A stretch of DNA of 62,330 bases from Syntrophales bacterium (GTDB taxonomy: Bacteria > Desulfobacterota > Syntrophia > Syntrophales > JACQWR01): positions 1-62,330 of the forward strand of contig JBAQLR010000126.1 of NCBI GenBank assembly GCA_049302035.1, given 5' to 3'. Position numbers and translations under genes: made by a program. Positions within the stretch are counted from its first letter, which is position 1, and every line of letters starts with the position of its first letter. A model generated the notes under the pieces. That model made no database searches. It saw nothing but the letters and a program-made list of their open reading frames with translations, and was not told where the DNA came from. Shown piece after piece: positions 1 through 62,330 of this stretch.

Positions 1-608
1 GGAACCTCCGTTGTCTTCATCTTGTCGATGACGGCCTCTTTTTCCGGCCCGACAAAAAGCGCCCCCGATGCCGCCGCCGCCGGGTTCATCGTGTTTTCAA
101 CGACAGGGGGCAATGACAACTCTTCCGTTTCGTCGCTTGACGGCAATTTGTCGTTCCTGCCTTCGCTGGCTCCAGGCACAGCAACAGGGAAAAAGGGAGC
201 GGCTGCGGGGAGGAAAGAAACAATATTGGAAACTATTCCCCTGGCCGCCGGTGGGCTTTCCTCCTTACCCTTGACATCCTTGTTGGCCAAAGGTTTTGGC
301 AATGTCCCCTCCCCTGCCGTTGTCAACTGGACAGTCAGGTAAACTGCCGCCTTCTCCGCAACCAGCGGCAAGGCTTTTGCTTCGCGCAGGGGCAGCGGCC
401 CTGCCGCTCCGGTCAGCAACAACAAGTCTTCAGCAAGCATCTGCGTAAAAGAGGAGTTTTCCACATCGTCAGCATTGGGCGGAAGCGCTCCGCTCCTCTT
501 CCCTGCCCTACTGCCCGGCAAAGACAGTAGCTCATCCAATCCACTCATGGGCTGCATCCTGCCCCTTCCCTCGCCTGCCGCTGTCATGGTCATCCCGCCT
601 ACCCTCAT
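1..608 (-). CDS. fliK: putative flagellar hook-length control protein FliK, N-terminal part (partial, continues past the left edge)
   Basis: I translated a stop-free reverse frame from the ATG at 606-608 (alternative ATGs at 591-593 and 585-587) down to position 1. It is absent from the ORF track because no stop lies in the window. The product is Pro/Ala/Leu-rich and low-complexity (..SFTQMLAEDLLLL..). Its position after fliJ and a MotE/YlxF-like gene matches the common flgB-flgC-fliE-F-G-H-I-J-ylxF-fliK order. It has its own sigma-54 promoter just upstream. Confidence 0.45.
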   Translation of the reverse strand, partial: MRVGGMTMTAAGEGRGRMQPMSGLDELLSLPGSRAGKRSGALPPNADDVENSSFTQMLAEDLLLLTGAAGPLPLREAKALPLVAEKAAVYLTVQLTTAGEGTLPKPLANKDVKGKEESPPAARGIVSNIVSFLPAAAPFFPVAVPGASEGRNDKLPSSDETEELSLPPVVENTMNPAAAASGALFVGPEKEAVIDKMKTTEV

Positions 609-628
609 TTTCCCTTGCCTTTAACGAT

Positions 629-644
629 AGCAATTGACGTGCCA
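629..644 (-). promoter_or_regulatory. sigma-54 (RpoN) promoter upstream of fliK
   Basis: The reverse complement reads TGGCACGTCAATTGCT. GG and GC are separated by exactly 10 nt, a near-perfect match to TGGCAC-N5-TTGCW. It lies 20 nt upstream of the first ATG. Confidence 0.7.
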
Positions 645-732
645 CAGACAATTAAATGACGAAACCCATTGATATCGGTTATTTATAAATGCTGTGCGTA
701 GAGGGAAGGAAGAAAAGGGGAAATGTTTTCCT

Positions 733-763
733 GTAAAAATAACGGCACTTGAAAAAAGTGCCG
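733..763 (-). terminator. Rho-independent terminator-like hairpin after the flgB..MotE-like operon
   Basis: An 8-bp stem CGGCACTT/AAGTGCCG (743-750 and 756-763) with a GAAAA loop. On the minus strand it is followed by TTATTTTTAC. The plus strand also has GTTTT after the hairpin, so it may act in both directions. Confidence 0.5.
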
Positions 764-770
764 GTTTTAA

Positions 771-876
771 TAAGTTAGAGATTAGTTTTTACGTTTTTCT
801 GGCAAAAAACAAGTTCGTTAACGAACTTATACCCCTCAAGGGGGGACTGAAGCAAGTCCCGTCGAGGTACGGGCCG
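771..876 (+). repeat. copy A of a conserved two-hairpin intergenic element (TAAGTTAG - hairpin - GTTAACGAACTTAT - ACCCC/GGGG hairpin - ACTGAAGCAAGTC)
   Basis: Positions 816-862 are 42/47 identical to 13128-13174 (copy B). The TAAGTTAG box at 771-778 is shared with B. See findings. Confidence 0.6.
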
Positions 877-888
877 GGGCAATAAACC

Positions 889-1479
889 CTATTGCTTCCC
901 CAGGTGAGTAATTTCACGAGTGATCTCCACGGCCTTTTGCGGGCTTAAGTAACCCCAAATAGCGCCCGCTTTATCCCGTTTCATGTTCATGGTTATGCCG
1001 GCCGCGGTCTGGACATCCAACTTCTCCATCATTACGCCGGCTTTCGCCGGAGGCGTGGCTTCAAATACTTTTGCCAGATCCTTGAAGTTCTTATTCTCAG
1101 TTGTTCTCTGAACTTCCACGGTGGCATTCAGTTTTTCTTCCTGGACACGTAAGATATCTATTTTTTCCACTATCTCTTTCTTAAGAAGCAACAGCCTCTG
1201 CTCCTCCGTCCACAAGAACTGCTCTTTCTTATCCAGTTCATTTTTCTTCACCTCTAAAGATGCAAAGAGGTCCCTGTTTTTTGCCAATCCGTCTGCTTCT
1301 GCAGTGCCGGTTACCTGCGGAATAACCACTCCGGCAGGGGATACGGATTCCAACCGTCTTACCGGGGTCTGCGAAATGGCTGCCGCTTTCGTCTTTGTCA
1401 TGACCTCCCCTAGGGCAGCAATTTTAGCGAGGAAGAGAAGTAAAACAATAACCTGAGTTACCACTGTAATTTTTTTCAT
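889..1479 (-). CDS. MotE/FlbB/YlxF-like flagellar protein (MgtE_N-type domain)
   Basis: N-terminal signal/TM segment, a coiled-coil middle, and a C-terminal ..AKVFEATPPAKAGVMMEKLDVQTAAGITMNMKRDKAGAIWGYLSPQKAVEIT.. typical of MgtE-N/MotE proteins. It overlaps the fliJ stop by 4 nt. Confidence 0.6.
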   Translation of the reverse strand: MKKITVVTQVIVLLLFLAKIAALGEVMTKTKAAAISQTPVRRLESVSPAGVVIPQVTGTAEADGLAKNRDLFASLEVKKNELDKKEQFLWTEEQRLLLLKKEIVEKIDILRVQEEKLNATVEVQRTTENKNFKDLAKVFEATPPAKAGVMMEKLDVQTAAGITMNMKRDKAGAIWGYLSPQKAVEITREITHLGKQ

Positions 1480-1916
1480 TTTTTATCCCTGATAAATCTC
1501 ATAACCGCTACCTCATCGGCCATATCTCTTTCTCTCGCGGTCATTTTCTTTTGATAGTCGTGCTGTTGTTTTTCACTCAGACTGTCCATGACCTTCCTCT
1601 TTTGGACAGCCTCCAGGAGGGCCCCACGCAGGCAATTTACCGCTGCATCGGCCTGATGGACGATTTCCTTCTGAAGAATCTCCTTCTCTTTAAATATTTC
1701 ATGATAGGCGCAGCAGAGGGAAATATCGGCGGCATTAAAATTATTACCCTGTAGATCCCTCAATTCTCCAAGCAGCTTGGCCTTCTCTCCCCCTATCTCG
1801 CACAGCCTCTCTTGCTCATGCTCAAGGCGCTTCCGCACTTCCACAAACTCCCGCAGCTTTTTTTCCTCCATGGACTGGCGATAATTCCGGACCGACTGCA
1901 ACTTAAAGGTAAACAT
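1476..1916 (-). CDS. fliJ: flagellar export chaperone FliJ
   Basis: 146-aa coiled-coil protein directly downstream of fliI, with a typical N-terminus (FKLQSVRNYRQ..EE). Confidence 0.7.
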   Translation of the reverse strand: MFTFKLQSVRNYRQSMEEKKLREFVEVRKRLEHEQERLCEIGGEKAKLLGELRDLQGNNFNAADISLCCAYHEIFKEKEILQKEIVHQADAAVNCLRGALLEAVQKRKVMDSLSEKQQHDYQKKMTARERDMADEVAVMRFIRDKK

Positions 1917-1955
1917 GGCGCCTTCTCAATAAAGCAACGGGACAGGCGACGGATA

Positions 1956-3299
1956 TCATGCTCCCTGCCCCGGCATTGGCTCAAAAAGGGCAAATAAATC
2001 AAGCTTCGCCTGCTCGAAAGACACTCGTTCTTCCATCGCCTGCCTGAGAAAGTTATTGACTCTGCCAATCATGTTGATGGCATAATCTATTTCCGGGTTG
2101 CTTCCCTTCTGATAGGCGCCGATATTGATCAGGTCTTCCGCTTTCTTATAAGTTGCCATGATATTTAAGAGCTCGCCTGCTTTTTTTCTATGCTCCTTAT
2201 CCACGAGATCAACCATAACGCGGCTGATGCTTTGCAGCACGTCTATCGCCGGATAATGATTCTTATGCGCCAATTCACGGGAAAGCGAGATGTGACCATC
2301 CAAAATGGATCTCGCCGCATCCGCGATGGGTTCGTTAAAATCGTCGCCTTCTACCAGGATGGTATAAAGACCGGTAATACTTCCCTTACCCTCGATCGTG
2401 CCGGATCTCTCCAGCAGTTTGGGCAAGAGGCTGAAAACGGAGGGGGTATACCCTTTCGTGGTTGGCGGTTCCCCTACCGACAGGCCTATTTCCCGCTGGG
2501 CCATGGCAAATCTGGTCAGCGAATCCACCATCAGTAAGACATCGGCTCCCCGATCCCGGAAAAACTCGGCAACGGAAGTAGCCACATATGCCGCCCTCAT
2601 CCTGATCAGAGGATGCATATCCGAAGCGGCCACTACTACCACCGATCTGGCCAATCCTTCCGGTCCCAGGTTCTTTTCGAGAAATTCCCTAACTTCCCGC
2701 CCTCTTTCTCCGATCAGACCGATGACATTGACATCGGCCTTCGTGTTTTTGGCAATCATCCCCATAAGCACGCTTTTCCCGACCCCGGAACCGGCAAAAA
2801 TTCCCAGCCGCTGTCCTTTACCGCAGGTAAACAGGCTATCTAGGGCTCTGATGCCGAAATCCATGGGTTCCTTGATCCGGCTTCTCTCCAAGGGATTGAT
2901 AGTTTCGGCATAAATAGGGTATTCATCCTCAAAATTACTAACCCCCTTACTGTCAATAGGATTGCCCAGGCCATCAAGCACCCTGCCCAGCAGCTCTTTG
3001 CCGACCCTGACGCTCGCCTTCCTGCCGAAGGACATGATTTTGCATCCGGGACCCAGTCCTTGAAGACTTTCCAGGGGCATTAGCATTATCTTGCCCTGCT
3101 TAAAACCCACGACCTCGGCGTCCATGAACTTTTCCCGACCGTTGGGCTGGATACCGCAGACCTCGCCGATGGAAGCAGCAGGCCCCTGCCCCTCCACCAC
3201 AAGTCCGGTAATCGCGCTTACCTTCCCATACGTTTTGATGGGGCTCACCCGCTCCAAAGAGCGATGATATTTAGCAAAATCAATCATCGCCAATTCCAC
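1956..3299 (-). CDS. fliI: flagellum-specific ATPase FliI
   Basis: F1/T3SS ATPase family. Walker A GSGVGKS and Walker B VLLMVDSLTR. 447 aa. Confidence 0.95.
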   Translation of the reverse strand: MELAMIDFAKYHRSLERVSPIKTYGKVSAITGLVVEGQGPAASIGEVCGIQPNGREKFMDAEVVGFKQGKIMLMPLESLQGLGPGCKIMSFGRKASVRVGKELLGRVLDGLGNPIDSKGVSNFEDEYPIYAETINPLERSRIKEPMDFGIRALDSLFTCGKGQRLGIFAGSGVGKSVLMGMIAKNTKADVNVIGLIGERGREVREFLEKNLGPEGLARSVVVVAASDMHPLIRMRAAYVATSVAEFFRDRGADVLLMVDSLTRFAMAQREIGLSVGEPPTTKGYTPSVFSLLPKLLERSGTIEGKGSITGLYTILVEGDDFNEPIADAARSILDGHISLSRELAHKNHYPAIDVLQSISRVMVDLVDKEHRKKAGELLNIMATYKKAEDLINIGAYQKGSNPEIDYAINMIGRVNNFLRQAMEERVSFEQAKLDLFALFEPMPGQGA

Positions 3300-3331
3300 T
3301 TATGATCTCCCGCGGCGGCGCCATGTTTCCA

Positions 3332-3991
3332 TCATCTTAGCTTCAAGGCCCCCTTTACTTCCTTGAGGCGCTGGTCCAAACGGGCATCAACTTCACCGGC
3401 AACAGTATTTAACAGAGCGCCGCCCCTTTGAATCCCCTCATCCTCCTCAAAGGCGACATTTTTCATCCCATTGAATTGCCGAAGGAAATCATCTTTCATA
3501 TTTACTATGAAAAGATAATCCTGCGGATTGAGGTAAATTTTCATCCCCTCCCGGTCAACAACGCTCGCTACCGCCTCTCTCAGGACATTCACGATAATCT
3601 GGCTGTTTGTTGATACCTCATCATAAATGACCCGTTCCGCAACCGCCAAAACCAGGCCCAACATCTGCTCTTCCGCGTCGGCAAATAACTTCTCCCTGAA
3701 ATCTCCCACTTCCCGCAAAATCTGGGAGAGGGCCTTCATGGTCGTTACAATCTCTTCTTTTTGCAACGCTACACCCGCGGCAAAACCCTGATCATGGGCC
3801 TGCTTACGGGCCGCCTGCTCATCCATACTTTCCCTGGCATTATGGCCCGGAAAAACAGCGGCATCTCCATTTTCGGATCTGCAATTACTTCCTCGCCCTC
3901 CCTCCGGATATCGAGAGCGGGCGAGGACGGGAATTTCCGTGGTTGCCAGACGCACATCTTTTGCCTTGATTACCTTACTAGACAAAGCCAT
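3332..3991 (-). CDS. fliH: flagellar assembly protein FliH
   Basis: 219 aa, located between fliG and fliI. The C-terminal FliH/YscL-like region ends ..GGALLNTVAGEVDARLDQRL. Confidence 0.8.
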   Translation of the reverse strand: MALSSKVIKAKDVRLATTEIPVLARSRYPEGGRGSNCRSENGDAAVFPGHNARESMDEQAARKQAHDQGFAAGVALQKEEIVTTMKALSQILREVGDFREKLFADAEEQMLGLVLAVAERVIYDEVSTNSQIIVNVLREAVASVVDREGMKIYLNPQDYLFIVNMKDDFLRQFNGMKNVAFEEDEGIQRGGALLNTVAGEVDARLDQRLKEVKGALKLR

Positions 3992-4973
3992 CCTCGTCAG
4001 CTCCCCGCTGAATAACTATTTTACCATCGGTTTCCAGTTTCTTCGTAAGATCAACGAGCTTGCGCTGGCTGGCTTCCACTTCCGACAGACGGATCGGGGG
4101 CATCATCTCTATTTCTTCCCGCAACATTTCCCCACCTCTTTTGGACATATTTCGGTAAATTTTTTCCCGCATCCCCTCCTCCACCAACTTCAGCGCTCGG
4201 GACAGATCTTCACTGCTCGCCTCTCGCAATAGTTCCTGGATACTTCTATCATCAAGCTGCAGGACATCATCAAAATTAAACATGAAGTTCCGAATCCTGA
4301 CGACAAGTTCGGGTTCAGTTTCCTCCAGCGCCGCCATAATAGCGCTTTCACAGGTGCGGTTCATGCGGTTGAGGATCTCGCCCATCAGGCGGGCTCCGCC
4401 TATCCGCTGATCCATTGTGGCGCTGGTAATAATCTCCTTTTCCAGGGTATTGGCAACTTCATCAATAAACTCGTAAGGAACGCCCTGTAACGTTGCCATC
4501 CGTTTGGTAAGCTCGCACTGCAGCGGCGGCGGAAAATGTTCAAGCATTTGCGCGGCCTGGTCGGGGCGCAAGTGAACAAGAATTAAAGCAATCGTCTGGG
4601 GGTGTTCCGCCTTGGTAAAGTCAGCCAACACCTTGGGATCAACATCTCGTAATTTATCAATAATTGGATTGTCAATATTTGATGTGCCAGAAATATCCTT
4701 CAGGAATTCCTCGGAATGCCCGTCTCCGAGCGCCTTCATGATCAGTTTTTTTGAGGTCTCACTACTCACGGAGAGTCCTTCCCACTGCTCCTTGGCAAGG
4801 GCACAGAACTCCTTGGCAACGGAATTTACCGTTTCGGCGGCAACATTTGTTATGCGACCCATTTGTTTACCCAGCCTTTTGATTTCCGGCGGGCGGAGAT
4901 TTTTCATAACCGCCGCCGCTAAATTCTCATCCAGGGACAAGAGCAGAACTGCCGCTTTTTCTTCATTCAACAT
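3978..4973 (-). CDS. fliG: flagellar motor switch protein FliG
   Basis: 331 aa with full-length FliG architecture (..MFNFDDVLQLDDRSIQELLRE.. and the charged C-terminal torque helix region). Confidence 0.95.
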   Translation of the reverse strand: MLNEEKAAVLLLSLDENLAAAVMKNLRPPEIKRLGKQMGRITNVAAETVNSVAKEFCALAKEQWEGLSVSSETSKKLIMKALGDGHSEEFLKDISGTSNIDNPIIDKLRDVDPKVLADFTKAEHPQTIALILVHLRPDQAAQMLEHFPPPLQCELTKRMATLQGVPYEFIDEVANTLEKEIITSATMDQRIGGARLMGEILNRMNRTCESAIMAALEETEPELVVRIRNFMFNFDDVLQLDDRSIQELLREASSEDLSRALKLVEEGMREKIYRNMSKRGGEMLREEIEMMPPIRLSEVEASQRKLVDLTKKLETDGKIVIQRGADEDGFV

Positions 4974-4998
4974 CGGACAACCTCAAAAAATCGGGATA

Positions 4999-6552
4999 TT
5001 ATTTCAACCAGGTTCTTAATACTTCTGCAAATTTTTTGGCGTCGGCATCGGCCAGTTGCCTGGCAACATCTCTGCCCGTAAGCTCCTTGTTTTCGGTTGC
5101 TTCCGCTACCTGGTAAGCTTGGACGCCCCCCGCCTGTAAGGACGGCGCCGCCGTCATCGGCGACATGTTAACGCTCCTTGATATATCGCGCGCCAGGATA
5201 CCTCTGATTAAGGGACGAGCAAATAATAGCAGCACGGCAACCATGATTATGAGGACCACACCATATTTAATCAGGGGGGAAAATAGCACCAGTTTTTCCT
5301 GCCATGACGTTTTTTCGAATGGTTCCGTTGCGGCTTCTACCCGGCTGAAAGGCATCTCAGTTATCACGACCTGATCACCGCGCGCGGCATTTATCCCGGC
5401 CGCCTTCTTCACCAATTCCTCCAGGGAATCCAGGTCTTTTTTAGCGCGCGGCTGGTAAATCTCCACGCCTTTCTCATTTTTTTTGTATATCCCGTCAATC
5501 AACACGGCCACCGAGAGCTTCTGTATCTCACCCACGGGCATTACCGTTTTATTTACCACCTTATTGATTTCGTAGTTGATTGTCTCATCCAGTTTTTCCT
5601 GGCCGCCACTATCGGACGACACGGCCGCCTTTCCCGCAACAGACTGCGGTAGCGCGGTTTTATCCGTCTGCCGCTTGACACTTCTGATCACCGGAGATTC
5701 GGGATCATACTTCTCTTCCATTTTCTCCGAAACGCGGAAATCCATTTCGGCAGAAATCCTCACCACCGCCTTTCCCTTACCCGCCACACTTTCCAGCATG
5801 GATTGGATCATGCTCACAATCTCCTTTTCCGTGCTCCTCTGATACTCCGCCTGAGCATTGGTCATCTTGGCAAATTTGGAATCGGCTTGTACACTGGAAA
5901 GGATGTTCCCCCTGCTGTCCACGACAATGACGTCCTCAGGACTGATACCCTCCACACTGCTCGCCACCAAATGGACAATACCCTCCACCTGGGAAGAACG
6001 CAGGGTCTTGCCCTGTTTCAGTCTAATCGTCACCGAAGCCGTGGCTTTTTTCTGCTGCTCCAAAAAGAGTGACTCACGGGGCAAGGCCAGATGAACACGG
6101 CTCTGCTGAATCTCCTCAAAACTGCTGATGGTCCGCGCCAGTTCCCCCTGCAGGGCACGGCGATAGTTGAGCTGCTGTTCGAACTCGGTCGCTCCGAGAG
6201 ATTTAGCATCAAATATCTCGAAACCTACCCCACCTCCCTGGGGTAATCCCGCCGTTGCCATTTCCAGTCTCAATTCGGCAACCTTATCCGTGGGAACCGA
6301 TACCGCATCCCCCGTAGCGGATAATTTATAGGGCACCTTCTTTTCCTGTAATTTATTGACGATGCTGCCTGCATCTTCACTGGAAAGGTTGGAAAAAAGC
6401 ACCCGGTACTCGATCTGGCCGGTTAAGTAGACGAGGAAAGCCATGCTGGCCAGGGTTATAAAGGCTGCCAGCAGGATTGAAACCTTGCGGGCCTGGGTCA
6501 GGGAGGCAAAACCTGCCGTGAACTTTGTAAATAATTCCGAAAAGGGATCCAT
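4999..6552 (-). CDS. fliF: flagellar M-ring protein FliF
   Basis: 517 aa with N- and C-terminal TM segments and a YscJ/FliF periplasmic core. Confidence 0.95.
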   Translation of the reverse strand: MDPFSELFTKFTAGFASLTQARKVSILLAAFITLASMAFLVYLTGQIEYRVLFSNLSSEDAGSIVNKLQEKKVPYKLSATGDAVSVPTDKVAELRLEMATAGLPQGGGVGFEIFDAKSLGATEFEQQLNYRRALQGELARTISSFEEIQQSRVHLALPRESLFLEQQKKATASVTIRLKQGKTLRSSQVEGIVHLVASSVEGISPEDVIVVDSRGNILSSVQADSKFAKMTNAQAEYQRSTEKEIVSMIQSMLESVAGKGKAVVRISAEMDFRVSEKMEEKYDPESPVIRSVKRQTDKTALPQSVAGKAAVSSDSGGQEKLDETINYEINKVVNKTVMPVGEIQKLSVAVLIDGIYKKNEKGVEIYQPRAKKDLDSLEELVKKAAGINAARGDQVVITEMPFSRVEAATEPFEKTSWQEKLVLFSPLIKYGVVLIIMVAVLLLFARPLIRGILARDISRSVNMSPMTAAPSLQAGGVQAYQVAEATENKELTGRDVARQLADADAKKFAEVLRTWLK

Positions 6553-6623
6553 ATTTATCGCCCGGCCATTGACCGATCAGATGTTGCCATGATGAACAGG
6601 ATTAGTAGGTTCTAACCTACTAA

Positions 6624-6935
6624 CTATACTTGGATTCTCATTACTTCTTGATAAGCGTCCATGATTTTATTCCTTACCTGCATCATCGCCCGGAAAGAAA
6701 TATCCGCCTTCTCCAGGGCAACCACCGCCTCATGGATGTTGGTCGTTTTGCCCAGTTGGACCTCGGCAATTTTTTCATCGGCGTTGACCTGCAACTTGTT
6801 TATGTCGGCCATAACATCCTTCAGCATGTCAGAGAAGGTTGTCCCTTCATTCTGTCCCGCAGAAACAAGGGCAGACTTCGGAATGTTCAAAGACGGCGGC
6901 AATAAATCTCCGCCACCGATCAACAGATCACTCAT
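6624..6935 (-). CDS. fliE: flagellar hook-basal body complex protein FliE
   Basis: 103 aa with the C-terminal ..VRNKIMDAYQEVMRIQV signature. Confidence 0.9.
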   Translation of the reverse strand: MSDLLIGGGDLLPPSLNIPKSALVSAGQNEGTTFSDMLKDVMADINKLQVNADEKIAEVQLGKTTNIHEAVVALEKADISFRAMMQVRNKIMDAYQEVMRIQV

Positions 6936-6956
6936 AATTTCATCATCCTCCCTTCT

Positions 6957-7379
6957 TTATTTACCCATGTCCAGGGCCCGCAAAGCCATGTTCTTGGTCG
7001 CGTCAAAGGCTGTCACTGCGGCCTCATAGTTTCTGCTGGCGGTTATCATGTCGGCCATTTCCATAATCGTATTCACATTAGGCTTGCCAACATATCCCTT
7101 GTTGTCGGCATCAGGATGAGTAGGTTCGTACATCATTTTTACCGTTCCATCCTCGGCAATGCTGTCAATCTTGACGGCTCTGACGGCAGCGTTTAGGGCC
7201 GTGCCAAAAGCGCCAGCCACCGGCTCCGCTGTCAAAACCACCGTCTTCCTCTTGTAAGGACCGCCTTCCGGCGTCCGCGTTGTTTCCACGTTCGCCAGGT
7301 TACTGGCAATGACGTCCATCTTGGCGCGCTGAGCTGCCAACGCGGAACTGCAAATTCTGAAAGATGTAGAAATATCCAT
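6957..7379 (-). CDS. flgC: flagellar basal-body rod protein FlgC
   Basis: 140 aa with the ..ASNLANVETTRTPEGGPYKRK.. rod-protein N-terminal motif. Confidence 0.95.
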   Translation of the reverse strand: MDISTSFRICSSALAAQRAKMDVIASNLANVETTRTPEGGPYKRKTVVLTAEPVAGAFGTALNAAVRAVKIDSIAEDGTVKMMYEPTHPDADNKGYVGKPNVNTIMEMADMITASRNYEAAVTAFDATKNMALRALDMGK

Positions 7380-7380
7380 G

Positions 7381-7764
7381 TTATTTCAGCTCCCTCAATG
7401 CCGTATCAATGCCTTTAAATTTTCTCGACATTAATTCCACCGTCAAATTATACATCAGATTATTTTCCGCTAAATTTGTCATCTCCCGGTCAATTTCAAC
7501 CTTATCGCCCGTCTGATGAATCGGGAAATTGACCTCTTTACCGGCAGCGGGCGTCAGATGGTTTTTGTTCGTCATCATCAGCGGCGGCGCGGCGGGAGGG
7601 CTTGACACGGCCTCAGCCAAACTGGCTGTGAAAGTAATATCCTGTGGCTTAAACCCAGGCGTATCAAGGTTAGCGATATTGGAAACGATAACTTTATGTC
7701 TCGCAGCCCGATAATCAAGCATGCCTGAGAGAAGACCAATTGTCTTACCAAATAAAGCTTGCAT
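7381..7764 (-). CDS. flgB: flagellar basal-body rod protein FlgB
   Basis: Contains the SNIANLDTPGFK motif. I moved the start to the ATG at 7762-7764 (MQALFGK..), which has a GGAG RBS. The longer ORF-track start would run across the sigma-54 promoter. Confidence 0.85.
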   Translation of the reverse strand: MQALFGKTIGLLSGMLDYRAARHKVIVSNIANLDTPGFKPQDITFTASLAEAVSSPPAAPPLMMTNKNHLTPAAGKEVNFPIHQTGDKVEIDREMTNLAENNLMYNLTVELMSRKFKGIDTALRELK

Positions 7765-7804
7765 AGTAGTTTCTCCGCCAGTTGTCTTGTGAATATGGAA
7801 ATAT

Positions 7805-7822
7805 AAGCAAGTCACATACCAA
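7805..7822 (-). promoter_or_regulatory. sigma-54 promoter upstream of flgB
   Basis: The reverse complement reads TTGGTATGTGACTTGCTT, with GG-N10-GC spacing. It sits in the 70-nt gap between the regulator stop and the flgB start. Confidence 0.65.
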
Positions 7823-7834
7823 GAACTATAACCG

Positions 7835-9199
7835 TTAGTCGCCAGGGATGTCGCAACCATATTCGTGGAGCTTATTCCTCATCGTGCGCACACTGATCCC
7901 CAAAATTTTTGAGGCTTTTGTCCGGTTGCCCTGAACCTTGTTCAAGGTGTCAAAAATGAGATTTTTTTCCATATCTCGCAGGGTCTGGTCCTCACCAGCA
8001 GCAGTGTGGCCAGCATTCCCGGCCGGTGCAGCCGTTATTGCGCCCATGGCATATTCCAGGGAAAGATGTTCCGGTGTGATCAGGTTGGAATTGCAAACCA
8101 GGACGGCCCTCTCCATGACATTCTCCAACTCCCGCACGTTGCCCGGCCAGGGATAATTTTTCACCACGTCAAATGAATCGTTAGTCAATTCAGGTTTCTG
8201 CCGCCCGTTTATATGGCTATACTTATTTAGAAAATGTTCAACCAGAAGCGCAATGTCGCGGCTCCTTTCCCGCAAAGGCGGGATCTTCACGGGAATGACG
8301 TTCAACCTATAGTAGAGGTCTTCCCGAAAGGTCTTTTCCCCGATGCGCTGCTTTAATTCGGCATTAGTGGTGGCAATTATCCTGACATCTATGGGAACCG
8401 GCGCTTTGCCGCCCAACCGGTCAACCTCTGATTCCTGAATGACGCGCAGCAGTTTAGCCTGTAACTGAATGTCCATTTCACTTATTTCGTCCAACAACAG
8501 GGTGCCGCCGTGTGCCAATTCAAACCTCCCCGCTTTTTTTTGTAAAGCGCCGGTGAAGGCGCCCTTTTCGTAGCCGAACATTTCACTTTCCAGAAGATTG
8601 TGCGGGATGGCGGCACAGTTTACCGCCACAAAGGGCATATTTTTCCTACTGCCATGTCGATACACGTAACGGGCAAAGAGCTCCTTACCCGTACCGCTCT
8701 CGCCATAAATCAAAATCGTGGATTTACTCCGGGCCACATTTTTCAGGAGTTTCAGGATGGCAAGGATAGCAGGGTCCTGGGTAATGATCTCCATTGCTGC
8801 GGGACACGCCTCCTCAATATTTCCCGCCTCGCCGTCCTTATTCACCACCAGAACATTTTTCACCGCAAATTCCAGATCATCCAGGGAAAAGGGCTTCATA
8901 ATGAATTCCGCCGCCCCCTCTTTCATGGCCTCCACGGCCGTCTTAACCGTCCCATAGGCAGTAATAAGAATTACAGGGGTCTGAGGTGAAATTTCTTTTA
9001 TGCCCCGGAGTACGTCCATGCCCGTCATCTTCGGCATCCGCATATCTGTGACCACAACCTCAAATTTACCCTTCTGAAACTTCTGCAGCGCATCGGCGCC
9101 GTTTTCTGCTGTTTCTACCTCGAAACCACAGCTTTCCAGCGATTCGGCCAATGCCTGGCGCATGGACAGATCGTCATCGGCTATCAAAATTTGTTTCAT
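7835..9199 (-). CDS. sigma-54-dependent response regulator (REC-AAA+-Fis HTH; FlrC/FleR-like)
   Basis: REC domain (ILIADDD..DMRMPKM), AAA+ domain with GESGTGKE and the GAFTGA sigma-54 contact loop, and a C-terminal HTH. It lies inside the flagellar cluster. Confidence 0.9.
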   Translation of the reverse strand: MKQILIADDDLSMRQALAESLESCGFEVETAENGADALQKFQKGKFEVVVTDMRMPKMTGMDVLRGIKEISPQTPVILITAYGTVKTAVEAMKEGAAEFIMKPFSLDDLEFAVKNVLVVNKDGEAGNIEEACPAAMEIITQDPAILAILKLLKNVARSKSTILIYGESGTGKELFARYVYRHGSRKNMPFVAVNCAAIPHNLLESEMFGYEKGAFTGALQKKAGRFELAHGGTLLLDEISEMDIQLQAKLLRVIQESEVDRLGGKAPVPIDVRIIATTNAELKQRIGEKTFREDLYYRLNVIPVKIPPLRERSRDIALLVEHFLNKYSHINGRQKPELTNDSFDVVKNYPWPGNVRELENVMERAVLVCNSNLITPEHLSLEYAMGAITAAPAGNAGHTAAGEDQTLRDMEKNLIFDTLNKVQGNRTKASKILGISVRTMRNKLHEYGCDIPGD

Positions 9200-9275
9200 C
9201 TTCGCCCACCATCGATAATTTATGCCTCTTGTACGTCAATATATTGGCGTGCTTTATTTACCCCGATCGCCAAGG

Positions 9276-10517
9276 CTAAACTGGCTGGGCGCCAAGCTCA
9301 TCCTTCTTTTCCCAAAGAGGCAGCAGAACGGTAAAAACCGTGCCGGCCGTGCGGCCTCGCTCCACGTGGATGGCCCCCTTATGCATATCCAGAATGTTAT
9401 GGACAATGGCCAACCCCAGTCCGGACGTCCCTTCGCGGGTGCTGAAAAAGGGATCAAATATTTTGGGCAGGTTTTCCTCTGAGATGCCGACACCATTGTC
9501 GGCAAAGATGATCTCCAGAAAAGGCGTAACACTCGCCCGGGGCTGGTCGAAGGACGTGATTTTTGTTGAAACATAAAGACATCCTCCCTCCGGCATGGCC
9601 TGTAAGGCATTTAAAGCGAGATTTAAAAACACCTGTTTCAGCATTTCCTCATCCCCCGAAACTAAAACATCTTTCTCCACCGGGCTAAAAGCAAGAGATA
9701 CATCTCCCTGCTTGGCCAAGGGCTCACTAAAAGACAGGGTCTCCTTCAGAAGGGTGTGAACATTGACGCATTCCGAACGTGGAATGTTGGTTTTCGTAAA
9801 TAAGAGGAGGTTTGATATCTTGTTGTCCATATTTTTCACGGAAGTCAGGATCTTGGCAACCCGCTCCCGATCCCGTTCCTCGGGCATTTCCTTCATCAGC
9901 ACAGAAGCGAAGAGTTCTATGCTGCCCAGGGGATTCCTTATTTCATGGGCGATATTTACCGCCATTTCCCCCATGGAGGCGAACTTCTCCGTCCTTTTGG
10001 CCATATCTTCCAGTTTTTCAATCCGCGAAATATCCCGCATGATGAAAACAGTCCCGATAGTTTGCCCGCTCCGGGCGCTAACAGGGGAACCAAATATTTC
10101 CAGAGTGCGTCCCTGCAATTTAACCTTATGACCTGCCTCGCCCTGGAAGTACTCGGAAAAGAATACGTTCTGCCACATGGCAGGGGTAATATCCTCAAAG
10201 AGCAGGCTGATATGTTTACCCTTGACCTCCTTTTCCGTTACTGCGGTAAATACGCCGGCGCAGCGATTGACAGTCTCGATATTGCCCGCCAGATCCGTTA
10301 CAATTACGCCGTTAGTCAGGCTTTCCAGGATGTTCTGGAGATAATTTTTCATGTCTTCCTTGGCAGCGATAGTCGCTTCCAGTTCCAGGTTTTTAATTTC
10401 CAGCTCACGGTTGATGCTCGCAAATTTCAGCTCCAGATCAGCATAGGCCTGCTGTAGAGACGAGGTGGCCTTATTGAAATTAGCGAACGACTGCTGCAAA
10501 ACCTCTAAATCATTCAT
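9276..10517 (-). CDS. PAS sensor histidine kinase (FlrB/FleS-like)
   Basis: PAS domain, H-box AHEIRNPLGSI, and an HATPase region with DNGVGI and GTSGLGLAIV. I set the start at the ATG at 10515-10517 (MNDLEVLQ..), which overlaps the upstream gene's stop by 8 nt. Confidence 0.85.
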   Translation of the reverse strand: MNDLEVLQQSFANFNKATSSLQQAYADLELKFASINRELEIKNLELEATIAAKEDMKNYLQNILESLTNGVIVTDLAGNIETVNRCAGVFTAVTEKEVKGKHISLLFEDITPAMWQNVFFSEYFQGEAGHKVKLQGRTLEIFGSPVSARSGQTIGTVFIMRDISRIEKLEDMAKRTEKFASMGEMAVNIAHEIRNPLGSIELFASVLMKEMPEERDRERVAKILTSVKNMDNKISNLLLFTKTNIPRSECVNVHTLLKETLSFSEPLAKQGDVSLAFSPVEKDVLVSGDEEMLKQVFLNLALNALQAMPEGGCLYVSTKITSFDQPRASVTPFLEIIFADNGVGISEENLPKIFDPFFSTREGTSGLGLAIVHNILDMHKGAIHVERGRTAGTVFTVLLPLWEKKDELGAQPV

Positions 10518-12867
10518 TTTGGTAACCAGCTTTCCCTGCCAAACGGTTCTCCTCGAGGAAATAATCCGTAACTTTGGGCCAAAATTCTCCGACGGCATTG
10601 GCCTTTACCTGGGTAAAACTTTTCTCCGCCTCGGTAAAATCTTTACGATGGAGCAAACCCTTCCCTATCATGCAGGTCAGCCAGTTGCGCACCTCGCTAT
10701 CCCCTTCCCCTGCCTGAGCAAGGGCTTGACGGTAGGCCCCGATCCCTTCCCGGTACTTCTTTAAGTCATAATAGGCATTGCCGAGACCACCGTATATCTC
10801 TAACAAAATATCAGCCGGATAACTTTTCGGGTACTGCTCATAATCCTTCAATGCCTTAAGATAATTGATAATTGCTCTATCGGACAACTTTGCCGCCCGC
10901 AAAGAACGGCCGTAGTTCCTGTACACGACGCCCTGCTTTTCCCCACGCACAAGCAGGACCTCCGCATAGAGAGAATTGGCCTTAGCCAAGAGACTATTTT
11001 TGTAATAGAGGTCAGCTAAGGCAGTTTTGATATCGTTGCGCAGCGTCCGATCCTTGATACCCCCAACCGTCAGCAAGGCTGATAATTTCTCTTCGGCAGC
11101 GGCGTCCCGGTTTTTCCCCAAGTCGATTTTTGCCAGCGCCAGGGTGATTGCCTTTGTCTGCTCACGGTCGGAACAATTCTTTTGCATGGGCCTGTAGACT
11201 TCTGCCGCGTCATCGTAAAGGCCGATCGACAGCAGGCTCTTACCAATCCTTGCCGCCGTGGCAAAATCATCCGAGGGGATGAAGCCCTTGGCATAGCTCT
11301 GAAAATAGATATCGGCCACCGCCAGGTAATCACCCTTCACATAGCTGGCCTCAACCAGTGACGGAGCTTGCAATTTCATTTTTTTACGCCCTTCCTCGCT
11401 GCTTCTCCCCCGGGGAAAACGGCTTAACAGGGATTGATAAGCGGCAAAGCCCTCTTTTATCCGGTTATCCTTCACCAGGGCGTTTCCCTTTAACAACAGG
11501 ATCGCGGCCTCCTTTTCCCCGCCTGGGGTTTTGGCCAGCAGACTATCGAAGAGTTTAAGCGGCGACTGGTAAGCATCGATGGGGAGCACCTGGAAGGGAT
11601 ATTTTATCTCCGGCTTCGCGACGCCAAGAGCGGCCATAGCCAATAAGCACGTTTCCGCCTCACTATCCGTGGGATATCGATCGCTGAATATACTGTACAA
11701 CCTCAAGGCCATTGCCGTTTCACCCATCGCCGCAGCATTGCGGGCCATCATGTAAAGGGAGCTCTTGCCGAATTCAGCGGCGGGATATATGTTATAGCAC
11801 AGGGCGAAGATCTGTAAGGATAAGCTGAATTTCCCGGCAGTAAAATAATGATTGCCCATATTAATAATGGTTTTGACCGGAATGTCGTGAAAATCCGGCC
11901 ATTTCTTCCGCGCCTCATCGTACCGCTGGCCGGCAAATTCCTCTTTGTGCAGCAGATAGTAACAATCGCCAAGCATAAAATCAGCTGTTTTGGCATATTC
12001 CCCGGCGGGATATTTTTTCAGGTAGGTAAGCAGCCTTTCCGTAGCTCGGTTGTATTTACCCATTTGATTTAATACAGCACCCAACTTGAACATCGCCTCT
12101 GCTAAATAGTCAGAATCGGGATAGGTGCTTATCAAGCGATCCCAGACGCCAGCCGACTCATAAAGAAAACTCAATTTTTCATTGCTTTTGGCCAAATGGT
12201 AATATACCAATTCATTGCCTGCGGCAGGGTCCGGGTAACTGATCAGAATCCCTTTGTATTGATCCACTGCCGTCAGCAATAACTTTGCATCGCCCTTCAG
12301 GCCCCGGAAATAGTGACAATCCGCCGCCATCCGGAGCGCCTGCTCTTTTAGCGCTTCAGGCAAAGAGGGTTGGTTGAGAATGACTCGCAGCATTGCCGCC
12401 GCCTGGTCGTATCGCTGCGCCTTAAATTCTTTCCGGGCGCCATCTAAAACCGATCCCCCCTCCTGCCTGGACGGTGGATCAGTTTTCTTCTGCTCCGTAG
12501 CCGGGGTCACGGAATTTACCTGAATTACGGCCTTGGCAACGGGCAAGATCATCCTCCGGATACGGAAAGTGGAAATCAATTTGCCAACTTTTAAGTCAGC
12601 GGCGACTTGCCGGGCAACTTCCTTCTTGTCATATCTGCCTATATAAATGTGGTACCATTTCCCTTTGCGCGGGATATCCACCCGCTCATAAACTGCTTCG
12701 TATCCTCTGTCCTGCAAAGATTTAATGTGCCGCTCAACCGCCTCGATCCTCTGGTAGGATGCGCCCTGGATGGTGTAATAAGGCACACTCCCGGCGGCGC
12801 CGCCGGTCAGAAAGAGCCAGATAAAAAAAACAAAAAAAAGTATGGGAAACGCTCTGTTCCTGTCCAT
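10510..12867 (-). CDS. exported SPOR-domain / multi-TPR protein
   Basis: N-terminal hydrophobic signal or anchor (FPILFFVFFIWLFLTGGAAG). SPOR-like beta-alpha-beta-beta repeat (YTIQGASYQRIEAVERHIKSLQDRGYEAVYERV..GKWYHIYIGRYDKKEVARQVAADL). This is followed by about 600 aa of TPR-like A/Y/L repeats. Confidence 0.75.
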   Translation of the reverse strand: MDRNRAFPILFFVFFIWLFLTGGAAGSVPYYTIQGASYQRIEAVERHIKSLQDRGYEAVYERVDIPRKGKWYHIYIGRYDKKEVARQVAADLKVGKLISTFRIRRMILPVAKAVIQVNSVTPATEQKKTDPPSRQEGGSVLDGARKEFKAQRYDQAAAMLRVILNQPSLPEALKEQALRMAADCHYFRGLKGDAKLLLTAVDQYKGILISYPDPAAGNELVYYHLAKSNEKLSFLYESAGVWDRLISTYPDSDYLAEAMFKLGAVLNQMGKYNRATERLLTYLKKYPAGEYAKTADFMLGDCYYLLHKEEFAGQRYDEARKKWPDFHDIPVKTIINMGNHYFTAGKFSLSLQIFALCYNIYPAAEFGKSSLYMMARNAAAMGETAMALRLYSIFSDRYPTDSEAETCLLAMAALGVAKPEIKYPFQVLPIDAYQSPLKLFDSLLAKTPGGEKEAAILLLKGNALVKDNRIKEGFAAYQSLLSRFPRGRSSEEGRKKMKLQAPSLVEASYVKGDYLAVADIYFQSYAKGFIPSDDFATAARIGKSLLSIGLYDDAAEVYRPMQKNCSDREQTKAITLALAKIDLGKNRDAAAEEKLSALLTVGGIKDRTLRNDIKTALADLYYKNSLLAKANSLYAEVLLVRGEKQGVVYRNYGRSLRAAKLSDRAIINYLKALKDYEQYPKSYPADILLEIYGGLGNAYYDLKKYREGIGAYRQALAQAGEGDSEVRNWLTCMIGKGLLHRKDFTEAEKSFTQVKANAVGEFWPKVTDYFLEENRLAGKAGYQNE

Positions 12868-12920
12868 TTAATTTAGCCAAGCCCATCTCATCTGTCACTG
12901 TACAAGACGGCACCTGGTTA

Positions 12921-12936
12921 CGCAAGGAACATACCA
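12921..12936 (-). promoter_or_regulatory. sigma-54 promoter of the SPOR-TPR / kinase / regulator operon
   Basis: The reverse complement reads TGGTATGTTCCTTGCG, with GG-N10-GC spacing and the same TGGTATGT..CTTGC flavour as the flgB promoter. It lies about 54 nt upstream of the ATG at 12867. Confidence 0.6.
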
Positions 12937-13092
12937 CTTGTTGAATTACCCGGATAGGAGCCGTCGTTTCTGGCCCCAAAAGAAACAAACGACGGCCCGG
13001 CGCCTCATCCTGTCAATGTAATCGCAAATTCGCCATTTTTTTGACGATGCGTTCATAAATGCGGAGATTTTCCCGCCATGGACAGCCTTCAG

Positions 13093-13175
13093 TAAGTTAG
13101 AAGTTGCTTTCCGGTGGGAAGCAGCTTCGTCAACGCACTTATACCCCTCAAGGGGGTACTGAAGAAAGTCTCGTT
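13093..13175 (+). repeat. copy B of the conserved two-hairpin intergenic element
   Basis: TAAGTTAG at 13093-13100. Hairpin 1 at 13100-13128, linker GTCAACGCACTTAT at 13129-13142, hairpin 2 ACCCC/GGGGT at 13143-13157. It is 41/52 identical to copy C and 42/47 identical to copy A. Confidence 0.65.
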
Positions 13176-13230
13176 CATCGGTGCGACGTCGCTAGAAGAT
13201 CTTGCCCCGGTTGAAAAGCTCAGACACCCA

Positions 13231-13246
13231 TGGCATGCAAACTGCA
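13231..13246 (+). promoter_or_regulatory. sigma-54 promoter of pilZ-motA-motB
   Basis: TGGCATGCAAACTGCA with GG-N10-GC spacing, 58 nt upstream of the pilZ ATG. Confidence 0.65.
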
Positions 13247-13303
13247 TCCAGCGCACTCATAATAAAGACATGCTGTGTACCGCCATTTGAAGGAGCAGAT
13301 TTT

Positions 13304-13843
13304 ATGGCCAATATTAGTGAATCTGATTGCCGGAACAAGCGGGAATTTTCTCGTGTGGGCGTCCACCTGCCCCTGGAAATTCGCCGCGTTACCCCGGAAC
13401 AACAGCGGCTGATCAGCAGCCACCTGGAAGAAAAAATATTAACCGGCGCCAAGCTGCCTCAGGATGTAGCGGACCCCTTGCTTGCAGAATGGCTGAAACT
13501 CCTGCATGGCCAGTTGAACACGATATTGGGCCTGCTGGCGACAAATCGACCCGCCAGCGAGCTGCCACCCTTCAGGACGGAAACCGTCAGCGGAGGAGGA
13601 TTAAGCTTTACCTCCCCGGAGGAGTACGATCTCGGCGACCTGTTGGAATTAAGAGTAATCTTCGACTCTTCCCTGTCCGGCACCCTCTGTTTATACGGGG
13701 AGGTGGTGCAAAAAGAAAAAAGCGAGGAGGGTTACCTAAGCGCGGTCAGCTTTTTAGCCATTGATGAAAGTCTTCGGGACGAAATAATAAAATTCGTTTT
13801 TGAAAAAGAGCGTGAGCTCCTGCGGCAGATGAGGAGGGAATAG
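13304..13843 (+). CDS. PilZ-domain (c-di-GMP receptor-type) protein
   Basis: RxxxR-like NKREFSRV followed by ..TVSGGGLSF.. (the D/NxSxxG motif). The start is set at the ATG at 13304 with a GAAGGAG RBS. The ORF-track TTG start at 13202 lies upstream of the promoter. Confidence 0.7.
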   Translation: MANISESDCRNKREFSRVGVHLPLEIRRVTPEQQRLISSHLEEKILTGAKLPQDVADPLLAEWLKLLHGQLNTILGLLATNRPASELPPFRTETVSGGGLSFTSPEEYDLGDLLELRVIFDSSLSGTLCLYGEVVQKEKSEEGYLSAVSFLAIDESLRDEIIKFVFEKERELLRQMRRE

Positions 13844-13850
13844 CTGGCGC

Positions 13851-14708
13851 ATGCTGGTAATAATCGGATTTGTCATTGTAAGCGCTTCTGTTGTCGGGGG
13901 CTACCTTCTCGAACATGGGAATCTTTCCCTCCTTTTACAACCTGTCGAACTGTTGATCATTGGCGGAGCCGCACTCGGCGCTTTCGTTGTTGCGGCCCCC
14001 ATAAGGATCATGAAGGCAACCGTCAGCGCCGCCTCCCGCATGTTCACTAACAAACCATACGGCAAGGCAGAGTATGTAGAGGCGCTGATGTTGCTGAACG
14101 GCATATTCTACAAAATCCGCCAGCAGGGCCTGGTCGCCATAGAATCCGATATCGACAGCCCGGAAGAAAGCAGCCTGTTTAATCAATATCCGGTCATCCT
14201 GAAGAACCACCACGCTTTAACTTTTATAACCGACACCTTAAGAACAGTCATGACGACAACGATAGCGCCCCATGAACTGGAGGCCCTGCTCGACAGTGAG
14301 CTGGAATGCCATCATGAAGAAGCGCTGCTCCCCTCGCAGACACTTAGCTTTATCGCAGATTCGCTTCCCGGCCTGGGTATCGTTGCCGCCGTGCTGGGAA
14401 TTGTCCTCACCATGGGAAAGATCAACGAACCGCCGGCCGTGCTGGGCCAAAGCGTGGGGGCGGCCCTGGTGGGAACATTTCTCGGCATTCTTCTGAGTTA
14501 CGGTTATGTGGGTCCCATGGCAAGAAACATGGCGCAAATAGCAATGGAAGATATGCAATATCTCAGTGTCATCAAGGTGGCCCTGTTATCCTTCGTCGGT
14601 AACGGCGCTGCCCCCAAAGTGGCGCTTGAATTTGGCCGCCGCGTCATACCGTCCGATGTCAAGCCTTCTTTCATGGAAGTGGAAGAAAGCTTGCGGCAAA
14701 AGAAATAA
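13851..14708 (+). CDS. motA: flagellar stator protein MotA
   Basis: 285 aa, MotA/TolQ/ExbB family, 4 TM segments, directly upstream of motB. Confidence 0.9.
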   Translation: MLVIIGFVIVSASVVGGYLLEHGNLSLLLQPVELLIIGGAALGAFVVAAPIRIMKATVSAASRMFTNKPYGKAEYVEALMLLNGIFYKIRQQGLVAIESDIDSPEESSLFNQYPVILKNHHALTFITDTLRTVMTTTIAPHELEALLDSELECHHEEALLPSQTLSFIADSLPGLGIVAAVLGIVLTMGKINEPPAVLGQSVGAALVGTFLGILLSYGYVGPMARNMAQIAMEDMQYLSVIKVALLSFVGNGAAPKVALEFGRRVIPSDVKPSFMEVEESLRQKK

Positions 14709-14725
14709 TGTCCACTTATTTTTAG

Positions 14726-14795
14726 TAAGTCAGTAATTGTTTTTCGGTGGGCAACAATTACGTTAACGCACTTATCCCGTTTACGTTTATCGGGA
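14726..14795 (+). repeat. copy C of the conserved two-hairpin element (motA-motB intercistronic)
   Basis: TAAGTCAG at 14726-14733. Hairpin 1 GTAATTGTT/AACAATTAC at 14733-14761, linker GTTAACGCACTTAT at 14762-14775, hairpin 2 TCCCG/CGGGA at 14775-14795. Confidence 0.6.
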
Positions 14796-14808
14796 TTGAG
14801 GCTCCGGC

Positions 14809-15594
14809 ATGGAAGAACGACAGCGGCCAATCATTATAAAAAAGAAGAAGAAAAAACACGATGCGGCCCATGGTGGGGCCTGGAAAGTAGCCTATGCAGA
14901 CTTTGTCACCGCCATGATGGCCTTTTTCCTGGTCATGTGGCTCCTGGCGATGGTGGCGCCCCAGAAGAAGGCGGCAATGTCGGAGTACTTTAAAAACTAC
15001 AGCCTGTTCAAGGAATCGGGCCGGTCTTTTATGGAGGGGACCGCACAGGTGCTGCGTCAGCCCGACCAGGGATTCAGGAAATCCGCCCAGGATACCACCA
15101 AAGGCAGCGGCGCCGGGCAATTGACGTCCGATGATCTGGCAAACAAGCTAAGAGCTGCCATCGAGGATAAGTTAAAGTCCGTCAAAGATCAGGTCTTGGT
15201 GGACATTATGGAGGGCGGGGTACGGGTGCAGATCATCGATAGCGACGGCAGCATGATGTTTCCCCTCGGCAGTGCGGAACCAACGCCCAAAGCGAAAGAA
15301 ATATTGCGACTGGTGACGGAAAACATTGCCAACATCGAGAATCGCATCGCCATTGAGGGCCATACCGATGCGGCGCCCTTTAAAGGCGCTCAGATCACCA
15401 ACTGGGAACTTTCCACAGCCCGGGCTTCGGCCGCCCGGCGGGAGCTGGAAAATAACGGCATCCCCCCCGGCCATATAGCCCGTGTCGTGGGATATGCGGA
15501 TCAGGAATTATTTGTTCCCGCCAATCCTCGCGATCCGCGGAACCGCCGCATCAGCATCATCATCATCCAGGAAAAACCGGCCAAACCCCTCTGA
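14809..15594 (+). CDS. motB: flagellar stator protein MotB (OmpA-like peptidoglycan-binding C-terminus)
   Basis: N-terminal TM segment with the conserved Asp (YADFVTAMMAFF). OmpA-like ..IEGHTDAAPF..NWELSTARASAARRELE..NRRISI. Confidence 0.9.
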   Translation: MEERQRPIIIKKKKKKHDAAHGGAWKVAYADFVTAMMAFFLVMWLLAMVAPQKKAAMSEYFKNYSLFKESGRSFMEGTAQVLRQPDQGFRKSAQDTTKGSGAGQLTSDDLANKLRAAIEDKLKSVKDQVLVDIMEGGVRVQIIDSDGSMMFPLGSAEPTPKAKEILRLVTENIANIENRIAIEGHTDAAPFKGAQITNWELSTARASAARRELENNGIPPGHIARVVGYADQELFVPANPRDPRNRRISIIIIQEKPAKPL

Positions 15595-15595
15595 A

Positions 15596-15615
15596 CGGGG
15601 CACTCCCCTTTTTAT
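15596..15615 (+). terminator. Rho-independent terminator after motB
   Basis: GGGG-CACT-CCCC hairpin followed by TTTTTATT. It overlaps the stop codon of the convergent cheX. Confidence 0.5.
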
Positions 15616-16076
15616 TGCCCCGTGAGGCAGATATCGACGACAAAGAGGCCTGCGTCTGTGCGAAAGGGGATGATGACGCTGGGGCCTCCCAGAACATGGA
15701 CAATGGAATGATTCCTGCCCGCGACGACCGTGGGAATGGCAGCAGTGATGCTGAGGCCGCTACTTTCCAAAATTTTTCTGGCTGCTCCGGAAATCATGTT
15801 AGTTATCTCGCCCACCGCATCGTTGATATCGTGGTTCATGACAGTTATCTCTTCTCCCAGCATATTGGAGACAATCCTCAGGATACAGGCTTCACTGAAG
15901 CTCAGAGCCAGGGACCCCCTCGCTGCTCCCGTAAGCCCGATGATCCCGGAAACATCGCCGGAAGCCACACTATCTTTTTTTATATATGGCGTACCGGATT
16001 TAGGTGCTACGAAGGCCATTGTTGTTAAGACATTGATCGTTCCTTCCAAGAAGGCGTTGATAAATTTTACGTCCAT
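15612..16076 (-). CDS. cheX: CheY-P phosphatase CheX (CheC/CheX family)
   Basis: 154 aa starting MDVKFINAFLEGTINVLTTM.. with GDVSGIIGLTG. Confidence 0.8.
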   Translation of the reverse strand: MDVKFINAFLEGTINVLTTMAFVAPKSGTPYIKKDSVASGDVSGIIGLTGAARGSLALSFSEACILRIVSNMLGEEITVMNHDINDAVGEITNMISGAARKILESSGLSITAAIPTVVAGRNHSIVHVLGGPSVIIPFRTDAGLFVVDICLTGQ

Positions 16077-16105
16077 TGCTCCATCCTTTCCTTGGCGCCT
16101 GTGAT

Positions 16106-16489
16106 TTAGGCCATCTTTTCGATAATATTGGCAATCTTTTCGCTCAGCACTTCGGAGGTAAAGGGTTTTACGATATAATTGCTGACCCCGGCCTTGACGG
16201 CGGCAATGACATTGTCCTGCAGGGCCTCGGCCGTCACCATCAGGAAAGGCGTGGCCGATACTTCCGCATCGGCCCGTACAGCTTTCAGCAGCTCAAGCCC
16301 CGTCATGTTGGGCATATTCCAATCGGAAATGACAAAATCTATCTTTTGGGCTTTTATCATCCGCAAAGCTACGACACCGTCTTCCGCCTCCACAATATTT
16401 TCATACCCGCCTTGCTTTAAAAGATTCCGGACCACCTTTCTCATGGTAGCAAAGTCGTCAACCACCAGAATTTTCATCTCTTTTCCCAT
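16106..16489 (-). CDS. cheY: chemotaxis response regulator CheY
   Basis: Single REC domain ([21 protein letters not shown]). GAGGAGG RBS 7 nt upstream of the start. Confidence 0.9.
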
Positions 16490-16514
16490 AACTTTTTCCT
16501 CCTCAACCCCGTCG

Positions 16515-19936
<3,422 letters not shown>

Positions 19937-19950
19937 TCATACGCTCTCAC

Positions 19951-20430
19951 TTAACCCACTGACAAGTCCCTGCCGGAAAAGGTCATCATGACCATAATAA
20001 GGCTGCCTTCTCCACCCGAAAAGTCCAGCCGCAGCGCCCCGAAATCCGCGGCTGCCTTAATATCGTCCACCTGTAGGCCTGAATCATAGGTGGGGATGGA
20101 CAGATCAAAAACCTGACCGGAATCATGTTTGCCTAAAAAATTACCGCAGATCATGTTAACCGCTTCTTTCAGGCAATCTGACATCAGCCGTTCATTAATT
20201 TCGTTCCCACCGACATTCAGCATGTTCCTCAGCATCGCCTCTGCCAAGGGGCGTGAAAAGAAGGCCCTGAGTTCCCCCATCAGGGGGCCGCTGAAGCTTA
20301 TGGCCGCCCGACAGGAGTGCTCACCGTTCGGCCGACTCTCAGTCGGCTCCAAAAACACATAGAACATCCGTTCAAATACTTCAAAAATCGAGTTCATCAG
20401 CGTTTGTCGTACCTTCAGTATATTCTCCAT
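19951..20430 (-). CDS. CheX/CheC-like protein (second copy)
   Basis: 159 aa with ..AAISFSGPLMGELRAFFSRPLAEAMLRNML..CLKEAVNMICGNF.. resembling the CheX family. It overlaps the upstream REC gene by up to 50 nt, so the start is uncertain (an alternative ATG is at 20397). Confidence 0.5.
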   Translation of the reverse strand: MENILKVRQTLMNSIFEVFERMFYVFLEPTESRPNGEHSCRAAISFSGPLMGELRAFFSRPLAEAMLRNMLNVGGNEINERLMSDCLKEAVNMICGNFLGKHDSGQVFDLSIPTYDSGLQVDDIKAAADFGALRLDFSGGEGSLIMVMMTFSGRDLSVG

Positions 20431-20821
20431 CCGTTCCCACTCCTATTACTTCGTATAGTGCCCTTCGCAGGTCCTCAGGCAGAAAGGGCTTTTTTATGAA
20501 CCCCTGCGCCCCCTGAACAAACGCCTCGCGCACCCTTGCGGCGCTGCCCTCGGTGGAGACCATGATGACCGGGATTTCCTTATAAAGTTTATCACTTTTC
20601 AGGCGCCCGACAAGCTCCAAACCGTTCATTTCCGGCATATTGATATCGGAAATGATCACGTCCACCCAGGCATGGGAAAGAATTTCCAGGGCCTCTTTAC
20701 CGCTTCCCGCCTCCCAGCACTCGTCCATTTTAAAGCCGGACATGGCAATAATCTTCTTGATGACGGCGCGCATGGCATTGGAATCATCCACAATGAGTAC
20801 ATTGAATGACATCGTAAACAC
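20381..20821 (-). CDS. CheY-like single-domain response regulator (second copy)
   Basis: REC domain (VLIVDDS..SDINMPEMNG..IKKPF). Confidence 0.85.
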   Translation of the reverse strand: MFTMSFNVLIVDDSNAMRAVIKKIIAMSGFKMDECWEAGSGKEALEILSHAWVDVIISDINMPEMNGLELVGRLKSDKLYKEIPVIMVSTEGSAARVREAFVQGAQGFIKKPFLPEDLRRALYEVIGVGTDGEYTEGTTNADELDF

Positions 20822-20920
20822 CTCCTCCCTCTTGAGACAAAACCCGTTTTATCTCAAATGACAAGGACAAGCTCCCGGGCATGCTGTAAATCCTCAACCA
20901 GTTGCATCATGCCCACATAG

Positions 20921-21403
20921 CTATAGCTCCCTCTTGGCGCCGCTGGAGCTTTTGACAACCACCTTGCCATCGGCAACGTCTAAGCGCAGCGTACGATTGT
21001 AGTTTTCCCCCGTGTCCTCATTATCGATAAAAACTTTATTCCGCCAAAATATCTGGCGCAGGGCCATGATATTTTTTTCCCCGATGCGGAAGTAGTTTGT
21101 ATTGTCCAATATGCTGGCGCCGCCGGCAACTCTGACAATAATCCGCCTCTTATCGGCGCCCATCTTATAGCAGGACTTAAACAAAAGCGGGATGCCCGTA
21201 TCGGCAAACATCCCGGGGGTTGCCTTGGCCTTAACAGCGTCTAAAGACGAATCGGGCAGCATATAATGCAACAGTCCCGCCACTTTGACCGCCGGATCAT
21301 AGATCGCCACAGCGATACAAGAGCCCAGAGCGTAAGTCACCAAAGCATCATTCCTGTTATTGCTGAACTTCAGATCGGCGATCCCGATCACAATATCACT
21401 CAT
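20921..21403 (-). CDS. cheD: chemoreceptor glutamine deamidase CheD
   Basis: 160 aa with ..LVTYALGSCIAVAIYDP.. (catalytic Cys region). Confidence 0.9.
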   Translation of the reverse strand: MSDIVIGIADLKFSNNRNDALVTYALGSCIAVAIYDPAVKVAGLLHYMLPDSSLDAVKAKATPGMFADTGIPLLFKSCYKMGADKRRIIVRVAGGASILDNTNYFRIGEKNIMALRQIFWRNKVFIDNEDTGENYNRTLRLDVADGKVVVKSSSGAKREL

Positions 21404-21407
21404 CGGC

Positions 21408-22241
21408 TTATTTCCTATATACGCTTGGTTCGATGTATTTTAGCCGGTGATTGAGACCTGTCAAACTTTCCGAGTGACCGACAAACAAATACCCACCCGC
21501 CGCCAGGCTGTCACACAAACCGTTGACCACCGCGGTCTGCGTCTGTTTGTCGAAATAGATCATCACATTCCGGCAAAAGATAACATCAAATTTAACGCCT
21601 TGGGGAGGTGGCTGCATGAGATTGAATCTTTTAAACTGCACCCGTTCCCTAATGCTATTTTTAACTCGAAAGTAGCCCTCCCATTTGCCCACACCGCTTT
21701 GAAAATATTTTCTTACCAGACCGGCGGGAATATTTTTCATTTTCTCCGCATTATATATGCCGCTTTCAGCCGTTTTCAAGACGCTCGTAGAGACATCCGT
21801 GGCCAGTATTTTGACATCGTCGGACCTTCCCTCCATCGTTTCCCGAATCTTGATGGCAATGGAATATGGTTCTTCTCCCGTGGAACAGGCAGCGCTCCAG
21901 ACGCGCAAACGGGGAGTCCCCTTGTTTCCCGATGCGGCCAACAGATTGGGCAAGATGGCCGCAAGTTTTTGAAAATGGCTGTCCTCGCGGAAAAAATAGG
22001 TAAGATTGGTGGAAATGGAATCTATCATGCGCACCAGTTCATCGGCGCCTTCTTCCGTGACCACGTAATTATAGTAATGGGCAAAAGAACGAAAGTTCCC
22101 TTCCCGCAGACGCTTCCCCAGGCGCGCCTTGACTAATTCTTTCTTGCCCTCATGGAGGTTTATGCCGCACTTTTCATGGATAAGACGCCTGATCTTTTCA
22201 AAATCAACTGGCCTTAATTCCGCTTCCATCGCAGCACCCAA
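21408..22241 (-). CDS. cheR: chemotaxis methyltransferase CheR
   Basis: SAM-dependent methyltransferase motif RVWSAACSTGEEPYSIA. Either the TTG start at 22241 or the ATG at 22229 is possible. Confidence 0.9.
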   Translation of the reverse strand: MGAAMEAELRPVDFEKIRRLIHEKCGINLHEGKKELVKARLGKRLREGNFRSFAHYYNYVVTEEGADELVRMIDSISTNLTYFFREDSHFQKLAAILPNLLAASGNKGTPRLRVWSAACSTGEEPYSIAIKIRETMEGRSDDVKILATDVSTSVLKTAESGIYNAEKMKNIPAGLVRKYFQSGVGKWEGYFRVKNSIRERVQFKRFNLMQPPPQGVKFDVIFCRNVMIYFDKQTQTAVVNGLCDSLAAGGYLFVGHSESLTGLNHRLKYIEPSVYRK

Positions 22242-22276
22242 AACGACCGTCCTCCCATGCCCTCTTGTAACGGGTT

Positions 22277-22304
22277 ATATCGGTATGTTGTGGAAGCAAC
22301 TTTA
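22277..22304 (-). promoter_or_regulatory. sigma-28 (FliA) promoter of the che operon
   Basis: The reverse complement reads TAAAGTTG-N12-ACCGATAT (consensus TAAAGTTT-N11-GCCGATAA). It lies about 35 nt upstream of the cheR start. Confidence 0.65.
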
Positions 22305-22396
22305 GTCGAAATAACTAACATAATGATAATAATAAGGAATTTTCAGGAAATTTTCGAAAGACCAAGGTAAAGGCAGTTTACTTTCAAGAAAGGCGT

Positions 22397-22798
22397 CTAT
22401 TTATGCAGGTTTTGGTATCTTCCTAGCCAACGGTCCATTTTAGCAAAAGCATCTTCCAGGGCACATGATAATATTTCATATGTAAGCGGCTTGGTAAAAA
22501 AATCATCAAACCCTGCTTCACGGCATTCTTCGATTTCGAAGAGAGCGGCCCAGCCGGTCATGGCATAAATAATGGAGATGGGTTTTGTCTTGCGAATTTT
22601 ACGGCATAGTTCTATCCCGTTCATGCCGAATAACCTAAGGTCCAGAAAGATGACATCAATCCTTTCCCCTTTGAGTATTTCTAAAGCCTGCTCCCCCGTC
22701 TCGGCGACCCGGACCTCATACCCGACATCATTGAAAGTATCGGTAAATAAATCACGGATACTCAGTTCATCATCCACAACCAGGATTTTCTTTTCCAC
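22397..22798 (-). CDS. single-domain response regulator (REC)
   Basis: 133 aa with KILVVDDE..DLRLFGMNG..TKP. Confidence 0.85.
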   Translation of the reverse strand: MEKKILVVDDELSIRDLFTDTFNDVGYEVRVAETGEQALEILKGERIDVIFLDLRLFGMNGIELCRKIRKTKPISIIYAMTGWAALFEIEECREAGFDDFFTKPLTYEILSCALEDAFAKMDRWLGRYQNLHK

Positions 22799-22808
22799 CT
22801 AGCCTCTC

Positions 22809-24227
22809 CTAGCTTGGCATCTTCATATCTGCCGGAGAATCGGCAATCGTCAGCATATTCAACCTTCTTAACTTCTCCACCAGGGTCGTCCGATTCAGAT
22901 TGAGCATCCGGGCTGCCTTGTTTTTCACACCACCGCTTTTCTCCAAAGCCCGGCAGATTAGCTCTTTCTCGAATTTTTCCACCGCCTTGTTAAGGTCCAT
23001 ACTATCGTCGGCATCGGGTGCGTTGACATTATTAATTTGAGGTTTCCCCCTGCCACCCCGCATCTTGCCGGGGAGATCGGCCACCTCGATCGTGCCGTTT
23101 TCCTTCATTACGACCAGCATCTCAATTAAGTTCTGCAGCTCCCTCACGTTTCCGGGCCAGGGATAATGCATGAGAATATTCATCGCTTCGGGAACTATTT
23201 TTTTTACCCCCCTTGTTTTCAATCCATTATATTTTGCCAGAAAATGATTTACCAGGATGGGTATGTCGATCCCCCTTTCCCGCAGGGGAGGCAGATGCAG
23301 GGGAATTACATTAATGCGATAGAAGAGGTCTTCCCGGAATCTTTTTTCCGCCACCGCCTTTTCCAGATTTTGATTCGTTGCCGTAATGATGCGGACATCG
23401 GCATTAATGGTTTTTACACCACCGATCCGCTCGAATTGCCTTTCCTGAATAACCCGCAGCACCTTAACCTGTAGCGAGGGGCTCATATCGCCTACTTCAT
23501 CAAGGAAGATGGTTCCCCCCTCGGCCAATTCGAACCGGCCCACCCGGTTGCGAATGGCGCCGGTAAAAGCCCCCTTTTCATGGCCGAAAAGCTCGGCTTC
23601 CAGCAGCTCTTCCGGGATAGCGCCACAATTTACCGCTACCAGAGGACGGTCTTTTCTCTCGCTGTTGAAGTGCACCGCCTTGGCTACCAGCTCCTTACCC
23701 GTCCCGCTCTCACCGTGAATAAGCACCGTGCTGTCCGAGGCAGCCACCTTGGTAATTTTATCAAAAACCTTTCGCATGCACTCGCTGTAACCAATCAAAT
23801 TGCTGAAATCATATTTTTCCTTGATCTGCTCTTTTAAGACACTGTTCTCCTCTTGCAGCCTTAAATAGGTCAGGGCCCTGGCTACCGACAACTTGACCAG
23901 ATCATTGCGCAGGGGTTTGGTGATATAGTCGAATGCCCCCAGTTTCATTGCTTCCACGGCCGAATTAATCGTCCCATAGGCGGTTACCACAATGGGCACG
24001 CAAGTAGAGTTTATCTTTTTGATAAGGTTGATCAACGCCAGCCCATCCATGCCGGGCATATGCAAATCCGTAATCAGCAAATCAAAGGACTCGACCAGAA
24101 AAATCTCAATAGCCTCATTGCCATTAGTAACGGCTCTTACCTCATAACCCTCCCCTTCCAGGAGTTCCAGGAGATTCTCCCGGCTGGCAAGGTCGTCCTC
24201 GGCAATCAGAATTCTACACTGTTTCAT
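22809..24227 (-). CDS. sigma-54-dependent transcriptional regulator (REC-AAA+-Fis HTH, NtrC family)
   Basis: REC domain, then GESGTGKE, GAFTGA and a C-terminal HTH (NKAARMLNLNRTTLVEKLRR). Confidence 0.9.
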   Translation of the reverse strand: MKQCRILIAEDDLASRENLLELLEGEGYEVRAVTNGNEAIEIFLVESFDLLITDLHMPGMDGLALINLIKKINSTCVPIVVTAYGTINSAVEAMKLGAFDYITKPLRNDLVKLSVARALTYLRLQEENSVLKEQIKEKYDFSNLIGYSECMRKVFDKITKVAASDSTVLIHGESGTGKELVAKAVHFNSERKDRPLVAVNCGAIPEELLEAELFGHEKGAFTGAIRNRVGRFELAEGGTIFLDEVGDMSPSLQVKVLRVIQERQFERIGGVKTINADVRIITATNQNLEKAVAEKRFREDLFYRINVIPLHLPPLRERGIDIPILVNHFLAKYNGLKTRGVKKIVPEAMNILMHYPWPGNVRELQNLIEMLVVMKENGTIEVADLPGKMRGGRGKPQINNVNAPDADDSMDLNKAVEKFEKELICRALEKSGGVKNKAARMLNLNRTTLVEKLRRLNMLTIADSPADMKMPS

Positions 24228-24340
24228 TCTTTTTTTTTACAACAGATCATTTAACAATGAAAGGAAAAAAGTGCCGGGGCGTAAAGCACCCCTCTTGAGG
24301 CGGGAAAGAACGGATGGATTAAGTTTAACCGGGCTCAAAC

Positions 24341-25637
24341 TCACAACATACTGGCGAGCGTATCTTGCAGCTCCCTAAGCCGATAGGGCTTCAACAGGCT
24401 AGCTGCAAATCCATAGGCGACATAATTGGTTATCAACGGATCTCTGGCATGCCCGCTGGAGATAATTGCCTTCACCTGCGGATCAAACTCGCGGAGTCTC
24501 TCTATCGCCTCTTTGCCACCCATCCCGGCATCTATAAAAAGGTCCAGTATCACGGCGCCGTATGGATCGCCTGACTCCGCCGCCCGCTGATACGCCTGTA
24601 CAGCCTCATGGCCGTTTACCACCCCATCCACCCGGTATCCGATATAGTGCAGAAATTCGGTTGCAACAGCGAGAACAGCCGGTTCATCATCCATGACCAA
24701 AATCCGGGCACCGGTGGATGCGGGGTATTGAACAGCCAAGTTTTCCGCCGCTTCCTTCTCCCGCTTTCCTGGGAGGGGATCAGGACAATCTCGTGCATCT
24801 TCTGTCGGCGATCCGCCGGGGGGAAACAGGTCAAGACCCTTGAAAAGTTCGCCTGCCGCCACCTTCTCCCCGACAGCCGAGCCAGCAGTGGCAAAGGCGA
24901 CGAGTTGTTTTTTGAGCTGGAGCGCCATGGTGTGGGAGTTCTCGGCATTTTTGAGAAACTTTAATGCCTGGCTGGTCTCGGGCGTGTAGAGTCTGGCCAT
25001 GGCTATATTGCCCAGGACGCCCTGCAGCAGGTTGTTTAACTGATGAGCAATGCTTCCGGCCATCACCCCCAGAGACTCAGACACATTGGCATCAAGAATC
25101 GCCGCTGCCATTTTTTTGCGCTCCATGATATCACGTTGAAATTCCAGGATGAATTTATCGCCTCGGAGTAAGTCGTTAATTATTTCCGGCACTTCTAGGG
25201 AAGCAACAAATTCCGTTAGCGCACTCAGCATGCGCCCGGGTGTCTCCTCTTCGTTCATCGGAGGGAGGTAAATCACGGTTGACGACACCTCCAAGAGTAA
25301 GATGCGACCGTCCTTATGGTAGTGCTCCACTTCAAAGGTCAAGTGTTCACCCGCCAGCAGTCGGCGTATTCTGGGGGAAGACGACTGCGGTAAGCCGACA
25401 ACATGCAGATCCTGCAGTTTCATCTTCTGCATTTCTTGCCCTGCTGTAGCCATGCATCCTGGCGCAGGCTTCATTTACCATCGACATCCGGTCGCCATTC
25501 ACGGGGTAACACATTATACCCTCGGACGCCTTTTCAAAAATTGTCCAGCAGAGCGCCAGCTCCCTGATTATGTCATCGACCCCGCACTGTTCAAACTTCT
25601 CCCGCCTCTCATGGTGTTTTCTCATGTCCTTCCCCAT
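24341..25637 (-). pseudogene. PAS - DHp(H-box) - REC signalling gene with no HATPase domain and an apparent 1-nt frameshift inside the PAS domain
   Basis: ORF 25347-25637 ends with PAS-like ..FEKASEGIMCYPVNGDRMSMVNEACARMHGYSR. ORF 24341-25474 continues in another frame with QEMQKMKLQDLH..TFEVEHYHKDGRILLLEV. Removing one C/G from the CCC run at 25439-25441 joins them in frame. The H-box SIAHQLNNLLQGV is followed after about 110 aa directly by the REC domain (ILVMDDEP..), and no N/G1/G2 ATP-binding boxes are present. Confidence 0.55.
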
Positions 25638-25695
25638 AAAGCCACTTCCCCAAATTGCATCGATGCGCGTCGAATTGAACTTAACCTGGCGTCTA

Positions 25696-25723
25696 TTTTT
25701 ACTCTATATGAAAATAAATGCAA
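25696..25723 (-). promoter_or_regulatory. possible sigma-70 promoter for the PAS-DHp-REC gene
   Basis: The reverse complement reads TTGCAT-N16-TAAAAA, about 60 nt upstream of the ATG at 25637. Confidence 0.3.
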
Positions 25724-25822
25724 CTGCCTAATTATTTTCATCCTTCGCCGTACCCGCTTTGGGTATGGGGGTTACTGCTTTGGCTCGGGGAGCGTTGCTT
25801 TCCCAAACAGCGGGCGAGGACA

Positions 25823-27256
25823 CTACCGGTGGCCCTCGAGCAGCGCCACCAGCTTCTGGACTGCGCCCTGCATCTGGTCCGCCAGCAAGTTGAGTTCCTG
25901 CGCAGCGGCAGACGACTCCTCGGCGCCAGCCGCATTGGCCTGGATCACCTTTTCGATCTCTAACATGGCTTGGTTGATTTGCCCGATCCCCTCCACCTGT
26001 TCCTGGGACGCCGCCGTGATCTCACCCGCCAATTGGGAAGACTTTTCCGTGTTTCCGGCCACCTCCGCAAAATCGGCATTCGTTCTTTCTACCAGCCTTT
26101 CACCGTCCCTCACCTTCTGAACGGTCCCTTCAATCAGGGCTGCGGTGCTTTTGGCCGCCTCGGCCGCCCGCATGGCCAGATTACGCACCTCGTTGGCAAC
26201 CACGGCGAAACCCGCCCCTGCTTCCCCGGCCCGGGCGGCCTCCACCGCAGCATTAAGAGCCAATAAATTGGTCTGAAAGGCTATCTCATCTATGGTCTTG
26301 ATGATTTTCGAGGTTTCCTCGCTGGCTCGCGAGATTTCGGCCATGGAACTGGTTAAGACGGCCATATCACTGTTGGCTTGCGACACGGCGGTTTTTGTTT
26401 CCTGAAGGAGAAGGTTCGCATGGCCCGCGTTTTCGGCATTGGTCTTCGCCATGGCAGACGTCTCCTCCAGGGAGGCGGAGGTTTCCTCGATACTGGCCGC
26501 CTGTTCCGTGGCTCCCTCGGCCAGGGAGTGACTAGCCGCCGCCGCCATATCGGCGGCCGACAGCAATTGTTCCGCATTTTCCCTCAGACCGTCAATAACC
26601 AATTGCACCGGCTGAATAAGCAATTTGGCGATTACCAGATAAACGATCAGGAGAATAATCAGGCTGGCGCCGCCGCCGATGATGATACCTTTATATTGCT
26701 GCGACCTGATACGGCCGTACATGCTCTCGAGGCTCTGCCGCACTAGCAGGCCTCCCTGCACGGCATTTTTTTCGGGATGGCATTGTTCACACCGGCTCTC
26801 TTTGAGAATCGGTTGCAGCACCGTCAGATAGGGCTTGCCGTCCAGCCATTCTTCATAGGCGCGATCGGGGCTTTGGCCCGTTTGCAGCAACTCCCTGATG
26901 GCCCCGGCCAGCTCCGCCGACGTTATCTGTTTCATTACCTCTACCCCTTCCTTTTCCCTGGCGGAGGCGTAAACAACGATCTTATTCTGGCCAAAGATCA
27001 GAACCTCGCCCCCCCGCATGCCCTGCTTCAGGTCCACGATTTCCTTCCGGACCGCATCGCCATCTCCCAGGGCCATGGGATAGATCATGCCGTTAAATAC
27101 CGCTCCGGCAAACATGCGGGAAGCGCCCTGGACCTCCTGCACAACGCTTTTTTTCTGGCCCATGGCATTCATGTAAACGATCCCGGCCAGGGCTATGATG
27201 ATGAGTGCCGCCAGCATGGTAATAATCTTGGCCTGTAAGCTGATGTTCTTTTTCAT
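25823..27256 (-). CDS. methyl-accepting chemotaxis protein with a periplasmic CxxCH (haem-c) sensor domain
   Basis: Two TM segments flank a roughly 130-aa periplasmic domain containing C-E-Q-C-H (26777-26791). The cytoplasmic signalling hairpin is [39 protein letters not shown] prefer the ATG start at 27256 over the GTG at 27274. Confidence 0.9.
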
Positions 27257-27337
27257 ATCCTGTTTCCCCCCCACCGTTTGCTTTAAACTGCTTTTATGCT
27301 TATTCCACCAGTTGAAGCATGGCTACATTGCCACTAT

Positions 27338-27364
27338 ATATCGGCATATTTTGGCAACACTTTA
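27338..27364 (-). promoter_or_regulatory. sigma-28 (FliA) promoter of the MCP gene
   Basis: The reverse complement reads TAAAGTGT-TGCCAAAATAT-GCCGATAT. The 8+11+8 layout matches the enterobacterial consensus TAAAGTTT-N11-GCCGATAA. Confidence 0.75.
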
Positions 27365-27571
27365 ATCTGGGTACTGTCGCCCGCAGCTCCAACCTGGGCG
27401 ATGCCTTACGGCACATTTGGGCGGCAGGCTTTTGCCGCCCAAATTCCCTTAAAAAAGAGAGTCTCCTCCCCCTCCTGCCATTTTACTTCCCGGAAAAAAA
27501 TACTTGACAACAAACGGGGATGATAAGAGAAACAAGGCGCGCCCTGCCAAATGAAAATTTAGTCTATCGGG

Positions 27572-29812
27572 ATGAGTATGGATAAAAAAAGCAACGCCCG
27601 GGTAAAAGAGATTTATGCCGTGCTTTTCCTGACGCTGGGCGTTTTACTGCTGCTGTCTTTGCTTTCCTACCAACCGGAAGACCCCTCCTTTAACCGCTAT
27701 CTGAGCGAGCCTCTGCCGCCTCACAATCTTATCGGCGTCTGGGGCTCGTACAGCGCAGATGCCCTCTTTCAGCTCCTCGGCTTAGCGGCTTTTTTGCTGC
27801 CGCTGTTTTTTTTCATCATCGCCGCCAGGTATTTCCGGCGCCACACTCCGGGTATCCACCCCGGCCTCTCCGGTTTTTTAGCTTTAACTTTTCTGGCCGC
27901 CGCAGCGGGATTAAGCAATCTGCTTTTTCTGGGAATAAGTGTAAATAACATACAGGCCGGGGGACTGCTGGGAGCCATCCTCGCCAAGTCATTGAACCAT
28001 TATTTCAACCCCTTGGGCGCCGGTCTGCTGCTTACCATCATGGCCCTTATTCCCCTTTTATTCCTGGGCGATTTGTCGCTCCTCACCTTGATAAAAAAAG
28101 TGGCTGTTCCCTTTTTTTGGGCGGGTCGCCTGCTCTCCGGCTTCGAGCGCCCCAATAACGAACCTGCCGTAAGCATTAATGAGAATAAAAAAGTGCCAAA
28201 TCCGGCCGAGCTTCTGGAACTGGACGCGCCGCTCATCGAAAACTTTTCCTGGGAAGAGAAGAAAAAGGGCCAACCGGCCGCCCCGCCCCGCTTCGACTTC
28301 CCCGACACCGGCGGCGTCTTTCAACTGCCACCGCTTTCGCTCCTCGACCATGTGGAAAGAAAAGATGCCAAAGTTAAAAAGGAAAGCCTGCTGACCAATG
28401 CCCGTCTTCTGGAAAGCAAACTCGCCGACTTCGGCGTGGCGGCCAAGGTAACGGAAATTAAACCGGGACCCGTCATCACCATGTATGAATTGGAACCGGC
28501 GCCGGGGGTTAAGATTAACCGGATCACCAATCTGGCCGATGATCTTGCTTTAGCGCTGAAGGCCCCCAGCGTCAGAATCGTGGCTCCCATCCCCGGCAAG
28601 GCAGTGGTGGGCATCGAGATCCCCCAGCCGGAAAGAGAACCGGTGCAACTGAAAGACGTACTGGATAACGAAACCTTTCTGAACTCCACCTTCCGCCTGC
28701 CCATTGCCCTGGGAGTCGATATTGCCGGCTTGCCGGTGGTAACCGACCTGATCAGGATGCCCCACCTCCTGATTGCCGGCACTACGGGTTCGGGCAAAAG
28801 CGTGGCGCTCAATGCCCTGATCTGCAGCATTCTCTTCAAGGCGCCTCCAGACGAGGTGAAATTTCTCATGATCGACCCTAAACGCCTGGAATTTTCTTCC
28901 TATGAAGGAATACCGCACCTGCTCCACCCGGTGGTGGTAGATCCCAAAATGGCGGCCCAGGTGCTGAAATGGGCGGTAGATGAAATGGAACGGCGTTACC
29001 AGATCATCAGCCTCCTGGGGGTGAAGAATATTGATAGCTACAACCAAACATTGAAAAATGACAAGGATGACCGGGTAAGCAGCCGCCTCAGGGAACTTCT
29101 GAAGAAGCAGGCAGAGGCTCAGGGTGTAGATCAGGAAGAACAGGAAATCCAGATACCCCAGAAGCTTCCCTACATTGTGATCATCATTGATGAATTGGCC
29201 GATTTGATGCTGGTGGCCCAGCGCAACGTGGAGGAATCCCTGGCCCGTCTGGCACAGATGGCCAGGGCAGCGGGCATTCACCTGATCCTCGCCACCCAGC
29301 GGCCCTCGGTGGACGTCATTACCGGCGTGATCAAGGCCAACTTCCCGACGCGCATCTCTTTTCAAGTTTCCTCGAAGGTTGACTCGCGCACCATCATTGA
29401 TCAGCATGGGGCAGAAAAGCTGCTGGGAGCGGGCGACATGCTGTACATCCCGCCCGGCACCTCCAAACTGACCCGCATCCACGGCGCCTATGTCTCGGAC
29501 AAGGAAATCGATAAGATCGTCGCTTTCATACGGGACCAGGCACGGTCGGCCTATGATGAAACAATCCTGCATTTTGATCCGGCTCTGCCGGAAGAGGAAA
29601 AAAAAGACGATGATTACGATGAAAAATACGATGAAGCCGTGGAGCTGGTCAGCGACCTGGGACATGCCTCCGTGTCCCTCGTCCAGCGTTATATGAAGAT
29701 CGGCTACAACCGGGCCGCCCGGATCGTCGAACGTATGGAGGTGGAAGGCGTCGTAGGTCCGTCGGATGGTGTGAAGCCGCGCAAGGTGCTGGCGAGGAGA
29801 ATGCCCCATTGA
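27572..29812 (+). CDS. ftsK: DNA translocase FtsK
   Basis: N-terminal TM segments, a linker, a motor domain with Walker A GTTGSGKSV, and a C-terminal gamma winged helix. Confidence 0.95.
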   Translation: MSMDKKSNARVKEIYAVLFLTLGVLLLLSLLSYQPEDPSFNRYLSEPLPPHNLIGVWGSYSADALFQLLGLAAFLLPLFFFIIAARYFRRHTPGIHPGLSGFLALTFLAAAAGLSNLLFLGISVNNIQAGGLLGAILAKSLNHYFNPLGAGLLLTIMALIPLLFLGDLSLLTLIKKVAVPFFWAGRLLSGFERPNNEPAVSINENKKVPNPAELLELDAPLIENFSWEEKKKGQPAAPPRFDFPDTGGVFQLPPLSLLDHVERKDAKVKKESLLTNARLLESKLADFGVAAKVTEIKPGPVITMYELEPAPGVKINRITNLADDLALALKAPSVRIVAPIPGKAVVGIEIPQPEREPVQLKDVLDNETFLNSTFRLPIALGVDIAGLPVVTDLIRMPHLLIAGTTGSGKSVALNALICSILFKAPPDEVKFLMIDPKRLEFSSYEGIPHLLHPVVVDPKMAAQVLKWAVDEMERRYQIISLLGVKNIDSYNQTLKNDKDDRVSSRLRELLKKQAEAQGVDQEEQEIQIPQKLPYIVIIIDELADLMLVAQRNVEESLARLAQMARAAGIHLILATQRPSVDVITGVIKANFPTRISFQVSSKVDSRTIIDQHGAEKLLGAGDMLYIPPGTSKLTRIHGAYVSDKEIDKIVAFIRDQARSAYDETILHFDPALPEEEKKDDDYDEKYDEAVELVSDLGHASVSLVQRYMKIGYNRAARIVERMEVEGVVGPSDGVKPRKVLARRMPH

Positions 29813-31146
29813 AAGCCGTGCACATTGTCAGCCTCGGCTGTGCCAAAAATCAGGTAGATGCGGAGGTTATGGCCGCAAGTCTGGAAGGGGGCGGTTACCA
29901 CATCGTTCCCGACCCTCGGCTGGCTACCATCATCATGGTTAACACCTGCGCCTTCATCCTGCCCGCCAAGGAAGAATCGATCGAAGAGATTCTGCGCGCT
30001 GCCGCCTGTAAAAAGACCGACCGCTGCCGTTACCTGGTGGTAACCGGCTGCCTGGCCCAGCGTTACGGTAAAAGTCTGCTCCCGGAATTGCCGGAGGTTG
30101 ACCTCTTCCTGGACATAAACGAGGTGCCGCATATCGCCGGGCATCTGGATAGACTGAGGGAACAAAAAAGCCCTGCACCCGTGGCCATCGTCAAAAACCC
30201 CTCCTTCCTCATGAATGCCGGGCACAGCCGTTTGCTTGCCACCCCTCCTTACACCGCTTACCTGAAAATTGCCGAAGGTTGCTCAAATTTCTGCTCCTAC
30301 TGCATCATTCCCGCTCTCCGGGGAAAGGCCAGAAGCAGACCACCGGAGGATATTCTGACCGAAGCGGAAAATCTGGCGTCAAAAGGCGTCCGGGAAGTCA
30401 TCCTTACCGCCCAGGATACTACTGCTTACGGGCGGGAGCTGAAGGGACGTCCCGGCCTGAGCGAGCTTTTAAAAAAGCTGGCGGACATCAAGGACCTGCG
30501 CTGGATCAGACTCCTTTATACCTACCCCGGGAAACTTGATGCCGCGACGCTCACGGTCATGGCCGAAGCAGAAAAAGTTTGCTCCTATGTAGATATACCA
30601 ATCCAGCATATTGATGATGATATCTTGAAAGCCATGCGCCGGCGGGGTGATAGTGCCCAAATAGGCCAAAGCGTTGCGTTGATAAGAAAGATCATCCCCG
30701 ACGTGGCTTTGCGTACCTCGCTGATTGTGGGTTTCCCCGGCGAAACACCTGCCAGATTCAAGAGACTGGTGAATTTTATCGCCGCCGCAAAGTTCGATCA
30801 CCTGGGCGTCTTTACATATTCCCAGGAAGAAGAGACAACCGCCGCCATGCTGCCGGGCCATGTTACGGAAAAAACGAAAGGACGACGACGCCAAAGGCTG
30901 ATGGAGGAGCAGGCCACTATTTCCAGCGCCATTAATCAAGGTCTGGTGGGCTCTGCACAGGAAGTGCTGATCGAAGGCCCAAGCGACATCCCTGCCTACC
31001 CCTACATCGGCCGCAGCCGCCGCCAGGCGCCCGACGTAGATGGTGTGACCTATATCAAAGGGGAGGCGCTCAAGGCAGGAGATTTTGTGAGCGCCACCAT
31101 CCGCGCCGCCGACACCTACGATCTTTATGCAGAGGTAAACAAATAA
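29809..31146 (+). CDS. rimO: ribosomal protein S12 methylthiotransferase RimO (MiaB-family radical SAM)
   Basis: UPF0004 N-domain (SLGCAKNQVDAE), radical-SAM motif CSNFCSYC and a TRAM C-terminus. The TTG start overlaps the ftsK TGA stop (TTGA). Confidence 0.85.
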   Translation: MKAVHIVSLGCAKNQVDAEVMAASLEGGGYHIVPDPRLATIIMVNTCAFILPAKEESIEEILRAAACKKTDRCRYLVVTGCLAQRYGKSLLPELPEVDLFLDINEVPHIAGHLDRLREQKSPAPVAIVKNPSFLMNAGHSRLLATPPYTAYLKIAEGCSNFCSYCIIPALRGKARSRPPEDILTEAENLASKGVREVILTAQDTTAYGRELKGRPGLSELLKKLADIKDLRWIRLLYTYPGKLDAATLTVMAEAEKVCSYVDIPIQHIDDDILKAMRRRGDSAQIGQSVALIRKIIPDVALRTSLIVGFPGETPARFKRLVNFIAAAKFDHLGVFTYSQEEETTAAMLPGHVTEKTKGRRRQRLMEEQATISSAINQGLVGSAQEVLIEGPSDIPAYPYIGRSRRQAPDVDGVTYIKGEALKAGDFVSATIRAADTYDLYAEVNK

Positions 31147-31159
31147 ACATGGAGAAAAC

Positions 31160-32326
31160 ATGCAAAAAGTCTGTTTGATGCTACTGGCATTTGCCCTTCT
31201 AATCCTGTCCCTGGCAGCCTGCAGCGGCCAGAAAGGCCCGGCCGTCAGAATCGGCCTCATTGCCGAGTTGACGGGCGATATGCCGGCAGTGGGGGAATCC
31301 TGTAAGAAGGCCGCGGAAATGGCGGTACAGGAGGTCAATGACCGCGGTGGCCTGGCAATAGCCGGCAAAAGGTACAAGCTCGAGCTATTTGTTGAAGACA
31401 ACGGGGGGAAGGCCGATCAATCTGCGGCGGTCGCACAGAAGCTGATCACGCAACGGCAGGTGCACGCCCTCGTCGGACCCAATGCCACACGCTATGCCTT
31501 GCCGGCCGCAGAGATTGCGGAAAGCTCGAAGGTGGTCCTCATCACTCCCTGGTCCACCAGCCCCAAAACCACCCTGGACGCCCGCACCAATATTCCCAAA
31601 AAATATGTCTTCCGCGCTTGCTTTACCGATCCCTTTCAGGGTCGCGTCGTGGCCAATTTCGCCCTGGACAATCTCAAGGCCAGGAAAGCCGCCGTGCTCT
31701 ATGATGTCGCCTCGGAATACAACAAAGGCATTGCGGAAATATTCAAGACAACCTTTGAACAAAAAGGCGGCCAGGTTGTCGCTTTCGAGACCTATACCAC
31801 CAATGACAAGGACTTCTCCGGACAGTTGACCAAGATCAAGCGCGCCGCCCCGGAGCTGATCTTTTTACCTAACTATTACAGCGAGATACCGTTGCAGATA
31901 CAACAGGCGAAGCGTCTGGGCATCAACGTGCCTTTCGTAGGAAGCGATTCCTGGGGTTCCCGGGAATTACTCAAGCTTTGCGGCCAGGATTGCGAGGGAG
32001 CCTTTTTCAGCACCCATTACGCCGCCGACCTGGGCACGCCGGCAGCCACAAAGTTTATTGCCGGTTACAAGGCCAGATACGGCAAGATGCCCGATGATGT
32101 GGCAGCCCTCACCTATGACTCTTTCGGGCTCCTGTTGGAGGCCCTGAAGAGCGTCCCGGCCCCGGACCGGACCGCTGTCCGGAATGCCCTGGCCAGTATC
32201 TCACATTATGAAGGTGTCACGGGGAACATGCAGTTCCGGGAAGGCTCCACCGACCCTATCAAGAGCGCTGTCATCCTGAAGATCAAGGATGGAAAATTTG
32301 CTTACTACACCAGTGCGAACCCCTGA
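31160..32326 (+). CDS. branched-chain amino acid ABC transporter substrate-binding lipoprotein (LivK/LivJ family)
   Basis: Lipobox LSLAAC and a type-I periplasmic binding fold. It is followed by livH/M/G homologues. Confidence 0.85.
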   Translation: MQKVCLMLLAFALLILSLAACSGQKGPAVRIGLIAELTGDMPAVGESCKKAAEMAVQEVNDRGGLAIAGKRYKLELFVEDNGGKADQSAAVAQKLITQRQVHALVGPNATRYALPAAEIAESSKVVLITPWSTSPKTTLDARTNIPKKYVFRACFTDPFQGRVVANFALDNLKARKAAVLYDVASEYNKGIAEIFKTTFEQKGGQVVAFETYTTNDKDFSGQLTKIKRAAPELIFLPNYYSEIPLQIQQAKRLGINVPFVGSDSWGSRELLKLCGQDCEGAFFSTHYAADLGTPAATKFIAGYKARYGKMPDDVAALTYDSFGLLLEALKSVPAPDRTAVRNALASISHYEGVTGNMQFREGSTDPIKSAVILKIKDGKFAYYTSANP

Positions 32327-32329
32327 CGG

Positions 32330-33205
32330 ATGACTTACCTTTTCCAGCAAATGCTGAACGCCCTTCAGGTCGGCAGTATCTATGCCCTCATCGCCCTGGG
32401 TTATACGATGGTGTACGGCATCCTCACCATGATAAACTTCGCCCACGGCGACCTTTTCATGGTGGGCGCTTTCCTGTGCTTTCTGGCGGCGACCTGCCTT
32501 GGTCTGCCTTTTATCCCGGCCCTGCTGCTTTCCATGGGCGGCACGGCAATCCTCGGTGTTGTCATTGAGCGTTACGCTTACAAACCGTTGCGTCAAGCTC
32601 CGCGTGTTTCCGCCATCATTACCGCCCTCGGGGTGGGTTTGTTTCTCGAAAATTTTACCCTGGCTTTAAGCCCCTACCCCCGGCAGATTCCCCCGCTCTT
32701 CGGCAATACAACCTGGGTTTTATTGAACGTCTCCATCTCCTCACTGCAAATATTTATCATCCTTTTGTCTCTCTTCCTGATGTTGCTGCTAGACTTGACG
32801 GTACGGCACACCCTGGTGGGAATGGCCATGCGCGCCATCGCCTGGGACAAAATAACGGCTTCCCTGATGGGAGCACCGGTGGACACGATCATTTCCCTGA
32901 CTTTTGCCATCGGCGCCGGTCTGGGCGGAGCGGCGGGCGTCATGTACGGCCTTGCCTACCCGGTCATCGATCCCTACATGGGTGTCATGATGGGGTGGAA
33001 AGCATTTATCGCGGCAGTAGTGGGCGGCATCGGCAATATGCGCGGCGCCATGCTCGGCGGCTACATCCTCGGCGCCGTGGAAATCATGGTGGTAGCTTTT
33101 ATGCCTTCCACCTACCGCGATTTTGTCGCCTTCATCCTTTTGCTGGCCCTGCTCATCTTCCGGCCTCATGGCATGTTGGGGAAACCCCACTCTGAAAAGG
33201 TTTAA
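32330..33205 (+). CDS. livH: branched-chain amino acid ABC transporter permease LivH
   Basis: 291-aa polytopic membrane protein of the LivH family. Confidence 0.9.
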   Translation: MTYLFQQMLNALQVGSIYALIALGYTMVYGILTMINFAHGDLFMVGAFLCFLAATCLGLPFIPALLLSMGGTAILGVVIERYAYKPLRQAPRVSAIITALGVGLFLENFTLALSPYPRQIPPLFGNTTWVLLNVSISSLQIFIILLSLFLMLLLDLTVRHTLVGMAMRAIAWDKITASLMGAPVDTIISLTFAIGAGLGGAAGVMYGLAYPVIDPYMGVMMGWKAFIAAVVGGIGNMRGAMLGGYILGAVEIMVVAFMPSTYRDFVAFILLLALLIFRPHGMLGKPHSEKV

Positions 33206-33208
33206 ACG

Positions 33209-34225
33209 ATGACCCGCCTCTTTCAGATAAGGCAGCAACTGGCCAACATCCTGCAAGTAAAAGGCTTTTTACCGATACTGCTCTTGGGCGTCTTTCTTTT
33301 TTCTCTGGCCGTACAGCGCTTCGAGCTGCTTGACCCCTATGTGCAGCTCGTGGTGATGTACATCGGCATCAACATCATCCTGACGCTCAGCCTCAATCTG
33401 ATCAACGGCTACATGGGGGAATTTTCCGTGGGACATGCCGGTTTCATGGCCGTCGGAGCCTATATCGCTTCTTACCTTACGGTGAAAATTATCCCGCTCT
33501 CCCTGAGTTTCTGGCTTTTCCCCCTAGCCGTCCTGGCCGGCGGCGCGGGGGCCGCCGTAATCGGCCTTGCGGTCGCCTTTCCCTCCTTCAAAACACGCGG
33601 CGACTATCTGGCCATCGTTACCCTCGCCTTCGTGATGATTGTCAAATCGGCGATCGAAAATATCGAAGCCCTGGGCGGGCCACGGGGCTTTCTGGGCATG
33701 GAAAAACTTACCACTCTGCCCTGGGTCACCTTCTGGGTAATCCTTTCCGTCTGGATCATCCGCAACCTTGTCTATTCCAATTTCGGCAGGGGCGTACTGG
33801 CCGTCCGCGAGGATGAGCTGGCTGCCGGCCTGATGACCGTTAACACCAGGCATGTCAAGATGCTGGCCTTCGCCGTTTCCGCCTTTTTTGCCGGTATTGC
33901 CGGGGCGCTCTTCGCGCACCTTTTGCAGTTCATCAACCCCCGCTCTTTTGATCTCCTCAAATCGACGGATATCCTGATCATGGTTTACCTGGGAGGCGTC
34001 GGCTCCCTCACCGGCTCGATCCTCGGCGCCACGGCTTATACCCTGCTCCTGGAAATACTGCGGCCCCTGGGCGTCTGGCGGATGGCGCTCATGCCCCTGT
34101 TGCTGGTGCTCCTGATGCTCTTCCGTCCGCGCGGCATCATGGGCTTGAGGGAAGGCCTCACTTTGATACCACTGCGCGACCGGATGGAGCCGCCGCCCCG
34201 CAAGAAAGAGGAAGGGGTTAGCTGA
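33209..34225 (+). CDS. livM: branched-chain amino acid ABC transporter permease LivM
   Basis: 338-aa polytopic membrane protein of the LivM family. Confidence 0.9.
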   Translation: MTRLFQIRQQLANILQVKGFLPILLLGVFLFSLAVQRFELLDPYVQLVVMYIGINIILTLSLNLINGYMGEFSVGHAGFMAVGAYIASYLTVKIIPLSLSFWLFPLAVLAGGAGAAVIGLAVAFPSFKTRGDYLAIVTLAFVMIVKSAIENIEALGGPRGFLGMEKLTTLPWVTFWVILSVWIIRNLVYSNFGRGVLAVREDELAAGLMTVNTRHVKMLAFAVSAFFAGIAGALFAHLLQFINPRSFDLLKSTDILIMVYLGGVGSLTGSILGATAYTLLLEILRPLGVWRMALMPLLLVLLMLFRPRGIMGLREGLTLIPLRDRMEPPPRKKEEGVS

Positions 34226-34992
34226 TGCCTGTTTTGCAAGCCGGGCACGTCTCGCACCACTTCCATGGCCTGTCCGCCGTTTCCGACTTTAACCTGATTT
34301 TGGAACCGGAAGAGCTGGTGGGCCTCATTGGCCCGAACGGCGCCGGCAAGACAACCGTTTTCAACCTGATTACAGGCATCTATCGGGCTTCCAGCGGAAG
34401 CATCTCTCTGAATGGCACAGAAATTATCGGCAAAGAACCCTGCGAGATCGCGGCGCTCGGCGTGGCCCGCACCTTCCAGAACATTCGCCTTTTTAGGGAA
34501 CTGACCGTGTTGGATAACGTCCGGATCGCCCATTATGCACGGGCAAAGTACAATCCTCTGGAAGCCATGCTCCACCTGGGACGTTTTCGTAAGGAGGAAA
34601 AAGCAATCAAGGAACACTCCCTGGCGCTCCTGGCATTGTTGAAATTGGCCGATCATGCCGCCGAACCGGCCAAAAATCTTTCCTACGGCTTACAGAGAAG
34701 GCTGGAAATTGCCCGGGCATTAGCCACGGAGCCGACGCTCCTTTTGCTCGACGAACCGGCGGCGGGCATGAACCCCCAGGAGGTCGGCGGGCTCATGGAA
34801 TTCATCCGCTGGATCAGGACGGAGTTTAAACTGACGATCCTGCTCATCGAACATCAGATGCCGCTGGTGATGAACATCTGCGAGCGCCTGCTGGTTCTCG
34901 ATTTCGGCGTGACCATCGCGATGGGCCTGCCGCAGGAAATCCGGGACGACCAGCGTGTGCAGGAGGTTTATCTGGGCGAGGCGCAGCCATGA
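34225..34992 (+). CDS. livG: branched-chain amino acid ABC transporter ATP-binding protein LivG
   Basis: Walker A GPNGAGKTT, signature LSYGLQRR and Walker B LLLLDEPAAG. Confidence 0.9.
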   Translation: MPVLQAGHVSHHFHGLSAVSDFNLILEPEELVGLIGPNGAGKTTVFNLITGIYRASSGSISLNGTEIIGKEPCEIAALGVARTFQNIRLFRELTVLDNVRIAHYARAKYNPLEAMLHLGRFRKEEKAIKEHSLALLALLKLADHAAEPAKNLSYGLQRRLEIARALATEPTLLLLDEPAAGMNPQEVGGLMEFIRWIRTEFKLTILLIEHQMPLVMNICERLLVLDFGVTIAMGLPQEIRDDQRVQEVYLGEAQP

Positions 34993-35034
34993 CGGATACG
35001 AAGAGTGTGGTAGATTACAAAGAGGCGAGACGTA

Positions 35035-36939
35035 ATGGCACTTATATGGACCAATGATATTTCCGTAAGCTTTGGCGGTCCCATGCTGCTCGATGGCGCC
35101 AAGCTCCAGATTGCCGCCGGGGAGAGGATCGGGCTGGTAGGACGGAACGGCTCGGGCAAGACTACTCTCCTGAAGGCGCTGATGGGCGATATCCCCCTGG
35201 ATCGAGGTGAAATCAAGGAATCCGGCAACGTGAAAATCGCCATGCTGCCGCAGGAGGTCCCGGAAGACCTGCCAGGCACGGTTTATGACGTGGTGGCAGC
35301 AGGCGGCCGGGAACATTGGGAGCTTATCAGGATTCATCAAGACCTCGCCCTGCGGATCACACGGTCCGGCGACGATAATCTTTTAAGAAAGCTTGACCAA
35401 GTGCAGCGCGAGTTGGAGACATCCGGTGGCTGGCGCCATCATCAGATAGTCAACATGGTAATCAACAAAAGCGGGCTCGCTCCGCACACAGAGTTCAGGT
35501 TGCTCTCGGCTGGCTGGAAGCGCCGTGTTTTTCTGGCCAAGGCTCTGGTAAATGAACCGGATATCCTGATCCTCGATGAGCCGACCAACCATCTGGATAT
35601 AACCGCCATCCTCTGGCTGGAAGATTTTCTGCTTAATTTCGAGAGAACGGTACTTTTCGTGACCCATGACCGAATGTTTCTCCGGAAGTTGGCAACACGC
35701 ATTGTGGAGATTGATCGAGGTCAACTGATTTCCTTTGCCTGTGACTACGCTACCTATATCGAACGCCGCGAGGCCCTGCTGGAAGCGGAAGAGCGGCAGC
35801 GTCAGGAATCAGACAAAAAACTGGCCAGGGAGGAAAGCTGGATCAGACAGGGGGTTAAGGCGCGCCGTACGCGCAATGAAGGCCGGGTGAGGGCCTTGTT
35901 GCGGCTACGGCAGGAACGGGCGCAAAGACGCGACCAGAAAGGCAGTGTCCGGCTCATGATCCAGGAAGCGAAGCGGAGCGGCCGTCTGGTAGTCGAGGCC
36001 GAGGCGATTACTTTCGCTCATGATGAAGTTCCGATCATCAAGGAACTCTCCTGCACCATTATTCGTGGCGATAAGGTGGGGATTATCGGCCCCAACGGTG
36101 CGGGTAAAACCACCCTCCTCAAGATTCTACTCGGCACGCTCAAGCCGCAGCAAGGCAATCTCCGCCTGGGAACGGGGCTCGAGATCGCCTATTTTGATCA
36201 AACGAGAGCCCAACTGGACGAGGACAAAACGCTGAAGGAAAATATCACCGGGGGCGGCGACACGGTATTCATAGACGGCGTCCCCAGGCATATCGTGGGA
36301 TATCTCCAGGGTTTCCTCTTCCCCCCCGCACAAATCATGGCGCCGGTCAAGGCCCTCTCAGGTGGGGAACGTAATCGCCTGCTTCTGGCCAAGCTGTTCA
36401 GCCTGCCCTCCAACGTCCTGGTACTGGACGAGCCAACCAACGATCTGGATGCGGAAACCCTGGAAATGCTTGAAGACAGGCTAATGGAATACGGGGGCAC
36501 GGTGCTGCTCGTAAGTCACGACCGGGCTTTTCTCAACAATGTCGTGACCTCGACGATCGTCTTTGAGGGTAATGGCATGCTGCAGGAATACGTAGGTGGT
36601 TATGACGACTGGCTGCGGCAACAAACAATCCAGCCGACACCTGCAAAGGCATCCCCCCCGGAACAGAAGAAAAAGAAAGAAAAGCCGCCGCAAGAGAAGC
36701 TCAGGCTCTCGTATAAAGAAACACAGGAGTTAGCGGAGCTGCCGGGGAGGATCGAGACCCTGGAAAAAGAGCAGCAGCGGCTGCTTGAAGCCATAAACTC
36801 TCCCGGCTTTTATGGGGGGAATGATGCCGCAAAAATCAGGGCAACTACCGATCGGCTGGCAGACCTGGAAAAACAGCGGGAGGAAACCTATCAGTACTGG
36901 GAAAAGCTGGAAAAACTGGCAACAAAGTCATCAAGGTAG
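35035..36939 (+). CDS. ABC-F family ATPase (Uup-like)
   Basis: Two ABC cassettes (GRNGSGKTT and GPNGAGKTT), no TM domain, and a charged C-terminal coiled coil. 634 aa. Confidence 0.9.
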   Translation: MALIWTNDISVSFGGPMLLDGAKLQIAAGERIGLVGRNGSGKTTLLKALMGDIPLDRGEIKESGNVKIAMLPQEVPEDLPGTVYDVVAAGGREHWELIRIHQDLALRITRSGDDNLLRKLDQVQRELETSGGWRHHQIVNMVINKSGLAPHTEFRLLSAGWKRRVFLAKALVNEPDILILDEPTNHLDITAILWLEDFLLNFERTVLFVTHDRMFLRKLATRIVEIDRGQLISFACDYATYIERREALLEAEERQRQESDKKLAREESWIRQGVKARRTRNEGRVRALLRLRQERAQRRDQKGSVRLMIQEAKRSGRLVVEAEAITFAHDEVPIIKELSCTIIRGDKVGIIGPNGAGKTTLLKILLGTLKPQQGNLRLGTGLEIAYFDQTRAQLDEDKTLKENITGGGDTVFIDGVPRHIVGYLQGFLFPPAQIMAPVKALSGGERNRLLLAKLFSLPSNVLVLDEPTNDLDAETLEMLEDRLMEYGGTVLLVSHDRAFLNNVVTSTIVFEGNGMLQEYVGGYDDWLRQQTIQPTPAKASPPEQKKKKEKPPQEKLRLSYKETQELAELPGRIETLEKEQQRLLEAINSPGFYGGNDAAKIRATTDRLADLEKQREETYQYWEKLEKLATKSSR

Positions 36940-36976
36940 CATTTGGTGCGGTTGGCCGGTGCAATGAGCAGCACGG

Positions 36977-37186
36977 TTACGACGGAATCTCCCCTTGGGC
37001 CGTACTTTCGACAATCTCTCCCACCGGTTCCGGCGCCGCGTTCCCGGCATCCACGCTGGAAGCGTCCGTTTTTACCTCAGCTTTCTGCTGCTTGGCAAGC
37101 AGACGCTTGGAAGCCTTATCCAATTGTTTCTGCTGTCTGGCTTTTTCCTTTGTCTGTTTGCCAAAGTTGTACATGGACCTGCCCAT
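36977..37186 (-). CDS. small Lys/Gln-rich hypothetical protein (69 aa)
   Basis: An ORF in an otherwise empty 350-nt gap, with a G-rich RBS 5 nt upstream. The N-terminal half is highly basic and the C-terminal half is acidic. I do not recognise a family. Confidence 0.35.
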   Translation of the reverse strand: MGRSMYNFGKQTKEKARQQKQLDKASKRLLAKQQKAEVKTDASSVDAGNAAPEPVGEIVESTAQGEIPS

Positions 37187-37290
37187 TTTTCGCCCCCCTT
37201 TTTTTCCGCGTTGCAGGATGTTCTAAAAGTGAGAGGCGCCGCAACATGACAATATCCTGCTGAGGCGCCTCCTGCTTTTTCCCGATTTAA

Positions 37291-37491
37291 TTAGACAGCT
37301 TTCACATTTTCCGCTGCCGGGCCTTTATTGCCCTGAACAACATCGAAACTTACAGCCTGTCCCTCGGTTAGGGTCTTGAAGCCACCGGCTTGAATGGCGC
37401 TGTAATGGACAAAAACGTCCCCACCGTCATTCTTCTCGATAAACCCAAAGCCTTTACTTTCGTTAAACCATTTTACTTTACCTTCTGACAT
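37291..37491 (-). CDS. cspA: cold-shock protein (CspA family)
   Basis: [18 protein letters not shown].. with RNP1/RNP2 motifs. The start is set at the ATG at 37489-37491 with an AGGAGG RBS. 66 aa. Confidence 0.95.
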
Positions 37492-37733
37492 AATTAGCAT
37501 CCTCCTTTCCTGAAAATTTACCAAAAGTCGAATTACCAATATGACAGGATAAAAAAACCACCAAGACTCTAAAGAGCACGGTGGCCGCCTTTGCACTTCA
37601 AATTGTCATAACCCAACTTTAGCTGCGCCGCCCTGACTTCCGGCTTAAACGCGCAGGATATGTTGGGACCCTACTCGACTCTTTGCACAAAGTCAAGGCA
37701 TATTTTGCCGTCCCGACATTCCGGTGTAATAAC

Positions 37734-37762
37734 TTGACACATAATCGCCTAGCCATTACATT
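37734..37762 (+). promoter_or_regulatory. sigma-70-type promoter of the DEAD-box helicase gene
   Basis: TTGACA-N17-TACATT, 22 nt upstream of the ATG at 37785. Confidence 0.5.
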
Positions 37763-37784
37763 CCGCCGAGGAGAAAAAACCGAA

Positions 37785-39503
37785 ATGACACTTTTTGCAG
37801 AACTGGGAATCCACGATAACATCCTCAAGGCGCTTTCCGACCTTGGCTTTACCACGCCCACACCGGTACAGGAGCAAACGATCCCCACCCTGCTGGAAAA
37901 GCAGATTGACCTGATCTGCCTCGCCCAAACGGGTACGGGCAAGACAGCGGCCTTTGGCATCCCCCTGCTCCAATTGACTGACGCTCGCAGCAAGCAGACG
38001 CAGGCTCTGGTATTGTGCCCCACCCGCGAGCTCTGCATCCAGGTGGCCAAGGATATGGCCTCCTATGCCAAATATCTGTCAGGCATCAAAATCCTGGCCG
38101 TATATGGTGGCGCCAGCATCGAGCCACAGATAAGAGCCTTGCGTCAGGGTACGCAAATTATCGTCGCAACCCCTGGCCGCCTCCACGATCTGATTCGTCG
38201 CGGCACGGTCAATATTACCGCCATCCGGACCGTGGTACTGGATGAAGCCGACGAAATGCTCCAAATGGGCTTCCAGGATGAACTGAACGCCATTCTCGCC
38301 GAAACGCCGACAGATAAGAATACCCTGCTGTTTTCTGCCACAATGTCCAGGGAGGTGGCAGCTATTGCCGGTCGCTATATGACCGCCCCGCTAGAGCTTA
38401 CAGTTGGCAAACGCAATGCCGGTGCGGAAAATATCAGTCATGTCTATTATATGGTCCAGTCCAGGGATCGTTATGCGGCCTTAAAAAGGATCGTCGACAG
38501 CAATCCCGATATTTATTCCATTATCTTCTGCCGCACGCGCCAGGAAACACAGGAAACGGCGGACAAGCTTATCCAGGATGGCTACAACGCCGACGCTCTG
38601 CACGGCGACCTTTCTCAAACCCAGCGGGAACTGATCATGAACAAATTTCGCCGCAAGAATCTGCAGCTACTTGTAGCGACCGACGTGGCGGCCCGCGGTC
38701 TCGATGTCAATGATCTTACCCATATCATCAATTACAATCTTCCCGACGACGCCGCAAGCTATACGCATCGGAGTGGCCGCACCGGCCGGGCCGGCAAGAC
38801 GGGGATTTCCATTGCCATCATCCACATGCGGGAAAAGCACCGGATCAAGGAGATCGAAGGTAAACTGAAAAGAACTTTCCAGAGGGGCCGTATCCCTTCA
38901 GGTCAGGATATTTGCGCCACGCAGTTACTCCGCATGATTGATACCATGAAACAGGTAGAAATTGACCACAAACAGATTGCGCCTTTTCTGTCGGCCATCA
39001 TGGAAAGGCTGTCCATGCTCGACCGCGAAGAGCTGATCAAAAAATTTGTCTCTGTGGAGTTCAACCGTTTCTTGGAATATTACCGGAATGCCCCCGATCT
39101 GAATGTCTCGGAAGGGGAAAAAAGGCCGGAGCCACGGCAGACTCCCCGGGAAAACAAAGTTTTCAAACCATCGTCCCGACAGATGATTTCCCGCTTCCTC
39201 ATAAACGTGGGCAAGAAAGATGGCGTCAATCCGGGCCGCCTGATCGGAGAGATCAACGATGCCGTCGGCAATAAAAAACTCCGGATCGGCAAAATAGAAA
39301 TGATGAACAATTCAGCAATATTGGAGGTTGAAAGCTCTTTCGCACCCCAGGTCATGGGTGCATTTAAAAACCTGATGATCAACGGTAAGCCCGTGGCCAT
39401 TAAACTTGTCAAAGACAGAATATCCGATGGTAAAGGGGAGGGAACCCATAAAGCCAGGAAACCGGCCGCAAATAATGCCATGAAGCCCCGCTACCGAAAA
39501 TAA
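37785..39503 (+). CDS. deaD: DEAD-box ATP-dependent RNA helicase (DeaD/CsdA-like, with a DbpA-type C-terminal RNA-binding domain)
   Basis: AQTGTGKT, DEAD, SAT and HRSGRTGRAG motifs. The start is set at the ATG at 37785 with a GAGGAG RBS. Confidence 0.9.
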   Translation: MTLFAELGIHDNILKALSDLGFTTPTPVQEQTIPTLLEKQIDLICLAQTGTGKTAAFGIPLLQLTDARSKQTQALVLCPTRELCIQVAKDMASYAKYLSGIKILAVYGGASIEPQIRALRQGTQIIVATPGRLHDLIRRGTVNITAIRTVVLDEADEMLQMGFQDELNAILAETPTDKNTLLFSATMSREVAAIAGRYMTAPLELTVGKRNAGAENISHVYYMVQSRDRYAALKRIVDSNPDIYSIIFCRTRQETQETADKLIQDGYNADALHGDLSQTQRELIMNKFRRKNLQLLVATDVAARGLDVNDLTHIINYNLPDDAASYTHRSGRTGRAGKTGISIAIIHMREKHRIKEIEGKLKRTFQRGRIPSGQDICATQLLRMIDTMKQVEIDHKQIAPFLSAIMERLSMLDREELIKKFVSVEFNRFLEYYRNAPDLNVSEGEKRPEPRQTPRENKVFKPSSRQMISRFLINVGKKDGVNPGRLIGEINDAVGNKKLRIGKIEMMNNSAILEVESSFAPQVMGAFKNLMINGKPVAIKLVKDRISDGKGEGTHKARKPAANNAMKPRYRK

Positions 39504-39539
39504 GCCCACCTGTTGTGATGACGGCCCGAAAAAGCCGCG

Positions 39540-40820
39540 TTAACGTATCTTCTTGATAATCAGTTTGTCCACCCGGTTGCCGTCAAGGTCAACGATTTCG
39601 ATCTCAAAGTCCTGCCAGGTGAATTTTTCGCCGGGGTGGGGAATGCGCTTGAGGACGTGGATCGCCAGACCGGCCAGGGTATCGAATTTAATTTTGCTTT
39701 TGTCAAAGCCTTTGATGTCGAACTCATAGGCAAATTCATAGAAGGACATATCCCCATCCGCCAGCCAGGTGCCGTCTTCGCGCTGAACAACCTGCGGCTC
39801 GTCGGGACTTGGTTCATTGAAGTCTCCCACGAGGGCCTCCAGAATGTCGTTCAACGTCACCATGCCCACCGTCGAACCATACTCGTCCACCACCAGCCCG
39901 TAATGAATCTTATTCCTCTTGAACAATTCGAGGGTGGCATAGGCGGAAAGGGTTTCCGGCACAAACTGGGCCGGCTCAACCTGTTCTGTGATATGAAAAG
40001 CATCGCCACCGATATTGCCGTGGAAAAGGTTCTTGATAGTTACTACGCCCAAGACCCGATCCAAGTCACCTTCGCAGACGGGATAAACCGAATAGAGCTC
40101 GGCATTGATTTTATCCAGCAGTTGCTGAGGGGAATCATGGACGTCCAGCCAGACCATGTCGGAGTGATGCGTCATCAGGGAACTGACCTTGCGGTCACCC
40201 AGATGGAAGACCCTCTCCACGATATCCTGCTCGATTTCCTGTACCTCGCCATCCTCGGCGCCTTCCTGCACCATGGCCTTGATTTCCTCTTCCGTCACCT
40301 TGGAGTTTGCAGAGGGCTTGATTCCCATCAGGCGAATAATCACCTCGCTGCAACGGGCAAGAATCCAGGCAACGGGGTGAAGCAGGTAGGCCAGGCCAAG
40401 AAGCGGACGAATCATAGCCTTGGAGATCCCTTCCGGGTTGGTGAGACCAATCTGTTTTGGCACCAGCTCACCGATCACGATGGAAGCAATAGTTGCCAGG
40501 AACACAACTGCAACCAGGGCCAGCGAACGGACATGGGCCGGGTGAAACCCTGAGCCGGCCAAAAAAGAGGCCACCCCTGTCGCAATCTCCTCGCTGTAAA
40601 CCCCCGTAATGATGCCGATCAAAGTAATCCCGATCTGCACAGTGGACAGAAACCTGGCCGGCGCCAGGGAATTTTCGAGCGCCAATTCTGCCAGCTTGTC
40701 GCCCTGCCGGGCATCGATGTCGAGCTTGGTCTTACGGGCAGCAACCAGGGCAATCTCCGCCATGACAAAAATACCGTTCGTCAGAATGAGTATTAACAGG
40801 ATAACAATTGCCGTGGTCAT
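39540..40820 (-). CDS. CNNM/TlyC-family membrane protein (DUF21 - CBS pair - CorC_HlyC)
   Basis: 426 aa with 4 N-terminal TM segments, a CBS pair and a C-terminal CorC/HlyC transporter-associated domain. Confidence 0.85.
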   Translation of the reverse strand: MTTAIVILLILILTNGIFVMAEIALVAARKTKLDIDARQGDKLAELALENSLAPARFLSTVQIGITLIGIITGVYSEEIATGVASFLAGSGFHPAHVRSLALVAVVFLATIASIVIGELVPKQIGLTNPEGISKAMIRPLLGLAYLLHPVAWILARCSEVIIRLMGIKPSANSKVTEEEIKAMVQEGAEDGEVQEIEQDIVERVFHLGDRKVSSLMTHHSDMVWLDVHDSPQQLLDKINAELYSVYPVCEGDLDRVLGVVTIKNLFHGNIGGDAFHITEQVEPAQFVPETLSAYATLELFKRNKIHYGLVVDEYGSTVGMVTLNDILEALVGDFNEPSPDEPQVVQREDGTWLADGDMSFYEFAYEFDIKGFDKSKIKFDTLAGLAIHVLKRIPHPGEKFTWQDFEIEIVDLDGNRVDKLIIKKIR

Positions 40821-40989
40821 AATTTATTATATTTTCCCGAGCCCATGGAGAGAATCACCCCTGCGGCAAATTATAACATCCTTGACGCATGCCAACCCCC
40901 TCACTGATGGCCCATTAAAGCATTGAGTGAGTTTTTTGTCGAGGGAAAAATGGTTGACACCGAGATTCATTCTGATTTAGGCTGCGCCG

Positions 40990-41763
40990 ATGCTAATTGA
41001 TTCGCATACCCATCTGGAAATGGATGAATTTGAGGTTGACCGGGACGCTGTCGTGGCAAGGGCCAGGCAGGCCGGGGTCAAATTCATGATCACCGTAGGC
41101 ACGACCCTTGCCAACTGCGAAAAAGCCCTGGGGCTCGCCGATCGCTATGCCGAGGTCTATGTCGCCCTGGGGATCCATCCCCACGATGCCAAGGGCATCG
41201 ATAACCACACATATGACTCACTCCGGCAACTGGCCGTCCGGGATAAAGTAGTGGCTTACGGTGAGATCGGCCTGGATTTCCATTATGACTGGTCACCCCG
41301 GCAGACACAAATTGCCAGCTTCGGTGAACAGCTGGCCCTGGCCTCCGAACTGGATTTGCCCGTCATCATCCATGACCGCGAGGCGCACCAGGAAATCCTG
41401 GCGATGTTGGGCGGGCGGCGGGGTAAGTTGCGCGGGGTAATCCACTGCTTTTCCGGGGACCGTAACATGGCCGGAAAATTTATGGATTTAGGGTTTTACA
41501 TTTCCGTACCCGGCACGGTCACCTTCAAAAAAGCGGAAGAACTGCGGCAAGTGGTGCAATATGTTCCCCTGACCAGCCTGCTGATAGAAACGGATGCCCC
41601 CTTTCTGGCCCCGCAACCCTACCGGGGAAAGCGTAACGAACCGGCCTATGTGGCCGAGACGGCGGCAAAGATAGCCGAGCTTAAAGGCCTCGCCTACGAG
41701 GAAGTTGCCCAGGCCACAACGGAAAACGCCATGGAACTCTTCGGGTTAAAAGGCTTAGGATGA
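40990..41763 (+). CDS. tatD: TatD-family metal-dependent hydrolase
   Basis: Starts LIDSHTHL with conserved His/Asp/Glu positions. 257 aa. Confidence 0.9.
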   Translation: MLIDSHTHLEMDEFEVDRDAVVARARQAGVKFMITVGTTLANCEKALGLADRYAEVYVALGIHPHDAKGIDNHTYDSLRQLAVRDKVVAYGEIGLDFHYDWSPRQTQIASFGEQLALASELDLPVIIHDREAHQEILAMLGGRRGKLRGVIHCFSGDRNMAGKFMDLGFYISVPGTVTFKKAEELRQVVQYVPLTSLLIETDAPFLAPQPYRGKRNEPAYVAETAAKIAELKGLAYEEVAQATTENAMELFGLKGLG

Positions 41764-41878
41764 AAATGGATAACATCTTTTCCCTGCCGCGCACACTGCC
41801 CAAAGGCAGGTTTAAATCTGCTTGCTTCTTGCAAAGTATTAAAGTAAACAGGCAGATAACGGCTGAAAGAAGTTAAAT

Positions 41879-42559
41879 ATGGCGGAGGAAACTAGTTGTA
41901 TCTTCGTTGTTGCCGGCGGCCCCTTGGGCAGCCATGATTTTTTCCGGGCGCAGACAGCGCTCTTTTGTCCTGGCGAGCTTGTTTGTGCCAATGGCGGCGC
42001 TCGTCACCTCAAAAATCTGGGCATGACACCGCAGGTAATCATCGGCGATATGGATTCCCTGACGCCGGAAATCCTGGCTCACTTTATGGAAAGAGGCAGC
42101 CACATCAGGCGCCGCCCAAGGGAAAAGAAGGAAACGGACACTCAGCTCGCCCTGGAATATGCCTGGCAGTTGTTGCCCACAGAAGTAAGAATATACGGGG
42201 GCATGGGGGGCAGAATAGATCACACCCTGGCCAACATCTCTCTCCTGGCGGCGGGGGCGAACAAAGGTGTTCCAACCAAGCTGGTCGATGAATGGTGCGA
42301 AGTTTCCGTCATTACAAAGAGCACGGTGATTGAAGGGTTGATCGGCCAAACAGTTTCTCTTTTCCCCCTTGCCTCCCCGGCGACAGGGATAGAACTGAAG
42401 GGTTTTACCTATCCCCTTAACGGAGGCAGGATGGAGATCGGTTTTCCCTACGGAATCAGCAATCTGCTGGCCGCAGACCGCGCCGTCGTTTCGGTGGCCA
42501 ACGGCAGCCTTTTACTGGTGAAATATCACCAACCGGGCCACTTCCCTGCAGGCGATTAG
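41879..42559 (+). CDS. thiN: thiamine diphosphokinase
   Basis: ..VVAGGP..VCANGGARHL..IIGDMDS.. motif followed by a C-terminal thiamine-binding beta domain. Confidence 0.75.
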   Translation: MAEETSCIFVVAGGPLGSHDFFRAQTALFCPGELVCANGGARHLKNLGMTPQVIIGDMDSLTPEILAHFMERGSHIRRRPREKKETDTQLALEYAWQLLPTEVRIYGGMGGRIDHTLANISLLAAGANKGVPTKLVDEWCEVSVITKSTVIEGLIGQTVSLFPLASPATGIELKGFTYPLNGGRMEIGFPYGISNLLAADRAVVSVANGSLLLVKYHQPGHFPAGD

Positions 42560-42560
42560 G

Positions 42561-43358
42561 ATGAAACCGGTGCGCATCCTGTCTATCGCGGGCTCCGATC
42601 CAAGCGGCGGGGCGGGCCTTCAGGCCGACGTGAAAACCATTACCATCCTGGGCGGTTTTGCCATGACCGTAATTACGGCCCTGACCGTCCAGAATACGCT
42701 GGGTGTACAGGAGATTGTTGCCCTACCGCCTGACCTCGTGGCCAGGCAGTTTGATGCTTTGGCTGCGGACATTGGTTTTGATGCGATAAAAACCGGAATG
42801 CTGCCGAACCGGGCAGTTTTGGAAACAGTGGTCGCCAGGATCAGAACCTACGGACTCGCCAGGGTCATTATAGACCCGGTCCTGGCGGCCAAACGGGGAG
42901 AAGCACTCATGGATGCGGACACGATCCCCCTGCTTAAGGAAGAATTGCTGCCCCTTGCCCAATTGGTTACACCCAACATCCCCGAGGCAGAGATTTTATC
43001 CGGCATCATCATCACCGGCCCGGAAGATATGAAGAAAGCGGCCCTGATCATACGTCAAACGGGGGTGGGCAATGTTCTTATCAAGGGCGGGCACCTACCG
43101 GGCAGGAATACAGAGGCGCTTGATATTCTTTACGATGGCCGCAACTTTCATGAATTCCGAGCGCCACACATTGACACCAAGAACACCCACGGCACGGGTT
43201 GCACCTTTGCCTCAGCCATTGCCACCTTCCTGGCCGCAGGCTACGACATGCCGGAGGCGGTGGCCAAGGCCAAGAACTATGTCACGGAGGCGATCCGGCA
43301 TGCCTGGCCGCTGGGCAAAGGGCGGGGGCCGCTCAACCATCTGGCCCCCCGCCGGTGA
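42561..43358 (+). CDS. thiD: hydroxymethylpyrimidine/phosphomethylpyrimidine kinase ThiD
   Basis: Ribokinase-like fold with IAGSDPSGGAGLQAD and HGTGCTFASAIA. Confidence 0.9.
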   Translation: MKPVRILSIAGSDPSGGAGLQADVKTITILGGFAMTVITALTVQNTLGVQEIVALPPDLVARQFDALAADIGFDAIKTGMLPNRAVLETVVARIRTYGLARVIIDPVLAAKRGEALMDADTIPLLKEELLPLAQLVTPNIPEAEILSGIIITGPEDMKKAALIIRQTGVGNVLIKGGHLPGRNTEALDILYDGRNFHEFRAPHIDTKNTHGTGCTFASAIATFLAAGYDMPEAVAKAKNYVTEAIRHAWPLGKGRGPLNHLAPRR

Positions 43359-43441
43359 AAAGGATAAGATTGATGCACCCGGAAACATTGCTTTAAGATT
43401 AATAGGAACGGGGCAGGTTGAGACTGCCGGGAGGATAAAAG

Positions 43442-44728
43442 ATGACGCAACTGGAAATGGCAATAAACGGGCAAATCTCGGAAGACATGGAGATATGCGC
43501 CGCGCAGGAAGGAGTATCCCCAGAATTTATCAGGGCCGGCGTGGCGGCTGGCAATATTGTGGTCGTCCGCAACAACCGGCACGCCTCGATTAAGCCGCTG
43601 GCCGTGGGCAAGGGATTGCGGACCAAGGTCAACGCCAATATCGGCACCTCCGGCGATCATGCCGATTGGAAGCTGGAGCTGGCCAAGGTGCAGGTGGCGA
43701 CGGCGGCGGGCGCCGATACGCTCATGGATCTCTCCACTGGCGGCGATCTGGCCGCCATCCGTAAGGCGATCATGCAGGCTTCAACCCTGGCCGTTGGCAC
43801 CGTGCCGATTTATCAGGCCGCCGCCGCCATGATTGCCCAGGGCAAAGCCGTCACGGCCATGACGGCCGATGCCCTCTTTGCCGTCATCGAAGAAAACGGT
43901 GACGACGGGGTGGATTTCCTCACCGTGCACTGTGGCGTGACACGCCGGAGCCTGGATTGCCTTAATGCCCAGGGGCGGTTGCTGGGAATTGTCAGCCGGG
44001 GCGGTTCCATCACGGCCAACTGGATGAAGTGCAGCGGCCAGGAAAATCCGCTCTACGAATACTATGATCGCCTGCTGACCATTGCCCGACACTACGACAT
44101 GGTCTTGAGTCTGGGTGATGGCCTGCGGCCGGGATGTCTGGCCGATGCCACCGACCGGGGACAATTGCAGGAACTTATCCTCCTGGGAGAGCTGGCGAAA
44201 AGGGCCAGGGAAAAAGGCGTGCAGGTCATGATCGAGGGGCCGGGACATGTCCCGATCCAGGACATAGAGGCTAACATCCGGTTGGAGAAAAGCATCTGCA
44301 ATGACGCGCCTTTTTATGTGCTAGGCCCTTTGCCCACCGACATTGCGCCCGGTTACGACCATATTACCGCCGCGATCGGCGGGGCCATTGCCGGCGCCGC
44401 CGGCGCAGATTTTCTCTGCTACGTCACGCCTTCCGAACACCTGCGGCTGCCAACCCTGGAAGATGTACGGGAAGGGGTCATGGCATCCCGCATTGCCGCC
44501 CACATTGCCGATCTGGCCAAAGGCCTGCCCGGGGCCATGGCCAGGGATCTCGCCATGGCCAAAAACAGAAAGGAACTGAATTGGCAGGGACAGATCGACA
44601 GCGCCCTCGATCCGGAAAAGGCGGAAAGGTTGCTGGAAATCAGCGCTAAAGCCAAGGAAAAAGGTTGCACCATGTGTGGAGAACTATGCGCCATCAAGTT
44701 GGGGGCGGATACCCCCGTGAAAATTTGA
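43442..44728 (+). CDS. thiC: phosphomethylpyrimidine synthase ThiC (short form)
   Basis: 428 aa with a conserved ThiC core and the C-terminal CTMCGELCA Fe-S motif. Confidence 0.9.
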   Translation: MTQLEMAINGQISEDMEICAAQEGVSPEFIRAGVAAGNIVVVRNNRHASIKPLAVGKGLRTKVNANIGTSGDHADWKLELAKVQVATAAGADTLMDLSTGGDLAAIRKAIMQASTLAVGTVPIYQAAAAMIAQGKAVTAMTADALFAVIEENGDDGVDFLTVHCGVTRRSLDCLNAQGRLLGIVSRGGSITANWMKCSGQENPLYEYYDRLLTIARHYDMVLSLGDGLRPGCLADATDRGQLQELILLGELAKRAREKGVQVMIEGPGHVPIQDIEANIRLEKSICNDAPFYVLGPLPTDIAPGYDHITAAIGGAIAGAAGADFLCYVTPSEHLRLPTLEDVREGVMASRIAAHIADLAKGLPGAMARDLAMAKNRKELNWQGQIDSALDPEKAERLLEISAKAKEKGCTMCGELCAIKLGADTPVKI

Positions 44729-46095
44729 CGCCCGTCCTGCGGGAAAGACTGGCGGCCTTACCGGCATCGCTGCACGTTATCCTGCGCCGGTTGCGCTCCA
44801 CCGGTCACGAAACCTACCTTGTGGGCGGCTGCGTCCGTGACCTGCTCCGCGGCATCCTGCCGGGGGATTATGACATCGTCACATCCGCCCTGCCGGAGGA
44901 GATAAGGTTGCTCTTCGCCCATACCATCCCCCTGGGGATAAGCTTCGGGATAGTGCTGGTTATCGAAGGCGGCGAAAATTATGAAGTGGCCACCTTCCGC
45001 ACGGAGAAGGACTACCTCGACGGCCGCCATCCCACCTGTGTCGAGCTTGCCACGGCAGAAGAGGATGTCCGGCGCCGGGACTTCACCATTAACGGCCTCC
45101 TGATGGATCCCGAGACGGGACAGGTCCTCGATTATGTAGGGGGCCGCGCAGATATCGAGCGGCGCCTGCTGCGCACCATCGGTAATCCGCGACAGCGGTT
45201 TGCCGAGGATCACCTGCGGATGCTCCGGGCAGTGCGTTTCGCCGCCGGTCTCGATTATGAGATTGATGCCGATGCCCTCAAGGCGATCCAGGAAAATGCC
45301 GACGCAATCCACCGGATCAGCGCCGAGCGTATCCGGGAAGAATTGACCAGGATCATCACGCGGCCGGGCGCGCGGCGGGGCATGGAGCTGCTGGCAAAGA
45401 CCGGCTTGCTGCGGGAGATTCTCCCGGAAGTCCAGTCGCTCATCGGCATCACGCAGCCCCCCCGATTTCATCCAGAAGGCGATGTCTGGGAGCATACCCT
45501 GGCAATGCTTGCCTTACTGCCGCCAGCGGGAGTAGGGGCGCAACTTGCCTGGGGCGTGTTGCTTCATGACGTGGGCAAAGCGGTAACCCGCACTGTTGAT
45601 GCAAGGGGCGTCCATTTTTACGGCCATGTGCAAAGGGGAGAGGAAATTGCCCGTCAGATCATGGAAAGACTCCGCTTCTCCGGAGCGGATATGGAAACGG
45701 TATTGGCCTTGATTCGTGAGCATATGATATTTATGAATGTTCCGCAGATGCGCCCCAGCCGTTTGAAACGTTTTTTGAGAATGCCTGATTTTCCGCTCCA
45801 CCTGGAGCTGCACCGTCTCGATTGTCTGGGCAGCCACGGCATGCTGGATAACTACGATTTTTGCCGGACCAAACTGCAGGAGACACCGGCGGAGAAACTC
45901 CGGCCACCGCGCCTGATCACGGGCCATCAACTGATAGAGCTGGGTTTTAAGCCCGGTCCTCTTTTTGCCAAGATCCTGCAAGAGGTGGAAGACGCCCAGC
46001 TGGACGGCCTGCTCAATTTTGCGGAGGAGGCTCGCCATTATGTCATGGACCACTGGGGTGCAGAAAAGGATTCACATGGTTTACAATCCCGGTAA
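44725..46095 (+). CDS. cca: CCA tRNA nucleotidyltransferase / poly(A) polymerase family protein with an HD domain
   Basis: YLVGGCVRDLL..DYDI nucleotidyltransferase head and an HD motif LLHDVGK. The start is uncertain. I favour the TTG at 44725, which overlaps the thiC TGA (TTGA), over the in-thiC ATG at 44665. Confidence 0.8.
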   Translation: MTPVLRERLAALPASLHVILRRLRSTGHETYLVGGCVRDLLRGILPGDYDIVTSALPEEIRLLFAHTIPLGISFGIVLVIEGGENYEVATFRTEKDYLDGRHPTCVELATAEEDVRRRDFTINGLLMDPETGQVLDYVGGRADIERRLLRTIGNPRQRFAEDHLRMLRAVRFAAGLDYEIDADALKAIQENADAIHRISAERIREELTRIITRPGARRGMELLAKTGLLREILPEVQSLIGITQPPRFHPEGDVWEHTLAMLALLPPAGVGAQLAWGVLLHDVGKAVTRTVDARGVHFYGHVQRGEEIARQIMERLRFSGADMETVLALIREHMIFMNVPQMRPSRLKRFLRMPDFPLHLELHRLDCLGSHGMLDNYDFCRTKLQETPAEKLRPPRLITGHQLIELGFKPGPLFAKILQEVEDAQLDGLLNFAEEARHYVMDHWGAEKDSHGLQSR

Positions 46096-46849
46096 AGGGC
46101 TAAGGAGTGGCACAGTTCTCCCTATCCTGGCCCTCCTTTTCTTGGTCGAATGCGCTGGCCCCACCATACCGTACCGGGAAATTAGGGAAGCAAGAAAAAA
46201 GGCCCTGGCCCGCATGGGCTATACCGTTCAGGTCGGCGCCTTTGCCAGGGTGGAAAATGCCTCCCGGCTGACGGAGACCCTGCATGGGCAAGGTGTGGAT
46301 GCGACCTATTTTCTGGCCGAAAAGGGGCTCTTTAAGGTGCGCTTCGGCAACTTTACCACCCGTACTGACGCCCTTAAACGCGCTCAATCGCTTCAGGAAG
46401 CAGACGTCATTGCCGATTATTACGTCGTCAGCCCCGGACAATATGCCGCCGCCCGGGCAGGCATCAACCCTGCCGCGCTTCGGGCGGAACTTGTCAAAAC
46501 GGCGCGCAGCTTTATTGGTGTGCCCTACCTTTGGGGCGGCGACGGACTTAATAACGGTTTTGACTGCAGCGGCTTGACGATGACCGTCTATCAGCTAAAC
46601 GGTCTTGACCTGCCCCGCACCTCCCAGGAGCAAAGCAATGCCGGTAGCCCCGTCGCGCGCGACCGTTTAGTAGAAGGTGATCTCATCTTTTTCCACGCCG
46701 CCGAAGGCCGCAAGGTCTCGCATGTGGCCCTTTACATCGGCGGCGATCGCTTCATTCATGCGCCGGGCCGAGGTAAAAAAATATGCATCGATTCCCTGGA
46801 TCGACCATATTTCCAAAAACGATTTGTAAAAGGATCTTCTTATCTTTAA
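46076..46849 (+). CDS. SPOR-domain NlpC/P60 peptidoglycan endopeptidase lipoprotein
   Basis: Lipobox LFLVEC, a SPOR repeat (YTVQVGAFARVENASRLTETL..FKVRFGNF) and an NlpC/P60 domain with GFDCSGL and HVALYIG. The start is set at the ATG at 46076. Confidence 0.8.
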   Translation: MVYNPGKGLRSGTVLPILALLFLVECAGPTIPYREIREARKKALARMGYTVQVGAFARVENASRLTETLHGQGVDATYFLAEKGLFKVRFGNFTTRTDALKRAQSLQEADVIADYYVVSPGQYAAARAGINPAALRAELVKTARSFIGVPYLWGGDGLNNGFDCSGLTMTVYQLNGLDLPRTSQEQSNAGSPVARDRLVEGDLIFFHAAEGRKVSHVALYIGGDRFIHAPGRGKKICIDSLDRPYFQKRFVKGSSYL

Positions 46850-46861
46850 GTTTTTTCCCTT

Positions 46862-49492
46862 ATGTGGTATAGGCCCGCGAGCATGAAGGGTACGGTGATG
46901 AAACGGAAAATGAACTGGCGAAAAATATCTGACAATTTGTCCATGGAAAACAAGGGGCTCCACCACTCGCTGAGTGTGGCCTTTGCCTTTTTCTTCCTCT
47001 TTCCCTTGCTGGGGTTTGCGTATTTTATCCTCAAATACGATCTGCTACAGGATAATCTTATTCCCTTTGTCGCCCTGGCCCTGCTGATTTCCGCGCTTGC
47101 CGGGTATAACATCATCCGGAAGATATTCGACGATATCCGGACTACCTCGCAGGGCATGGAAAAAACAATTGCCCAAGACCTTAAAGACGTCGTCCCAGTA
47201 AGCAATCTCAGCGAAACACAGGGCATCATCCAGTCTTTTCGCACCCTGGAGAAGGAACTGCTCGGCAGCTTCCGTAAGCTGGACCGGCGTGTTTCGCAGA
47301 TTTCCATCCTGAAAGAACTCTCTGACCTTTGCTATGTCACCTTTGATACGGAGGACCTTTTCTATGTAACCCTGGAACGGGCCATGAAATTAGCCGATGC
47401 TGACATCGGTTCCGTCCTGATTCTGGAGCAACCGAAACGGGAATCATTTATCATGCAGGCCAACATCGGGCACGAGGGCAGGTTGAGTAAAGGAGACCGG
47501 ATCGCTTTTGCGGACAGCATCGCCAAATACGCCGTGATCAATAAATCCCCTCTCCTGGTGGATGACATTGAGACAGACTTCCGCTTTGCCCGCTCCAACC
47601 GTGCCCAATACGGAGCCAGGGCTTTCCTCTGCATGCCCTTAAAAGGCATCAAAGAGGTTATTGGCGTACTGAACCTGTCGCGACGCGAATCGTCGCTCCC
47701 CTTTACCCAGGATGATATCGCGGTTCTAAGCCCGCTCTTGAGCAGCGCCGCCTTCACCTATGACAATCTTGCTTTGATGAAAAAGTATGAGGCCGGTGAG
47801 TTGCATCTCAAGGTATTGAATGACCTGCACGCCATCTTGACCTCCAGCCTCCGGGACAGCGAACGCTTGCAAGCCCTGCTGAAGAAGATCCGCGAAGATG
47901 TCCCCTGCGATGTAGCCATGATCCTGGTGGAAAACGAAAATAATCCCGGCCATATGAGCCTGGCGGCCTTCCTGGCCGATATGCAAGTCTCCATGCCGCA
48001 GCAAAAGGACTATCCCTACGCCGACACCGTTCTGGAACAGGTTCTCAAGCAACGGCTCACCATAAATATAAATAATCCCTCCCAGTTACCCCACCCTGTT
48101 GAACAGGAGCTTTTTTTAAGCTGCGGGCTGCATTCCTGCCTGCTTTACCCTCTTACGGCGGGTGACATCAAAGGAGTCCTGGCAATGGGCCTGCTGCGCG
48201 GCTTCTTTGACGGCCCACCGGAACGGAATGAGGCTCTGGCCAATCTGTTGGCGCTGGCCATGGAAAAAGACCGCCTGTCGGCCTCGATCATCAAAAGGGA
48301 TCAGGAGATGACGCTCATCAAACAAATTGGCAGCCTCCTGGCCGCTTCTACCTTCGATATGCAGGAAGTTCTGGGACACACAATGGACCTGATCCGGGCA
48401 ACACTGGAGGTGGAGGCAGGCTCGCTCCTGTTGCTGGAGAAGGATGAACTGACCTTCAATGTAAGCTTTAACGTCAAGGAAAAGGGCGCGCCAGACGCGC
48501 TCAAGAATCTGCGGCTGAAACTGGGACAGGGGATTGCGGGCTACTGCGCCACCCGTGGCGAACCGATTATGGTCAGGAACGCCTTGGAATCGAAACAATT
48601 TTCCCCTGAATTTGACAAGCGCACCGGTTTTTCCACCCGCTCTGTCCTCTGTGTTCCTCTGATTTCCCAAAGCCGTGTAATCGGGGTTATCCAGGTAATA
48701 AATAAACTGGGGGGCGACTTCAATGACAACGATATGCGCCTGTTGCAATCCATCGCCACGACCGTCAGTATTGCCCTGGAAAATGCCCGCCTCTATCAGG
48801 AAACCCTCTCCGCAACGGAACATGAACGCAGTATCCGGAGCATGTTTCAGAAGTTCGTTCCCAAGGAGATCGTGGACAAGATCATCCATGACAACGACGG
48901 CGGGAGACCACCCGCCAATGAACTGAAGACCATAACCCTGATGAACATCGATATTCGGGGTTTTTCTCTCTTGGCCCGTACCCTGGGCTCCCAAAAAACC
49001 GTGGCCATCCTTAATCATTTTTTCGGCATCATGGGGGAGATTGTCTTTAAGCATGGAGGCATCGTAGATAAGTATCTGGGGGACGGCTTCCTGGCCCTGT
49101 TCGGCGCCCCGGTTTCCGATATCCATGATGCCGATCATGCCGTGGCCGCAGCCCTGGAAATGCAGGCCTCCATCGGCTCGATCAACGACCATTTTGTGGG
49201 GGAACTGGAAAGGCCGATCATTACCGGCATCAGCGTCCATACGGGTGAAGCGGTGGTAGGCAATATCGGCTTCGAAAAGAGAATGGATTATACGGTCATC
49301 GGCGACTCGGTTAACGCTGTTTTCAAGATTCAGGAAATGACCCGGTCGCTGCCCAACGGAATTCTGATCAGTGAAAAGACCCTCCGAGCCCTTTGCGACA
49401 CTCATCCTGAGGTGCGGGAACGGGATGTCTATAACAGCGGAGAGTTCCCGGAGGCATTAATGATTTACGAAGTGCTGTGTGGGCAGGGGTGA
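46862..49492 (+). CDS. membrane-anchored triple-GAF class III adenylate/guanylate cyclase
   Basis: Two N-terminal TM segments, three GAF-like regions, and a C-terminal CYCc domain (IDIRGFS..KYLGDGFLALFGAP..GEAVVGNIG). The start is ambiguous among ATGs at 46862-46910. Confidence 0.85.
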   Translation: MWYRPASMKGTVMKRKMNWRKISDNLSMENKGLHHSLSVAFAFFFLFPLLGFAYFILKYDLLQDNLIPFVALALLISALAGYNIIRKIFDDIRTTSQGMEKTIAQDLKDVVPVSNLSETQGIIQSFRTLEKELLGSFRKLDRRVSQISILKELSDLCYVTFDTEDLFYVTLERAMKLADADIGSVLILEQPKRESFIMQANIGHEGRLSKGDRIAFADSIAKYAVINKSPLLVDDIETDFRFARSNRAQYGARAFLCMPLKGIKEVIGVLNLSRRESSLPFTQDDIAVLSPLLSSAAFTYDNLALMKKYEAGELHLKVLNDLHAILTSSLRDSERLQALLKKIREDVPCDVAMILVENENNPGHMSLAAFLADMQVSMPQQKDYPYADTVLEQVLKQRLTININNPSQLPHPVEQELFLSCGLHSCLLYPLTAGDIKGVLAMGLLRGFFDGPPERNEALANLLALAMEKDRLSASIIKRDQEMTLIKQIGSLLAASTFDMQEVLGHTMDLIRATLEVEAGSLLLLEKDELTFNVSFNVKEKGAPDALKNLRLKLGQGIAGYCATRGEPIMVRNALESKQFSPEFDKRTGFSTRSVLCVPLISQSRVIGVIQVINKLGGDFNDNDMRLLQSIATTVSIALENARLYQETLSATEHERSIRSMFQKFVPKEIVDKIIHDNDGGRPPANELKTITLMNIDIRGFSLLARTLGSQKTVAILNHFFGIMGEIVFKHGGIVDKYLGDGFLALFGAPVSDIHDADHAVAAALEMQASIGSINDHFVGELERPIITGISVHTGEAVVGNIGFEKRMDYTVIGDSVNAVFKIQEMTRSLPNGILISEKTLRALCDTHPEVRERDVYNSGEFPEALMIYEVLCGQG

Positions 49493-49843
49493 AGGCTGCA
49501 CCACATGCCGGCACGTCACCAGCTTCTCTTCTTCGGCGCCTTAACCATCAAGCCTGTCTGGGCGGGGGAAGCGCTGATTGCCGTCGTCAAAAAAAAATTA
49601 TTGACATAGCAAAATATTTATAATAGGTCCGATGACGTTTTTCCGCTTAACAAGGCGCCTTTACAGCAATTTCTTAAGCTGGTTCATCGACGCAGTTCCC
49701 CACAAAAGAGAAAACAGGCTCGCCGAACATCTCGGGCAAGTTTGATTTCGGGGTGGTTGGTGGTCATATCTCATGACCTGCTTCTTGGAGTATTTGGTTC
49801 TTATCGCGGCAGGTTAACAAACGTTAAAGTAGGAGTTTATTCG

Positions 49844-50389
49844 ATGTTAGAGATCAGATGGCATGGAAGAGGCGGTCAGGGTGCGGTGACATCCGTGGAA
49901 TTGCTTGCCTTGGCGGCTATTGGAGAAGGTAAATTTGCCCAGGGCTTCCCCAGCTTTGGCCCGGAAAGAAGAGGGGCGCCAGTAGCGGCGTTTAACCGTG
50001 TCGATGACAGGCGGATAAAGGCCCGTTCCGGCATCTACCATCCCGATGTCGTCGTTGTCCTCGACGAGGGGCTGGTGGGTGTGATAAACGTCACCGAGGG
50101 CTTAAAACCTGAAGGCACATTAATTATCTGCACGTCCAAAACCAGGGCGGCAATCAAAAAGGCGCTCGCCTACAGAGGCCGCCTGGGCACCTTGAACGGC
50201 CTGGCCATCGCCCGCCAGGAACTGGGCGTCGCCATCGTCAACACCACCATGCTGGGAGCTCTCATCAAGGCGACAAACGTGGTCGAAATGGATGCCATGC
50301 GTGGGCCTGTGGAGCATCGCTTCGGGAGAATTGCCCAGAAGAACCTGGCGGCCATGAGAAGAGCCTATGAAGAGGTGGAGATCAACTAA
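49844..50389 (+). CDS. porC: 2-oxoacid:ferredoxin oxidoreductase gamma subunit (pyruvate/ketoisovalerate type)
   Basis: MLEIRWHGRGGQGAVTS.. gamma-subunit signature. The start is set at the ATG at 49844 with an AGGAG RBS. Confidence 0.85.
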   Translation: MLEIRWHGRGGQGAVTSVELLALAAIGEGKFAQGFPSFGPERRGAPVAAFNRVDDRRIKARSGIYHPDVVVVLDEGLVGVINVTEGLKPEGTLIICTSKTRAAIKKALAYRGRLGTLNGLAIARQELGVAIVNTTMLGALIKATNVVEMDAMRGPVEHRFGRIAQKNLAAMRRAYEEVEIN

Positions 50390-50412
50390 AAAGACTTTTT
50401 TGAGGTAAGGTA

Positions 50413-50703
50413 ATGGGAGCAAATAAATGGCCAGAAGATTGGCGGAGCGTTAACCTGGGTTGTGTAGTATTCGAGCCCGGCAGCGCGGGTGAGTACCATA
50501 CCGGGAGCTGGCGGTCGCAACGGCCTGTATTGGATAAGTCTCGATGCATCAAGTGCGGACTCTGCTACATCGTCTGCCCGGAAGGATGCATAGCGGAAGA
50601 TGCGGACGGATATTTCTCGGCGAATCTTGACTACTGCAAGGGCTGCGGTATCTGTCCTCACGAGTGCTGGCCTCTGGCCATTAAAATGGTGGAGGAGGAA
50701 TAA
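50413..50703 (+). CDS. porD: 2-oxoacid:ferredoxin oxidoreductase delta subunit (2x[4Fe-4S])
   Basis: CIKCGLCYIVCP and CKGCGICPHEC motifs. 96 aa. Confidence 0.85.
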   Translation: MGANKWPEDWRSVNLGCVVFEPGSAGEYHTGSWRSQRPVLDKSRCIKCGLCYIVCPEGCIAEDADGYFSANLDYCKGCGICPHECWPLAIKMVEEE

Positions 50704-50706
50704 GCC

Positions 50707-51885
50707 GTGTCAAAACGAATCGGGATGGAAGTAGCGGTTGCGGTAGCGGAAGCTGTGGCCTTGTGCCGGATTGATGTGGCGGCTGTTTATCCCATCACTC
50801 CGAATACCCATGTGGCGGAGCATCTCTCGGATATCGTCGCGGATGGGAAAATCGATGCGGAATTCATTACGGTTGAATCGGAACACTCTGCTTTAAGCGC
50901 CGTTGTCGGGGCCGCAGGCACGGGGGCGCGGACTTTTACCGCCACGAGTTCCCAGGGTTTGATGTATATGACGGAAATTATCCCCATTGCCTCGGCCATG
51001 CGGCTCCCCATTGTCATGTCTATTGCGAACCGGGCGATATCGGGTCCGCTCAGCATCTGGAACGACCATAGCGATATCATGTATCAACGTGATGGCGGCT
51101 GGATTTCCCTCTTTGCGGAAAATGGTCAGGAAGCGGTGGATATGGCCATTCAGGCCTTCAAGATTGCCGAACATCGCGATGTCATGCTGCCGGTAAATTT
51201 CAACATGGATGGTTTCCAACTCACCCACATGGTAGAGCCGCTGGTAATGCCTGATCAGGAAGAGGTGGATAAATTTCTGCCCCCTTTCGTACCCTACGCG
51301 ACGCTCCATCCGGACCGGCCTGTTTCCATGGGCGCCATCGGTATGCCAGAAATATTTACCGAGGTAATGAAGGCCAAGGATGCGGCTCTGATGAACTCAA
51401 AAAAAGTCATCCTGGAGGTCTGGAAAGAATGGGAAAAGCTTTTCGGCCGCAAGTATGAACCCCTTCAGGAATACAAGACGGAAGGGGCTGAGGTTTTGAT
51501 CCTTACCATGGGTTCCGTGGGAGAAACAGCAGAGTTGGCAATCGATGCACTGCGCAGCAAAGGAATCCCCGTGGGCTTGCTGAAACTGAAACTCTGGCGT
51601 CCCTTCCCCCGGGAGGAGCTGAGGAAAGCCGTTAAAGGCGCAAAAACGCTGATCGCCACCGACCGGGCTGTTTCTTTTGGAGCAGGCGGAGGCCCTCTGG
51701 GCGTGGAAGTCCGTTCCGCTCTCTATGACCTGCCTGACCGCCCCACCGTCATCAACGAGCTCATCGGCCTCGGCGGCCGCGACATGACCATGGAAGATTT
51801 CAGCGCCATCCTGCTTAAAGCAGGCAAGAGTGGCGGAAAAAAGAAGCGGGAAGCCTACGAATTCTACGGAGTGAGGGAAGCATGA
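50707..51885 (+). CDS. porA: 2-oxoacid:ferredoxin oxidoreductase alpha subunit
   Basis: 392-aa POR alpha family member (..AAVYPITPNTHVAE..) with a GTG start. Confidence 0.9.
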   Translation: MSKRIGMEVAVAVAEAVALCRIDVAAVYPITPNTHVAEHLSDIVADGKIDAEFITVESEHSALSAVVGAAGTGARTFTATSSQGLMYMTEIIPIASAMRLPIVMSIANRAISGPLSIWNDHSDIMYQRDGGWISLFAENGQEAVDMAIQAFKIAEHRDVMLPVNFNMDGFQLTHMVEPLVMPDQEEVDKFLPPFVPYATLHPDRPVSMGAIGMPEIFTEVMKAKDAALMNSKKVILEVWKEWEKLFGRKYEPLQEYKTEGAEVLILTMGSVGETAELAIDALRSKGIPVGLLKLKLWRPFPREELRKAVKGAKTLIATDRAVSFGAGGGPLGVEVRSALYDLPDRPTVINELIGLGGRDMTMEDFSAILLKAGKSGGKKKREAYEFYGVREA

Positions 51886-52856
51886 GCATGCCAAGCAATG
51901 TCAAATTAGTGGAAAACTTCGATTTATATGCCCCGAAACTGACGGACAAGGAAGAATATTTCTGCCCCGGCCATCGTGCCTGCCAGGGATGCGGCGAGGC
52001 CTTGGCCGTGCGCCTTATGTGTAAGGCATTAGGCAAGGATACGGTAATCACCAATGCCACGGGCTGTATGGAGGTGGTTTCCAGCCTCTACCCCACGACA
52101 GCATGGAAACTGCCCTGGATACACGTGGCTTTCCCCAACGCTGCGGCAGTGTGCTCCGGTGTAGAGGCCGGTCTAAAGGCCTTGCGCCGCAAGGGAAAGA
52201 TCGCGGACCGAGATGTCAAGGCCGTGGCCATCGGCGGTGATGGCGGTACAATGGACATTGGTCTTCAGGCCCTTTCCGGCGCCATGGAGCGGGGTCACAA
52301 TATGCTTTATGTCTGCTTCGACAATGAAGCGTATATGAATACGGGCATTCAGCGCTCGAGCGCTACGCCCTTCGGCGCGGCGACAACAACGGCGCCCGCC
52401 GGCAAGGTGAGCAGCGGCAACAGCACGTGGAAAAAGAATCTTCCGGAAATCATGGTGGCCCACAATCTCGCATATGTGGCGACGGCCTCCCATGGTTATC
52501 CCATCGACTTCATGAACAAGGTAAAAAAAGCGCGCCAGGTCAAGGGGCCTTCCTACATCCATTGCTTCAGCGTTTGTCCCACGGGGTGGCGCTCTGCTAC
52601 GGAACATACCATGAAGCTGGCGCGCATGGCGACGGAAACAGGTGTCTTCCCCCTCTATGAAGTGGAAAACGGCAAGTACCGCATGACAATTGAGCCGCAG
52701 CAAGACTTGCGTCCCATGCAAGACTATCTGAAACTTCAAGGGAGATTTCGTCATCTCGGGCCGGACCAGATTAAGTTCATTCAGGACAGGGTCAACTTGG
52801 AGTACCGGAAGCTGCTCAACAAAGTGGAGCATTCCCAATCCTGGGATGAAATATAA
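51882..52856 (+). CDS. porB: 2-oxoacid:ferredoxin oxidoreductase beta subunit (TPP-binding)
   Basis: GHRACQGCGE Fe-S motif and TPP motif IGGDGGTMDIG..NEAYMNTG. ATGA overlap with porA. Confidence 0.9.
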   Translation: MSMPSNVKLVENFDLYAPKLTDKEEYFCPGHRACQGCGEALAVRLMCKALGKDTVITNATGCMEVVSSLYPTTAWKLPWIHVAFPNAAAVCSGVEAGLKALRRKGKIADRDVKAVAIGGDGGTMDIGLQALSGAMERGHNMLYVCFDNEAYMNTGIQRSSATPFGAATTTAPAGKVSSGNSTWKKNLPEIMVAHNLAYVATASHGYPIDFMNKVKKARQVKGPSYIHCFSVCPTGWRSATEHTMKLARMATETGVFPLYEVENGKYRMTIEPQQDLRPMQDYLKLQGRFRHLGPDQIKFIQDRVNLEYRKLLNKVEHSQSWDEI

Positions 52857-52889
52857 TCAATAAGATAAAATACTGCTGATGGTGATTTG

Positions 52890-53384
52890 ATGAATAGGTC
52901 AACTGTGAAAAAAGAAGACAGTAAACGGCTCAAGGAAATTATCGCCCGCTACCACTCTGAACCGGGTTCCCTGCTGGCGATTCTTCAGGATTTACAAGAG
53001 GCGTATAATTATTTGCCTGTGGACATGCTGAAATTGATGAGCCACGAAATGGACATCCCCCTCACGCGGATATACGAGGTGGCGACTTTCTACACGGCTT
53101 TCAGCCTTAAACCACGGGGCCAGCATATCGTGAAACTCTGTGTGGGTACGGCTTGCCACGTCCGCGGTGCGGCGGGTATCCTCGACAAACTGGAAAGAAC
53201 CCTGGAAATCAAACCGGGCGAAACGAGCGGCGATCGCAAATTTACCCTGGAAACCGTTAACTGCGTCGGCGCCTGCGCCCTCGGCCCCGTCATGGTAATG
53301 GACGGAGAGTACCACGGGCAGGTAACCATGGCTAAAGTGGACAAGGTTCTCGGGCCGCTGCAGAAAGGGGCGCAAAAATCATGA
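52890..53384 (+). CDS. NuoE/HydC-type [2Fe-2S] subunit
   Basis: Thioredoxin-like [2Fe-2S] pattern [19 protein letters not shown]. The ATG at 52890 follows an in-frame TTG at 52887. Confidence 0.85.
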
Positions 53385-55225
53385 AAAAGATTGCCAACGC
53401 CACGGCCTTGCGCCAACTCCAGAAAAAACTGAAAGAAAAGTGGGATCCCAAAAAACCAATAGTAACAATCTGCGCCGGAACGGGCTGCCGTGGCTACGGG
53501 TGCATCAGTGTGAAGGAAGCCTTGGAGGCGGAGATCGCCAAAAACAAGCTGGCCGTGGAAGTTCGGGCCACGGGCTGCTTCGGCTTCTGCGAAAAAGGCC
53601 CCCTCGTCATCATCCAACCGCAAAATATTTTCTATCAGCAGGTGAAGGTGACTGATGCTGCTGATATCGTTAATAAAACCGTCGTAAACGGCGAAGTGCT
53701 GGAAAAACTCCTCTATCGTGATCCCGCCACGGGCAAACGGATAGAAAAAGAAGCAGACGTCCCCTTCTACAAGAAACAAAAACGGCTCATCTTTGGTTCC
53801 AATGGCATGATCGACCCCACGCGGATTGAGGATTATCTGACTCTGGACGGTTATGCGGCCCTGGCCAAGGCATTGCAGATGACGCCGACAAAAGTGGTCA
53901 AGGAAGTCAAGGATGCCGGTCTGCGGGGACGGGGCGGCGGCGGTTTTCACGCCGGCGTCAAATGGGAATCCTGTCGTGAAGCGCACGGATCGCCAAAATA
54001 TGTGATCGGCAACGGCGACGAAGGTGATCCCGGGGCTTACATGGACCGGAGTCTGATGGAAGGCAACCCCCACAGCGTCATCGAAGGCATGATTATCGGC
54101 GCCTACGCTATCGGCGCCAGTCGGGGATTCCTTTATGTGCGCAACGAGTATCCCCTGGCGGTCATGCATCTGACCATGGCCCTGGAAAACGCCCGCCAGG
54201 CGGGTCTCCTGGGCAAGAATATCCTGGGTTCCGGTTTCGATTTTGATATTTCCCTCAGCAAGGGCGGCGGCGCCTTTGTTTGCGGCGAATCTTCCGCCCT
54301 CTTCGCCTCCATCGAAGGCAAGGCTGGGGAAGCGCGCGCCAAGTACATCCATGCCGTGGAAAAAGGTCTCTGGGATAAACCCACTGTCTTAAACAACGTG
54401 GAAACCTGGGCCAATGTCCCGCTGATCCTTAACAAAGGGGCCAAATGGTATAGCGCCATCGGCACGGCTAACAGCAAGGGCACAAAAATCTTCTCCCTCG
54501 TGGGAAAGATCAACAATACCGGTCTGGTGGAAGTGCCCATGGGCATGCCCCTGCGGGAAATCATCTATGATATGGGCGGCGGCATTCCCAAGGGGAGAAA
54601 GTTCAAGGCCGTCCAGACCGGCGGGCCTTCAGGCGGCTGCCTCCCTGAAAGCCTGCTTGATCTGCCGGTGGATTTCGACAAACTTGCGGAAGTTGGTTCC
54701 ATGATGGGTTCGGGCGGCATGATCGTCATGGACGATCGCTCCTGCATGGTCGATGTGGCGAAGTATTTTCTAGCCTTCCTGCAGGAAGAATCGTGCGGGA
54801 AATGCGTGCCCTGCCGGGAAGGCGTCCGTCGCATGCGGGACATTTTGGAAGATATCTGCGCCGGTAAAGGACGGGAAGGCGATGTGGAGTTACTGGAAAC
54901 AATGTCCCAGGCGATCCAGGACGGTTCCCTCTGCGCCCTCGGCGGCAGCGCCCCTAACCCTGTTTTGAGCACCATCCGGTATTTCCGCGATGAGTACGAG
55001 GCTCACATCAAGGGCAAGCGCTGTCCCGCCGGTGTCTGTAAGGCGCTTATTTCATACAGCATCAACGCCGACAACTGCACGGGTTGCGGTGTCTGTGCGA
55101 AGGTATGCCCCACCGGAGCCGCACAGGGAGAAAAGAAAAAAATCCATGTCATTAACGAGGCGACCTGCACTCGGTGCGGCGCCTGCGTGGAGAGCTGTAA
55201 ATTCGACGCAATCAACGTTCAATAA
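53381..55225 (+). CDS. NuoF/HydB-type FMN- and NAD(H)-binding subunit with extra N-terminal [2Fe-2S] and C-terminal 2x[4Fe-4S] domains
   Basis: N-terminal [36 protein letters not shown] (FMN site), [12 protein letters not shown] (NADH site) and [18 protein letters not shown] (N3-type cluster). C-terminal [23 protein letters not shown]. 614 aa. Confidence 0.9.
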
Positions 55226-55235
55226 GGGTAGGAAA

Positions 55236-55949
55236 ATGGCTAATATTACCATAGACGGCAAGAAAATTGAGGCCCCCGCAGGAGCAACCATCTTGCAGGC
55301 AGCCCGTGAAAATGGCATAGTGATCCCAACCCTCTGTTCCCACGAAGCCTTGGAACAATCCGGCGCTTGCCGGTTCTGCTCGGTGGAAATCAAAAAGGGC
55401 AAACGTACAAAAGTAGTTGCTTCCTGCCTCTATCAAGTGGAAGAAGGTCTGGAAGTGGATACGAAGAGCGAGCGGGTGCTGAATGTCCGCCGCCTGATTC
55501 TGCAGCTCCTCATGGCGAGGAATCCCAAGGCGGACGTATTGAAGGAGCTGGCCCGGGAAATAGGTGTGGAACCACAGGCGCGCTTCGTGCCCGACACGGA
55601 CAAGGGCAAATGTATTCTCTGCCGTCAGTGCGTAAAGACCTGCGAACAGATTGTGGGCGCGTGCGCCATCGGCTTGTCCTACCGCGGGTCCCATAAGGTC
55701 GTAGGCCGCCCCTTCAAGGAGGATCCACCAGCCTGCATCGGTTGCGGCGCCTGCGCCTATGTGTGTCCCACGGGTCACATCGAAATGAGGACCACCCTGG
55801 ACACCCGGACGATATGGGGCCGGACGTTCCAGATGACTGCCTGCAAGACCTGCGGCCGGTATTTCGCGCCGACGGATCAGCTAAGATTTATAAGTGAAAA
55901 AGCGGGCGTGCCGGTGGAGAACTTGGCCATCTGCACCAGTTGTAGATAA
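55236..55949 (+). CDS. HoxU / NuoG-N-terminal-like Fe-S subunit ([2Fe-2S] + [4Fe-4S] clusters, no catalytic domain)
   Basis: MANITIDGKKIEAPAGATILQAARENGIVIPTLCSHE..ACRFCSVE.. (plant-type [2Fe-2S]), then CILCRQCVKTC, CIGCGACAYVCP and a terminal CKTCG..CTSC. The start is set at the ATG at 55236. 237 aa. Confidence 0.8.
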   Translation: MANITIDGKKIEAPAGATILQAARENGIVIPTLCSHEALEQSGACRFCSVEIKKGKRTKVVASCLYQVEEGLEVDTKSERVLNVRRLILQLLMARNPKADVLKELAREIGVEPQARFVPDTDKGKCILCRQCVKTCEQIVGACAIGLSYRGSHKVVGRPFKEDPPACIGCGACAYVCPTGHIEMRTTLDTRTIWGRTFQMTACKTCGRYFAPTDQLRFISEKAGVPVENLAICTSCR

Positions 55950-55955
55950 AAACAT

Positions 55956-56031
55956 TCCCCAGTAGCTCAGTCGGTAGAGCGGGTGGCTGTTAACCACCAT
56001 GTCCGTGGTTCGAGTCCGCGCTGGGGAGCCA
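55956..56031 (+). tRNA. tRNA-Asn (anticodon GTT), CCA encoded
   Basis: I folded the cloverleaf by hand. Acceptor stem TCCCCAG/CTGGGGA, D stem GCTC/GAGC, anticodon stem GGTGG/CCACC with loop CTGTTAA, T stem CGTGG/CCGCG with loop TTCGAGT, discriminator G, then CCA. Confidence 0.9.
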
Positions 56032-56092
56032 ATATAAGACGGAACTGGGCATGCCTGGAAGAGAGATCCAGAACCTAGTTCCGTTGCCGAAC

Positions 56093-56146
56093 GAAGTGCA
56101 CCTGCCAGGGCCGCCAAGCTCCCTGACAGGTGCACTTCTTCTTTAA
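56093..56146 (+). terminator. strong Rho-independent terminator after tRNA-Asn
   Basis: A 12-bp stem GAAGTGCACCTG/CAGGTGCACTTC, extended by CAGGG/CCCTG and followed by TTCTTT. Confidence 0.7.
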
Positions 56147-56264
56147 CGATCCTGATTTCATCGACAAGCAGCTTTAAATATTCCTTCCCAAAGTTTGATA
56201 CTAAGTTGCATTCGTATATAGACTAACATACAACATCCTCCATAAAAAAACTATGGAGGGAGAT

Positions 56265-56375
56265 ATGCGACCACCGACATTATTAAGCGATGACCAGAAG
56301 GAGCGATTAAAGCATCTATTGTCAAAGACAGAGACGAAAGCGGATTTTCAACGGCGTGATACGGGTATTATTATA
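56265..56375 (+). mobile_element. possible IS630-family transposase N-terminal (HTH) remnant, 36 codons
   Basis: ATG with a GGAGGG RBS. The translation MRPPTLLSDDQKERLKHLLSKTETKADFQRRDTGIII* resembles the L-S/T-x5-L-x2-L..RRAxIIL start of IS630 ORFs. It lies in an approx. 38% GC stretch next to a tRNA. Called from memory of the family only. Confidence 0.3.
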
Positions 56376-56765
56376 TGAATAATGACACGTTTTCCCGAGA
56401 GCAAATCAAAAACAGCCTCTCGAAGCGCCGATAGCCTTCCGATTTTCTTCCCTCCCCCATCAAATCTTCGAACCTTTACCCTATATATAGGCCGCCCCAC
56501 GCGGCTTCTTGAACAAAGGATTGAATGCGACCTTGCAGGTCTCATCAATCCTTATTGGTTGGGCAAGCTTGATCACGCACGTACCCTGTGCCCTGTTGTT
56601 CACACATTAGAAGGGTAAAGGAGCAACCCCATTGTCGCAAAAGCCGCGAACGATGCTCCTGCAATAAATGTCGCCGGGGCACCGAACCCGTCTGGATGCC
56701 CGATCGGGGTCCGGCGGGGCACAAGACCCCGCCTAAAAACAACCCATTACTATTGATGACGATTG

Positions 56766-58493
56766 TTACCACATACTTGTGGCAACTTGCCTGCCGAAGC
56801 TATCCCAAGCTCCCAGCCATATTCCGCCACCTGTTGGGGTGAAGGTCTGACCGGTGCTTGTTATCGGGTTCAGCGTAAATGATTTGCTTCGATCCGCCGA
56901 CGCGAGTGAGAATTCAGCCCTGGCTGAATTACCTGAATTGTCATTCATCTGTGCTGACAGCCAGTCATTGGTGAGCCCGGCGGGCAGGGTCCAGGTAACT
57001 GTTGCGTTGCCGCCGGTAAAGGCGCGCATCTCGGCCATTATTGGCGAGGTGATGGTCGGGAACGAGGCAGCCGTCAATTCGGTGTTCAGGTACGGACGCT
57101 TCCGGAGCTTTTCGGTGTAGGTGGCTGACAAGGTTGACCCGATGTAGAGTTGAACGGTGTAGACCTCTCCTGTATCGGCGATGGCGGCAATTTGACTGTC
57201 ATTCATGTAATAATTATTGCCATTGTACATGTCCCCTTGAATAGCAAACCACTCGGTGTTGATCTGACTGATCAGAGTAACTGGACTAGTAAGACCGACA
57301 CCGTTAACCACTGCTGACGTAATGCCCTTGCTGCCACGGTCTTCGATATTGATCCATAGGCCCGTAGTTATCGTGGCAGGCGTATTGACGGATTGATACT
57401 CTGCTCTGGCCCTAATGCGAACATGAGCAATGCGCTGGTTCCCCTGCATATACCATTTCCCATCTACCTTTTTGATCATGTGAAATGGCTCCGGACCATC
57501 ATTATCTACCTTGCCATTCTGAATGACATCAAACGCAACCACGGCCGTTCCCATTGCCGCATCCATGGATTGTATGGCGATATTGGCAAACGATATGCCG
57601 ATAATGTCCTGTTCAGTGGTTAGTTCAGAGAGGAAAGAGGCCAGGTTCTGCCCATCGTCTATGAAGGTAGCGCTATCAAACAGACTCAGCAGGGTCGGGT
57701 TGGTCTCACTGGGAAGGCTCGTGGCAAAAAGAGCGGAAAATGCCTTGAACCCAGCGCTGATCTTCTGTATGTCGGTTACGCCGGTTGCCACGTCTGTCGT
57801 GTTGTCCAGGACACCGGTATAGATCCCGGTCGCAATATTTGAGGTCATCTGCTGCTGGGTGATGATATTTGTAATGGTTGCAACACCTGTGGTCGTATCT
57901 GTTGTCACCCTGAGCACGTCCAGAGCCGCATCAAGACCGGAGTGGTCGGTGCTGAAAGAGGCCCGCAGCAGGTCGATCGAACTGCTGACACCCACTGCCT
58001 GTAGGACAGGAAGAAGCTTGGCCCTGAGGGCCTCGGACTGTGCCGTCAACTGAACTGCGGTAAGGGTGGAGAAGGCGCCGTTGTCAAAATATGTTTTGGC
58101 AATCGACCCGGCGATATTCGCCACAATCAAATCGGTGAGCGGGGTGATGTTGATCGTGCCTCCCACGTCCGCCGATGTGCCGGCTGAGTACAGGTGATAC
58201 TCGTTGCCGCCGACATAGCCGTCAGCCCGCACCATGTAGGGTGCTTTCAGACCGGTAACATCCACGGTGTATTTGCCATTGGCCTCGATGGTAACGGTTT
58301 TTGTCTGAGCGGTGGGGGTTGTGCTGTCCTTAATTGTCACCGTCCCGATAATCGGCGCACCGGCCGCCGCAGTTCCCGTTAGCGTTGTCGAGCGTGCGGG
58401 CGCTTCGTCTCCACTACCTCCGCAGGCCAATATAAGTAGCGCGATAGCCGCGAGCAGGCTTGTTAACTTGATAAATTTCCAGATACTTCTCAT
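56766..58493 (-). CDS. Thr/Gly/Ala-rich lipoprotein of unknown function (575 aa)
   Basis: Signal peptide plus lipobox (LLILACGGSGD). The N-terminal region looks like a carboxypeptidase-regulatory/Ig-like beta domain (GTVTIKDS..VTIEANGKYTVDVTGL). I do not recognise the rest. The start is set at the ATG at 58493 with an AGGAG RBS. Confidence 0.7.
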   Translation of the reverse strand: MRSIWKFIKLTSLLAAIALLILACGGSGDEAPARSTTLTGTAAAGAPIIGTVTIKDSTTPTAQTKTVTIEANGKYTVDVTGLKAPYMVRADGYVGGNEYHLYSAGTSADVGGTINITPLTDLIVANIAGSIAKTYFDNGAFSTLTAVQLTAQSEALRAKLLPVLQAVGVSSSIDLLRASFSTDHSGLDAALDVLRVTTDTTTGVATITNIITQQQMTSNIATGIYTGVLDNTTDVATGVTDIQKISAGFKAFSALFATSLPSETNPTLLSLFDSATFIDDGQNLASFLSELTTEQDIIGISFANIAIQSMDAAMGTAVVAFDVIQNGKVDNDGPEPFHMIKKVDGKWYMQGNQRIAHVRIRARAEYQSVNTPATITTGLWINIEDRGSKGITSAVVNGVGLTSPVTLISQINTEWFAIQGDMYNGNNYYMNDSQIAAIADTGEVYTVQLYIGSTLSATYTEKLRKRPYLNTELTAASFPTITSPIMAEMRAFTGGNATVTWTLPAGLTNDWLSAQMNDNSGNSARAEFSLASADRSKSFTLNPITSTGQTFTPTGGGIWLGAWDSFGRQVATSMW

Positions 58494-59010
58494 GATGCGT
58501 TTCTCCTTGTTTAAAATTAAACACCTTGTTGTTAAAATGTAACTATTCAGTCCCTCTCCCGAGAACAACCTACCCCCTTTAAGAAGGAAGTCAAGGGATT
58601 TTAGAGGTTGTAACAATTACATCCCTCTTTTCAGTCCCTTCCAGAAAATGACGACTCGATAGCCATTATGTTATTCGCTGTAAGGCAAATGGCATGCCGT
58701 GTTGGGTGATGTAGGTTGAAAAAATGGACACCGATCTCATGGATGCTGGATCTGGTTCAGCAGGGCAACCGCCAGCATGTTAAAGAGCGAGGGTAAAAAA
58801 TTTATGATACGGGATTTTTCTTGACAACGTTGTCGCAATTATTGTATCGACAACACACCTTGGAGTTGTCGGGGGAGCGGATGCTGCTGAAAAGCGGTAT
58901 CACCGCGAAATTGCAGCGGTTAGTATGATTTTAACCTCGCGGCTTCTTAGCCGCATATGGTTACTTTGTAGTGATTTTGTGTACGCTTTTTCTCGCGAGG
59001 TTCTTGGACC

Positions 59011-59364
59011 ATGATTGAATACCTTCCCATTCTTGTCATGCTGTGCCTCGGCTTGTTCATTGCCGGCCTGATGGTCGGCGCATCACATTTCCTCGGTCAT
59101 AACATTCGTAAGAAAACAAAACGTGCCACCTATGAATGCGGCATGCAGACCATCGGTCCGGCGCATATGAGAATGAATATCCGCTACTATATCATGGCCA
59201 TGCTGTTTTTGATTTTTGACCTTGAGGTTATGTTCCTCTATCCCTGGGCGGTGGTGGCGGGTGGTCTCAAAATGTTCGGTTTTCTGGAGATGCTGTTTTT
59301 CATTTTTATTCTCCTTGTCGGTTATTTTTACGTATGGAAGAAAGGTGCCTTGGAATGGGAATAG
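59011..59364 (+). CDS. nuoA: NADH-quinone oxidoreductase subunit A
   Basis: 117 aa, 3 TM segments, ..YECGM.. motif. Confidence 0.9.
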
Positions 59365-59852
59365 ATGACACCGCTGCCGCTTCTGTGCAGGATGTGATTA
59401 ATTGGGCCAGGAAAAATTCCGTTTGGCCGGTGACTTTCGGTCTGGCTTGCTGCGCGCTGGAGATGATGGTGGCCAGTTCGGCCACTTACGACATCGCCCG
59501 TTTTGGCTCGGAGGTCTTCCGCCCCTCTCCTCGCCAGGCGGATCTCATGATTGTGGCCGGCACGGTCACAAAAAAGATGGCCCCCATGCTGAAGCGCATT
59601 TACGAGCAGATGCCGGAGCCCAAATGGGTTATTGCCTATGGCGCCTGCGCCTGTAGCGGGGGAATTTTTCAGACTTACAATGTCGTCCAGGGGGTGGATG
59701 AGATCATCCCCGTGGATGTCTATGTTCCCGGCTGTCCGCCGCGCCCGGAAGGTCTGCTCAAAGGCTTGATCGCTTTGCAGGAAAAGATTGGCAGGGAAGC
59801 GCCCGGTTCCAGGAAGCTGGTCAGTTTGCCCTGGGGTGAGAGCAATGGTTAG
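59355..59852 (+). CDS. nuoB: NADH-quinone oxidoreductase subunit B
   Basis: [15 protein letters not shown] and GCPPRPE (N2 cluster ligands). The start is set at the ATG at 59355. Confidence 0.9.
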
Positions 59853-60342
59853 GTGCATGGCAGGCGACTTGCTGAGAGGGAAATATCCCGACGCAGTGCT
59901 GAATATTGTCGAGTTCCGGGGCGAAACTACCATCACCGTAAGCTTAGGGCAGCTACGGGACGTCATGGCTTTTCTGAAGGAAAGCGAGAACTGCTCCTAC
60001 GACTTGCTGCTGGACCTTGCCGGTGTGGATCGTGGCGACATTTCGCCGCGTTTTATGGTTGTTTATCTGCTGCATTCCATGAAATTTAGCAACCGGTTGA
60101 GAATCAAGGCCGAGGTGGCAGAAGGAGCTGCGGTAGATACGGTGAGCGATATCTGGAAGGCGGCCGATTGGCTGGAAAGGGAGGCTTACGACATGTTCGG
60201 CATCGGCTTCCGCAATCATCCGGATTTGCGGCGCATTCTGCTGGAAGAGGATTTTGCCGGTTTTCCTTTAAGAAAGGATTATCCCCTGGCCGGACCTGAC
60301 TTCGGGAAACTTTTCAATGTATGTTTGCCGGAAGAGCAGTGA
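59845..60342 (+). CDS. nuoC: NADH-quinone oxidoreductase subunit C
   Basis: ..[26 protein letters not shown].. 30-kDa subunit signature. The start is either 59845 or 59857. Confidence 0.9.
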
Positions 60343-60399
60343 CTGAGCCGTTAACCGTGTTGTTTTTTCATAATTAATTAATACGAGGACCGCAAAGAG

Positions 60400-61575
60400 A
60401 TGGCTGAAACTCGTTATATGACGATCAATATGGGGCCACAGCACCCGGCAACGCACGGGGTGTTGCGCCTGCTTTTGGAATTGGATGGAGAAATCGTTGT
60501 CAAGGCCGTGCCGCACATCGGTTACCTTCATCGGGGGGTGGAAAAGCTCTCCGAATCCCTAACCTACCCCCAGGGCCTGACCTTGACGGACCGTCTGGAC
60601 TATACCAGCGCCCTTTCCAACAATCTGTCCTATTGTCTGGCCGTGGAAAAGCTTCTGGACATCAAGATTCCCCAGAGGGCACGGTATCTGCGGGTCATGT
60701 TTGCCGAGCTCCAGCGGATTTCGGCCCATCTGCTTTGGCTTGCCACCCACGCCCTCGATCTCGGCGCCATGACGCTGCTTTTTTACGCCTTCCGGGAGAG
60801 AGAAGCGGTCATCGAGATCCTGGAGTTGGTGACGGGAGCCCGTTTGACGCCCAGTTTTATCCGGATCGGCGGTCTGGCGGCCGATATTCCCGATACCTTT
60901 TTGCCCCGCGTCAAGGAGTTCCTTGCGGACATGCCGCGACACATTGCGGAATATGAGACGCTTCTGACGGATAATATCATCTGGAAAAAAAGGACGCAAA
61001 ATATCGCGCCTCTGTCTGCGGAGGAGTGCATCAATTACGGCGTCACGGGGCCGGTGTTGCGGGCTTCCGGCGTTAATTACGACGTGCGGAAGGCCTACCC
61101 CTATTCCAGTTACGAGGATTTTGATTTTGAAATTCCCCTGGGCACGAAAGGTGATGTCTATGATCGTTATCTCGTGCGGCTGCTGGAGATGAAGCAGTCC
61201 ATCAGGATTGCGGAGCAGGTTATCGCCAAATTGCCCGCGGGTTCGGTTGTCGCTGCCGATGCCTTGCAGGTGGTGCCGCCGGCAAAGGCGCAGGTGGGCG
61301 AGGATATTGCGGCGCTCATCAGGCACTTTAAGATCATGCAGGAAGGCTTCAAGGTTCCAGTGGGCGAGGTTTACGCGTCCATCGAATCGTCGAAGGGCGA
61401 GCTTGGTTTTTACTTCATCAGTGACGGCGGCAACAAGCCCTTTCGGATGAAGATCAGGCCGCCGTCCTTTATAAACTTGGGCGCCTTGCCCAAAATGATT
61501 GAAGGGCAAATGGTGGCCGATGTCGTAGCAGCAGTTGGCAGTATCGACATTGTGCTGGGTGAGATAGACAGATAG
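60400..61575 (+). CDS. nuoD: NADH-quinone oxidoreductase subunit D
   Basis: MTINMGPQHPATHGVLRL.. 49-kDa subunit signature. 391 aa. Confidence 0.95.
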   Translation: MAETRYMTINMGPQHPATHGVLRLLLELDGEIVVKAVPHIGYLHRGVEKLSESLTYPQGLTLTDRLDYTSALSNNLSYCLAVEKLLDIKIPQRARYLRVMFAELQRISAHLLWLATHALDLGAMTLLFYAFREREAVIEILELVTGARLTPSFIRIGGLAADIPDTFLPRVKEFLADMPRHIAEYETLLTDNIIWKKRTQNIAPLSAEECINYGVTGPVLRASGVNYDVRKAYPYSSYEDFDFEIPLGTKGDVYDRYLVRLLEMKQSIRIAEQVIAKLPAGSVVAADALQVVPPAKAQVGEDIAALIRHFKIMQEGFKVPVGEVYASIESSKGELGFYFISDGGNKPFRMKIRPPSFINLGALPKMIEGQMVADVVAAVGSIDIVLGEIDR

Positions 61576-61585
61576 GATTTCATTT

Positions 61586-62330
61586 ATGGCAAATGTAATA
61601 TTCAGCTCCTGGCGGCAGGAAATCGTCGATAACAGGAACCTGGCGGAGAAAGACTGCAAGGACGCACGGAATATCGCCCTTCCTGCCGACTTTGGCGTGC
61701 AGGAGCCGATTAAAGCCTTTATGGGCTGGGATGGCATTGTGCTTCGCGATGACGATGTCGATATCGTGGATATGTGCGCCAAGTATGCCGTTGCGGTGCA
61801 GGCGGAGTCCTGCGGCAAATGTTTCCCCTGTCGTATCGGCACCCGGATTGTCAGCGATTGGCTGCAGGAAATTGCCGCCGGCGCCGGGCAAGTGGCGCAC
61901 CTGCAAAAAATTACAGACCTGGCGGGCAGCATTCGGAATGGCGCCCTTTGCTCCATCGGCCAGACCGGCATGCTGCCGATTCTCCATGCCCTGGAACATT
62001 TCCCCCAGTCTTTTCAAAAGGCGATCGGCGCGGGCGAGAAGGTTAAGGAAGGCAAATATCTTTTTGCCGTCACAGCCCCTTGCACCAGCGCCTGCCCATC
62101 CAGTCTCGATATCCCCCGTTATCTGGAAGAAATCAGTGAACAGAAATTTACGGAGTCGCTGGCGACCATCCGGAAGAGCGTCTGCATGGCGGGCACCTTG
62201 GGAAGGGTTTGCATCAGGCCCTGTGAAGCGAACTGCCGCCGGGCCAATCTCGATGAAGCCCTTGCCATTAAGTACCTGAAGCGTTTCGTGGCCGATGAAG
62301 AAACAGAAAAGCGTCGGCGCCCGGCGGTTG
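61586..62330 (+). CDS. NuoF-type [4Fe-4S] domain fused to a GltD/SfrB/FdhB-like NAD(P)H-flavin oxidoreductase (partial, runs off the right edge)
   Basis: I translated a stop-free frame from the ATG at 61586 to the window end; it is not in the ORF track. It contains ESCGKCFPCRIGT..GALCSIGQ (NuoF N3-cluster domain without the FMN/NADH domain). This is followed by APCTSACPSSLDIPRYLEEI..GTLGRVCIRPCEANCRR (GltD N-terminal 2x[4Fe-4S] domain). Confidence 0.8.
   Translation, partial: MANVIFSSWRQEIVDNRNLAEKDCKDARNIALPADFGVQEPIKAFMGWDGIVLRDDDVDIVDMCAKYAVAVQAESCGKCFPCRIGTRIVSDWLQEIAAGAGQVAHLQKITDLAGSIRNGALCSIGQTGMLPILHALEHFPQSFQKAIGAGEKVKEGKYLFAVTAPCTSACPSSLDIPRYLEEISEQKFTESLATIRKSVCMAGTLGRVCIRPCEANCRRANLDEALAIKYLKRFVADEETEKRRRPAV

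Follow-up and report, generated by a model that had tools for sequence, protein, structure and literature searches.

Short hairpin repeats of the REP/BIME kind occur in Enterobacteria and Pseudomonas, together with their RAYT transposases, and REPs of Escherichia coli have been reported to stabilize mRNA, to cause its processing, or to stall ribosomes at stop codons. Integron attC sites are folded single-strand recombination sites that carry two complementary boxes, R'' (RYYYAAC) and R' (GTTRRRY). Closer to the bacteria considered here, a MITE of Geobacter uraniireducens, Chunjie, is described as 178–235 bp long, with 21-bp inverted repeats and 9-bp duplications (PMC3184786), and is also covered in PMC10969869.

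Here we analyse a two-hairpin element that occurs in three copies, A, B and C, in a window of 62,330 nt (the whole stretch of DNA under study). We consider it probable, at roughly 0.7, that the three copies belong to an undescribed family of short (~75–95 nt), REP/MITE-like interspersed intergenic repeats that are defined by their structure, and that B and C are recent insertions.

Copies in the window and their gene context

The earlier note, made from the sequence alone, had placed three copies on the + strand, and all three are present where it put them. A TAAGTYAG box precedes each copy (at 771, 13093 and 14726), and the 14-nt linker GTYAACGMACTTAT is found three times on the + strand (817, 13129 and 14762), with a fourth match, with one mismatch, on the - strand at 809–822, where it overlaps the copy A palindrome. 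Only 0.62 such matches are expected by chance, and four were reached in none of 100 shuffles. The identities quoted for B versus C (41/52) and for A versus B (42/47) are exact, and the hairpin 1 changes are compensatory, in that the stem differences between B and C preserve pairing. The stem of hairpin 2 is ACCCC/GGGGT in A and B and CCCG/CGGG in C. The occurrence of three copies in 15 kb of the 62-kb window is weakly non-random, with p roughly 0.01–0.06 by our own estimate.

The entire inserted segment of copy B spans 13090–13184 (+). Its 5' box TAAGTTAG (13093–13100, +) provides the TAAGT that pairs with ACTTA of the 3' box to make the outer stem, P1. Hairpin 1 (13100–13128, +) is a 13-bp stem (G13100-C13128) that includes two G.U pairs, with the loop GGT. 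It is followed by the 3' box GTCAACGCACTTAT (13129–13142, +), whose family equivalent consists of the internal-loop strand CGTTAACGC and then the 3' strand of P1, and by a lineage-specific 3' module (13143–13184, +), composed of the hairpin ACCCCTCAAGGGGGT and ACTGAAGAAAGTCTCG..., which stands in for the canonical hairpin 2. Copy C is a 74-nt insert in the motA-motB spacer (14724–14797, +, the mRNA sense), with TAAGTCAG at 14726–14733, hairpin 1 at 14733–14761 (G14733-C14761), the 3' box at 14762–14775 and hairpin 2, CCCG...CGGG, at 14776–14794, all on the + strand. Copy A (about 763–876, +) has TAAGTTAG at 771–778, a degenerate hairpin 1, the 3' box at 817–830 and a type-II hairpin at 831–845 with an extension. 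Both genes beside copy A are encoded on the - strand, so that it is antisense to each of them; one, behind a sigma-54-like promoter at 631–646, is an ORF that continues beyond the left end of the window.

A covariance model built from the family alignment was applied, with filters off, to the full 62,330 nt. It matched A (66.6 bits), B (65.7 bits, model R1) and C (59.9 bits), all three of which are members of its own seed alignment, as well as one weak candidate with E = 0.33. This candidate, tentatively copy D (6575–6631, -), is probably a fourth, decayed copy; it lies in the sense orientation in the fliE-fliF spacer and reads TAG followed by TTAGTAGGTTAG...ACTAATCCTGTTCATCATGG, with hairpin 1 and the CGTTAACGC box gone.

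Copy B is flanked by the SPOR-TPR gene (10510–12867, -) on one side and by pilZ (13304–13843, +) on the other, and copy C comes after motA (13851–14708) and before motB (14809–15594). Copy B is upstream of both nearby sigma-54 promoters, at the distances that had been claimed: 56–138 nt from the pilZ promoter TGGCATGCAAACTGCA (13231–13246, +) and 157–254 nt from the SPOR-TPR promoter TGGTATGTTCCTTGC (12922–12936, -). We found no sigma-70-like promoter and no intrinsic terminator in 12880–13320 that would mark an independent transcription unit at B.

A family of structured elements

We searched representative genomes, one for each bacterial and archaeal species, with the pattern TAAGTYAG-N20-50-GTYAACGMACTTAT and obtained matches at 119 or more loci, compared to about 17 expected by chance, the latter being our own estimate, which assumes a uniform base composition over both strands of 596 Gb. 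Nearly all of the matches listed are in Desulfobacterota, in MAGs of Geobacterales, Desulfuromonadales or Syntrophales, labelled Geobacter, Geobacteraceae, Desulfuromonadaceae, Pelobacter, Syntrophaceae, Smithella or 'Deltaproteobacteria'. A 'Dongiaceae' MAG with seven copies, on contigs of 50–57% GC, may be mis-binned, and a Methylobacter locus (L099) looks like a chance match. The consensus of the matches listed is TTAG-TAAGTTAG-(variable hairpin 1)-CGTTAACGCACTTAT-(CCYG-TTTAT-CRGG)-YTAGG, and several parts of it lie outside the search pattern. TTAG stands directly to the left of 105 of the 122 aligned copies, compared to 46 of 122 with YTAG on the right; the hairpin 1 sequences agree on an A/T-rich consensus, AAATTATTTTCTGCG...GCAGAAAATAATTT; and hairpin 2, CCYG-TTTAT-CRGG, comes directly after ACTTAT. 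Since positions that the pattern did not specify are also conserved, the matches are homologous rather than coincidental.

The element exists in a long form, with ~60 nt between the outer box ends, and in a short form, with ~50 nt and a hairpin 1 that reads TTGCTTTC-YGGT-GAAAGCAA; copies B and C are of the short form. Box-to-box spacing ranges from 47 to 72 nt across the matches listed, and the would-be -10 is by eye unconserved, so that we rejected a sigma-28 promoter. Patterns for CsrA (GGA), HutP (UAG repeats) and IHF (WATCARNNNNTTR) sites were likewise sought by eye and are not consistently present, and such sites were also rejected. One copy per 8-kb locus is usual among the matches listed, with few diverged copies beside the exact ones in these loci, and the 62-kb window has 3–4. 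The same boxes, essentially invariant, are common to Desulfuromonadia and Syntrophia.

At gathering score, Rfam 15 reports nothing on the element in the window or in eight loci with canonical copies, and at permissive E-values it yields noise only (12–19 bits, versus cut-offs of 40–114). There are no matches in 2.9 million viral contigs and none in PLSDB plasmids. A literature search for a description of the family and an exact-sequence search were both negative, the boxes are absent from the supplements of genome papers on Geobacter and Pelobacter in which 'multicopy nucleotide sequences' are catalogued, and the REPIN/RAYT and MITE literature gave no Geobacter or Syntrophus element of such kind. 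For a family with neither an Rfam model nor a retrievable paper, a consensus, a 122-copy alignment and a covariance model now exist, and its hosts are environmentally important metal-reducing and syntrophic bacteria.

The element folds with an outer stem of 5–6 bp (TAAGT/ACTTA), an asymmetric internal loop in which TAG is opposite CGTTAACGC, a long hairpin 1, rich in A/T and able to change its sequence freely provided that it pairs, and a small hairpin 2 that abuts it. The covariation claimed from the three copies, and with it a structured element, is borne out and strongly reinforced by the alignment of 122 copies, in which we counted pairs. Standard pairs occupy 93% of cells, but only 42–52% when the 3' partners are slid by 1–3 columns. 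Both sides have changed at 17 of 25 pairs, in 202 cells, compared to 55.5 cells in shuffles, and none of 500 shuffles reaches the observed number. In hairpin 1, 13 of the 15 stem pairs covary (for one such pair, A-U 56, G-C 43 and U-A 9), and in hairpin 2 all four do (for one, U-A 52, C-G 44 and A-U 9); the outer stem is uninformative for covariation because the search pattern fixed its sequence. The ratio of G.U to A.C pairs on the + strand is 49:20 when copies are sense and 29:17 when they are antisense, and this excess of G.U in both orientations implies that the fold belongs to the element's own strand and not to the strand that the host transcribes. In addition, CGTTAACG is a perfect 8-nt palindrome.

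The family also includes mosaic forms. Head-to-tail tandem copies are found in nine loci or more, and there are also 3'-half copies as well as hairpin 2 modules in tandem; the module of hairpin 2, CTTATCCC-N-GGGG, is repeated two or three times in L014, L030, L068, L115 and L117. In several Syntrophales genomes, the element is inside a larger repeat with G/C hairpins of its own and TTGAA...TTCAA ends, and the flanks outside this larger repeat are different at each locus. In copies A and B, the canonical hairpin 2 has been swapped for a lineage-specific module, ACCCCTCAAGGGGGTACTGAAG, which is otherwise restricted to near-identical strains and to relative L142, in the latter inside the loop of a hairpin 1.

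Placement, turnover and competing explanations

The element has no functional link to its neighbouring genes. Among the matches listed, 150 proteins encoded beside copies match 159 Pfam families, none of them more than twice; the neighbours include TGT, queuosine synthase, acyl-CoA dehydrogenases, ABC and Liv permeases, GatC and pyruvate-ferredoxin oxidoreductase. Clustering 820 ORFs from the 119 loci listed gave generic families (two-component, TPR) and one orthologous tgt-yajC-secD-secF operon; no recurrent transposase or integrase was found among these ORFs, in the 8-kb stretches around copies of the matches listed. The crude ORF heuristic by which orientation was called puts 53 of the matches listed in the sense orientation, 31 in antisense, 8 between divergent genes and 4 between convergent genes. 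For five of the antisense loci, this call is supported by Pfam matches of the genes on either side, examples being livH/livM-type permeases, a formyltransferase with an epimerase, and thyX with DUF1385. Copies occur within and between operons, and the spacers are very short in either orientation. In 26 of the 53 sense copies, the stop codon of the upstream ORF is the TAG just 5' of TAAGTTAG, and in 4 it is the next in-frame stop; the next start codon is clustered 19–38 nt past ACTTAT in sense copies, and an SD-like sequence lies ≤18 nt past hairpin 2 in 49 of the 122 aligned copies. In two Geobacter-type genomes, a copy follows a TPP riboswitch and its terminator and precedes the start codon of thiS.

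We searched metagenome contigs encoding MotA relatives with the covariance model, and among these B and C are both present only in L125, a 99% identical strain. In three relatives with 95–97% MotA identity (L126, L132 and L135), there is no copy C; the motA-motB spacer is CACTTATTTTT joined directly to GAGGCTCCGG (also given as TAATGCTCACTTATTTTT joined to GAGGCTCCGG), and the same flanks enclose 14724–14797 in the window. L127 is also without copy C, two distant relatives (L128 and L130) have the 3' half alone, AACGCACTTATCCCGTTTATCGGG, and L137 has a relic at the motA-motB site. The half copies and the relic suggest either that the site has been occupied repeatedly or that the element decays in place, and, because relics exist, the 'empty' sites could be deletions rather than sites that were never occupied. 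The region upstream of site B was compared in L126 (95% MotA identity), the relative whose region was sampled. In the alignment of the SPOR-pilZ intergenic region, L126 is without 13090–13184, which corresponds to a clean gap between ...ACAGCATT and GACGCC..., and it keeps both sigma-54 promoters; L126 and the window also have in common a conserved upstream block, CCTGTCAATGTAATCGCAAAT-CGCCATTTTTTTGACG (13009–13046). Junction repeats amount to at most 'TT' at site C and to nothing at site B, and the empty site C is without TTAG.

The element is thus gained and lost at individual sites between close strains. From these alignments we infer that B and C were inserted recently, in a strain-specific manner, and are tolerated by the flagellar genes. 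Copy B would add ~95 bp between the conserved upstream block and the pilZ sigma-54 promoter, and copy C would stretch the motA-motB spacer from 27 to ~100 nt, with the motB Shine-Dalgarno sequence GAGG left in place. As far as the sequence comparison goes, the pilZ-motAB and SPOR-TPR sigma-54 promoters are independent of the element, and the block at 13009–13046 is a better candidate for a real upstream regulatory site. The filled and empty alleles found in nature provide a source for testing the effects of an insert on operon expression.

These results bear directly on the suggestion that a bEBP or IHF binds the element and that it serves the flanking sigma-54 promoters as an enhancer or architectural module. 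Such a role would suit the position of B, 56–138 nt upstream of the pilZ promoter and ~157–254 nt upstream of the SPOR-TPR promoter, that of A, ~125–245 nt upstream of the sigma-54-like promoter at 631–646 (-), and the perfect 8-nt palindrome CGTTAACG. However, L126 has both promoters and the block at 13009–13046 without having copy B, which directly refutes the enhancer hypothesis, and homologous pilZ-motAB loci in close relatives are also without the element. Copy C lies within an operon and is not followed by a sigma-54 promoter, most family members likewise lack such a promoter context, box spacing varies from 47 to 72 nt, and the family is found in both orientations beside unrelated housekeeping genes at no fewer than 119 loci, scattered without a link to motility. 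We therefore give an enhancer role next to no weight, and for the window a tempting but wrong regulatory annotation is removed. Of the earlier proposal of a REP/MITE-like repeat that prefers motility regions, the generic repeat stands and the preference does not, since the neighbours are unrelated. The expectation of a cis-regulatory RNA did not hold up either, with 53 sense copies versus 31 antisense and no Pfam family recurring more than twice among neighbours.

A more general role in mRNA, in which the element is a domesticated cis-acting module kept by selection, whose hairpins in the sense orientation stabilize the upstream cistron, give an RNase site, or tune termination and re-initiation, seems to us unlikely, although several observations fit it. 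The TAG stop just before TAAGTTAG in 26 of 53 sense copies, the starts 19–38 nt past ACTTAT, the SD-like sequence within 18 nt past hairpin 2 in 49 of 122 copies and the mild sense excess (53:31) are all of this kind, as are the secD-secF and riboswitch-thiS sites, which are occupied across species with compensatory changes in hairpin 1, and the similar hairpin 1 identity within and between genomes. However, about a third of the copies are antisense inside real operons; copy A is itself antisense, and copy B sits on the upstream side of both promoters. The G.U bias follows the strand of the element, also where copies are antisense, close relatives manage without B and C, and the neighbouring genes have no function in common. 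The strand-specific bias of the fold would also be expected if the element were a recombination site that acts as a folded single strand, as integron attC sites do, or an end-only derivative of an IS200/IS605-type (HUH) element, with boxes read on one strand. Variable stems beside invariant boxes, the TTAG on the left only (105/122), copies that often begin right at a stop codon, head-to-tail tandem copies, and ends with neither inverted terminal repeats nor a consistent target duplication all speak for such a site, but the attC boxes R'' and R' (RYYYAAC...GTTRRRY) are absent and copies are single between housekeeping genes rather than in cassette arrays. Moreover, no integrase or Y1 transposase recurs nearby, the two hairpins are dissimilar, unlike the left and right ends of IS200/IS605, and the empty site C has no pre-existing TTAG, so that we consider an identity with either kind of site distinctly unlikely.

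Several features are a poor match to a plain selfish repeat. Hairpin 1 identity among the matches listed is 0.68 within genomes and 0.65 between genomes, and this equal likeness is a poor fit to recent bursts from a genome-specific master copy. At the orthologous riboswitch-thiS and secD-secF sites, the flanks are well over 90% identical and the interior of hairpin 1 is almost wholly different, yet still paired. This turnover could be due to in-place compensatory evolution or to replacement by another copy; sites occupied across species with compensatory differences may point to long-term constraint and could reflect a host function. The lack of a master copy, the turnover at orthologous sites and the class-wide boxes together leave room for a conserved trans-acting factor or for a function of the element's own. 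It is accordingly conceivable, if improbable, that the element is the substrate or product of an unrecognised Geobacterales-Syntrophales system that is conserved between bacterial classes, either as a folded ssDNA site for a structure-specific recombinase or HUH enzyme or as an RNA with a function of its own, such as a small motif that cleaves itself or recruits a protein. Such a system, if real, would explain the cross-class boxes, the lack of a master copy and the compensatory evolution at orthologous sites, and in the RNA case the junction nucleotides UAG, CGUUAACGC and UUUAU, with the covarying stems, would be the active core.

The reading we prefer, that of an interspersed structure-defined repeat, would have the element spread or persist as a non-autonomous element. 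By analogy with REP-RAYT and attC, a trans-acting enzyme encoded elsewhere may recognise the folded single (+) strand through the invariant boxes. Any effects on expression (mRNA stabilization, processing, or ribosome stalling where the hairpin abuts a stop codon) would be a putative by-product. Against the repeat reading, we found no mobilising enzyme in the 8-kb stretches around copies, no consistent target-site duplication and no terminal inverted repeats, the ends TTAGTAAGTTAG... and ...CRGGGYTAG not being inverse complements; the sole inverted repeat of the element, TAAGT/ACTTA, is internal.

Comparison with known systems

The element is similar to the REP/BIME repeats in being a short hairpin repeat in operon spacers and at 3' ends, in either orientation, in its clusters and mosaics, in its presence or absence between strains together with persistence at some orthologous sites, and in its proposed dependence on a factor encoded elsewhere. 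It differs in being a Y-shaped two-hairpin unit and in what is conserved: single-stranded boxes, with a variable A/T-rich stem, compared to the conserved G/C-rich stems of REPs. Its apparent copy number is much lower (3–4 in 62 kb, and usually one per 8-kb locus), it has one consensus across bacterial classes rather than a genus-tuned one, and, unlike REP/REPIN-RAYT, it has no near-identical copies around a genome-specific master (0.68 versus 0.65).

The likeness to attC lies in a conserved structure with a variable stem, in boxes at the foot of the hairpin, in a strand-specific fold and in a position that often directly follows a stop codon, with the next start close downstream. However, the outer pairing is TAAGT/ACTTA, and by eye GTTAACG and GTTAGAA are not a complementary R''/R' pair; copies do not form cassette arrays and lie among core housekeeping and flagellar genes, and no intI is nearby.

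Similarly, the element shares with MITEs (Chunjie, Correia and ERIC) and with pneumococcal BOX that it is non-coding, A/T-rich and stably folding and that it leaves operons intact. Copies of variable size, truncated copies and a modular build are further points in common, the core with 1–3 hairpin 2 modules being comparable to boxA-B(n)-C. Terminal inverted repeats and consistent direct-repeat duplications, which would be expected of MITEs, were not found, and the description of Chunjie does not match the element. The PATEs, which are derived from IS200/IS605, are like the element in the lack of inverted repeats and of a consistent duplication, in their subterminal hairpins, in a tetranucleotide on the left only (here TTAG) and in their strand asymmetry. 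The two hairpins of the element differ from one another in sequence and size, however; the empty site C does not contain TTAG, and there is no TnpA/TnpB gene near any of the 119 loci listed.

Each of the closest analogues (REP/BIME, attC, MITE and IS200/IS605-derived elements) therefore fails on at least one defining feature. What is unusual for bacterial repeats is the combination of invariant single-stranded boxes with freely covarying stems, a consensus that crosses classes, both orientations and frequent placement at a TAG stop, and these features make the element a tractable lead to a mobilising or binding factor.

Sites occupied in more than one genome

The two-hairpin element is found at corresponding positions in different genomes. 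In two Geobacter-type genomes (loci L020, 656-875, and L050, 2627-2850), it is wedged in downstream of a TPP riboswitch with its terminator T-run and ahead of a thiS-like gene with its Shine-Dalgarno sequence; these two loci are well over 90% identical in their flanks, but hardly any of the hairpin 1 interior is shared between them. Similarly, the secD-secF spacer holds the element in several species (loci L024, L036, L076 and L081), where the TAG of its TTAG is the secD stop codon and secF starts 27-32 nt 3' of ACTTAT. The copy at L036 carries an additional insertion within hairpin 1.

Composite forms and unexpected genome labels

In Syntrophales MAGs, we find the core inside a larger composite repeat, ATTGAAGCTCCCCGCAACAAGTTGCGGGGAATCTCCGACTGTTTAG-[core]-...CGCTCGCTAACCCCGCCGCAAGCAGCGGGGAATGCGCTCGCTGTTCAATTCAA, which reaches from about 45 nt before the core to 110 nt after it (loci L010, L011, L012, L015, L026, L037, L062, L097, L103, L112, L113 and L122). 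This repeat is bounded by TTGAA/TTCAA ends and contains two G/C hairpins; the DNA outside it is unrelated between loci. Two neighbouring copies of the element lie upstream of the pilZ-motA locus in an 86% relative (contig L142, 1205-1380): one has the ACCCCTCAAGGGGGTACTGAA module inserted in the loop of hairpin 1, and in the second the boxes are mutated and hairpin 2 is present as two modules. The element is also present in MAGs labelled Dongiaceae (seven contigs, 50-57% GC), Pedobacter and Micrarchaeota (loci L007, L008, L019, L042, L049, L118, L121 (DATNCC01), L006 and L016), which reflects either mis-binning of Desulfobacterota contigs or horizontal spread.

Further features of the window

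A stretch of the minus strand in the fliE-fliF spacer (6575-6631), with the sequence TTAGTAGGTTAG...ACTAATCCTGTTCATCATGG, is probably a decayed fourth copy; it starts at the fliE TAG stop (6626-6624) and is scored by the covariance model with E = 0.33. Within the motA-motB spacer copy, hairpin 2 (14776-14794) has a 6-nt duplication in its loop, CCCG-TTTAC-GTTTAT-CGGG, where the family consensus is CCCG-TTTAT-CGGG. At the left edge (1-770), a minus-strand ORF that starts near 610 and extends past the window edge (beginning MRVGGMTMTAAGEG...) possibly encodes a hook-length (FliK-like) protein. Ahead of this ORF stands a sigma-54 promoter close to consensus, TGGCACGTCAATTGCT (minus strand, ~631-646), and a terminator-like hairpin, GGCACTT...AAGTGCC, is found at 743-762.

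DNA upstream of the divergent sigma-54 promoters

Directly upstream of the SPOR-TPR sigma-54 promoter, positions 12960-12996 hold a perfect 10-bp inverted repeat, GCCGTCGTTT...AAACGACGGC. Relatives retain a hairpin at this position despite a changed sequence (for example CTTCCC...GGGAAG in contig L127), pointing to a structure, or a dyad site, that is conserved. The block CCTGTCAATGTAATCGCAAATTCGCCATTTTTTTGACG (13009-13046), with the inverted repeat TGTCAA...TTGACG inside it, is kept in all five of the five aligned relatives, whether copy B of the element is present or absent. As a candidate for the actual activator site upstream of the divergent SPOR-TPR and pilZ sigma-54 promoters, this block is the better one.

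Follow-up and report, generated by a model that had tools for sequence, protein, structure and literature searches.

The seven genes at positions 49844–55949 of the analysed DNA, a 62,330-nt stretch hereafter called the window, probably encode one cytoplasmic complex, in which a four-subunit 2-oxoacid:ferredoxin oxidoreductase (POR) would be joined to an electron-bifurcating BfuABC module. On its gene content, the cluster is a member of the already predicted Por-Bfu class, a Type 2 enzyme of the BfuABC family for which bifurcation among pyruvate, NAD and ferredoxin was proposed (Schut et al. 2022, Front Microbiol 13:946711; PMC9304861), and not a new type. The novelty implied in the earlier note is thus lost, the same composition and mechanistic idea having been published under that name. 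The note's remark on the lack of a biochemically characterized enzyme with this make-up still holds for the searchable literature, which contains no purified or assayed Por-Bfu and no experiment showing a complex of POR with BfuABC, or bifurcation by it. The published example from D. mccartyi 195 likewise combines four POR subunits with BfuC, BfuB and BfuA, and its genes are expressed at similar levels (PMC9304861). In a constraint-based model of Dehalococcoides, the four-gene POR is the sole route from acetate to pyruvate (PMC2930330).

Organization of the por–bfu locus

The open reading frames and flanking elements are as follows.

49493–49843, + strand: upstream intergenic region of 351 nt, promoter and leader candidate
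49844–50389, + strand: porC, 181 aa, gamma subunit of the four-subunit 2-oxoacid:ferredoxin oxidoreductase
50413–50703, + strand: porD, 96 aa, delta subunit, 2x[4Fe-4S] ferredoxin-like
50707–51885, + strand: porA, 392 aa, alpha subunit, GTG start
51882–52856, + strand: porB, 324 aa, TPP-binding beta subunit with proximal [4Fe-4S], 4-nt overlap with porA
52887–53384, + strand: bfuC, 165 aa, NuoE/HydC-like thioredoxin-like [2Fe-2S] protein, cluster C1 (start TTG at 52887 or ATG at 52890)
53381–55225, + strand: bfuB, 614 aa, HydB/WorB-type (NuoF-like) flavoprotein, 4-nt overlap with bfuC
55236–55949, + strand: bfuA, 237 aa, short WorA-like electron-transfer subunit lacking a catalytic domain
55956–56031, + strand: tRNA-Asn(GUU) (ARAGORN; Rfam RF00005, 65 bits)
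56093–56147, + strand: hairpin followed by UUCUUU (RNA fold), terminator candidate of the por–bfu–tRNA unit

The tight packing described earlier is borne out for all seven genes, which follow one another in the order porC-porD-porA-porB-bfuC-bfuB-bfuA with successive gaps of 23, 3, −4, 30, −4 and 10 nt; the largest gap is therefore 30 nt, and two junctions (porA/porB and bfuC/bfuB) are 4-nt overlaps. A scan inside the cluster returned no terminator and no promoter signal above chance, and the porB–bfuC gap has no significant RNA structure (z = −1.0). The tRNA gene is co-oriented with bfuA, begins 6 nt after its stop codon and probably shares the por–bfu transcript, for which the hairpin is the likely terminator: the fold of 56085–56150 reaches −34 kcal/mol (z = −6.65), and none of 200 shuffled sequences folded as well. 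This hairpin escaped a simple terminator scan.

The porC ATG is preceded at 8 nt by a GGAG ribosome-binding site. The upstream intergenic region, which is likely to serve as promoter and leader, contains an A-run followed by a candidate promoter composed of TTGACA (49601–49606) and TATAAT (49619–49624) with a spacing of only 12 nt. The scan of this region found no promoter at canonical spacing, so that a promoter is not established there, and an Rfam search of it found no riboswitch.

The genes nuoA–D of a respiratory complex I are located at 59011–61575, 3 kb downstream of the cluster. It is very improbable that the NuoE/F/G-like genes supply the NADH-input module that this complex lacks and adjoin por by chance. 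Such a role would account for the window having no nuoE, nuoF or nuoG after nuoABCD, where the next open reading frame joins a NuoF C-terminal domain to a GltD-like domain in an atypical fusion. The two gene sets are nevertheless separated by the tRNA, the −34 kcal/mol hairpin and a gene of 616 aa on the opposite strand; nuoA–D occur in 0 of 80 related loci (flanks up to 10 kb per side); BfuA lacks the C-terminal domains with which NuoG docks on complex I; and the equivalog cut-offs for NuoE, NuoF and NuoG are not reached.

The 2-oxoacid oxidoreductase subunits

PorC matches PF01558 (E = 2.6e-34) and the PorC_KorC model TIGR02175 (204.5 bits, cut-off 81.1), and PorD matches TIGR02179 (97.4 bits, cut-off 60). 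PorA comprises the POR_N and PFOR_II domains, and its closest relative of known structure is the alpha subunit of a PFOR (PDB entry 9bt4 chain B, E = 1.1e-95); that of PorB is chain C of the same entry (E = 4.1e-98). The ligands of the iron–sulfur clusters are conserved: the eight cysteines of PorD (45, 48, 51, 55, 75, 78, 81 and 85) and Cys 34, 37 and 62 of PorB are invariant in 20 of 20 por-linked homologues, and Cys 232 of PorB is present in 19 of 20. The enzyme of entry 9bt4 shares its four subunits, its TPP motif and its three [4Fe-4S] clusters with the POR here, but is a stand-alone PorABCD that uses free ferredoxin only, whereas por here runs straight on into bfuCBA.

The earlier note held that the 2-oxoacid could not be told from the sequence. 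The substrate is not entirely open, because pyruvate-type models are the top scorers for all four subunits and PorB exceeds the cut-off of a curated equivalog (NF008819 PorB, 430 bits, cut-off 405), while the VorB-beta model stays below its own (360 bits, cut-off 405). Counting against the assignment, PorA, PorC and PorD do not reach their curated equivalog cut-offs (for PorA, the top model PorA_Arch gives 476 bits, cut-off 550). Pyruvate is the most likely substrate on these scores.

The BfuCBA module

By domain content, cofactor ligands and relatives of known structure, the three NuoEF/HoxU-like proteins amount to a full BfuCBA set, assignable to the Bfu family of electron-bifurcating enzymes. 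BfuC matches PF01257 (E = 3.1e-49) and scores below the equivalog cut-offs of NuoE, HoxE and FdhG; among proteins of known structure it is matched best by C subunits from bifurcating enzymes (7t2r_C, 8a6t_C and 9mqx_C), and its Cys 85, 90, 126 and 130 are invariant in the 20 por-linked homologue sets.

The domain set attributed earlier to the NuoF-like protein is matched by Pfam and NCBIfam models, which delineate a thioredoxin-like [2Fe-2S] domain at the N terminus, the FMN domain Complex1_51K, SLBB, NADH_4Fe-4S and, at the C terminus, two Fer4 motifs. BfuB carries GRGGGGF (FMN) and a 12-residue NADH motif, and its cofactor sites comprise the NADH/FMN site, the B1 [4Fe-4S] cluster, the N-terminal [2Fe-2S] cluster, a His/Cys metal site and the C-terminal 2x[4Fe-4S] pair, with all ligand cysteines and histidines kept in 19–20 of 20 por-linked homologues. 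The B1/B2 region motif is near-identical to that of the published ‘Dm Por’ BfuB (PMC9304861 supplement). The best structural match is WorB (9mqx_B; E = 2.8e-250, residues 10–611), followed by the HydB chains 8a6t_B and 7q4v_B and by 7t2r_B, from a NiFe-Bfu enzyme. Three features are missing from characterized non-bifurcating homologues: the 2Fe-2S domain at the N terminus, the B2 site and the 2x4Fe-4S domain at the C terminus (PMC9304861); the proteins described here have all features that set bifurcating BfuB and BfuC apart from non-bifurcating NuoF and NuoE.

BfuA is composed of a Fer2_4 domain and a 2x[4Fe-4S] (Fer4) domain, corresponding to clusters A1 [2Fe-2S], A2 and A4 (both [4Fe-4S]), and a C-terminal four-cysteine zinc finger (CxxC...CxxC). 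All 16 cysteines are invariant in 20 of 20 por-linked homologues, and every cluster or zinc ligand of the seven subunits is kept in 19–20 of the 20 sets. The protein had been labelled HoxU/NuoG-N-like. Its description as an iron–sulfur protein without a catalytic domain was correct, but it is WorA-like rather than HoxU-like, because it lacks the His-ligated [4Fe-4S] cluster of HoxU and NuoG (no PF10588 match in Pfam) and ends in the zinc finger. It aligns over residues 3–237, zinc-finger cysteines included, with the 247-aa WorA (9mqx_A; E = 7.2e-57). The alignment stops at WorA residue 234, in agreement with a 2025 description of Por-Bfu BfuA as having the zinc finger and lacking the C-terminal helix (PMC12318220). 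The Por-Bfu BfuA subunits share with the one here A1, A2 and A4 and the absence of A3 and A5.

The closest relative of known structure for BfuB and BfuA is thus WorABCSL, the bifurcating tungsten aldehyde oxidoreductase of Acetomicrobium mobile (PDB entry 9MQX; PMC12318220), whose C subunit is also among the top three matches to BfuC. Its ABC module has the same cofactor set, with the zinc finger in place of A5 and A3 missing, and the potential of its third substrate is comparably low. The partner of the module, however, is the tungstopterin WorSL nanowire there and a TPP enzyme here, and the WorA C-terminal helix is missing from BfuA. The HydABC-type bifurcating [FeFe]-hydrogenases (8a6t, 7q4v and 7p5h) provide full-length matches to HydB and HydC (E about 1e-228 and 1e-42) with the same FMN/B1/C1 core and accessory clusters. 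HydA, in contrast, has an H-cluster and a His-ligated cluster, whereas the 237-aa BfuA has no H-cluster motifs and scores 134 bits with the FeFe_hydrog_A6 model (cut-off 765).

Gene neighbourhoods in relatives

The earlier suggestion that no hydrogenase or formate dehydrogenase catalytic subunit accompanies the module is upheld: no such gene is present in the window, and BfuA ends before any domain of the H-cluster, Mo-pterin or NiFe kind. Nor did the flanks (up to 10 kb per side) of 19 por-linked loci contain an H-cluster or NiFe motif or a Mo-pterin homologue.

When the 80 top-ranking BfuB relatives from species-representative genomes are compared, OFOR genes adjoin bfuCBA on the same strand at 24 loci, 22 of them por-type, so that the proposed association of HydB-type NuoF with por recurs. 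These loci belong to Syntrophales/Smithella, to other Thermodesulfobacteriota and to SAR324, UBP1 and Dehalococcoidia, and so to four or five lineages of phylum rank at the least; the projected porB–bfuC junctions range from about −46 to +59 nt. The closest genome match to BfuB is 78% identical, and the Dehalococcoidia proteins are 61–66% identical. In Dehalococcoidia, the seven genes stand alone between tRNA-Arg and tRNA-Pro genes; here, in a Syntrophales/Smithella-like lineage, this bracket is absent and tRNA-Asn follows. Por and Bfu subunits are co-inherited, in favour of one complex: their pairwise-identity matrices correlate with r = 0.59–0.75 (0.61–0.79 within Por, 0.79–0.82 within Bfu). 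A rough NJ tree did not resolve the por-linked BfuB proteins as one clade.

The same loci bear on whether the operon might instead encode two enzymes, a ferredoxin-dependent POR and a free-standing BfuABC-like NADH/ferredoxin-linked iron–sulfur flavoprotein, connected through soluble ferredoxin or with BfuABC serving an unlinked partner. We regard this as rather unlikely. Four-subunit PORs do function alone with ferredoxin, as the stand-alone PFOR of 9bt4 illustrates. The top 150 BfuA-family representatives include no Por–BfuA fusion. Gene order is not fixed, bfuCBA preceding porCDAB at locus L038, and the zinc-finger tail is not POR-specific, since a zinc-finger BfuA lies beside a Mo-pterin enzyme at L067; conversely, BfuA lacks the finger at L038 and L071. 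Against separate enzymes, BfuABC without a third-substrate module would have no complete reaction to catalyse, and no other partner is found in the flanks (up to 10 kb per side) of the 19 loci. Same-strand adjacency with very short porB–bfuC junctions is kept across distant phyla, the tRNA bracket in Dehalococcoidia holds the seven genes alone, and in one genome (L003) the sets are interleaved as porD-A-B-bfuC-B-A-porC, with porC 3′ of bfuA.

Predicted mechanism and energetics

The earlier proposal of a TPP enzyme wired to NAD(H), possibly with ferredoxin, is the best reading of the sequence, and cofactor ligands, homology and synteny agree on it. In the single complex that we favour, PorABCD would interconvert pyruvate + CoA and acetyl-CoA + CO2, and electrons would pass from TPP through the PorB [4Fe-4S] cluster and the two PorD [4Fe-4S] clusters to A4, A2 and A1 of BfuA, and then to the FMN/B1/C1 ‘flavobicluster’ of BfuB and BfuC. 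NAD(H) would react at the FMN and ferredoxin at the accessory cluster domains of BfuB. Because BfuA lacks the WorA C-terminal helix, docking to POR would have to use another surface. The predicted overall reaction is 2 pyruvate + 2 CoA + NAD+ + 2 Fd(ox) ↔ 2 acetyl-CoA + 2 CO2 + NADH + H+ + 2 Fd(red). Coupling would be tight, neither NAD nor ferredoxin reacting alone, by analogy with the homologous WorABCSL, which was shown to need both together (PMC12318220).

From the potentials tabulated in PMC9304861 (Table 1), we calculate that the pyruvate couple, at about −500 mV, is low enough to reduce ferredoxin or NAD+ directly, which counts against a need for bifurcation. Since pyruvate oxidation can reduce NAD+ without coupling, the cluster might encode a non-bifurcating NAD+-dependent pyruvate oxidoreductase, with BfuCBA a mere diaphorase between POR and NAD(H) and ferredoxin not obligatory; this appears improbable. 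Its outcome would resemble that of the NADH-dependent phenylglyoxylate dehydrogenase PadEFGHI (NF045762–NF045766) or of the non-bifurcating NuoEF-containing hydrogenases and formate dehydrogenases. NuoEF-type modules without bifurcation are common (PMC9304861), and OFORs with a built-in NAD module are a named family, of which the PadE, PadF, PadG and PadI models match partially. PadEFGHI belongs to the same OFOR subfamily and is wired to NAD(H) by an extra flavoprotein subunit, PadH, but this NAD module is unrelated to NuoEF/BfuBC. PadEFGHI is not known to carry out bifurcation coupled to ferredoxin. The Pad scores here are all far below cut-offs, and a PadH-like subunit is absent. BfuB keeps the three features missing from every characterized non-bifurcating homologue (PMC9304861), and WorABCSL requires NAD and ferredoxin despite an equally low-potential substrate.

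The physiological direction of the proposed Por-Bfu complex is likely to be reductive, as an anabolic pyruvate synthase using NADH and reduced ferredoxin, because the host appears to be a Syntrophales/Smithella-like syntroph in which acetyl-CoA is made catabolically. In that direction, NADH would give half of the electrons and so halve the demand for costly reduced ferredoxin. Counting against the scheme, a mix of NADH (about −280 mV) and ferredoxin (about −500 mV) gives roughly −390 mV and so falls about 21 kJ/mol short of what the standard pyruvate couple demands; pyruvate synthesis would then need a mass-action ratio near 5×10^3, which might plausibly be reached at micromolar pyruvate.

Gene cluster and probable transcript

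The cluster comprises seven open reading frames on the forward strand (49844-55949), which encode the four subunits of a 2-oxoacid:ferredoxin oxidoreductase (OFOR) followed by the three proteins of a Bfu module. All seven assignments are upheld by Pfam and NCBIfam, and both motifs quoted in the earlier note, GRGGGGF and a 12-residue NADH-site motif, are present in the translation of the NuoF-like gene. With reading frames, domains and both motifs found, the observation of a por cluster joined to NuoE-, NuoF- and HoxU-like genes is confirmed.

Genes of the por-bfu cluster
porC, 49844-50389, +, 181 aa; 23-nt gap to porD
porD, 50413-50703, +, 96 aa; 3-nt gap to porA
porA, 50707-51885, +, 392 aa; 4-nt overlap with porB
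porB, 51882-52856, +, 324 aa; 30-nt gap to bfuC
bfuC (NuoE-like), 52887-53384, +, 165 aa; 4-nt overlap with bfuB
bfuB (NuoF-like), 53381-55225, +, 614 aa; 10-nt gap to bfuA
bfuA (HoxU-like), 55236-55949, +, 237 aa; 6 nt to tRNA-Asn

An intergenic region of 351 nt lies upstream of porC and is preceded by a GAF-domain cyclase gene (46862-49492). This leader contains, at positions 49590-49625, an A-run followed by perfect TTGACA and TATAAT hexamers at a non-canonical spacing of only 12 nt; because of that spacing a canonical sigma-70 promoter is not established, and a promoter scan of the leader returned none at canonical spacing. Rfam detected no riboswitch in the leader, and tRNA was its sole match over the whole window. 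Within the cluster, promoter-like and terminator-like matches occur at chance level only, and the porB-bfuC gap has no significant RNA structure (-7.6 kcal/mol, z = -1.0). The tRNA-Asn gene (55956-56031) begins 6 nt past the bfuA stop codon, and downstream of it lies a hairpin at 56093-56147 (-34 kcal/mol, z = -6.65), followed by UUCUUU. As the simplest reading of this layout, we infer one transcript running from upstream of 49844 to approximately 56147.

The Por module and its probable substrate

The Por module has the composition of a four-subunit pyruvate-type OFOR (POR), with one gene each for alpha, beta, gamma and delta, a beta subunit of the TPP-binding kind and, in all, three [4Fe-4S] clusters (Pfam, NCBIfam). 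The TPP motif GDG...N..NTG is present in the PorB translation, and the ligands of the three clusters are conserved in an alignment of 20 sequences. The best solved relatives of PorA and PorB are the alpha and beta subunits of the four-subunit PFOR 9bt4, followed by those of oxalate oxidoreductase. All four subunits score higher with the pyruvate-type NCBIfam models than with the Vor, oxalate or Pad models. PorB exceeds the curated PorB cut-off (430 versus 405 bits) and falls below that of the Vor-beta model (360 versus 405). Pyruvate is thus the most likely substrate. The earlier note had held that the 2-oxoacid could not be told from the sequence; pyruvate is now favoured by the scores of all subunits and by the PorB cut-off. 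PorA (476 versus 550), PorC (200.8 versus 270) and PorD (112 versus 120) are all short of equivalog level.

Genes for thiamin pyrophosphokinase, the phosphomethylpyrimidine kinase ThiD and ThiC are located 5-8 kb upstream of this TPP-dependent enzyme (41879-44728).

The Bfu module

In BfuB, PF01512 and PF10589 match the NuoF-like NADH/FMN site, which includes GRGGGGF, and the B1 [4Fe-4S] cluster.

Domains of BfuB
Residues 25-99, thioredoxin-like [2Fe-2S] domain (PF01257)
Residues 176-347, Complex1_51K FMN domain (Pfam)
SLBB domain (Pfam)
Residues 458-542, NADH_4Fe-4S domain (Pfam)
Residues 560-612, two Fer4 motifs (Pfam)

BfuC matches PF01257 (E 3.1e-49), and its best PDB matches are the C subunits of bifurcating enzymes. 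In BfuA, Pfam recognizes Fer2_4 and 2x[4Fe-4S] domains and no catalytic domain, in agreement with its original description as a 237-aa HoxU-like protein that stops before any catalytic domain. PF10588 has no match in BfuA, which therefore lacks the His-ligated cluster (A3); A5 is likewise absent, whereas A1, A2, A4 and a zinc finger are present, and there is no WorA helix, as defined for Type 2 Por-Bfu.

Conservation was assessed in alignments of 20 sequences for each subunit, made up of 19 por-linked homologue sets from other genomes and the proteins of the window. All cofactor ligands are conserved across these alignments (19-20 of 20).

Cofactor ligands of the Bfu module and their conservation
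BfuB N-terminal [2Fe-2S]: Cys 31, 36, 66, 70; 20/20
BfuB B1: Cys 472, 475, 478, 518; 20/20
BfuB B2-type His/Cys (zinc) site: His 542, Cys 548, Cys 553; 20/20
BfuB C-terminal 2x[4Fe-4S]: Cys 566-606 (eight); 19/20
BfuC C1 [2Fe-2S]: Cys 85, 90, 126, 130; 20/20
BfuA [2Fe-2S], 2x[4Fe-4S] and zinc finger: 4 + 8 + 4 Cys; 20/20

The closest solved relative of BfuB is WorB (9mqx_B; E 2.8e-250, residues 10-611), from the bifurcating tungsten aldehyde oxidoreductase WorABCSL. The next matches are the B subunits of bifurcating [FeFe]-hydrogenases (8a6t, 7q4v) and of a NiFe-Bfu hydrogenase (7t2r), with further B-subunit matches in two NuoF-type complexes (8oh5, 9bov) and in NfnABC (9n5u). The alignments with WorB and HydB extend over the full length of BfuB, whereas complex I NuoF and the beta subunits of non-bifurcating formate dehydrogenases (FDH) match its central core only. 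BfuB has all the accessory sites that non-bifurcating NuoF homologues lack by earlier definition (PMC9304861, PMC11829005), namely the N-terminal [2Fe-2S], B2 and the C-terminal 2x[4Fe-4S]. With this full set of accessory sites, an enzyme in which the POR would simply reduce NAD without bifurcation appears quite improbable.

For BfuA, the alignment with WorA (9mqx_A; E 7.2e-57) is end to end, pairing residues 3-237 with 6-234 of 247, and covers the C-terminal CxxC...CxxC. WorA continues to residue 247, whereas the alignment of the window BfuA ends at WorA residue 234, without the C-terminal helix. This corresponds exactly to the 2025 description of the Por-Bfu BfuA as retaining the zinc finger and lacking the C-terminal helix (PMC12318220).

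Relation to the predicted Por-Bfu class

Both the composition of the cluster and the mechanistic idea are already published as Por-Bfu, a Type 2 class of the BfuABC family predicted by Schut et al. (2022; PMC9304861). The features found in BfuB, BfuC and BfuA are those used by these authors for the bifurcating BfuBC core and the Type 2 BfuA, and the 'Dm Por' BfuB segment in their supplement closely matches the window BfuB around B1 and B2. In their proposal, pyruvate is made from NADH and ferredoxin, or is oxidized only with joint reduction of NAD+ and ferredoxin, and they cite similar expression levels for the seven genes in D. mccartyi 195 (PMC9304861). Full-text literature searches yielded no biochemical characterization of Por-Bfu, nor of its genes in D. 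mccartyi, and led only to the 2022 and 2025 papers. The window cluster is thus a further member, from a Syntrophales-like lineage, of a predicted, still uncharacterized enzyme class; the earlier reading of the feature is judged correct and adds no new concept to it.

Conservation of the por-bfu association

A scan of species-representative genomes with BfuB yielded over 598 relatives; the 80 best (58-78% identity) were kept, and their loci (designated by L numbers) were probed by tblastn with all seven window proteins. The earlier note had looked to the occurrence of HydB-type NuoF homologues beside por genes, and the association holds across several phyla: an OFOR is adjacent in 24 of the 80 best loci, compared with 12 sequences in the 2022 paper (PMC9304861), and is of the por type in 22 of the 24. 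These neighbourhood statistics support the published Por-Bfu prediction. The por-linked loci belong to Syntrophaceae, Syntrophus, other Thermodesulfobacteriota, SAR324, UBP1, several unclassified metagenome-assembled genomes (MAGs) and many Dehalococcoidia. The closest relative, L001 from a Smithella MAG, ends inside bfuC, so that its upstream genes are unseen.

In 20 loci among the best 80, porCDAB (40-76% identity) is positioned directly upstream of bfuCBA on the same strand, and the projected porB-bfuC junction measures -46 to +59 nt in 20 of 21 loci. Two loci depart from this order. In L003, from a UBP1 MAG, the order is porD-porA-porB-bfuC-bfuB-bfuA-porC (5990-12131), with porC 8 nt past bfuA, so that a gene for an essential POR subunit follows the bfu genes; in L038, bfuA precedes the por genes. 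Pairwise-identity matrices of Por and Bfu subunits correlate with r = 0.59-0.75, near the within-module values, which is consistent with inheritance of the two modules as a unit. A rough BLOSUM62 neighbour-joining tree places the por-linked BfuBs in approximately three coherent groups, its deep branches being short and unsupported. A search of BfuA against 1.84 billion representatives gave 273 matches at E <= 1e-30, and no POR-BfuA fusion occurs among the longer matches checked in the top 150, in which BfuA is joined to low-complexity tails, additional ferredoxin domains, a response-regulator domain or an FDH. Two independent enzymes sharing one operon are an unlikely account, and PorABCD and BfuABC are predicted, with somewhat better than even confidence, to form one complex.

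Two further loci have a different OFOR directly upstream of bfuCBA. In L056, from an uncultured Thermoanaerobaculia MAG, it is encoded at 7019-9495 by alpha, beta and gamma subunit genes, and the alpha subunit falls in the VorB subfamily (530 bits versus a cut-off of 399). In L025, an unclassified MAG, a putative counterpart lies at approximately 7200-9500, where the matching tblastn hits are weak only. The BfuA of both loci has a zinc-finger-like motif and an additional tail. Coupling of Bfu to OFOR types other than Por is not mentioned in the 2022 paper (PMC9304861).

The short, zinc-finger-tailed BfuA is present in 20 of the 22 por-type loci (not in L038 and L071) and, among the best 80, also in L001 and L067. 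The other BfuAs of the 80 are approximately 585 aa, approximately 1085 aa (with an FAD-oxidoreductase-like CCMYA motif), 860-893 aa, or short, with other tails or extensions. In L067 (40-7374) the zinc-finger BfuA is clustered with a Mo-pterin oxidoreductase, an OYE-family flavoprotein and a CCG-domain protein; because of this Mo-pterin neighbour the zinc finger is not POR-specific, and its role as a POR-specific docking tag was rejected. The zinc finger also occurs in the Wor, Codh, FdhFeFe and Mbh types (PMC12318220, 2025).

In the Dehalococcoidia loci L006, L013, L017, L021, L022, L032, L039, L059 and L031, tRNA-Arg(CCG) and tRNA-Pro(TGG) flank the seven genes on the same strand, as Schut et al. 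give for D. mccartyi 195 (PMC9304861). In the window the tRNA-Asn lies behind bfuA, so that two distant lineages share a same-strand tRNA directly after bfuA, although the tRNAs differ.

Other catalytic partners and enzyme identities

The original proposal that the TPP enzyme is the only catalytic partner encoded is borne out by Pfam, which finds no hydrogenase or FDH catalytic subunit among the 42 further reading frames of the window. Motif and tblastn scans of the window and of the flanks of 19 por-linked loci (up to 10 kb on each side) likewise detect neither H-cluster or NiFe motifs nor homologues of Mo-pterin enzymes. H-cluster motifs are present in none of the 80 BfuA homologues. With these scans of the window and the 19 loci empty, a hidden hydrogenase or FDH partner was rejected.

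Curated model scores lie below the cut-offs of each related enzyme: the complex I NADH module (NuoF 472 versus 558.65, NuoE 134.6 versus 141, NuoG 101.9 versus 470), HoxEFU (HoxE 153 versus 224, HoxU 117 versus 333, with no NiFe large-subunit motif in the window), HydABC [FeFe]-hydrogenase (FeFe_hydrog_A6 134 versus 765) and PadEFGHI (PadE 167 versus 300, PadF 74 versus 150, PadG 324 versus 700, PadI 263 versus 700, and no PadH-like gene).

The complex I genes downstream in the window raise the further alternative that the Bfu proteins serve as the input module of that complex. A link with these genes was rejected because nuoA-D occur in none of the 80 BfuB-relative loci within flanks of up to 10 kb on each side, and this alternative is highly improbable.

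Proposed reaction

In the predicted complex, electrons from TPP would travel by way of the PorB and PorD clusters into BfuA (A4-A2-A1) and on to the FMN/B1/C1 site, where they would be split between NAD+ and ferredoxin, or would follow the reverse path. The assembled complex would then catalyse a tightly coupled reaction of three substrates, NAD, ferredoxin and pyruvate. With the potentials of Table 1 in PMC9304861 (NADH -280 mV, ferredoxin -500 mV, pyruvate couple -500 mV), we calculate that NADH and ferredoxin average approximately -390 mV, that pyruvate synthesis costs approximately 21 kJ/mol and that a mass-action ratio of approximately 5x10^3 is needed. Micromolar pyruvate together with high CO2 and acetyl-CoA would bring this ratio within reach. 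The gain for the cell would be a ferredoxin demand cut by half.

An anabolic direction is found in two published settings: a constraint-based model of Dehalococcoides has the four-gene POR as the sole route from acetate to pyruvate (PMC2930330), and a 2026 study of an acetate-assimilating syntroph likewise sets POR in the anabolic direction. Tentatively, and at somewhat less than even confidence, Por-Bfu may act as a genuine confurcating pyruvate synthase with three substrates, through which energy-starved anaerobes (syntrophs, organohalide respirers, SAR324 and UBP1) would incorporate CO2 into pyruvate at half the reduced ferredoxin normally required, the remaining electrons coming from NADH. 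As part of the same tentative reading, OFOR-Bfu coupling may be wider than published, extending to at least five phylum-level lineages and to the VorB-subfamily OFOR of L056, with similar weak hits in L025. Should the prediction hold, Por-Bfu would represent a new coupling of the central acetyl-CoA/pyruvate node to the NAD(H) and ferredoxin pools, would alter the energetics of carbon fixation in syntrophs and Dehalococcoidia, whose life is close to the thermodynamic limit, and would require another pyruvate-synthesis stoichiometry in their metabolic models. It would also test the Bfu 'flavobicluster' mechanism on a TPP radical enzyme.

Other genes in the window

A flagellar and chemotaxis region (1-27300) encodes FliI, FliH, FliG, FliF, MotA, MotB, CheA, CheB, CheR, CheD, CheX and MCP, together with two sigma-54 response regulators, and suggests a motile organism. 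Pfam also identifies FtsK, a MiaB-like enzyme, a Liv-type ABC transporter, an ABC-F protein, a DEAD-box helicase, CorC, TatD, the thiamine genes, a CCA-adding enzyme, an NlpC/P60 protein and the GAF cyclase. The last, directly before the por-bfu leader, is 876 aa long and combines three GAF domains with an adenylate/guanylate cyclase domain; a 33%-identical segment of it is found in one related locus only (L057).

Between the por-bfu unit and the nuo genes, a 616-aa reading frame on the reverse strand (56766-58616) has no Pfam match, and its N-terminus resembles a lipoprotein signal (…LLILACGG…). Past this opposite-strand gene, nuoA, nuoB, nuoC and nuoD occupy 59011-61575, with no nuoE/F/G or nuoH after them. 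The partial reading frame that follows nuoD, from 61586 and running off the window end, joins the C-terminal NADH_4Fe-4S domain of NuoF to a GltD-like Fer4_20 domain; its product may serve an 11-subunit-type complex I as an alternative subunit for electron input.

Follow-up and report, generated by a model that had tools for sequence, protein, structure and literature searches.

The nuo operon at the end of this sequence raises the question of what delivers electrons to a complex I whose usual input genes are missing, and whether the flavoprotein gene found in their place encodes part of that enzyme. The window analysed here is the whole stretch of 62,330 nt (1-62330), which is the complete contig C126 of a Syntrophales bacterium genome of 2.75 Mb in 203 contigs (96% complete). 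A preliminary description of the window had proposed that an unlisted open reading frame, here called B, lies at the position otherwise occupied by nuoE and nuoF and encodes an alternative electron-input module.

Gene content at the end of the window

Four nuo genes are present on the plus strand. These are nuoA (59011..59364; 117 aa; PF00507 Oxidored_q4, E 2.7e-36), nuoB (59334..59852; 172 aa; PF01058 Oxidored_q6, E 2.1e-32), nuoC (59857..60342; ~161 aa; PF00329 Complex1_30kDa, E 2.1e-42), and nuoD (60400..61575; 391 aa; PF00346, E 1.1e-115). The start of nuoC is a predicted one, with ATG 59857 or 59845 being likelier than the listed ORF start at 59788, which overlaps nuoB. The NuoD is of the quinone type, and the motifs QHPATHGVLR and RLDY can be read in its translation. 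The cysteine motifs for the N2 cluster of NuoB, including GCPPRPE, are all present as Cys, which rules out selenocysteine at any of these cluster ligands.

The TAG stop codon of nuoD (61573-61575, plus strand) is followed by a spacer of 10 nt, and this region (61573..61585, plus strand) has an AGGA-like sequence 8 nt 5' of the next ATG, which may serve as a ribosome site. From this ATG, at 61586, the frame is free of stop codons until 62330 on the plus strand, giving 248 codons and one further nucleotide, so the unlisted ORF that had been claimed 10 nt past nuoD is indeed there. Since the window spans all of C126, the truncation of B is an assembly break rather than a property of the gene. A frame of 249 aa read from the other strand (61580-62329) was discarded as a shadow frame.

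Codons 1-248 of B (61586..62330, plus strand) encode two Fe-S domains, as assigned by Pfam. PF10589 (NADH_4Fe-4S, the N3-type [4Fe-4S] domain) matches residues 62-145 (E 4.9e-22; 78 bits, cut-off 23.5) and PF14691 (Fer4_20, the two-[4Fe-4S] domain) matches residues 163-242 (E 4.1e-17; 62.5 bits, cut-off 25.8). The motifs ESCGKCFPCRIGT, LCSIGQ, APCTSACPS, and GRVCIRPCEANCRR are present in the translation, and the N3-type ligands C76, C79, C82, and C122 are invariant across 15 homologues. In the Pfam searches, Complex1_51K (PF01512), the FMN/NADH fold, has no match in either half of B or in P0001, a homologous metagenomic protein of 650 aa. The preliminary description had read this frame as the C-terminal N3 domain of NuoF without the FMN/NADH fold, continuing into a GltD-type two-cluster domain, and both parts of that reading agree with the domain matches.

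The remainder of B on a second contig

The preliminary description had pointed to the sequence past 62330 as the place where the rest of the gene should be sought, or where an unrelated operon might be found with nuoH-N elsewhere. The rest of B lies at the start of contig C87 (L004) of the same genome (G000), and nuoH-N follow it directly. The join between the two contigs is provided by L003, an independent metagenome contig encoding P0001, which matches both the last part of C126 and the first part of C87, leaving 32 nt between the two, and carries nuoD-B-nuoH-nuoI-nuoJ contiguously and without interruption. P0001 has 98% identity to B over the window part, and its residues 260-650 correspond to C87 bases 1-1173 at 99.5% identity, so that B is bridged at 98-99% amino acid identity. 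The 32-nt gap together with the dangling base of the window makes exactly 11 codons, which means that the frame of B is preserved. The identity of L003 is 92.9% to C126 and 99.6% to C87 and, with the gene split over two contigs, the metagenome-assembled genome (MAG) may be a strain mosaic.

The 3' part of B (C87 1-1176) encodes FAD and NAD(P)H Rossmann folds (PF07992, PF00070, PF13450), a YRR motif, and a C-terminal CxxC that fits positions 1-29 of the Fer4_20 profile. All of the cofactor ligands are intact in B. On its domain content, B is assigned as an SfrB/FdhB-type flavoprotein in which the C-terminus of NuoF is fused to GltD, with a predicted full length of about 650 aa. The domain pairing of SfrB and of the beta subunit of NADP-dependent formate dehydrogenase, to which B had been likened from its window part, holds for the full-length architecture as well, and homologues of B carry the source name 'formate dehydrogenase (NADP+) beta subunit' (JGI). 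In a PDB search the GltD part resembles the bifurcating subunit NfnB (4ylf_B, E 1.5e-91; also 5jca_L) and StnA/NfnA of the Stn-type transhydrogenases (9bov, 9n5u, 8oh5); no FdhB or SfrB structure homologous to B was found in that search. The AlphaFold2 model of B has a mean pLDDT of 67, with values below 50 in the Fe-S domain (164-236) and at the C-terminus (575-650), and was judged too weak to be included in fold searches.

The operon and its formate dehydrogenase gene

The genes 3' of B on C87, outside the window, are nuoH (1226-2212), nuoI (2230-2637), nuoJ (ending at 3170), nuoK (3180-3491), nuoL (3508-5556), nuoM (5636-7144), and nuoN (7164-8627), followed by fdhA (8845-11508), which encodes a selenocysteine (Sec)-containing formate dehydrogenase (FDH), and by the convergent prfC (11560-13380). 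As read from the sequence, the operon is nuoABCD-B-nuoHIJKLMN-fdhA, without nuoE, an FMN-type nuoF, or a separate nuoG. All 11 of the core subunits, NuoA-D and NuoH-N, are encoded in it, while the missing NuoE and FMN-binding NuoF mean that the enzyme is not a canonical 14-subunit complex I. A whole-genome search identified a single NuoD of the complex I type, the other NuoD matches being fused hydrogenase-like frames. There are four FMN-type NuoF homologues (PF01512) in the genome, all in other clusters of the Bfu/Hyd type, and no separate NuoG-like gene was found in the genome. A second FdhA, of the Bfu type, is encoded on contig C102.

The intergenic gaps are 10 nt between nuoD and B, 49 nt between B and nuoH, and 217 nt between nuoN and fdhA. 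Co-transcription of fdhA with the nuo genes is predicted, although the seven genes that separate it from B and the 217 nt that separate it from nuoN count against this. A consensus scan found no terminator-like site in the 217-nt gap, and the scans for promoters and terminators were used for this point only. Their counts are about 1.6-2.5 times the shuffled means, and for two of the four the excess is about 2 sd or larger. All of the sites match the consensus weakly and, except for a single terminator-like site on the window's minus strand, they are located inside genes and not at a junction between genes.

The fdhA gene is a frame of 887 codons with a single in-frame TGA. Its product scores 882 bits against TIGR01591 (cut-off 666) and 802 bits over its full length against FdsA of R. 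capsulatus (6tg9_A). The UGA is at the catalytic Sec position (HCARL-U-HSTTV, U345-H346) and the catalytic Arg motif, LRGQNNVQG, is present. A hairpin with a GGUCU-type loop after the UGA resembles a SECIS and is consistent with one, its z-score against shuffled sequences being -0.18, and the genome encodes tRNA-Sec and SelB for Sec decoding. By these sequence features FdhA is identified as a bona fide, catalytically intact formate dehydrogenase alpha subunit. Its N-terminal 260 aa contain all of the N1b-, N5-, N4-, and N7-type ligands, which are invariant in 20 alpha subunits, whether catalytically live or dead. It is therefore likely, on these ligands, to be the equivalent as well as a homologue of NuoG, and a candidate subunit for the docking of B. 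Co-purification with a soluble partner, such as an FDH-like subunit, had been named beforehand as a finding that would speak against an association of B with the Nuo subunits. An FDH-like partner is present, but it is encoded in the same operon and is itself the NuoG homologue.

Proposed function

The reading preferred here, to which a probability of about 0.6 is given, is that B and FdhA take the place of NuoEFG, forming an NADP(H)- and formate-linked head for a complex I that reduces menaquinone and pumps protons and that possibly operates in reverse. Homology with NfnB and GltD would place the reaction of NADP(H) at the GltD-type FAD of B, and electrons would pass from there through the two [4Fe-4S] clusters of B to its NuoF-N3-type cluster, and on to the NuoG-homologous N-terminal Fe-S chain of FdhA. 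That chain would also reach the Mo/W site at which formate and CO2 react, a link proposed from homology with FdsABG and complex I. The His-ligated N5-type cluster of FdhA would then hand electrons to NuoI, NuoB (N2), and menaquinone in turn, with proton translocation coupled through NuoH and NuoJ-N. The predicted product is a 13-subunit NADPH/formate:menaquinone oxidoreductase which, in a possible reverse mode, would use menaquinol and the proton-motive force to make NADPH or formate. For this Fdh-Nuo complex we infer the physical assembly, the cofactor specificity, the direction, and the proton coupling.

NADPH may be used in preference to NADH by B, an assignment that rests on the single YRR motif in its C87 part. 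The YRR of T. maritima NfnB binds the 2'-phosphate of NADPH (Tyr310/Arg311-312), as cited at second hand in bioRxiv 10.1101/717884. The genome is without dsrA, and it encodes a cytochrome bd oxidase and carries the futalosine menaquinone-pathway genes MqnA and MqnD, which together make a menaquinone-linked enzyme plausible.

The main rival to this is that B and FdhA are a soluble NADP+-dependent formate dehydrogenase of the Moorella FdhAB/Geobacter SfrAB type, whose genes are only co-transcribed with those of a complex I-like enzyme of 11 subunits fed by ferredoxin. Any link between the two would be one of metabolism or regulation, for instance through the ferredoxin and NADPH pools, and not a physical one. 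This is a real possibility, but a less likely one than the attached head. The domain make-up of B and the names of its homologues are those of the NADP-FDH beta subunit. The NADPH-dependent formate dehydrogenase of M. thermoacetica, an alpha/beta enzyme encoded by sfrB2 and sfrA2+fdhF3, has the domain pairing of B in its beta subunit and is soluble. Headless 11-subunit enzymes are, furthermore, generally thought to be fed by ferredoxin or by multiple donors, although their electron donor was still called unresolved in 2024 (PMC11238625). The arrangement of the genes is not what would be expected for a soluble enzyme of two subunits, since one of them is at the nuoE/F slot in the middle of the operon and the other is at its end.

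Gene order in related genomes

Some kind of B-like paralogue is present in 101 of the 101 species sampled from the order. The distinct orthologue group of B (at least 55% identity) is found in 13 of these species, directly 3' of nuoD in 10, and B is located between nuoD and nuoH in 10 of the 101. The same nuoD-B-nuoH placement is seen in dozens of Thermodesulfobacteriota MAGs, where the next gene is usually a formate dehydrogenase alpha subunit, either live or dead (NuoG-like). In a scan of 80 loci in species genomes, the MAGs with B after nuoD are labelled Syntrophales, Syntrophorhabdus, Smithellaceae, Deferrisomatales, Ca. Acididesulfobacter, and other Thermodesulfobacteriota. There are also Nitrospinota and Acidulodesulfobacterota MAGs with B within nuo operons, and in two loci, L099 (a Nitrospinae MAG) and L101, B and a dead alpha subunit precede nuoA. 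The survey of GltD-like genes in nuo operons that had been suggested in the preliminary description thus finds the placement recurring in many genomes.

Five types of operon can be distinguished. In type (i) the order is nuoABCD-B-alpha(dead)-nuoH-N; type (ii) is the same with a live Sec-FdhA in this position, the G slot; type (iii), nuoABCD-B-nuoH-N-FdhA, is that of the genome described here and of a Smithellaceae MAG; type (iv) is FdhA-nuoABCD-B-nuoH-N; and type (v) is B-alpha-nuoABCDH... Detached B-FdhA pairs exist besides these. Gene and domain content, the conservation of ligands and active site, and gene order across genomes are established for the Fdh-Nuo locus.

In the dead alpha subunits the Sec/Cys-His and Arg residues are missing, and the highest score, although below the cut-off, is that against NuoG; all of the Fe-S ligands of their N-terminal domain are retained. 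A G-slot subunit that is dead but keeps its Fe-S ligands fits a wiring subunit, and the presence of such subunits in many operons, where they have no obvious use as a soluble formate dehydrogenase, argues against the soluble alternative. Where the G slot is empty and B is followed by nuoH, a Sec-FdhA flanks the operon in all four of the fully covered loci (that described here, L039/L067, L077, and L117), which likewise argues for the attached head.

In a FastTree phylogeny of 105 B proteins, the B described here belongs to a clade of 28 members, all of which are nuo-linked. Linkage to nuo requires at least 7-10 gains or losses on this tree, which would suggest repeated recruitment of B into the same slot, and such independent insertions are a further point against two soluble subunits that are merely co-transcribed. 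The FdhA and the one from the second type (iii) operon are sisters, whereas the Nuo and B proteins are nearest to those of type (i) relatives in the same family. This makes it seem that the dead gene of the G slot was lost and that a live FdhA is used instead.

The same comparison also contains evidence for the soluble alternative. The nearest relatives of the FdhA and of the B clade include stand-alone B-FdhA pairs, in genomes of the family f12, in Desulfacinum, and in others. The f12 genomes combine such a detached pair with a headless orthologous operon, nuoABCDHI..., elsewhere (NuoD 78-80% identical). That the pair is found apart from nuo shows that it can be encoded separately, and it may act as the Moorella enzyme does, in the manner of a soluble NADP-FDH. 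Taken together, the detached pairs, the live formate dehydrogenase in the G slot, and the dead NuoG-like subunit form a natural series for the evolution of the N-module.

The modelled interface with the Nuo subunits

The N-terminal domain of FdhA was modelled with NuoD, NuoC, and NuoI in a four-chain model, alongside three controls. The model score is 0.72, with 0.33 for the best of the controls; of 80 solved complexes 58 come up to this mark, as do 2 of 110 mismatched pairs, and these counts are a rough guide here because custom alignments and four chains were used. The model runs share at least 96% of their contacts, and the pLDDT of the partners is at least 78. In the modelled interface, the N5-type motif of FdhA (91-121) faces NuoD 289-315 and, in NuoI, the first of the cluster motifs (53-60). 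Since solved structures of complex I exist, this pass may simply reflect them, and it indicates likeness rather than binding. The modelled interface residues show no pattern that would separate alpha subunits linked to nuo from their nearest stand-alone counterparts (the f12 FdhAs), a result that favours the soluble alternative.

A GltD-like module placed at the NuoE/F slot and docked on NuoBCD had been envisaged in the preliminary description. The placement at the slot stands; docking by B alone does not, as by homology it would need the NuoG-equivalent alpha subunit. If B is bound through that subunit, here the Sec-FdhA, then the candidate module resembles FdhAB, with formate/CO2 probably among its substrates alongside NAD(P)H.

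Direction of electron flow and other alternatives

Within the attached reading, it is conceivable, though rather doubtful, that the Fdh-Nuo enzyme works mainly in reverse in this non-sulfate-reducing host. The proton-motive force would then drive electrons from menaquinol, derived from acyl-CoA/ETF oxidation, to the Sec-FdhA and the NADP site, yielding NADPH and cytoplasmic formate, the interspecies electron carrier. If this were true, it would be a complex-I-based solution to the problem of reverse electron transport in the syntrophic oxidation of fatty and aromatic acids, and the series from live to dead alpha subunits in the relatives would replay the origin of NuoG from formate dehydrogenase.

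It has also to be considered whether the attached module is bifurcating or confurcating, with the NfnB-like FAD of B splitting or merging electrons between the chain that leads to quinone and a carrier of low potential, either ferredoxin or the formate site, and, when reversed, making NADPH and low-potential reductant. The homology of the GltD part of B with NfnB and StnA/NfnA would allow this, a Por-Bfu cluster is located just upstream within the window, and the same proposal has been made for Suden_1824 (bioRxiv 10.1101/717884). However, no second, separate exit path from the FAD is seen in the sequence of B, the operon encodes no ferredoxin-binding subunit, and not every one of the homologous GltD-type sites (in GltD, in DPD, and for NADPH in StnA) bifurcates, so this is considered improbable.

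That the locus is an artefact of assembly or binning, or is decaying, with the truncated ORF outside any functional gene joined to nuoH-N, might be suspected from the contig end that cuts B, the unequal identity of L003 on its two sides, the position at a synteny break beside tRNA-Asn and a repeat, and the complete absence of the operon from a genome of the same genus (G043), but this is rejected as highly improbable because the frame is kept exactly across the 32-nt gap and the gene order is unbroken on the independent bridging contig, the ligands of B being intact and the gene order being identical in another family (L039/L067).

Comparison with known systems

Among the closest counterparts of B and FdhA are Moorella FdhAB and SfrAB of G. 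sulfurreducens. As in B, the beta subunits of these combine a NuoF-type [4Fe-4S] domain with the GltD two-cluster, FAD, and NAD(P)H domains and have no FMN domain; as in the FdhA described here, there is a NuoG-like N-terminus and a Sec molybdopterin domain, which gene callers split at the UGA. They differ in being soluble and in having adjacent genes, whereas here B is between nuoD and nuoH and FdhA follows nuoN, in the sole complex I operon of the genome.

Compared with the canonical N-module (NuoE, NuoF, NuoG), the predicted head has the same slot, the N3-type domain in B, and the N1b/N4/N5/N7-type ligands in the alpha subunit, and the modelled interface of the alpha subunit with NuoI and NuoD has the geometry of complex I, which may reflect the solved structures. 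In contrast to that module, there is no NuoE or N1a and no FMN/NADH fold, but a GltD-type FAD site with the NADPH-type YRR, and the NuoG equivalent is a live formate dehydrogenase encoded outside the G slot. Other complex I-type enzymes also have inputs of their own, such as FpoF (F420H2) in Methanosarcina and flavodoxin or ferredoxin in Campylobacter jejuni and NDH-1. These share with the present case an 11-subunit core to which a lineage-specific electron-input part is added, but the input proteins are unrelated, the donors are different, and there is no molybdopterin formate dehydrogenase.

The features of B match the published descriptions of NUO-2 in Nitrospina and Kuenenia and of the NfnB-type complex I of Campylobacterota, a likeness at the level of description. 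In Nitrospina gracilis, NuoF2 of NUO-2 is without the FMN site but contains N3, further [4Fe-4S] clusters, and a domain for nucleotide binding (Lucker et al. 2013, PMC3578206), and NuoG2 has N1b/N4/N5/N7 and an extra cluster (PMC3578206). Reverse electron transport has been proposed for this enzyme (PMC3578206). The one-operon homologue in Kuenenia was tentatively annotated as a formate:quinone oxidoreductase, as cited from Strous et al. 2006 in PMC3578206. NUO-2 differs in an extra [2Fe-2S] cluster reported in NuoF2, which is not seen in B, and in its gene order. The Nitrospinae MAG at L099 has a member of the same B family beside a dead alpha subunit and nuoABCD. In Sulfurimonas denitrificans, the NfnB/GltD-like protein Suden_1824 has been proposed to replace NuoF and conserves the Tyr-Arg-Arg that binds the NADPH phosphate, and its complex I has been proposed to reduce NADP+ by reverse electron transport (bioRxiv 10.1101/717884, 2019). 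By this description an NADPH-type NfnB/GltD-like flavoprotein in the nuo operon would substitute for NuoF there as B would here, with the differences that the Campylobacterota keep a non-canonical NuoE and two copies of NuoG and have no catalytic formate dehydrogenase.

In a full-text search, no paper describing this type of operon in Syntrophales or Thermodesulfobacteriota was found; it may be mentioned in Pereira et al. 2011 or de Almeida et al. 2016. The operons with B and FdhA name a concrete, cis-encoded candidate, of the FdhAB/SfrAB type, for the head of the headless 11-subunit complex I of anaerobes. If the complex is assembled, it would be NADPH and formate/CO2, in place of NADH, that complex I links to the quinone pool and to the proton gradient, and this would bear on energy conservation and reverse electron transport in syntrophs. 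The idea of an Fdh-Nuo enzyme is itself not new, since comparable operons have been described for Kuenenia and Nitrospina (PMC3578206) and for Sulfurimonas (bioRxiv 10.1101/717884). As judged from its genes, the operon described here is a further, slightly rearranged example of this predicted kind of complex I rather than the first sighting of it.

Genomic location of the nuo-fdh operon

In the same-genus comparison with genome G043, synteny with the window extends to the end of the tRNA-Asn (GTT) gene, at 55956-56031 after the Por-Bfu cluster, and breaks there; beyond the break, the G043 DNA matches C75, a contig of the same genome as the window. The spacer that follows the tRNA gene (56032-56766) contains repeat-like stretches. 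One, at approximately 56196-56337, is a 91-95% match to four contig ends in G043 (C33, C35, C28, and C45), and a second, separate stretch, at approximately 56358-56560, matches the ends of contigs C163 and C9 of the window's own genome, and also C52 and C13. Both stretches look like multi-copy repeats or the ends of mobile elements. With synteny lost at the tRNA-Asn, beside this repeat-like spacer, the nuo-fdh operon is therefore located at a hot spot for rearrangement or insertion. Between the spacer repeat and nuoA there is a 616-aa ORF on the minus strand (56766-58616), which has a hydrophobic N-terminal segment and a Cys, similar to a lipoprotein signal.

Neither an orthologue of B, the SfrB/FdhB-type flavoprotein gene 3' of nuoD, nor a complex-I-type NuoD is present in the whole genome of G043, a sister species, where the best match to NuoD is a fused hydrogenase-like frame that is 48% identical. 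The whole nuo-fdh operon is thus an accessory trait, with a patchy distribution within the genus.

The metagenome contig that bridges the window and C87, which carries the rest of the operon, is 92.9% identical to window positions 60692-62330, as against 99.6% identical to positions 1-3240 of the C87 locus. This step in identity points either to strains mixed within the MAG or to a boundary of recombination that coincides exactly with the assembly break.

The flavoprotein and related genes elsewhere

The Fer4_20 profile is matched by B in two parts. Profile positions 29-111 match B residues 163-242, and positions 1-29, including the CxxC, match the extreme C-terminus (positions 1066-1152 of the C87 locus, corresponding to residues 356-384 as numbered within the C87 part of the protein). 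It therefore seems that the two-cluster domain either has undergone circular permutation or has been split, with the flavin domains in between.

A second FdhA is present in the same genome on the minus strand of contig C102 (approximately 29175-32496; TIGR01591, 819 bits), as a 986-aa frame with no in-frame TGA that adjoins a NuoF-like gene near one end of the contig. This FdhA probably represents a Bfu/Hyl-type NAD-linked formate dehydrogenase that is unrelated to the nuo operon. In other Syntrophales genomes there is a widespread paralogue of B (L018-L034), with 43-47% identity to B, followed by a short protein whose match is limited to the first ~200 residues of FdhA/NuoG. This pair of B paralogue and Fe-S protein is a separate system, apparently a soluble one.

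Alpha subunits in the nuo operons of relatives

The FdhA/NuoG-like alpha subunits encoded in the nuo operons of relatives range from intact selenocysteine formate dehydrogenases to forms without the Sec, His, and Arg that have kept all of the Fe-S ligands. Catalytically intact subunits occupy the nuoG position after B in L080-L083, L091, L103, and L106, and subunits that have lost the catalytic residues are found in L035-L038 and L062-L066. In L069 and L093 a subunit of the latter kind is in the nuoG position and an intact one is encoded upstream. The natural series from intact to inactivated subunits is reminiscent of how NuoG is presumed to have arisen from a formate dehydrogenase.
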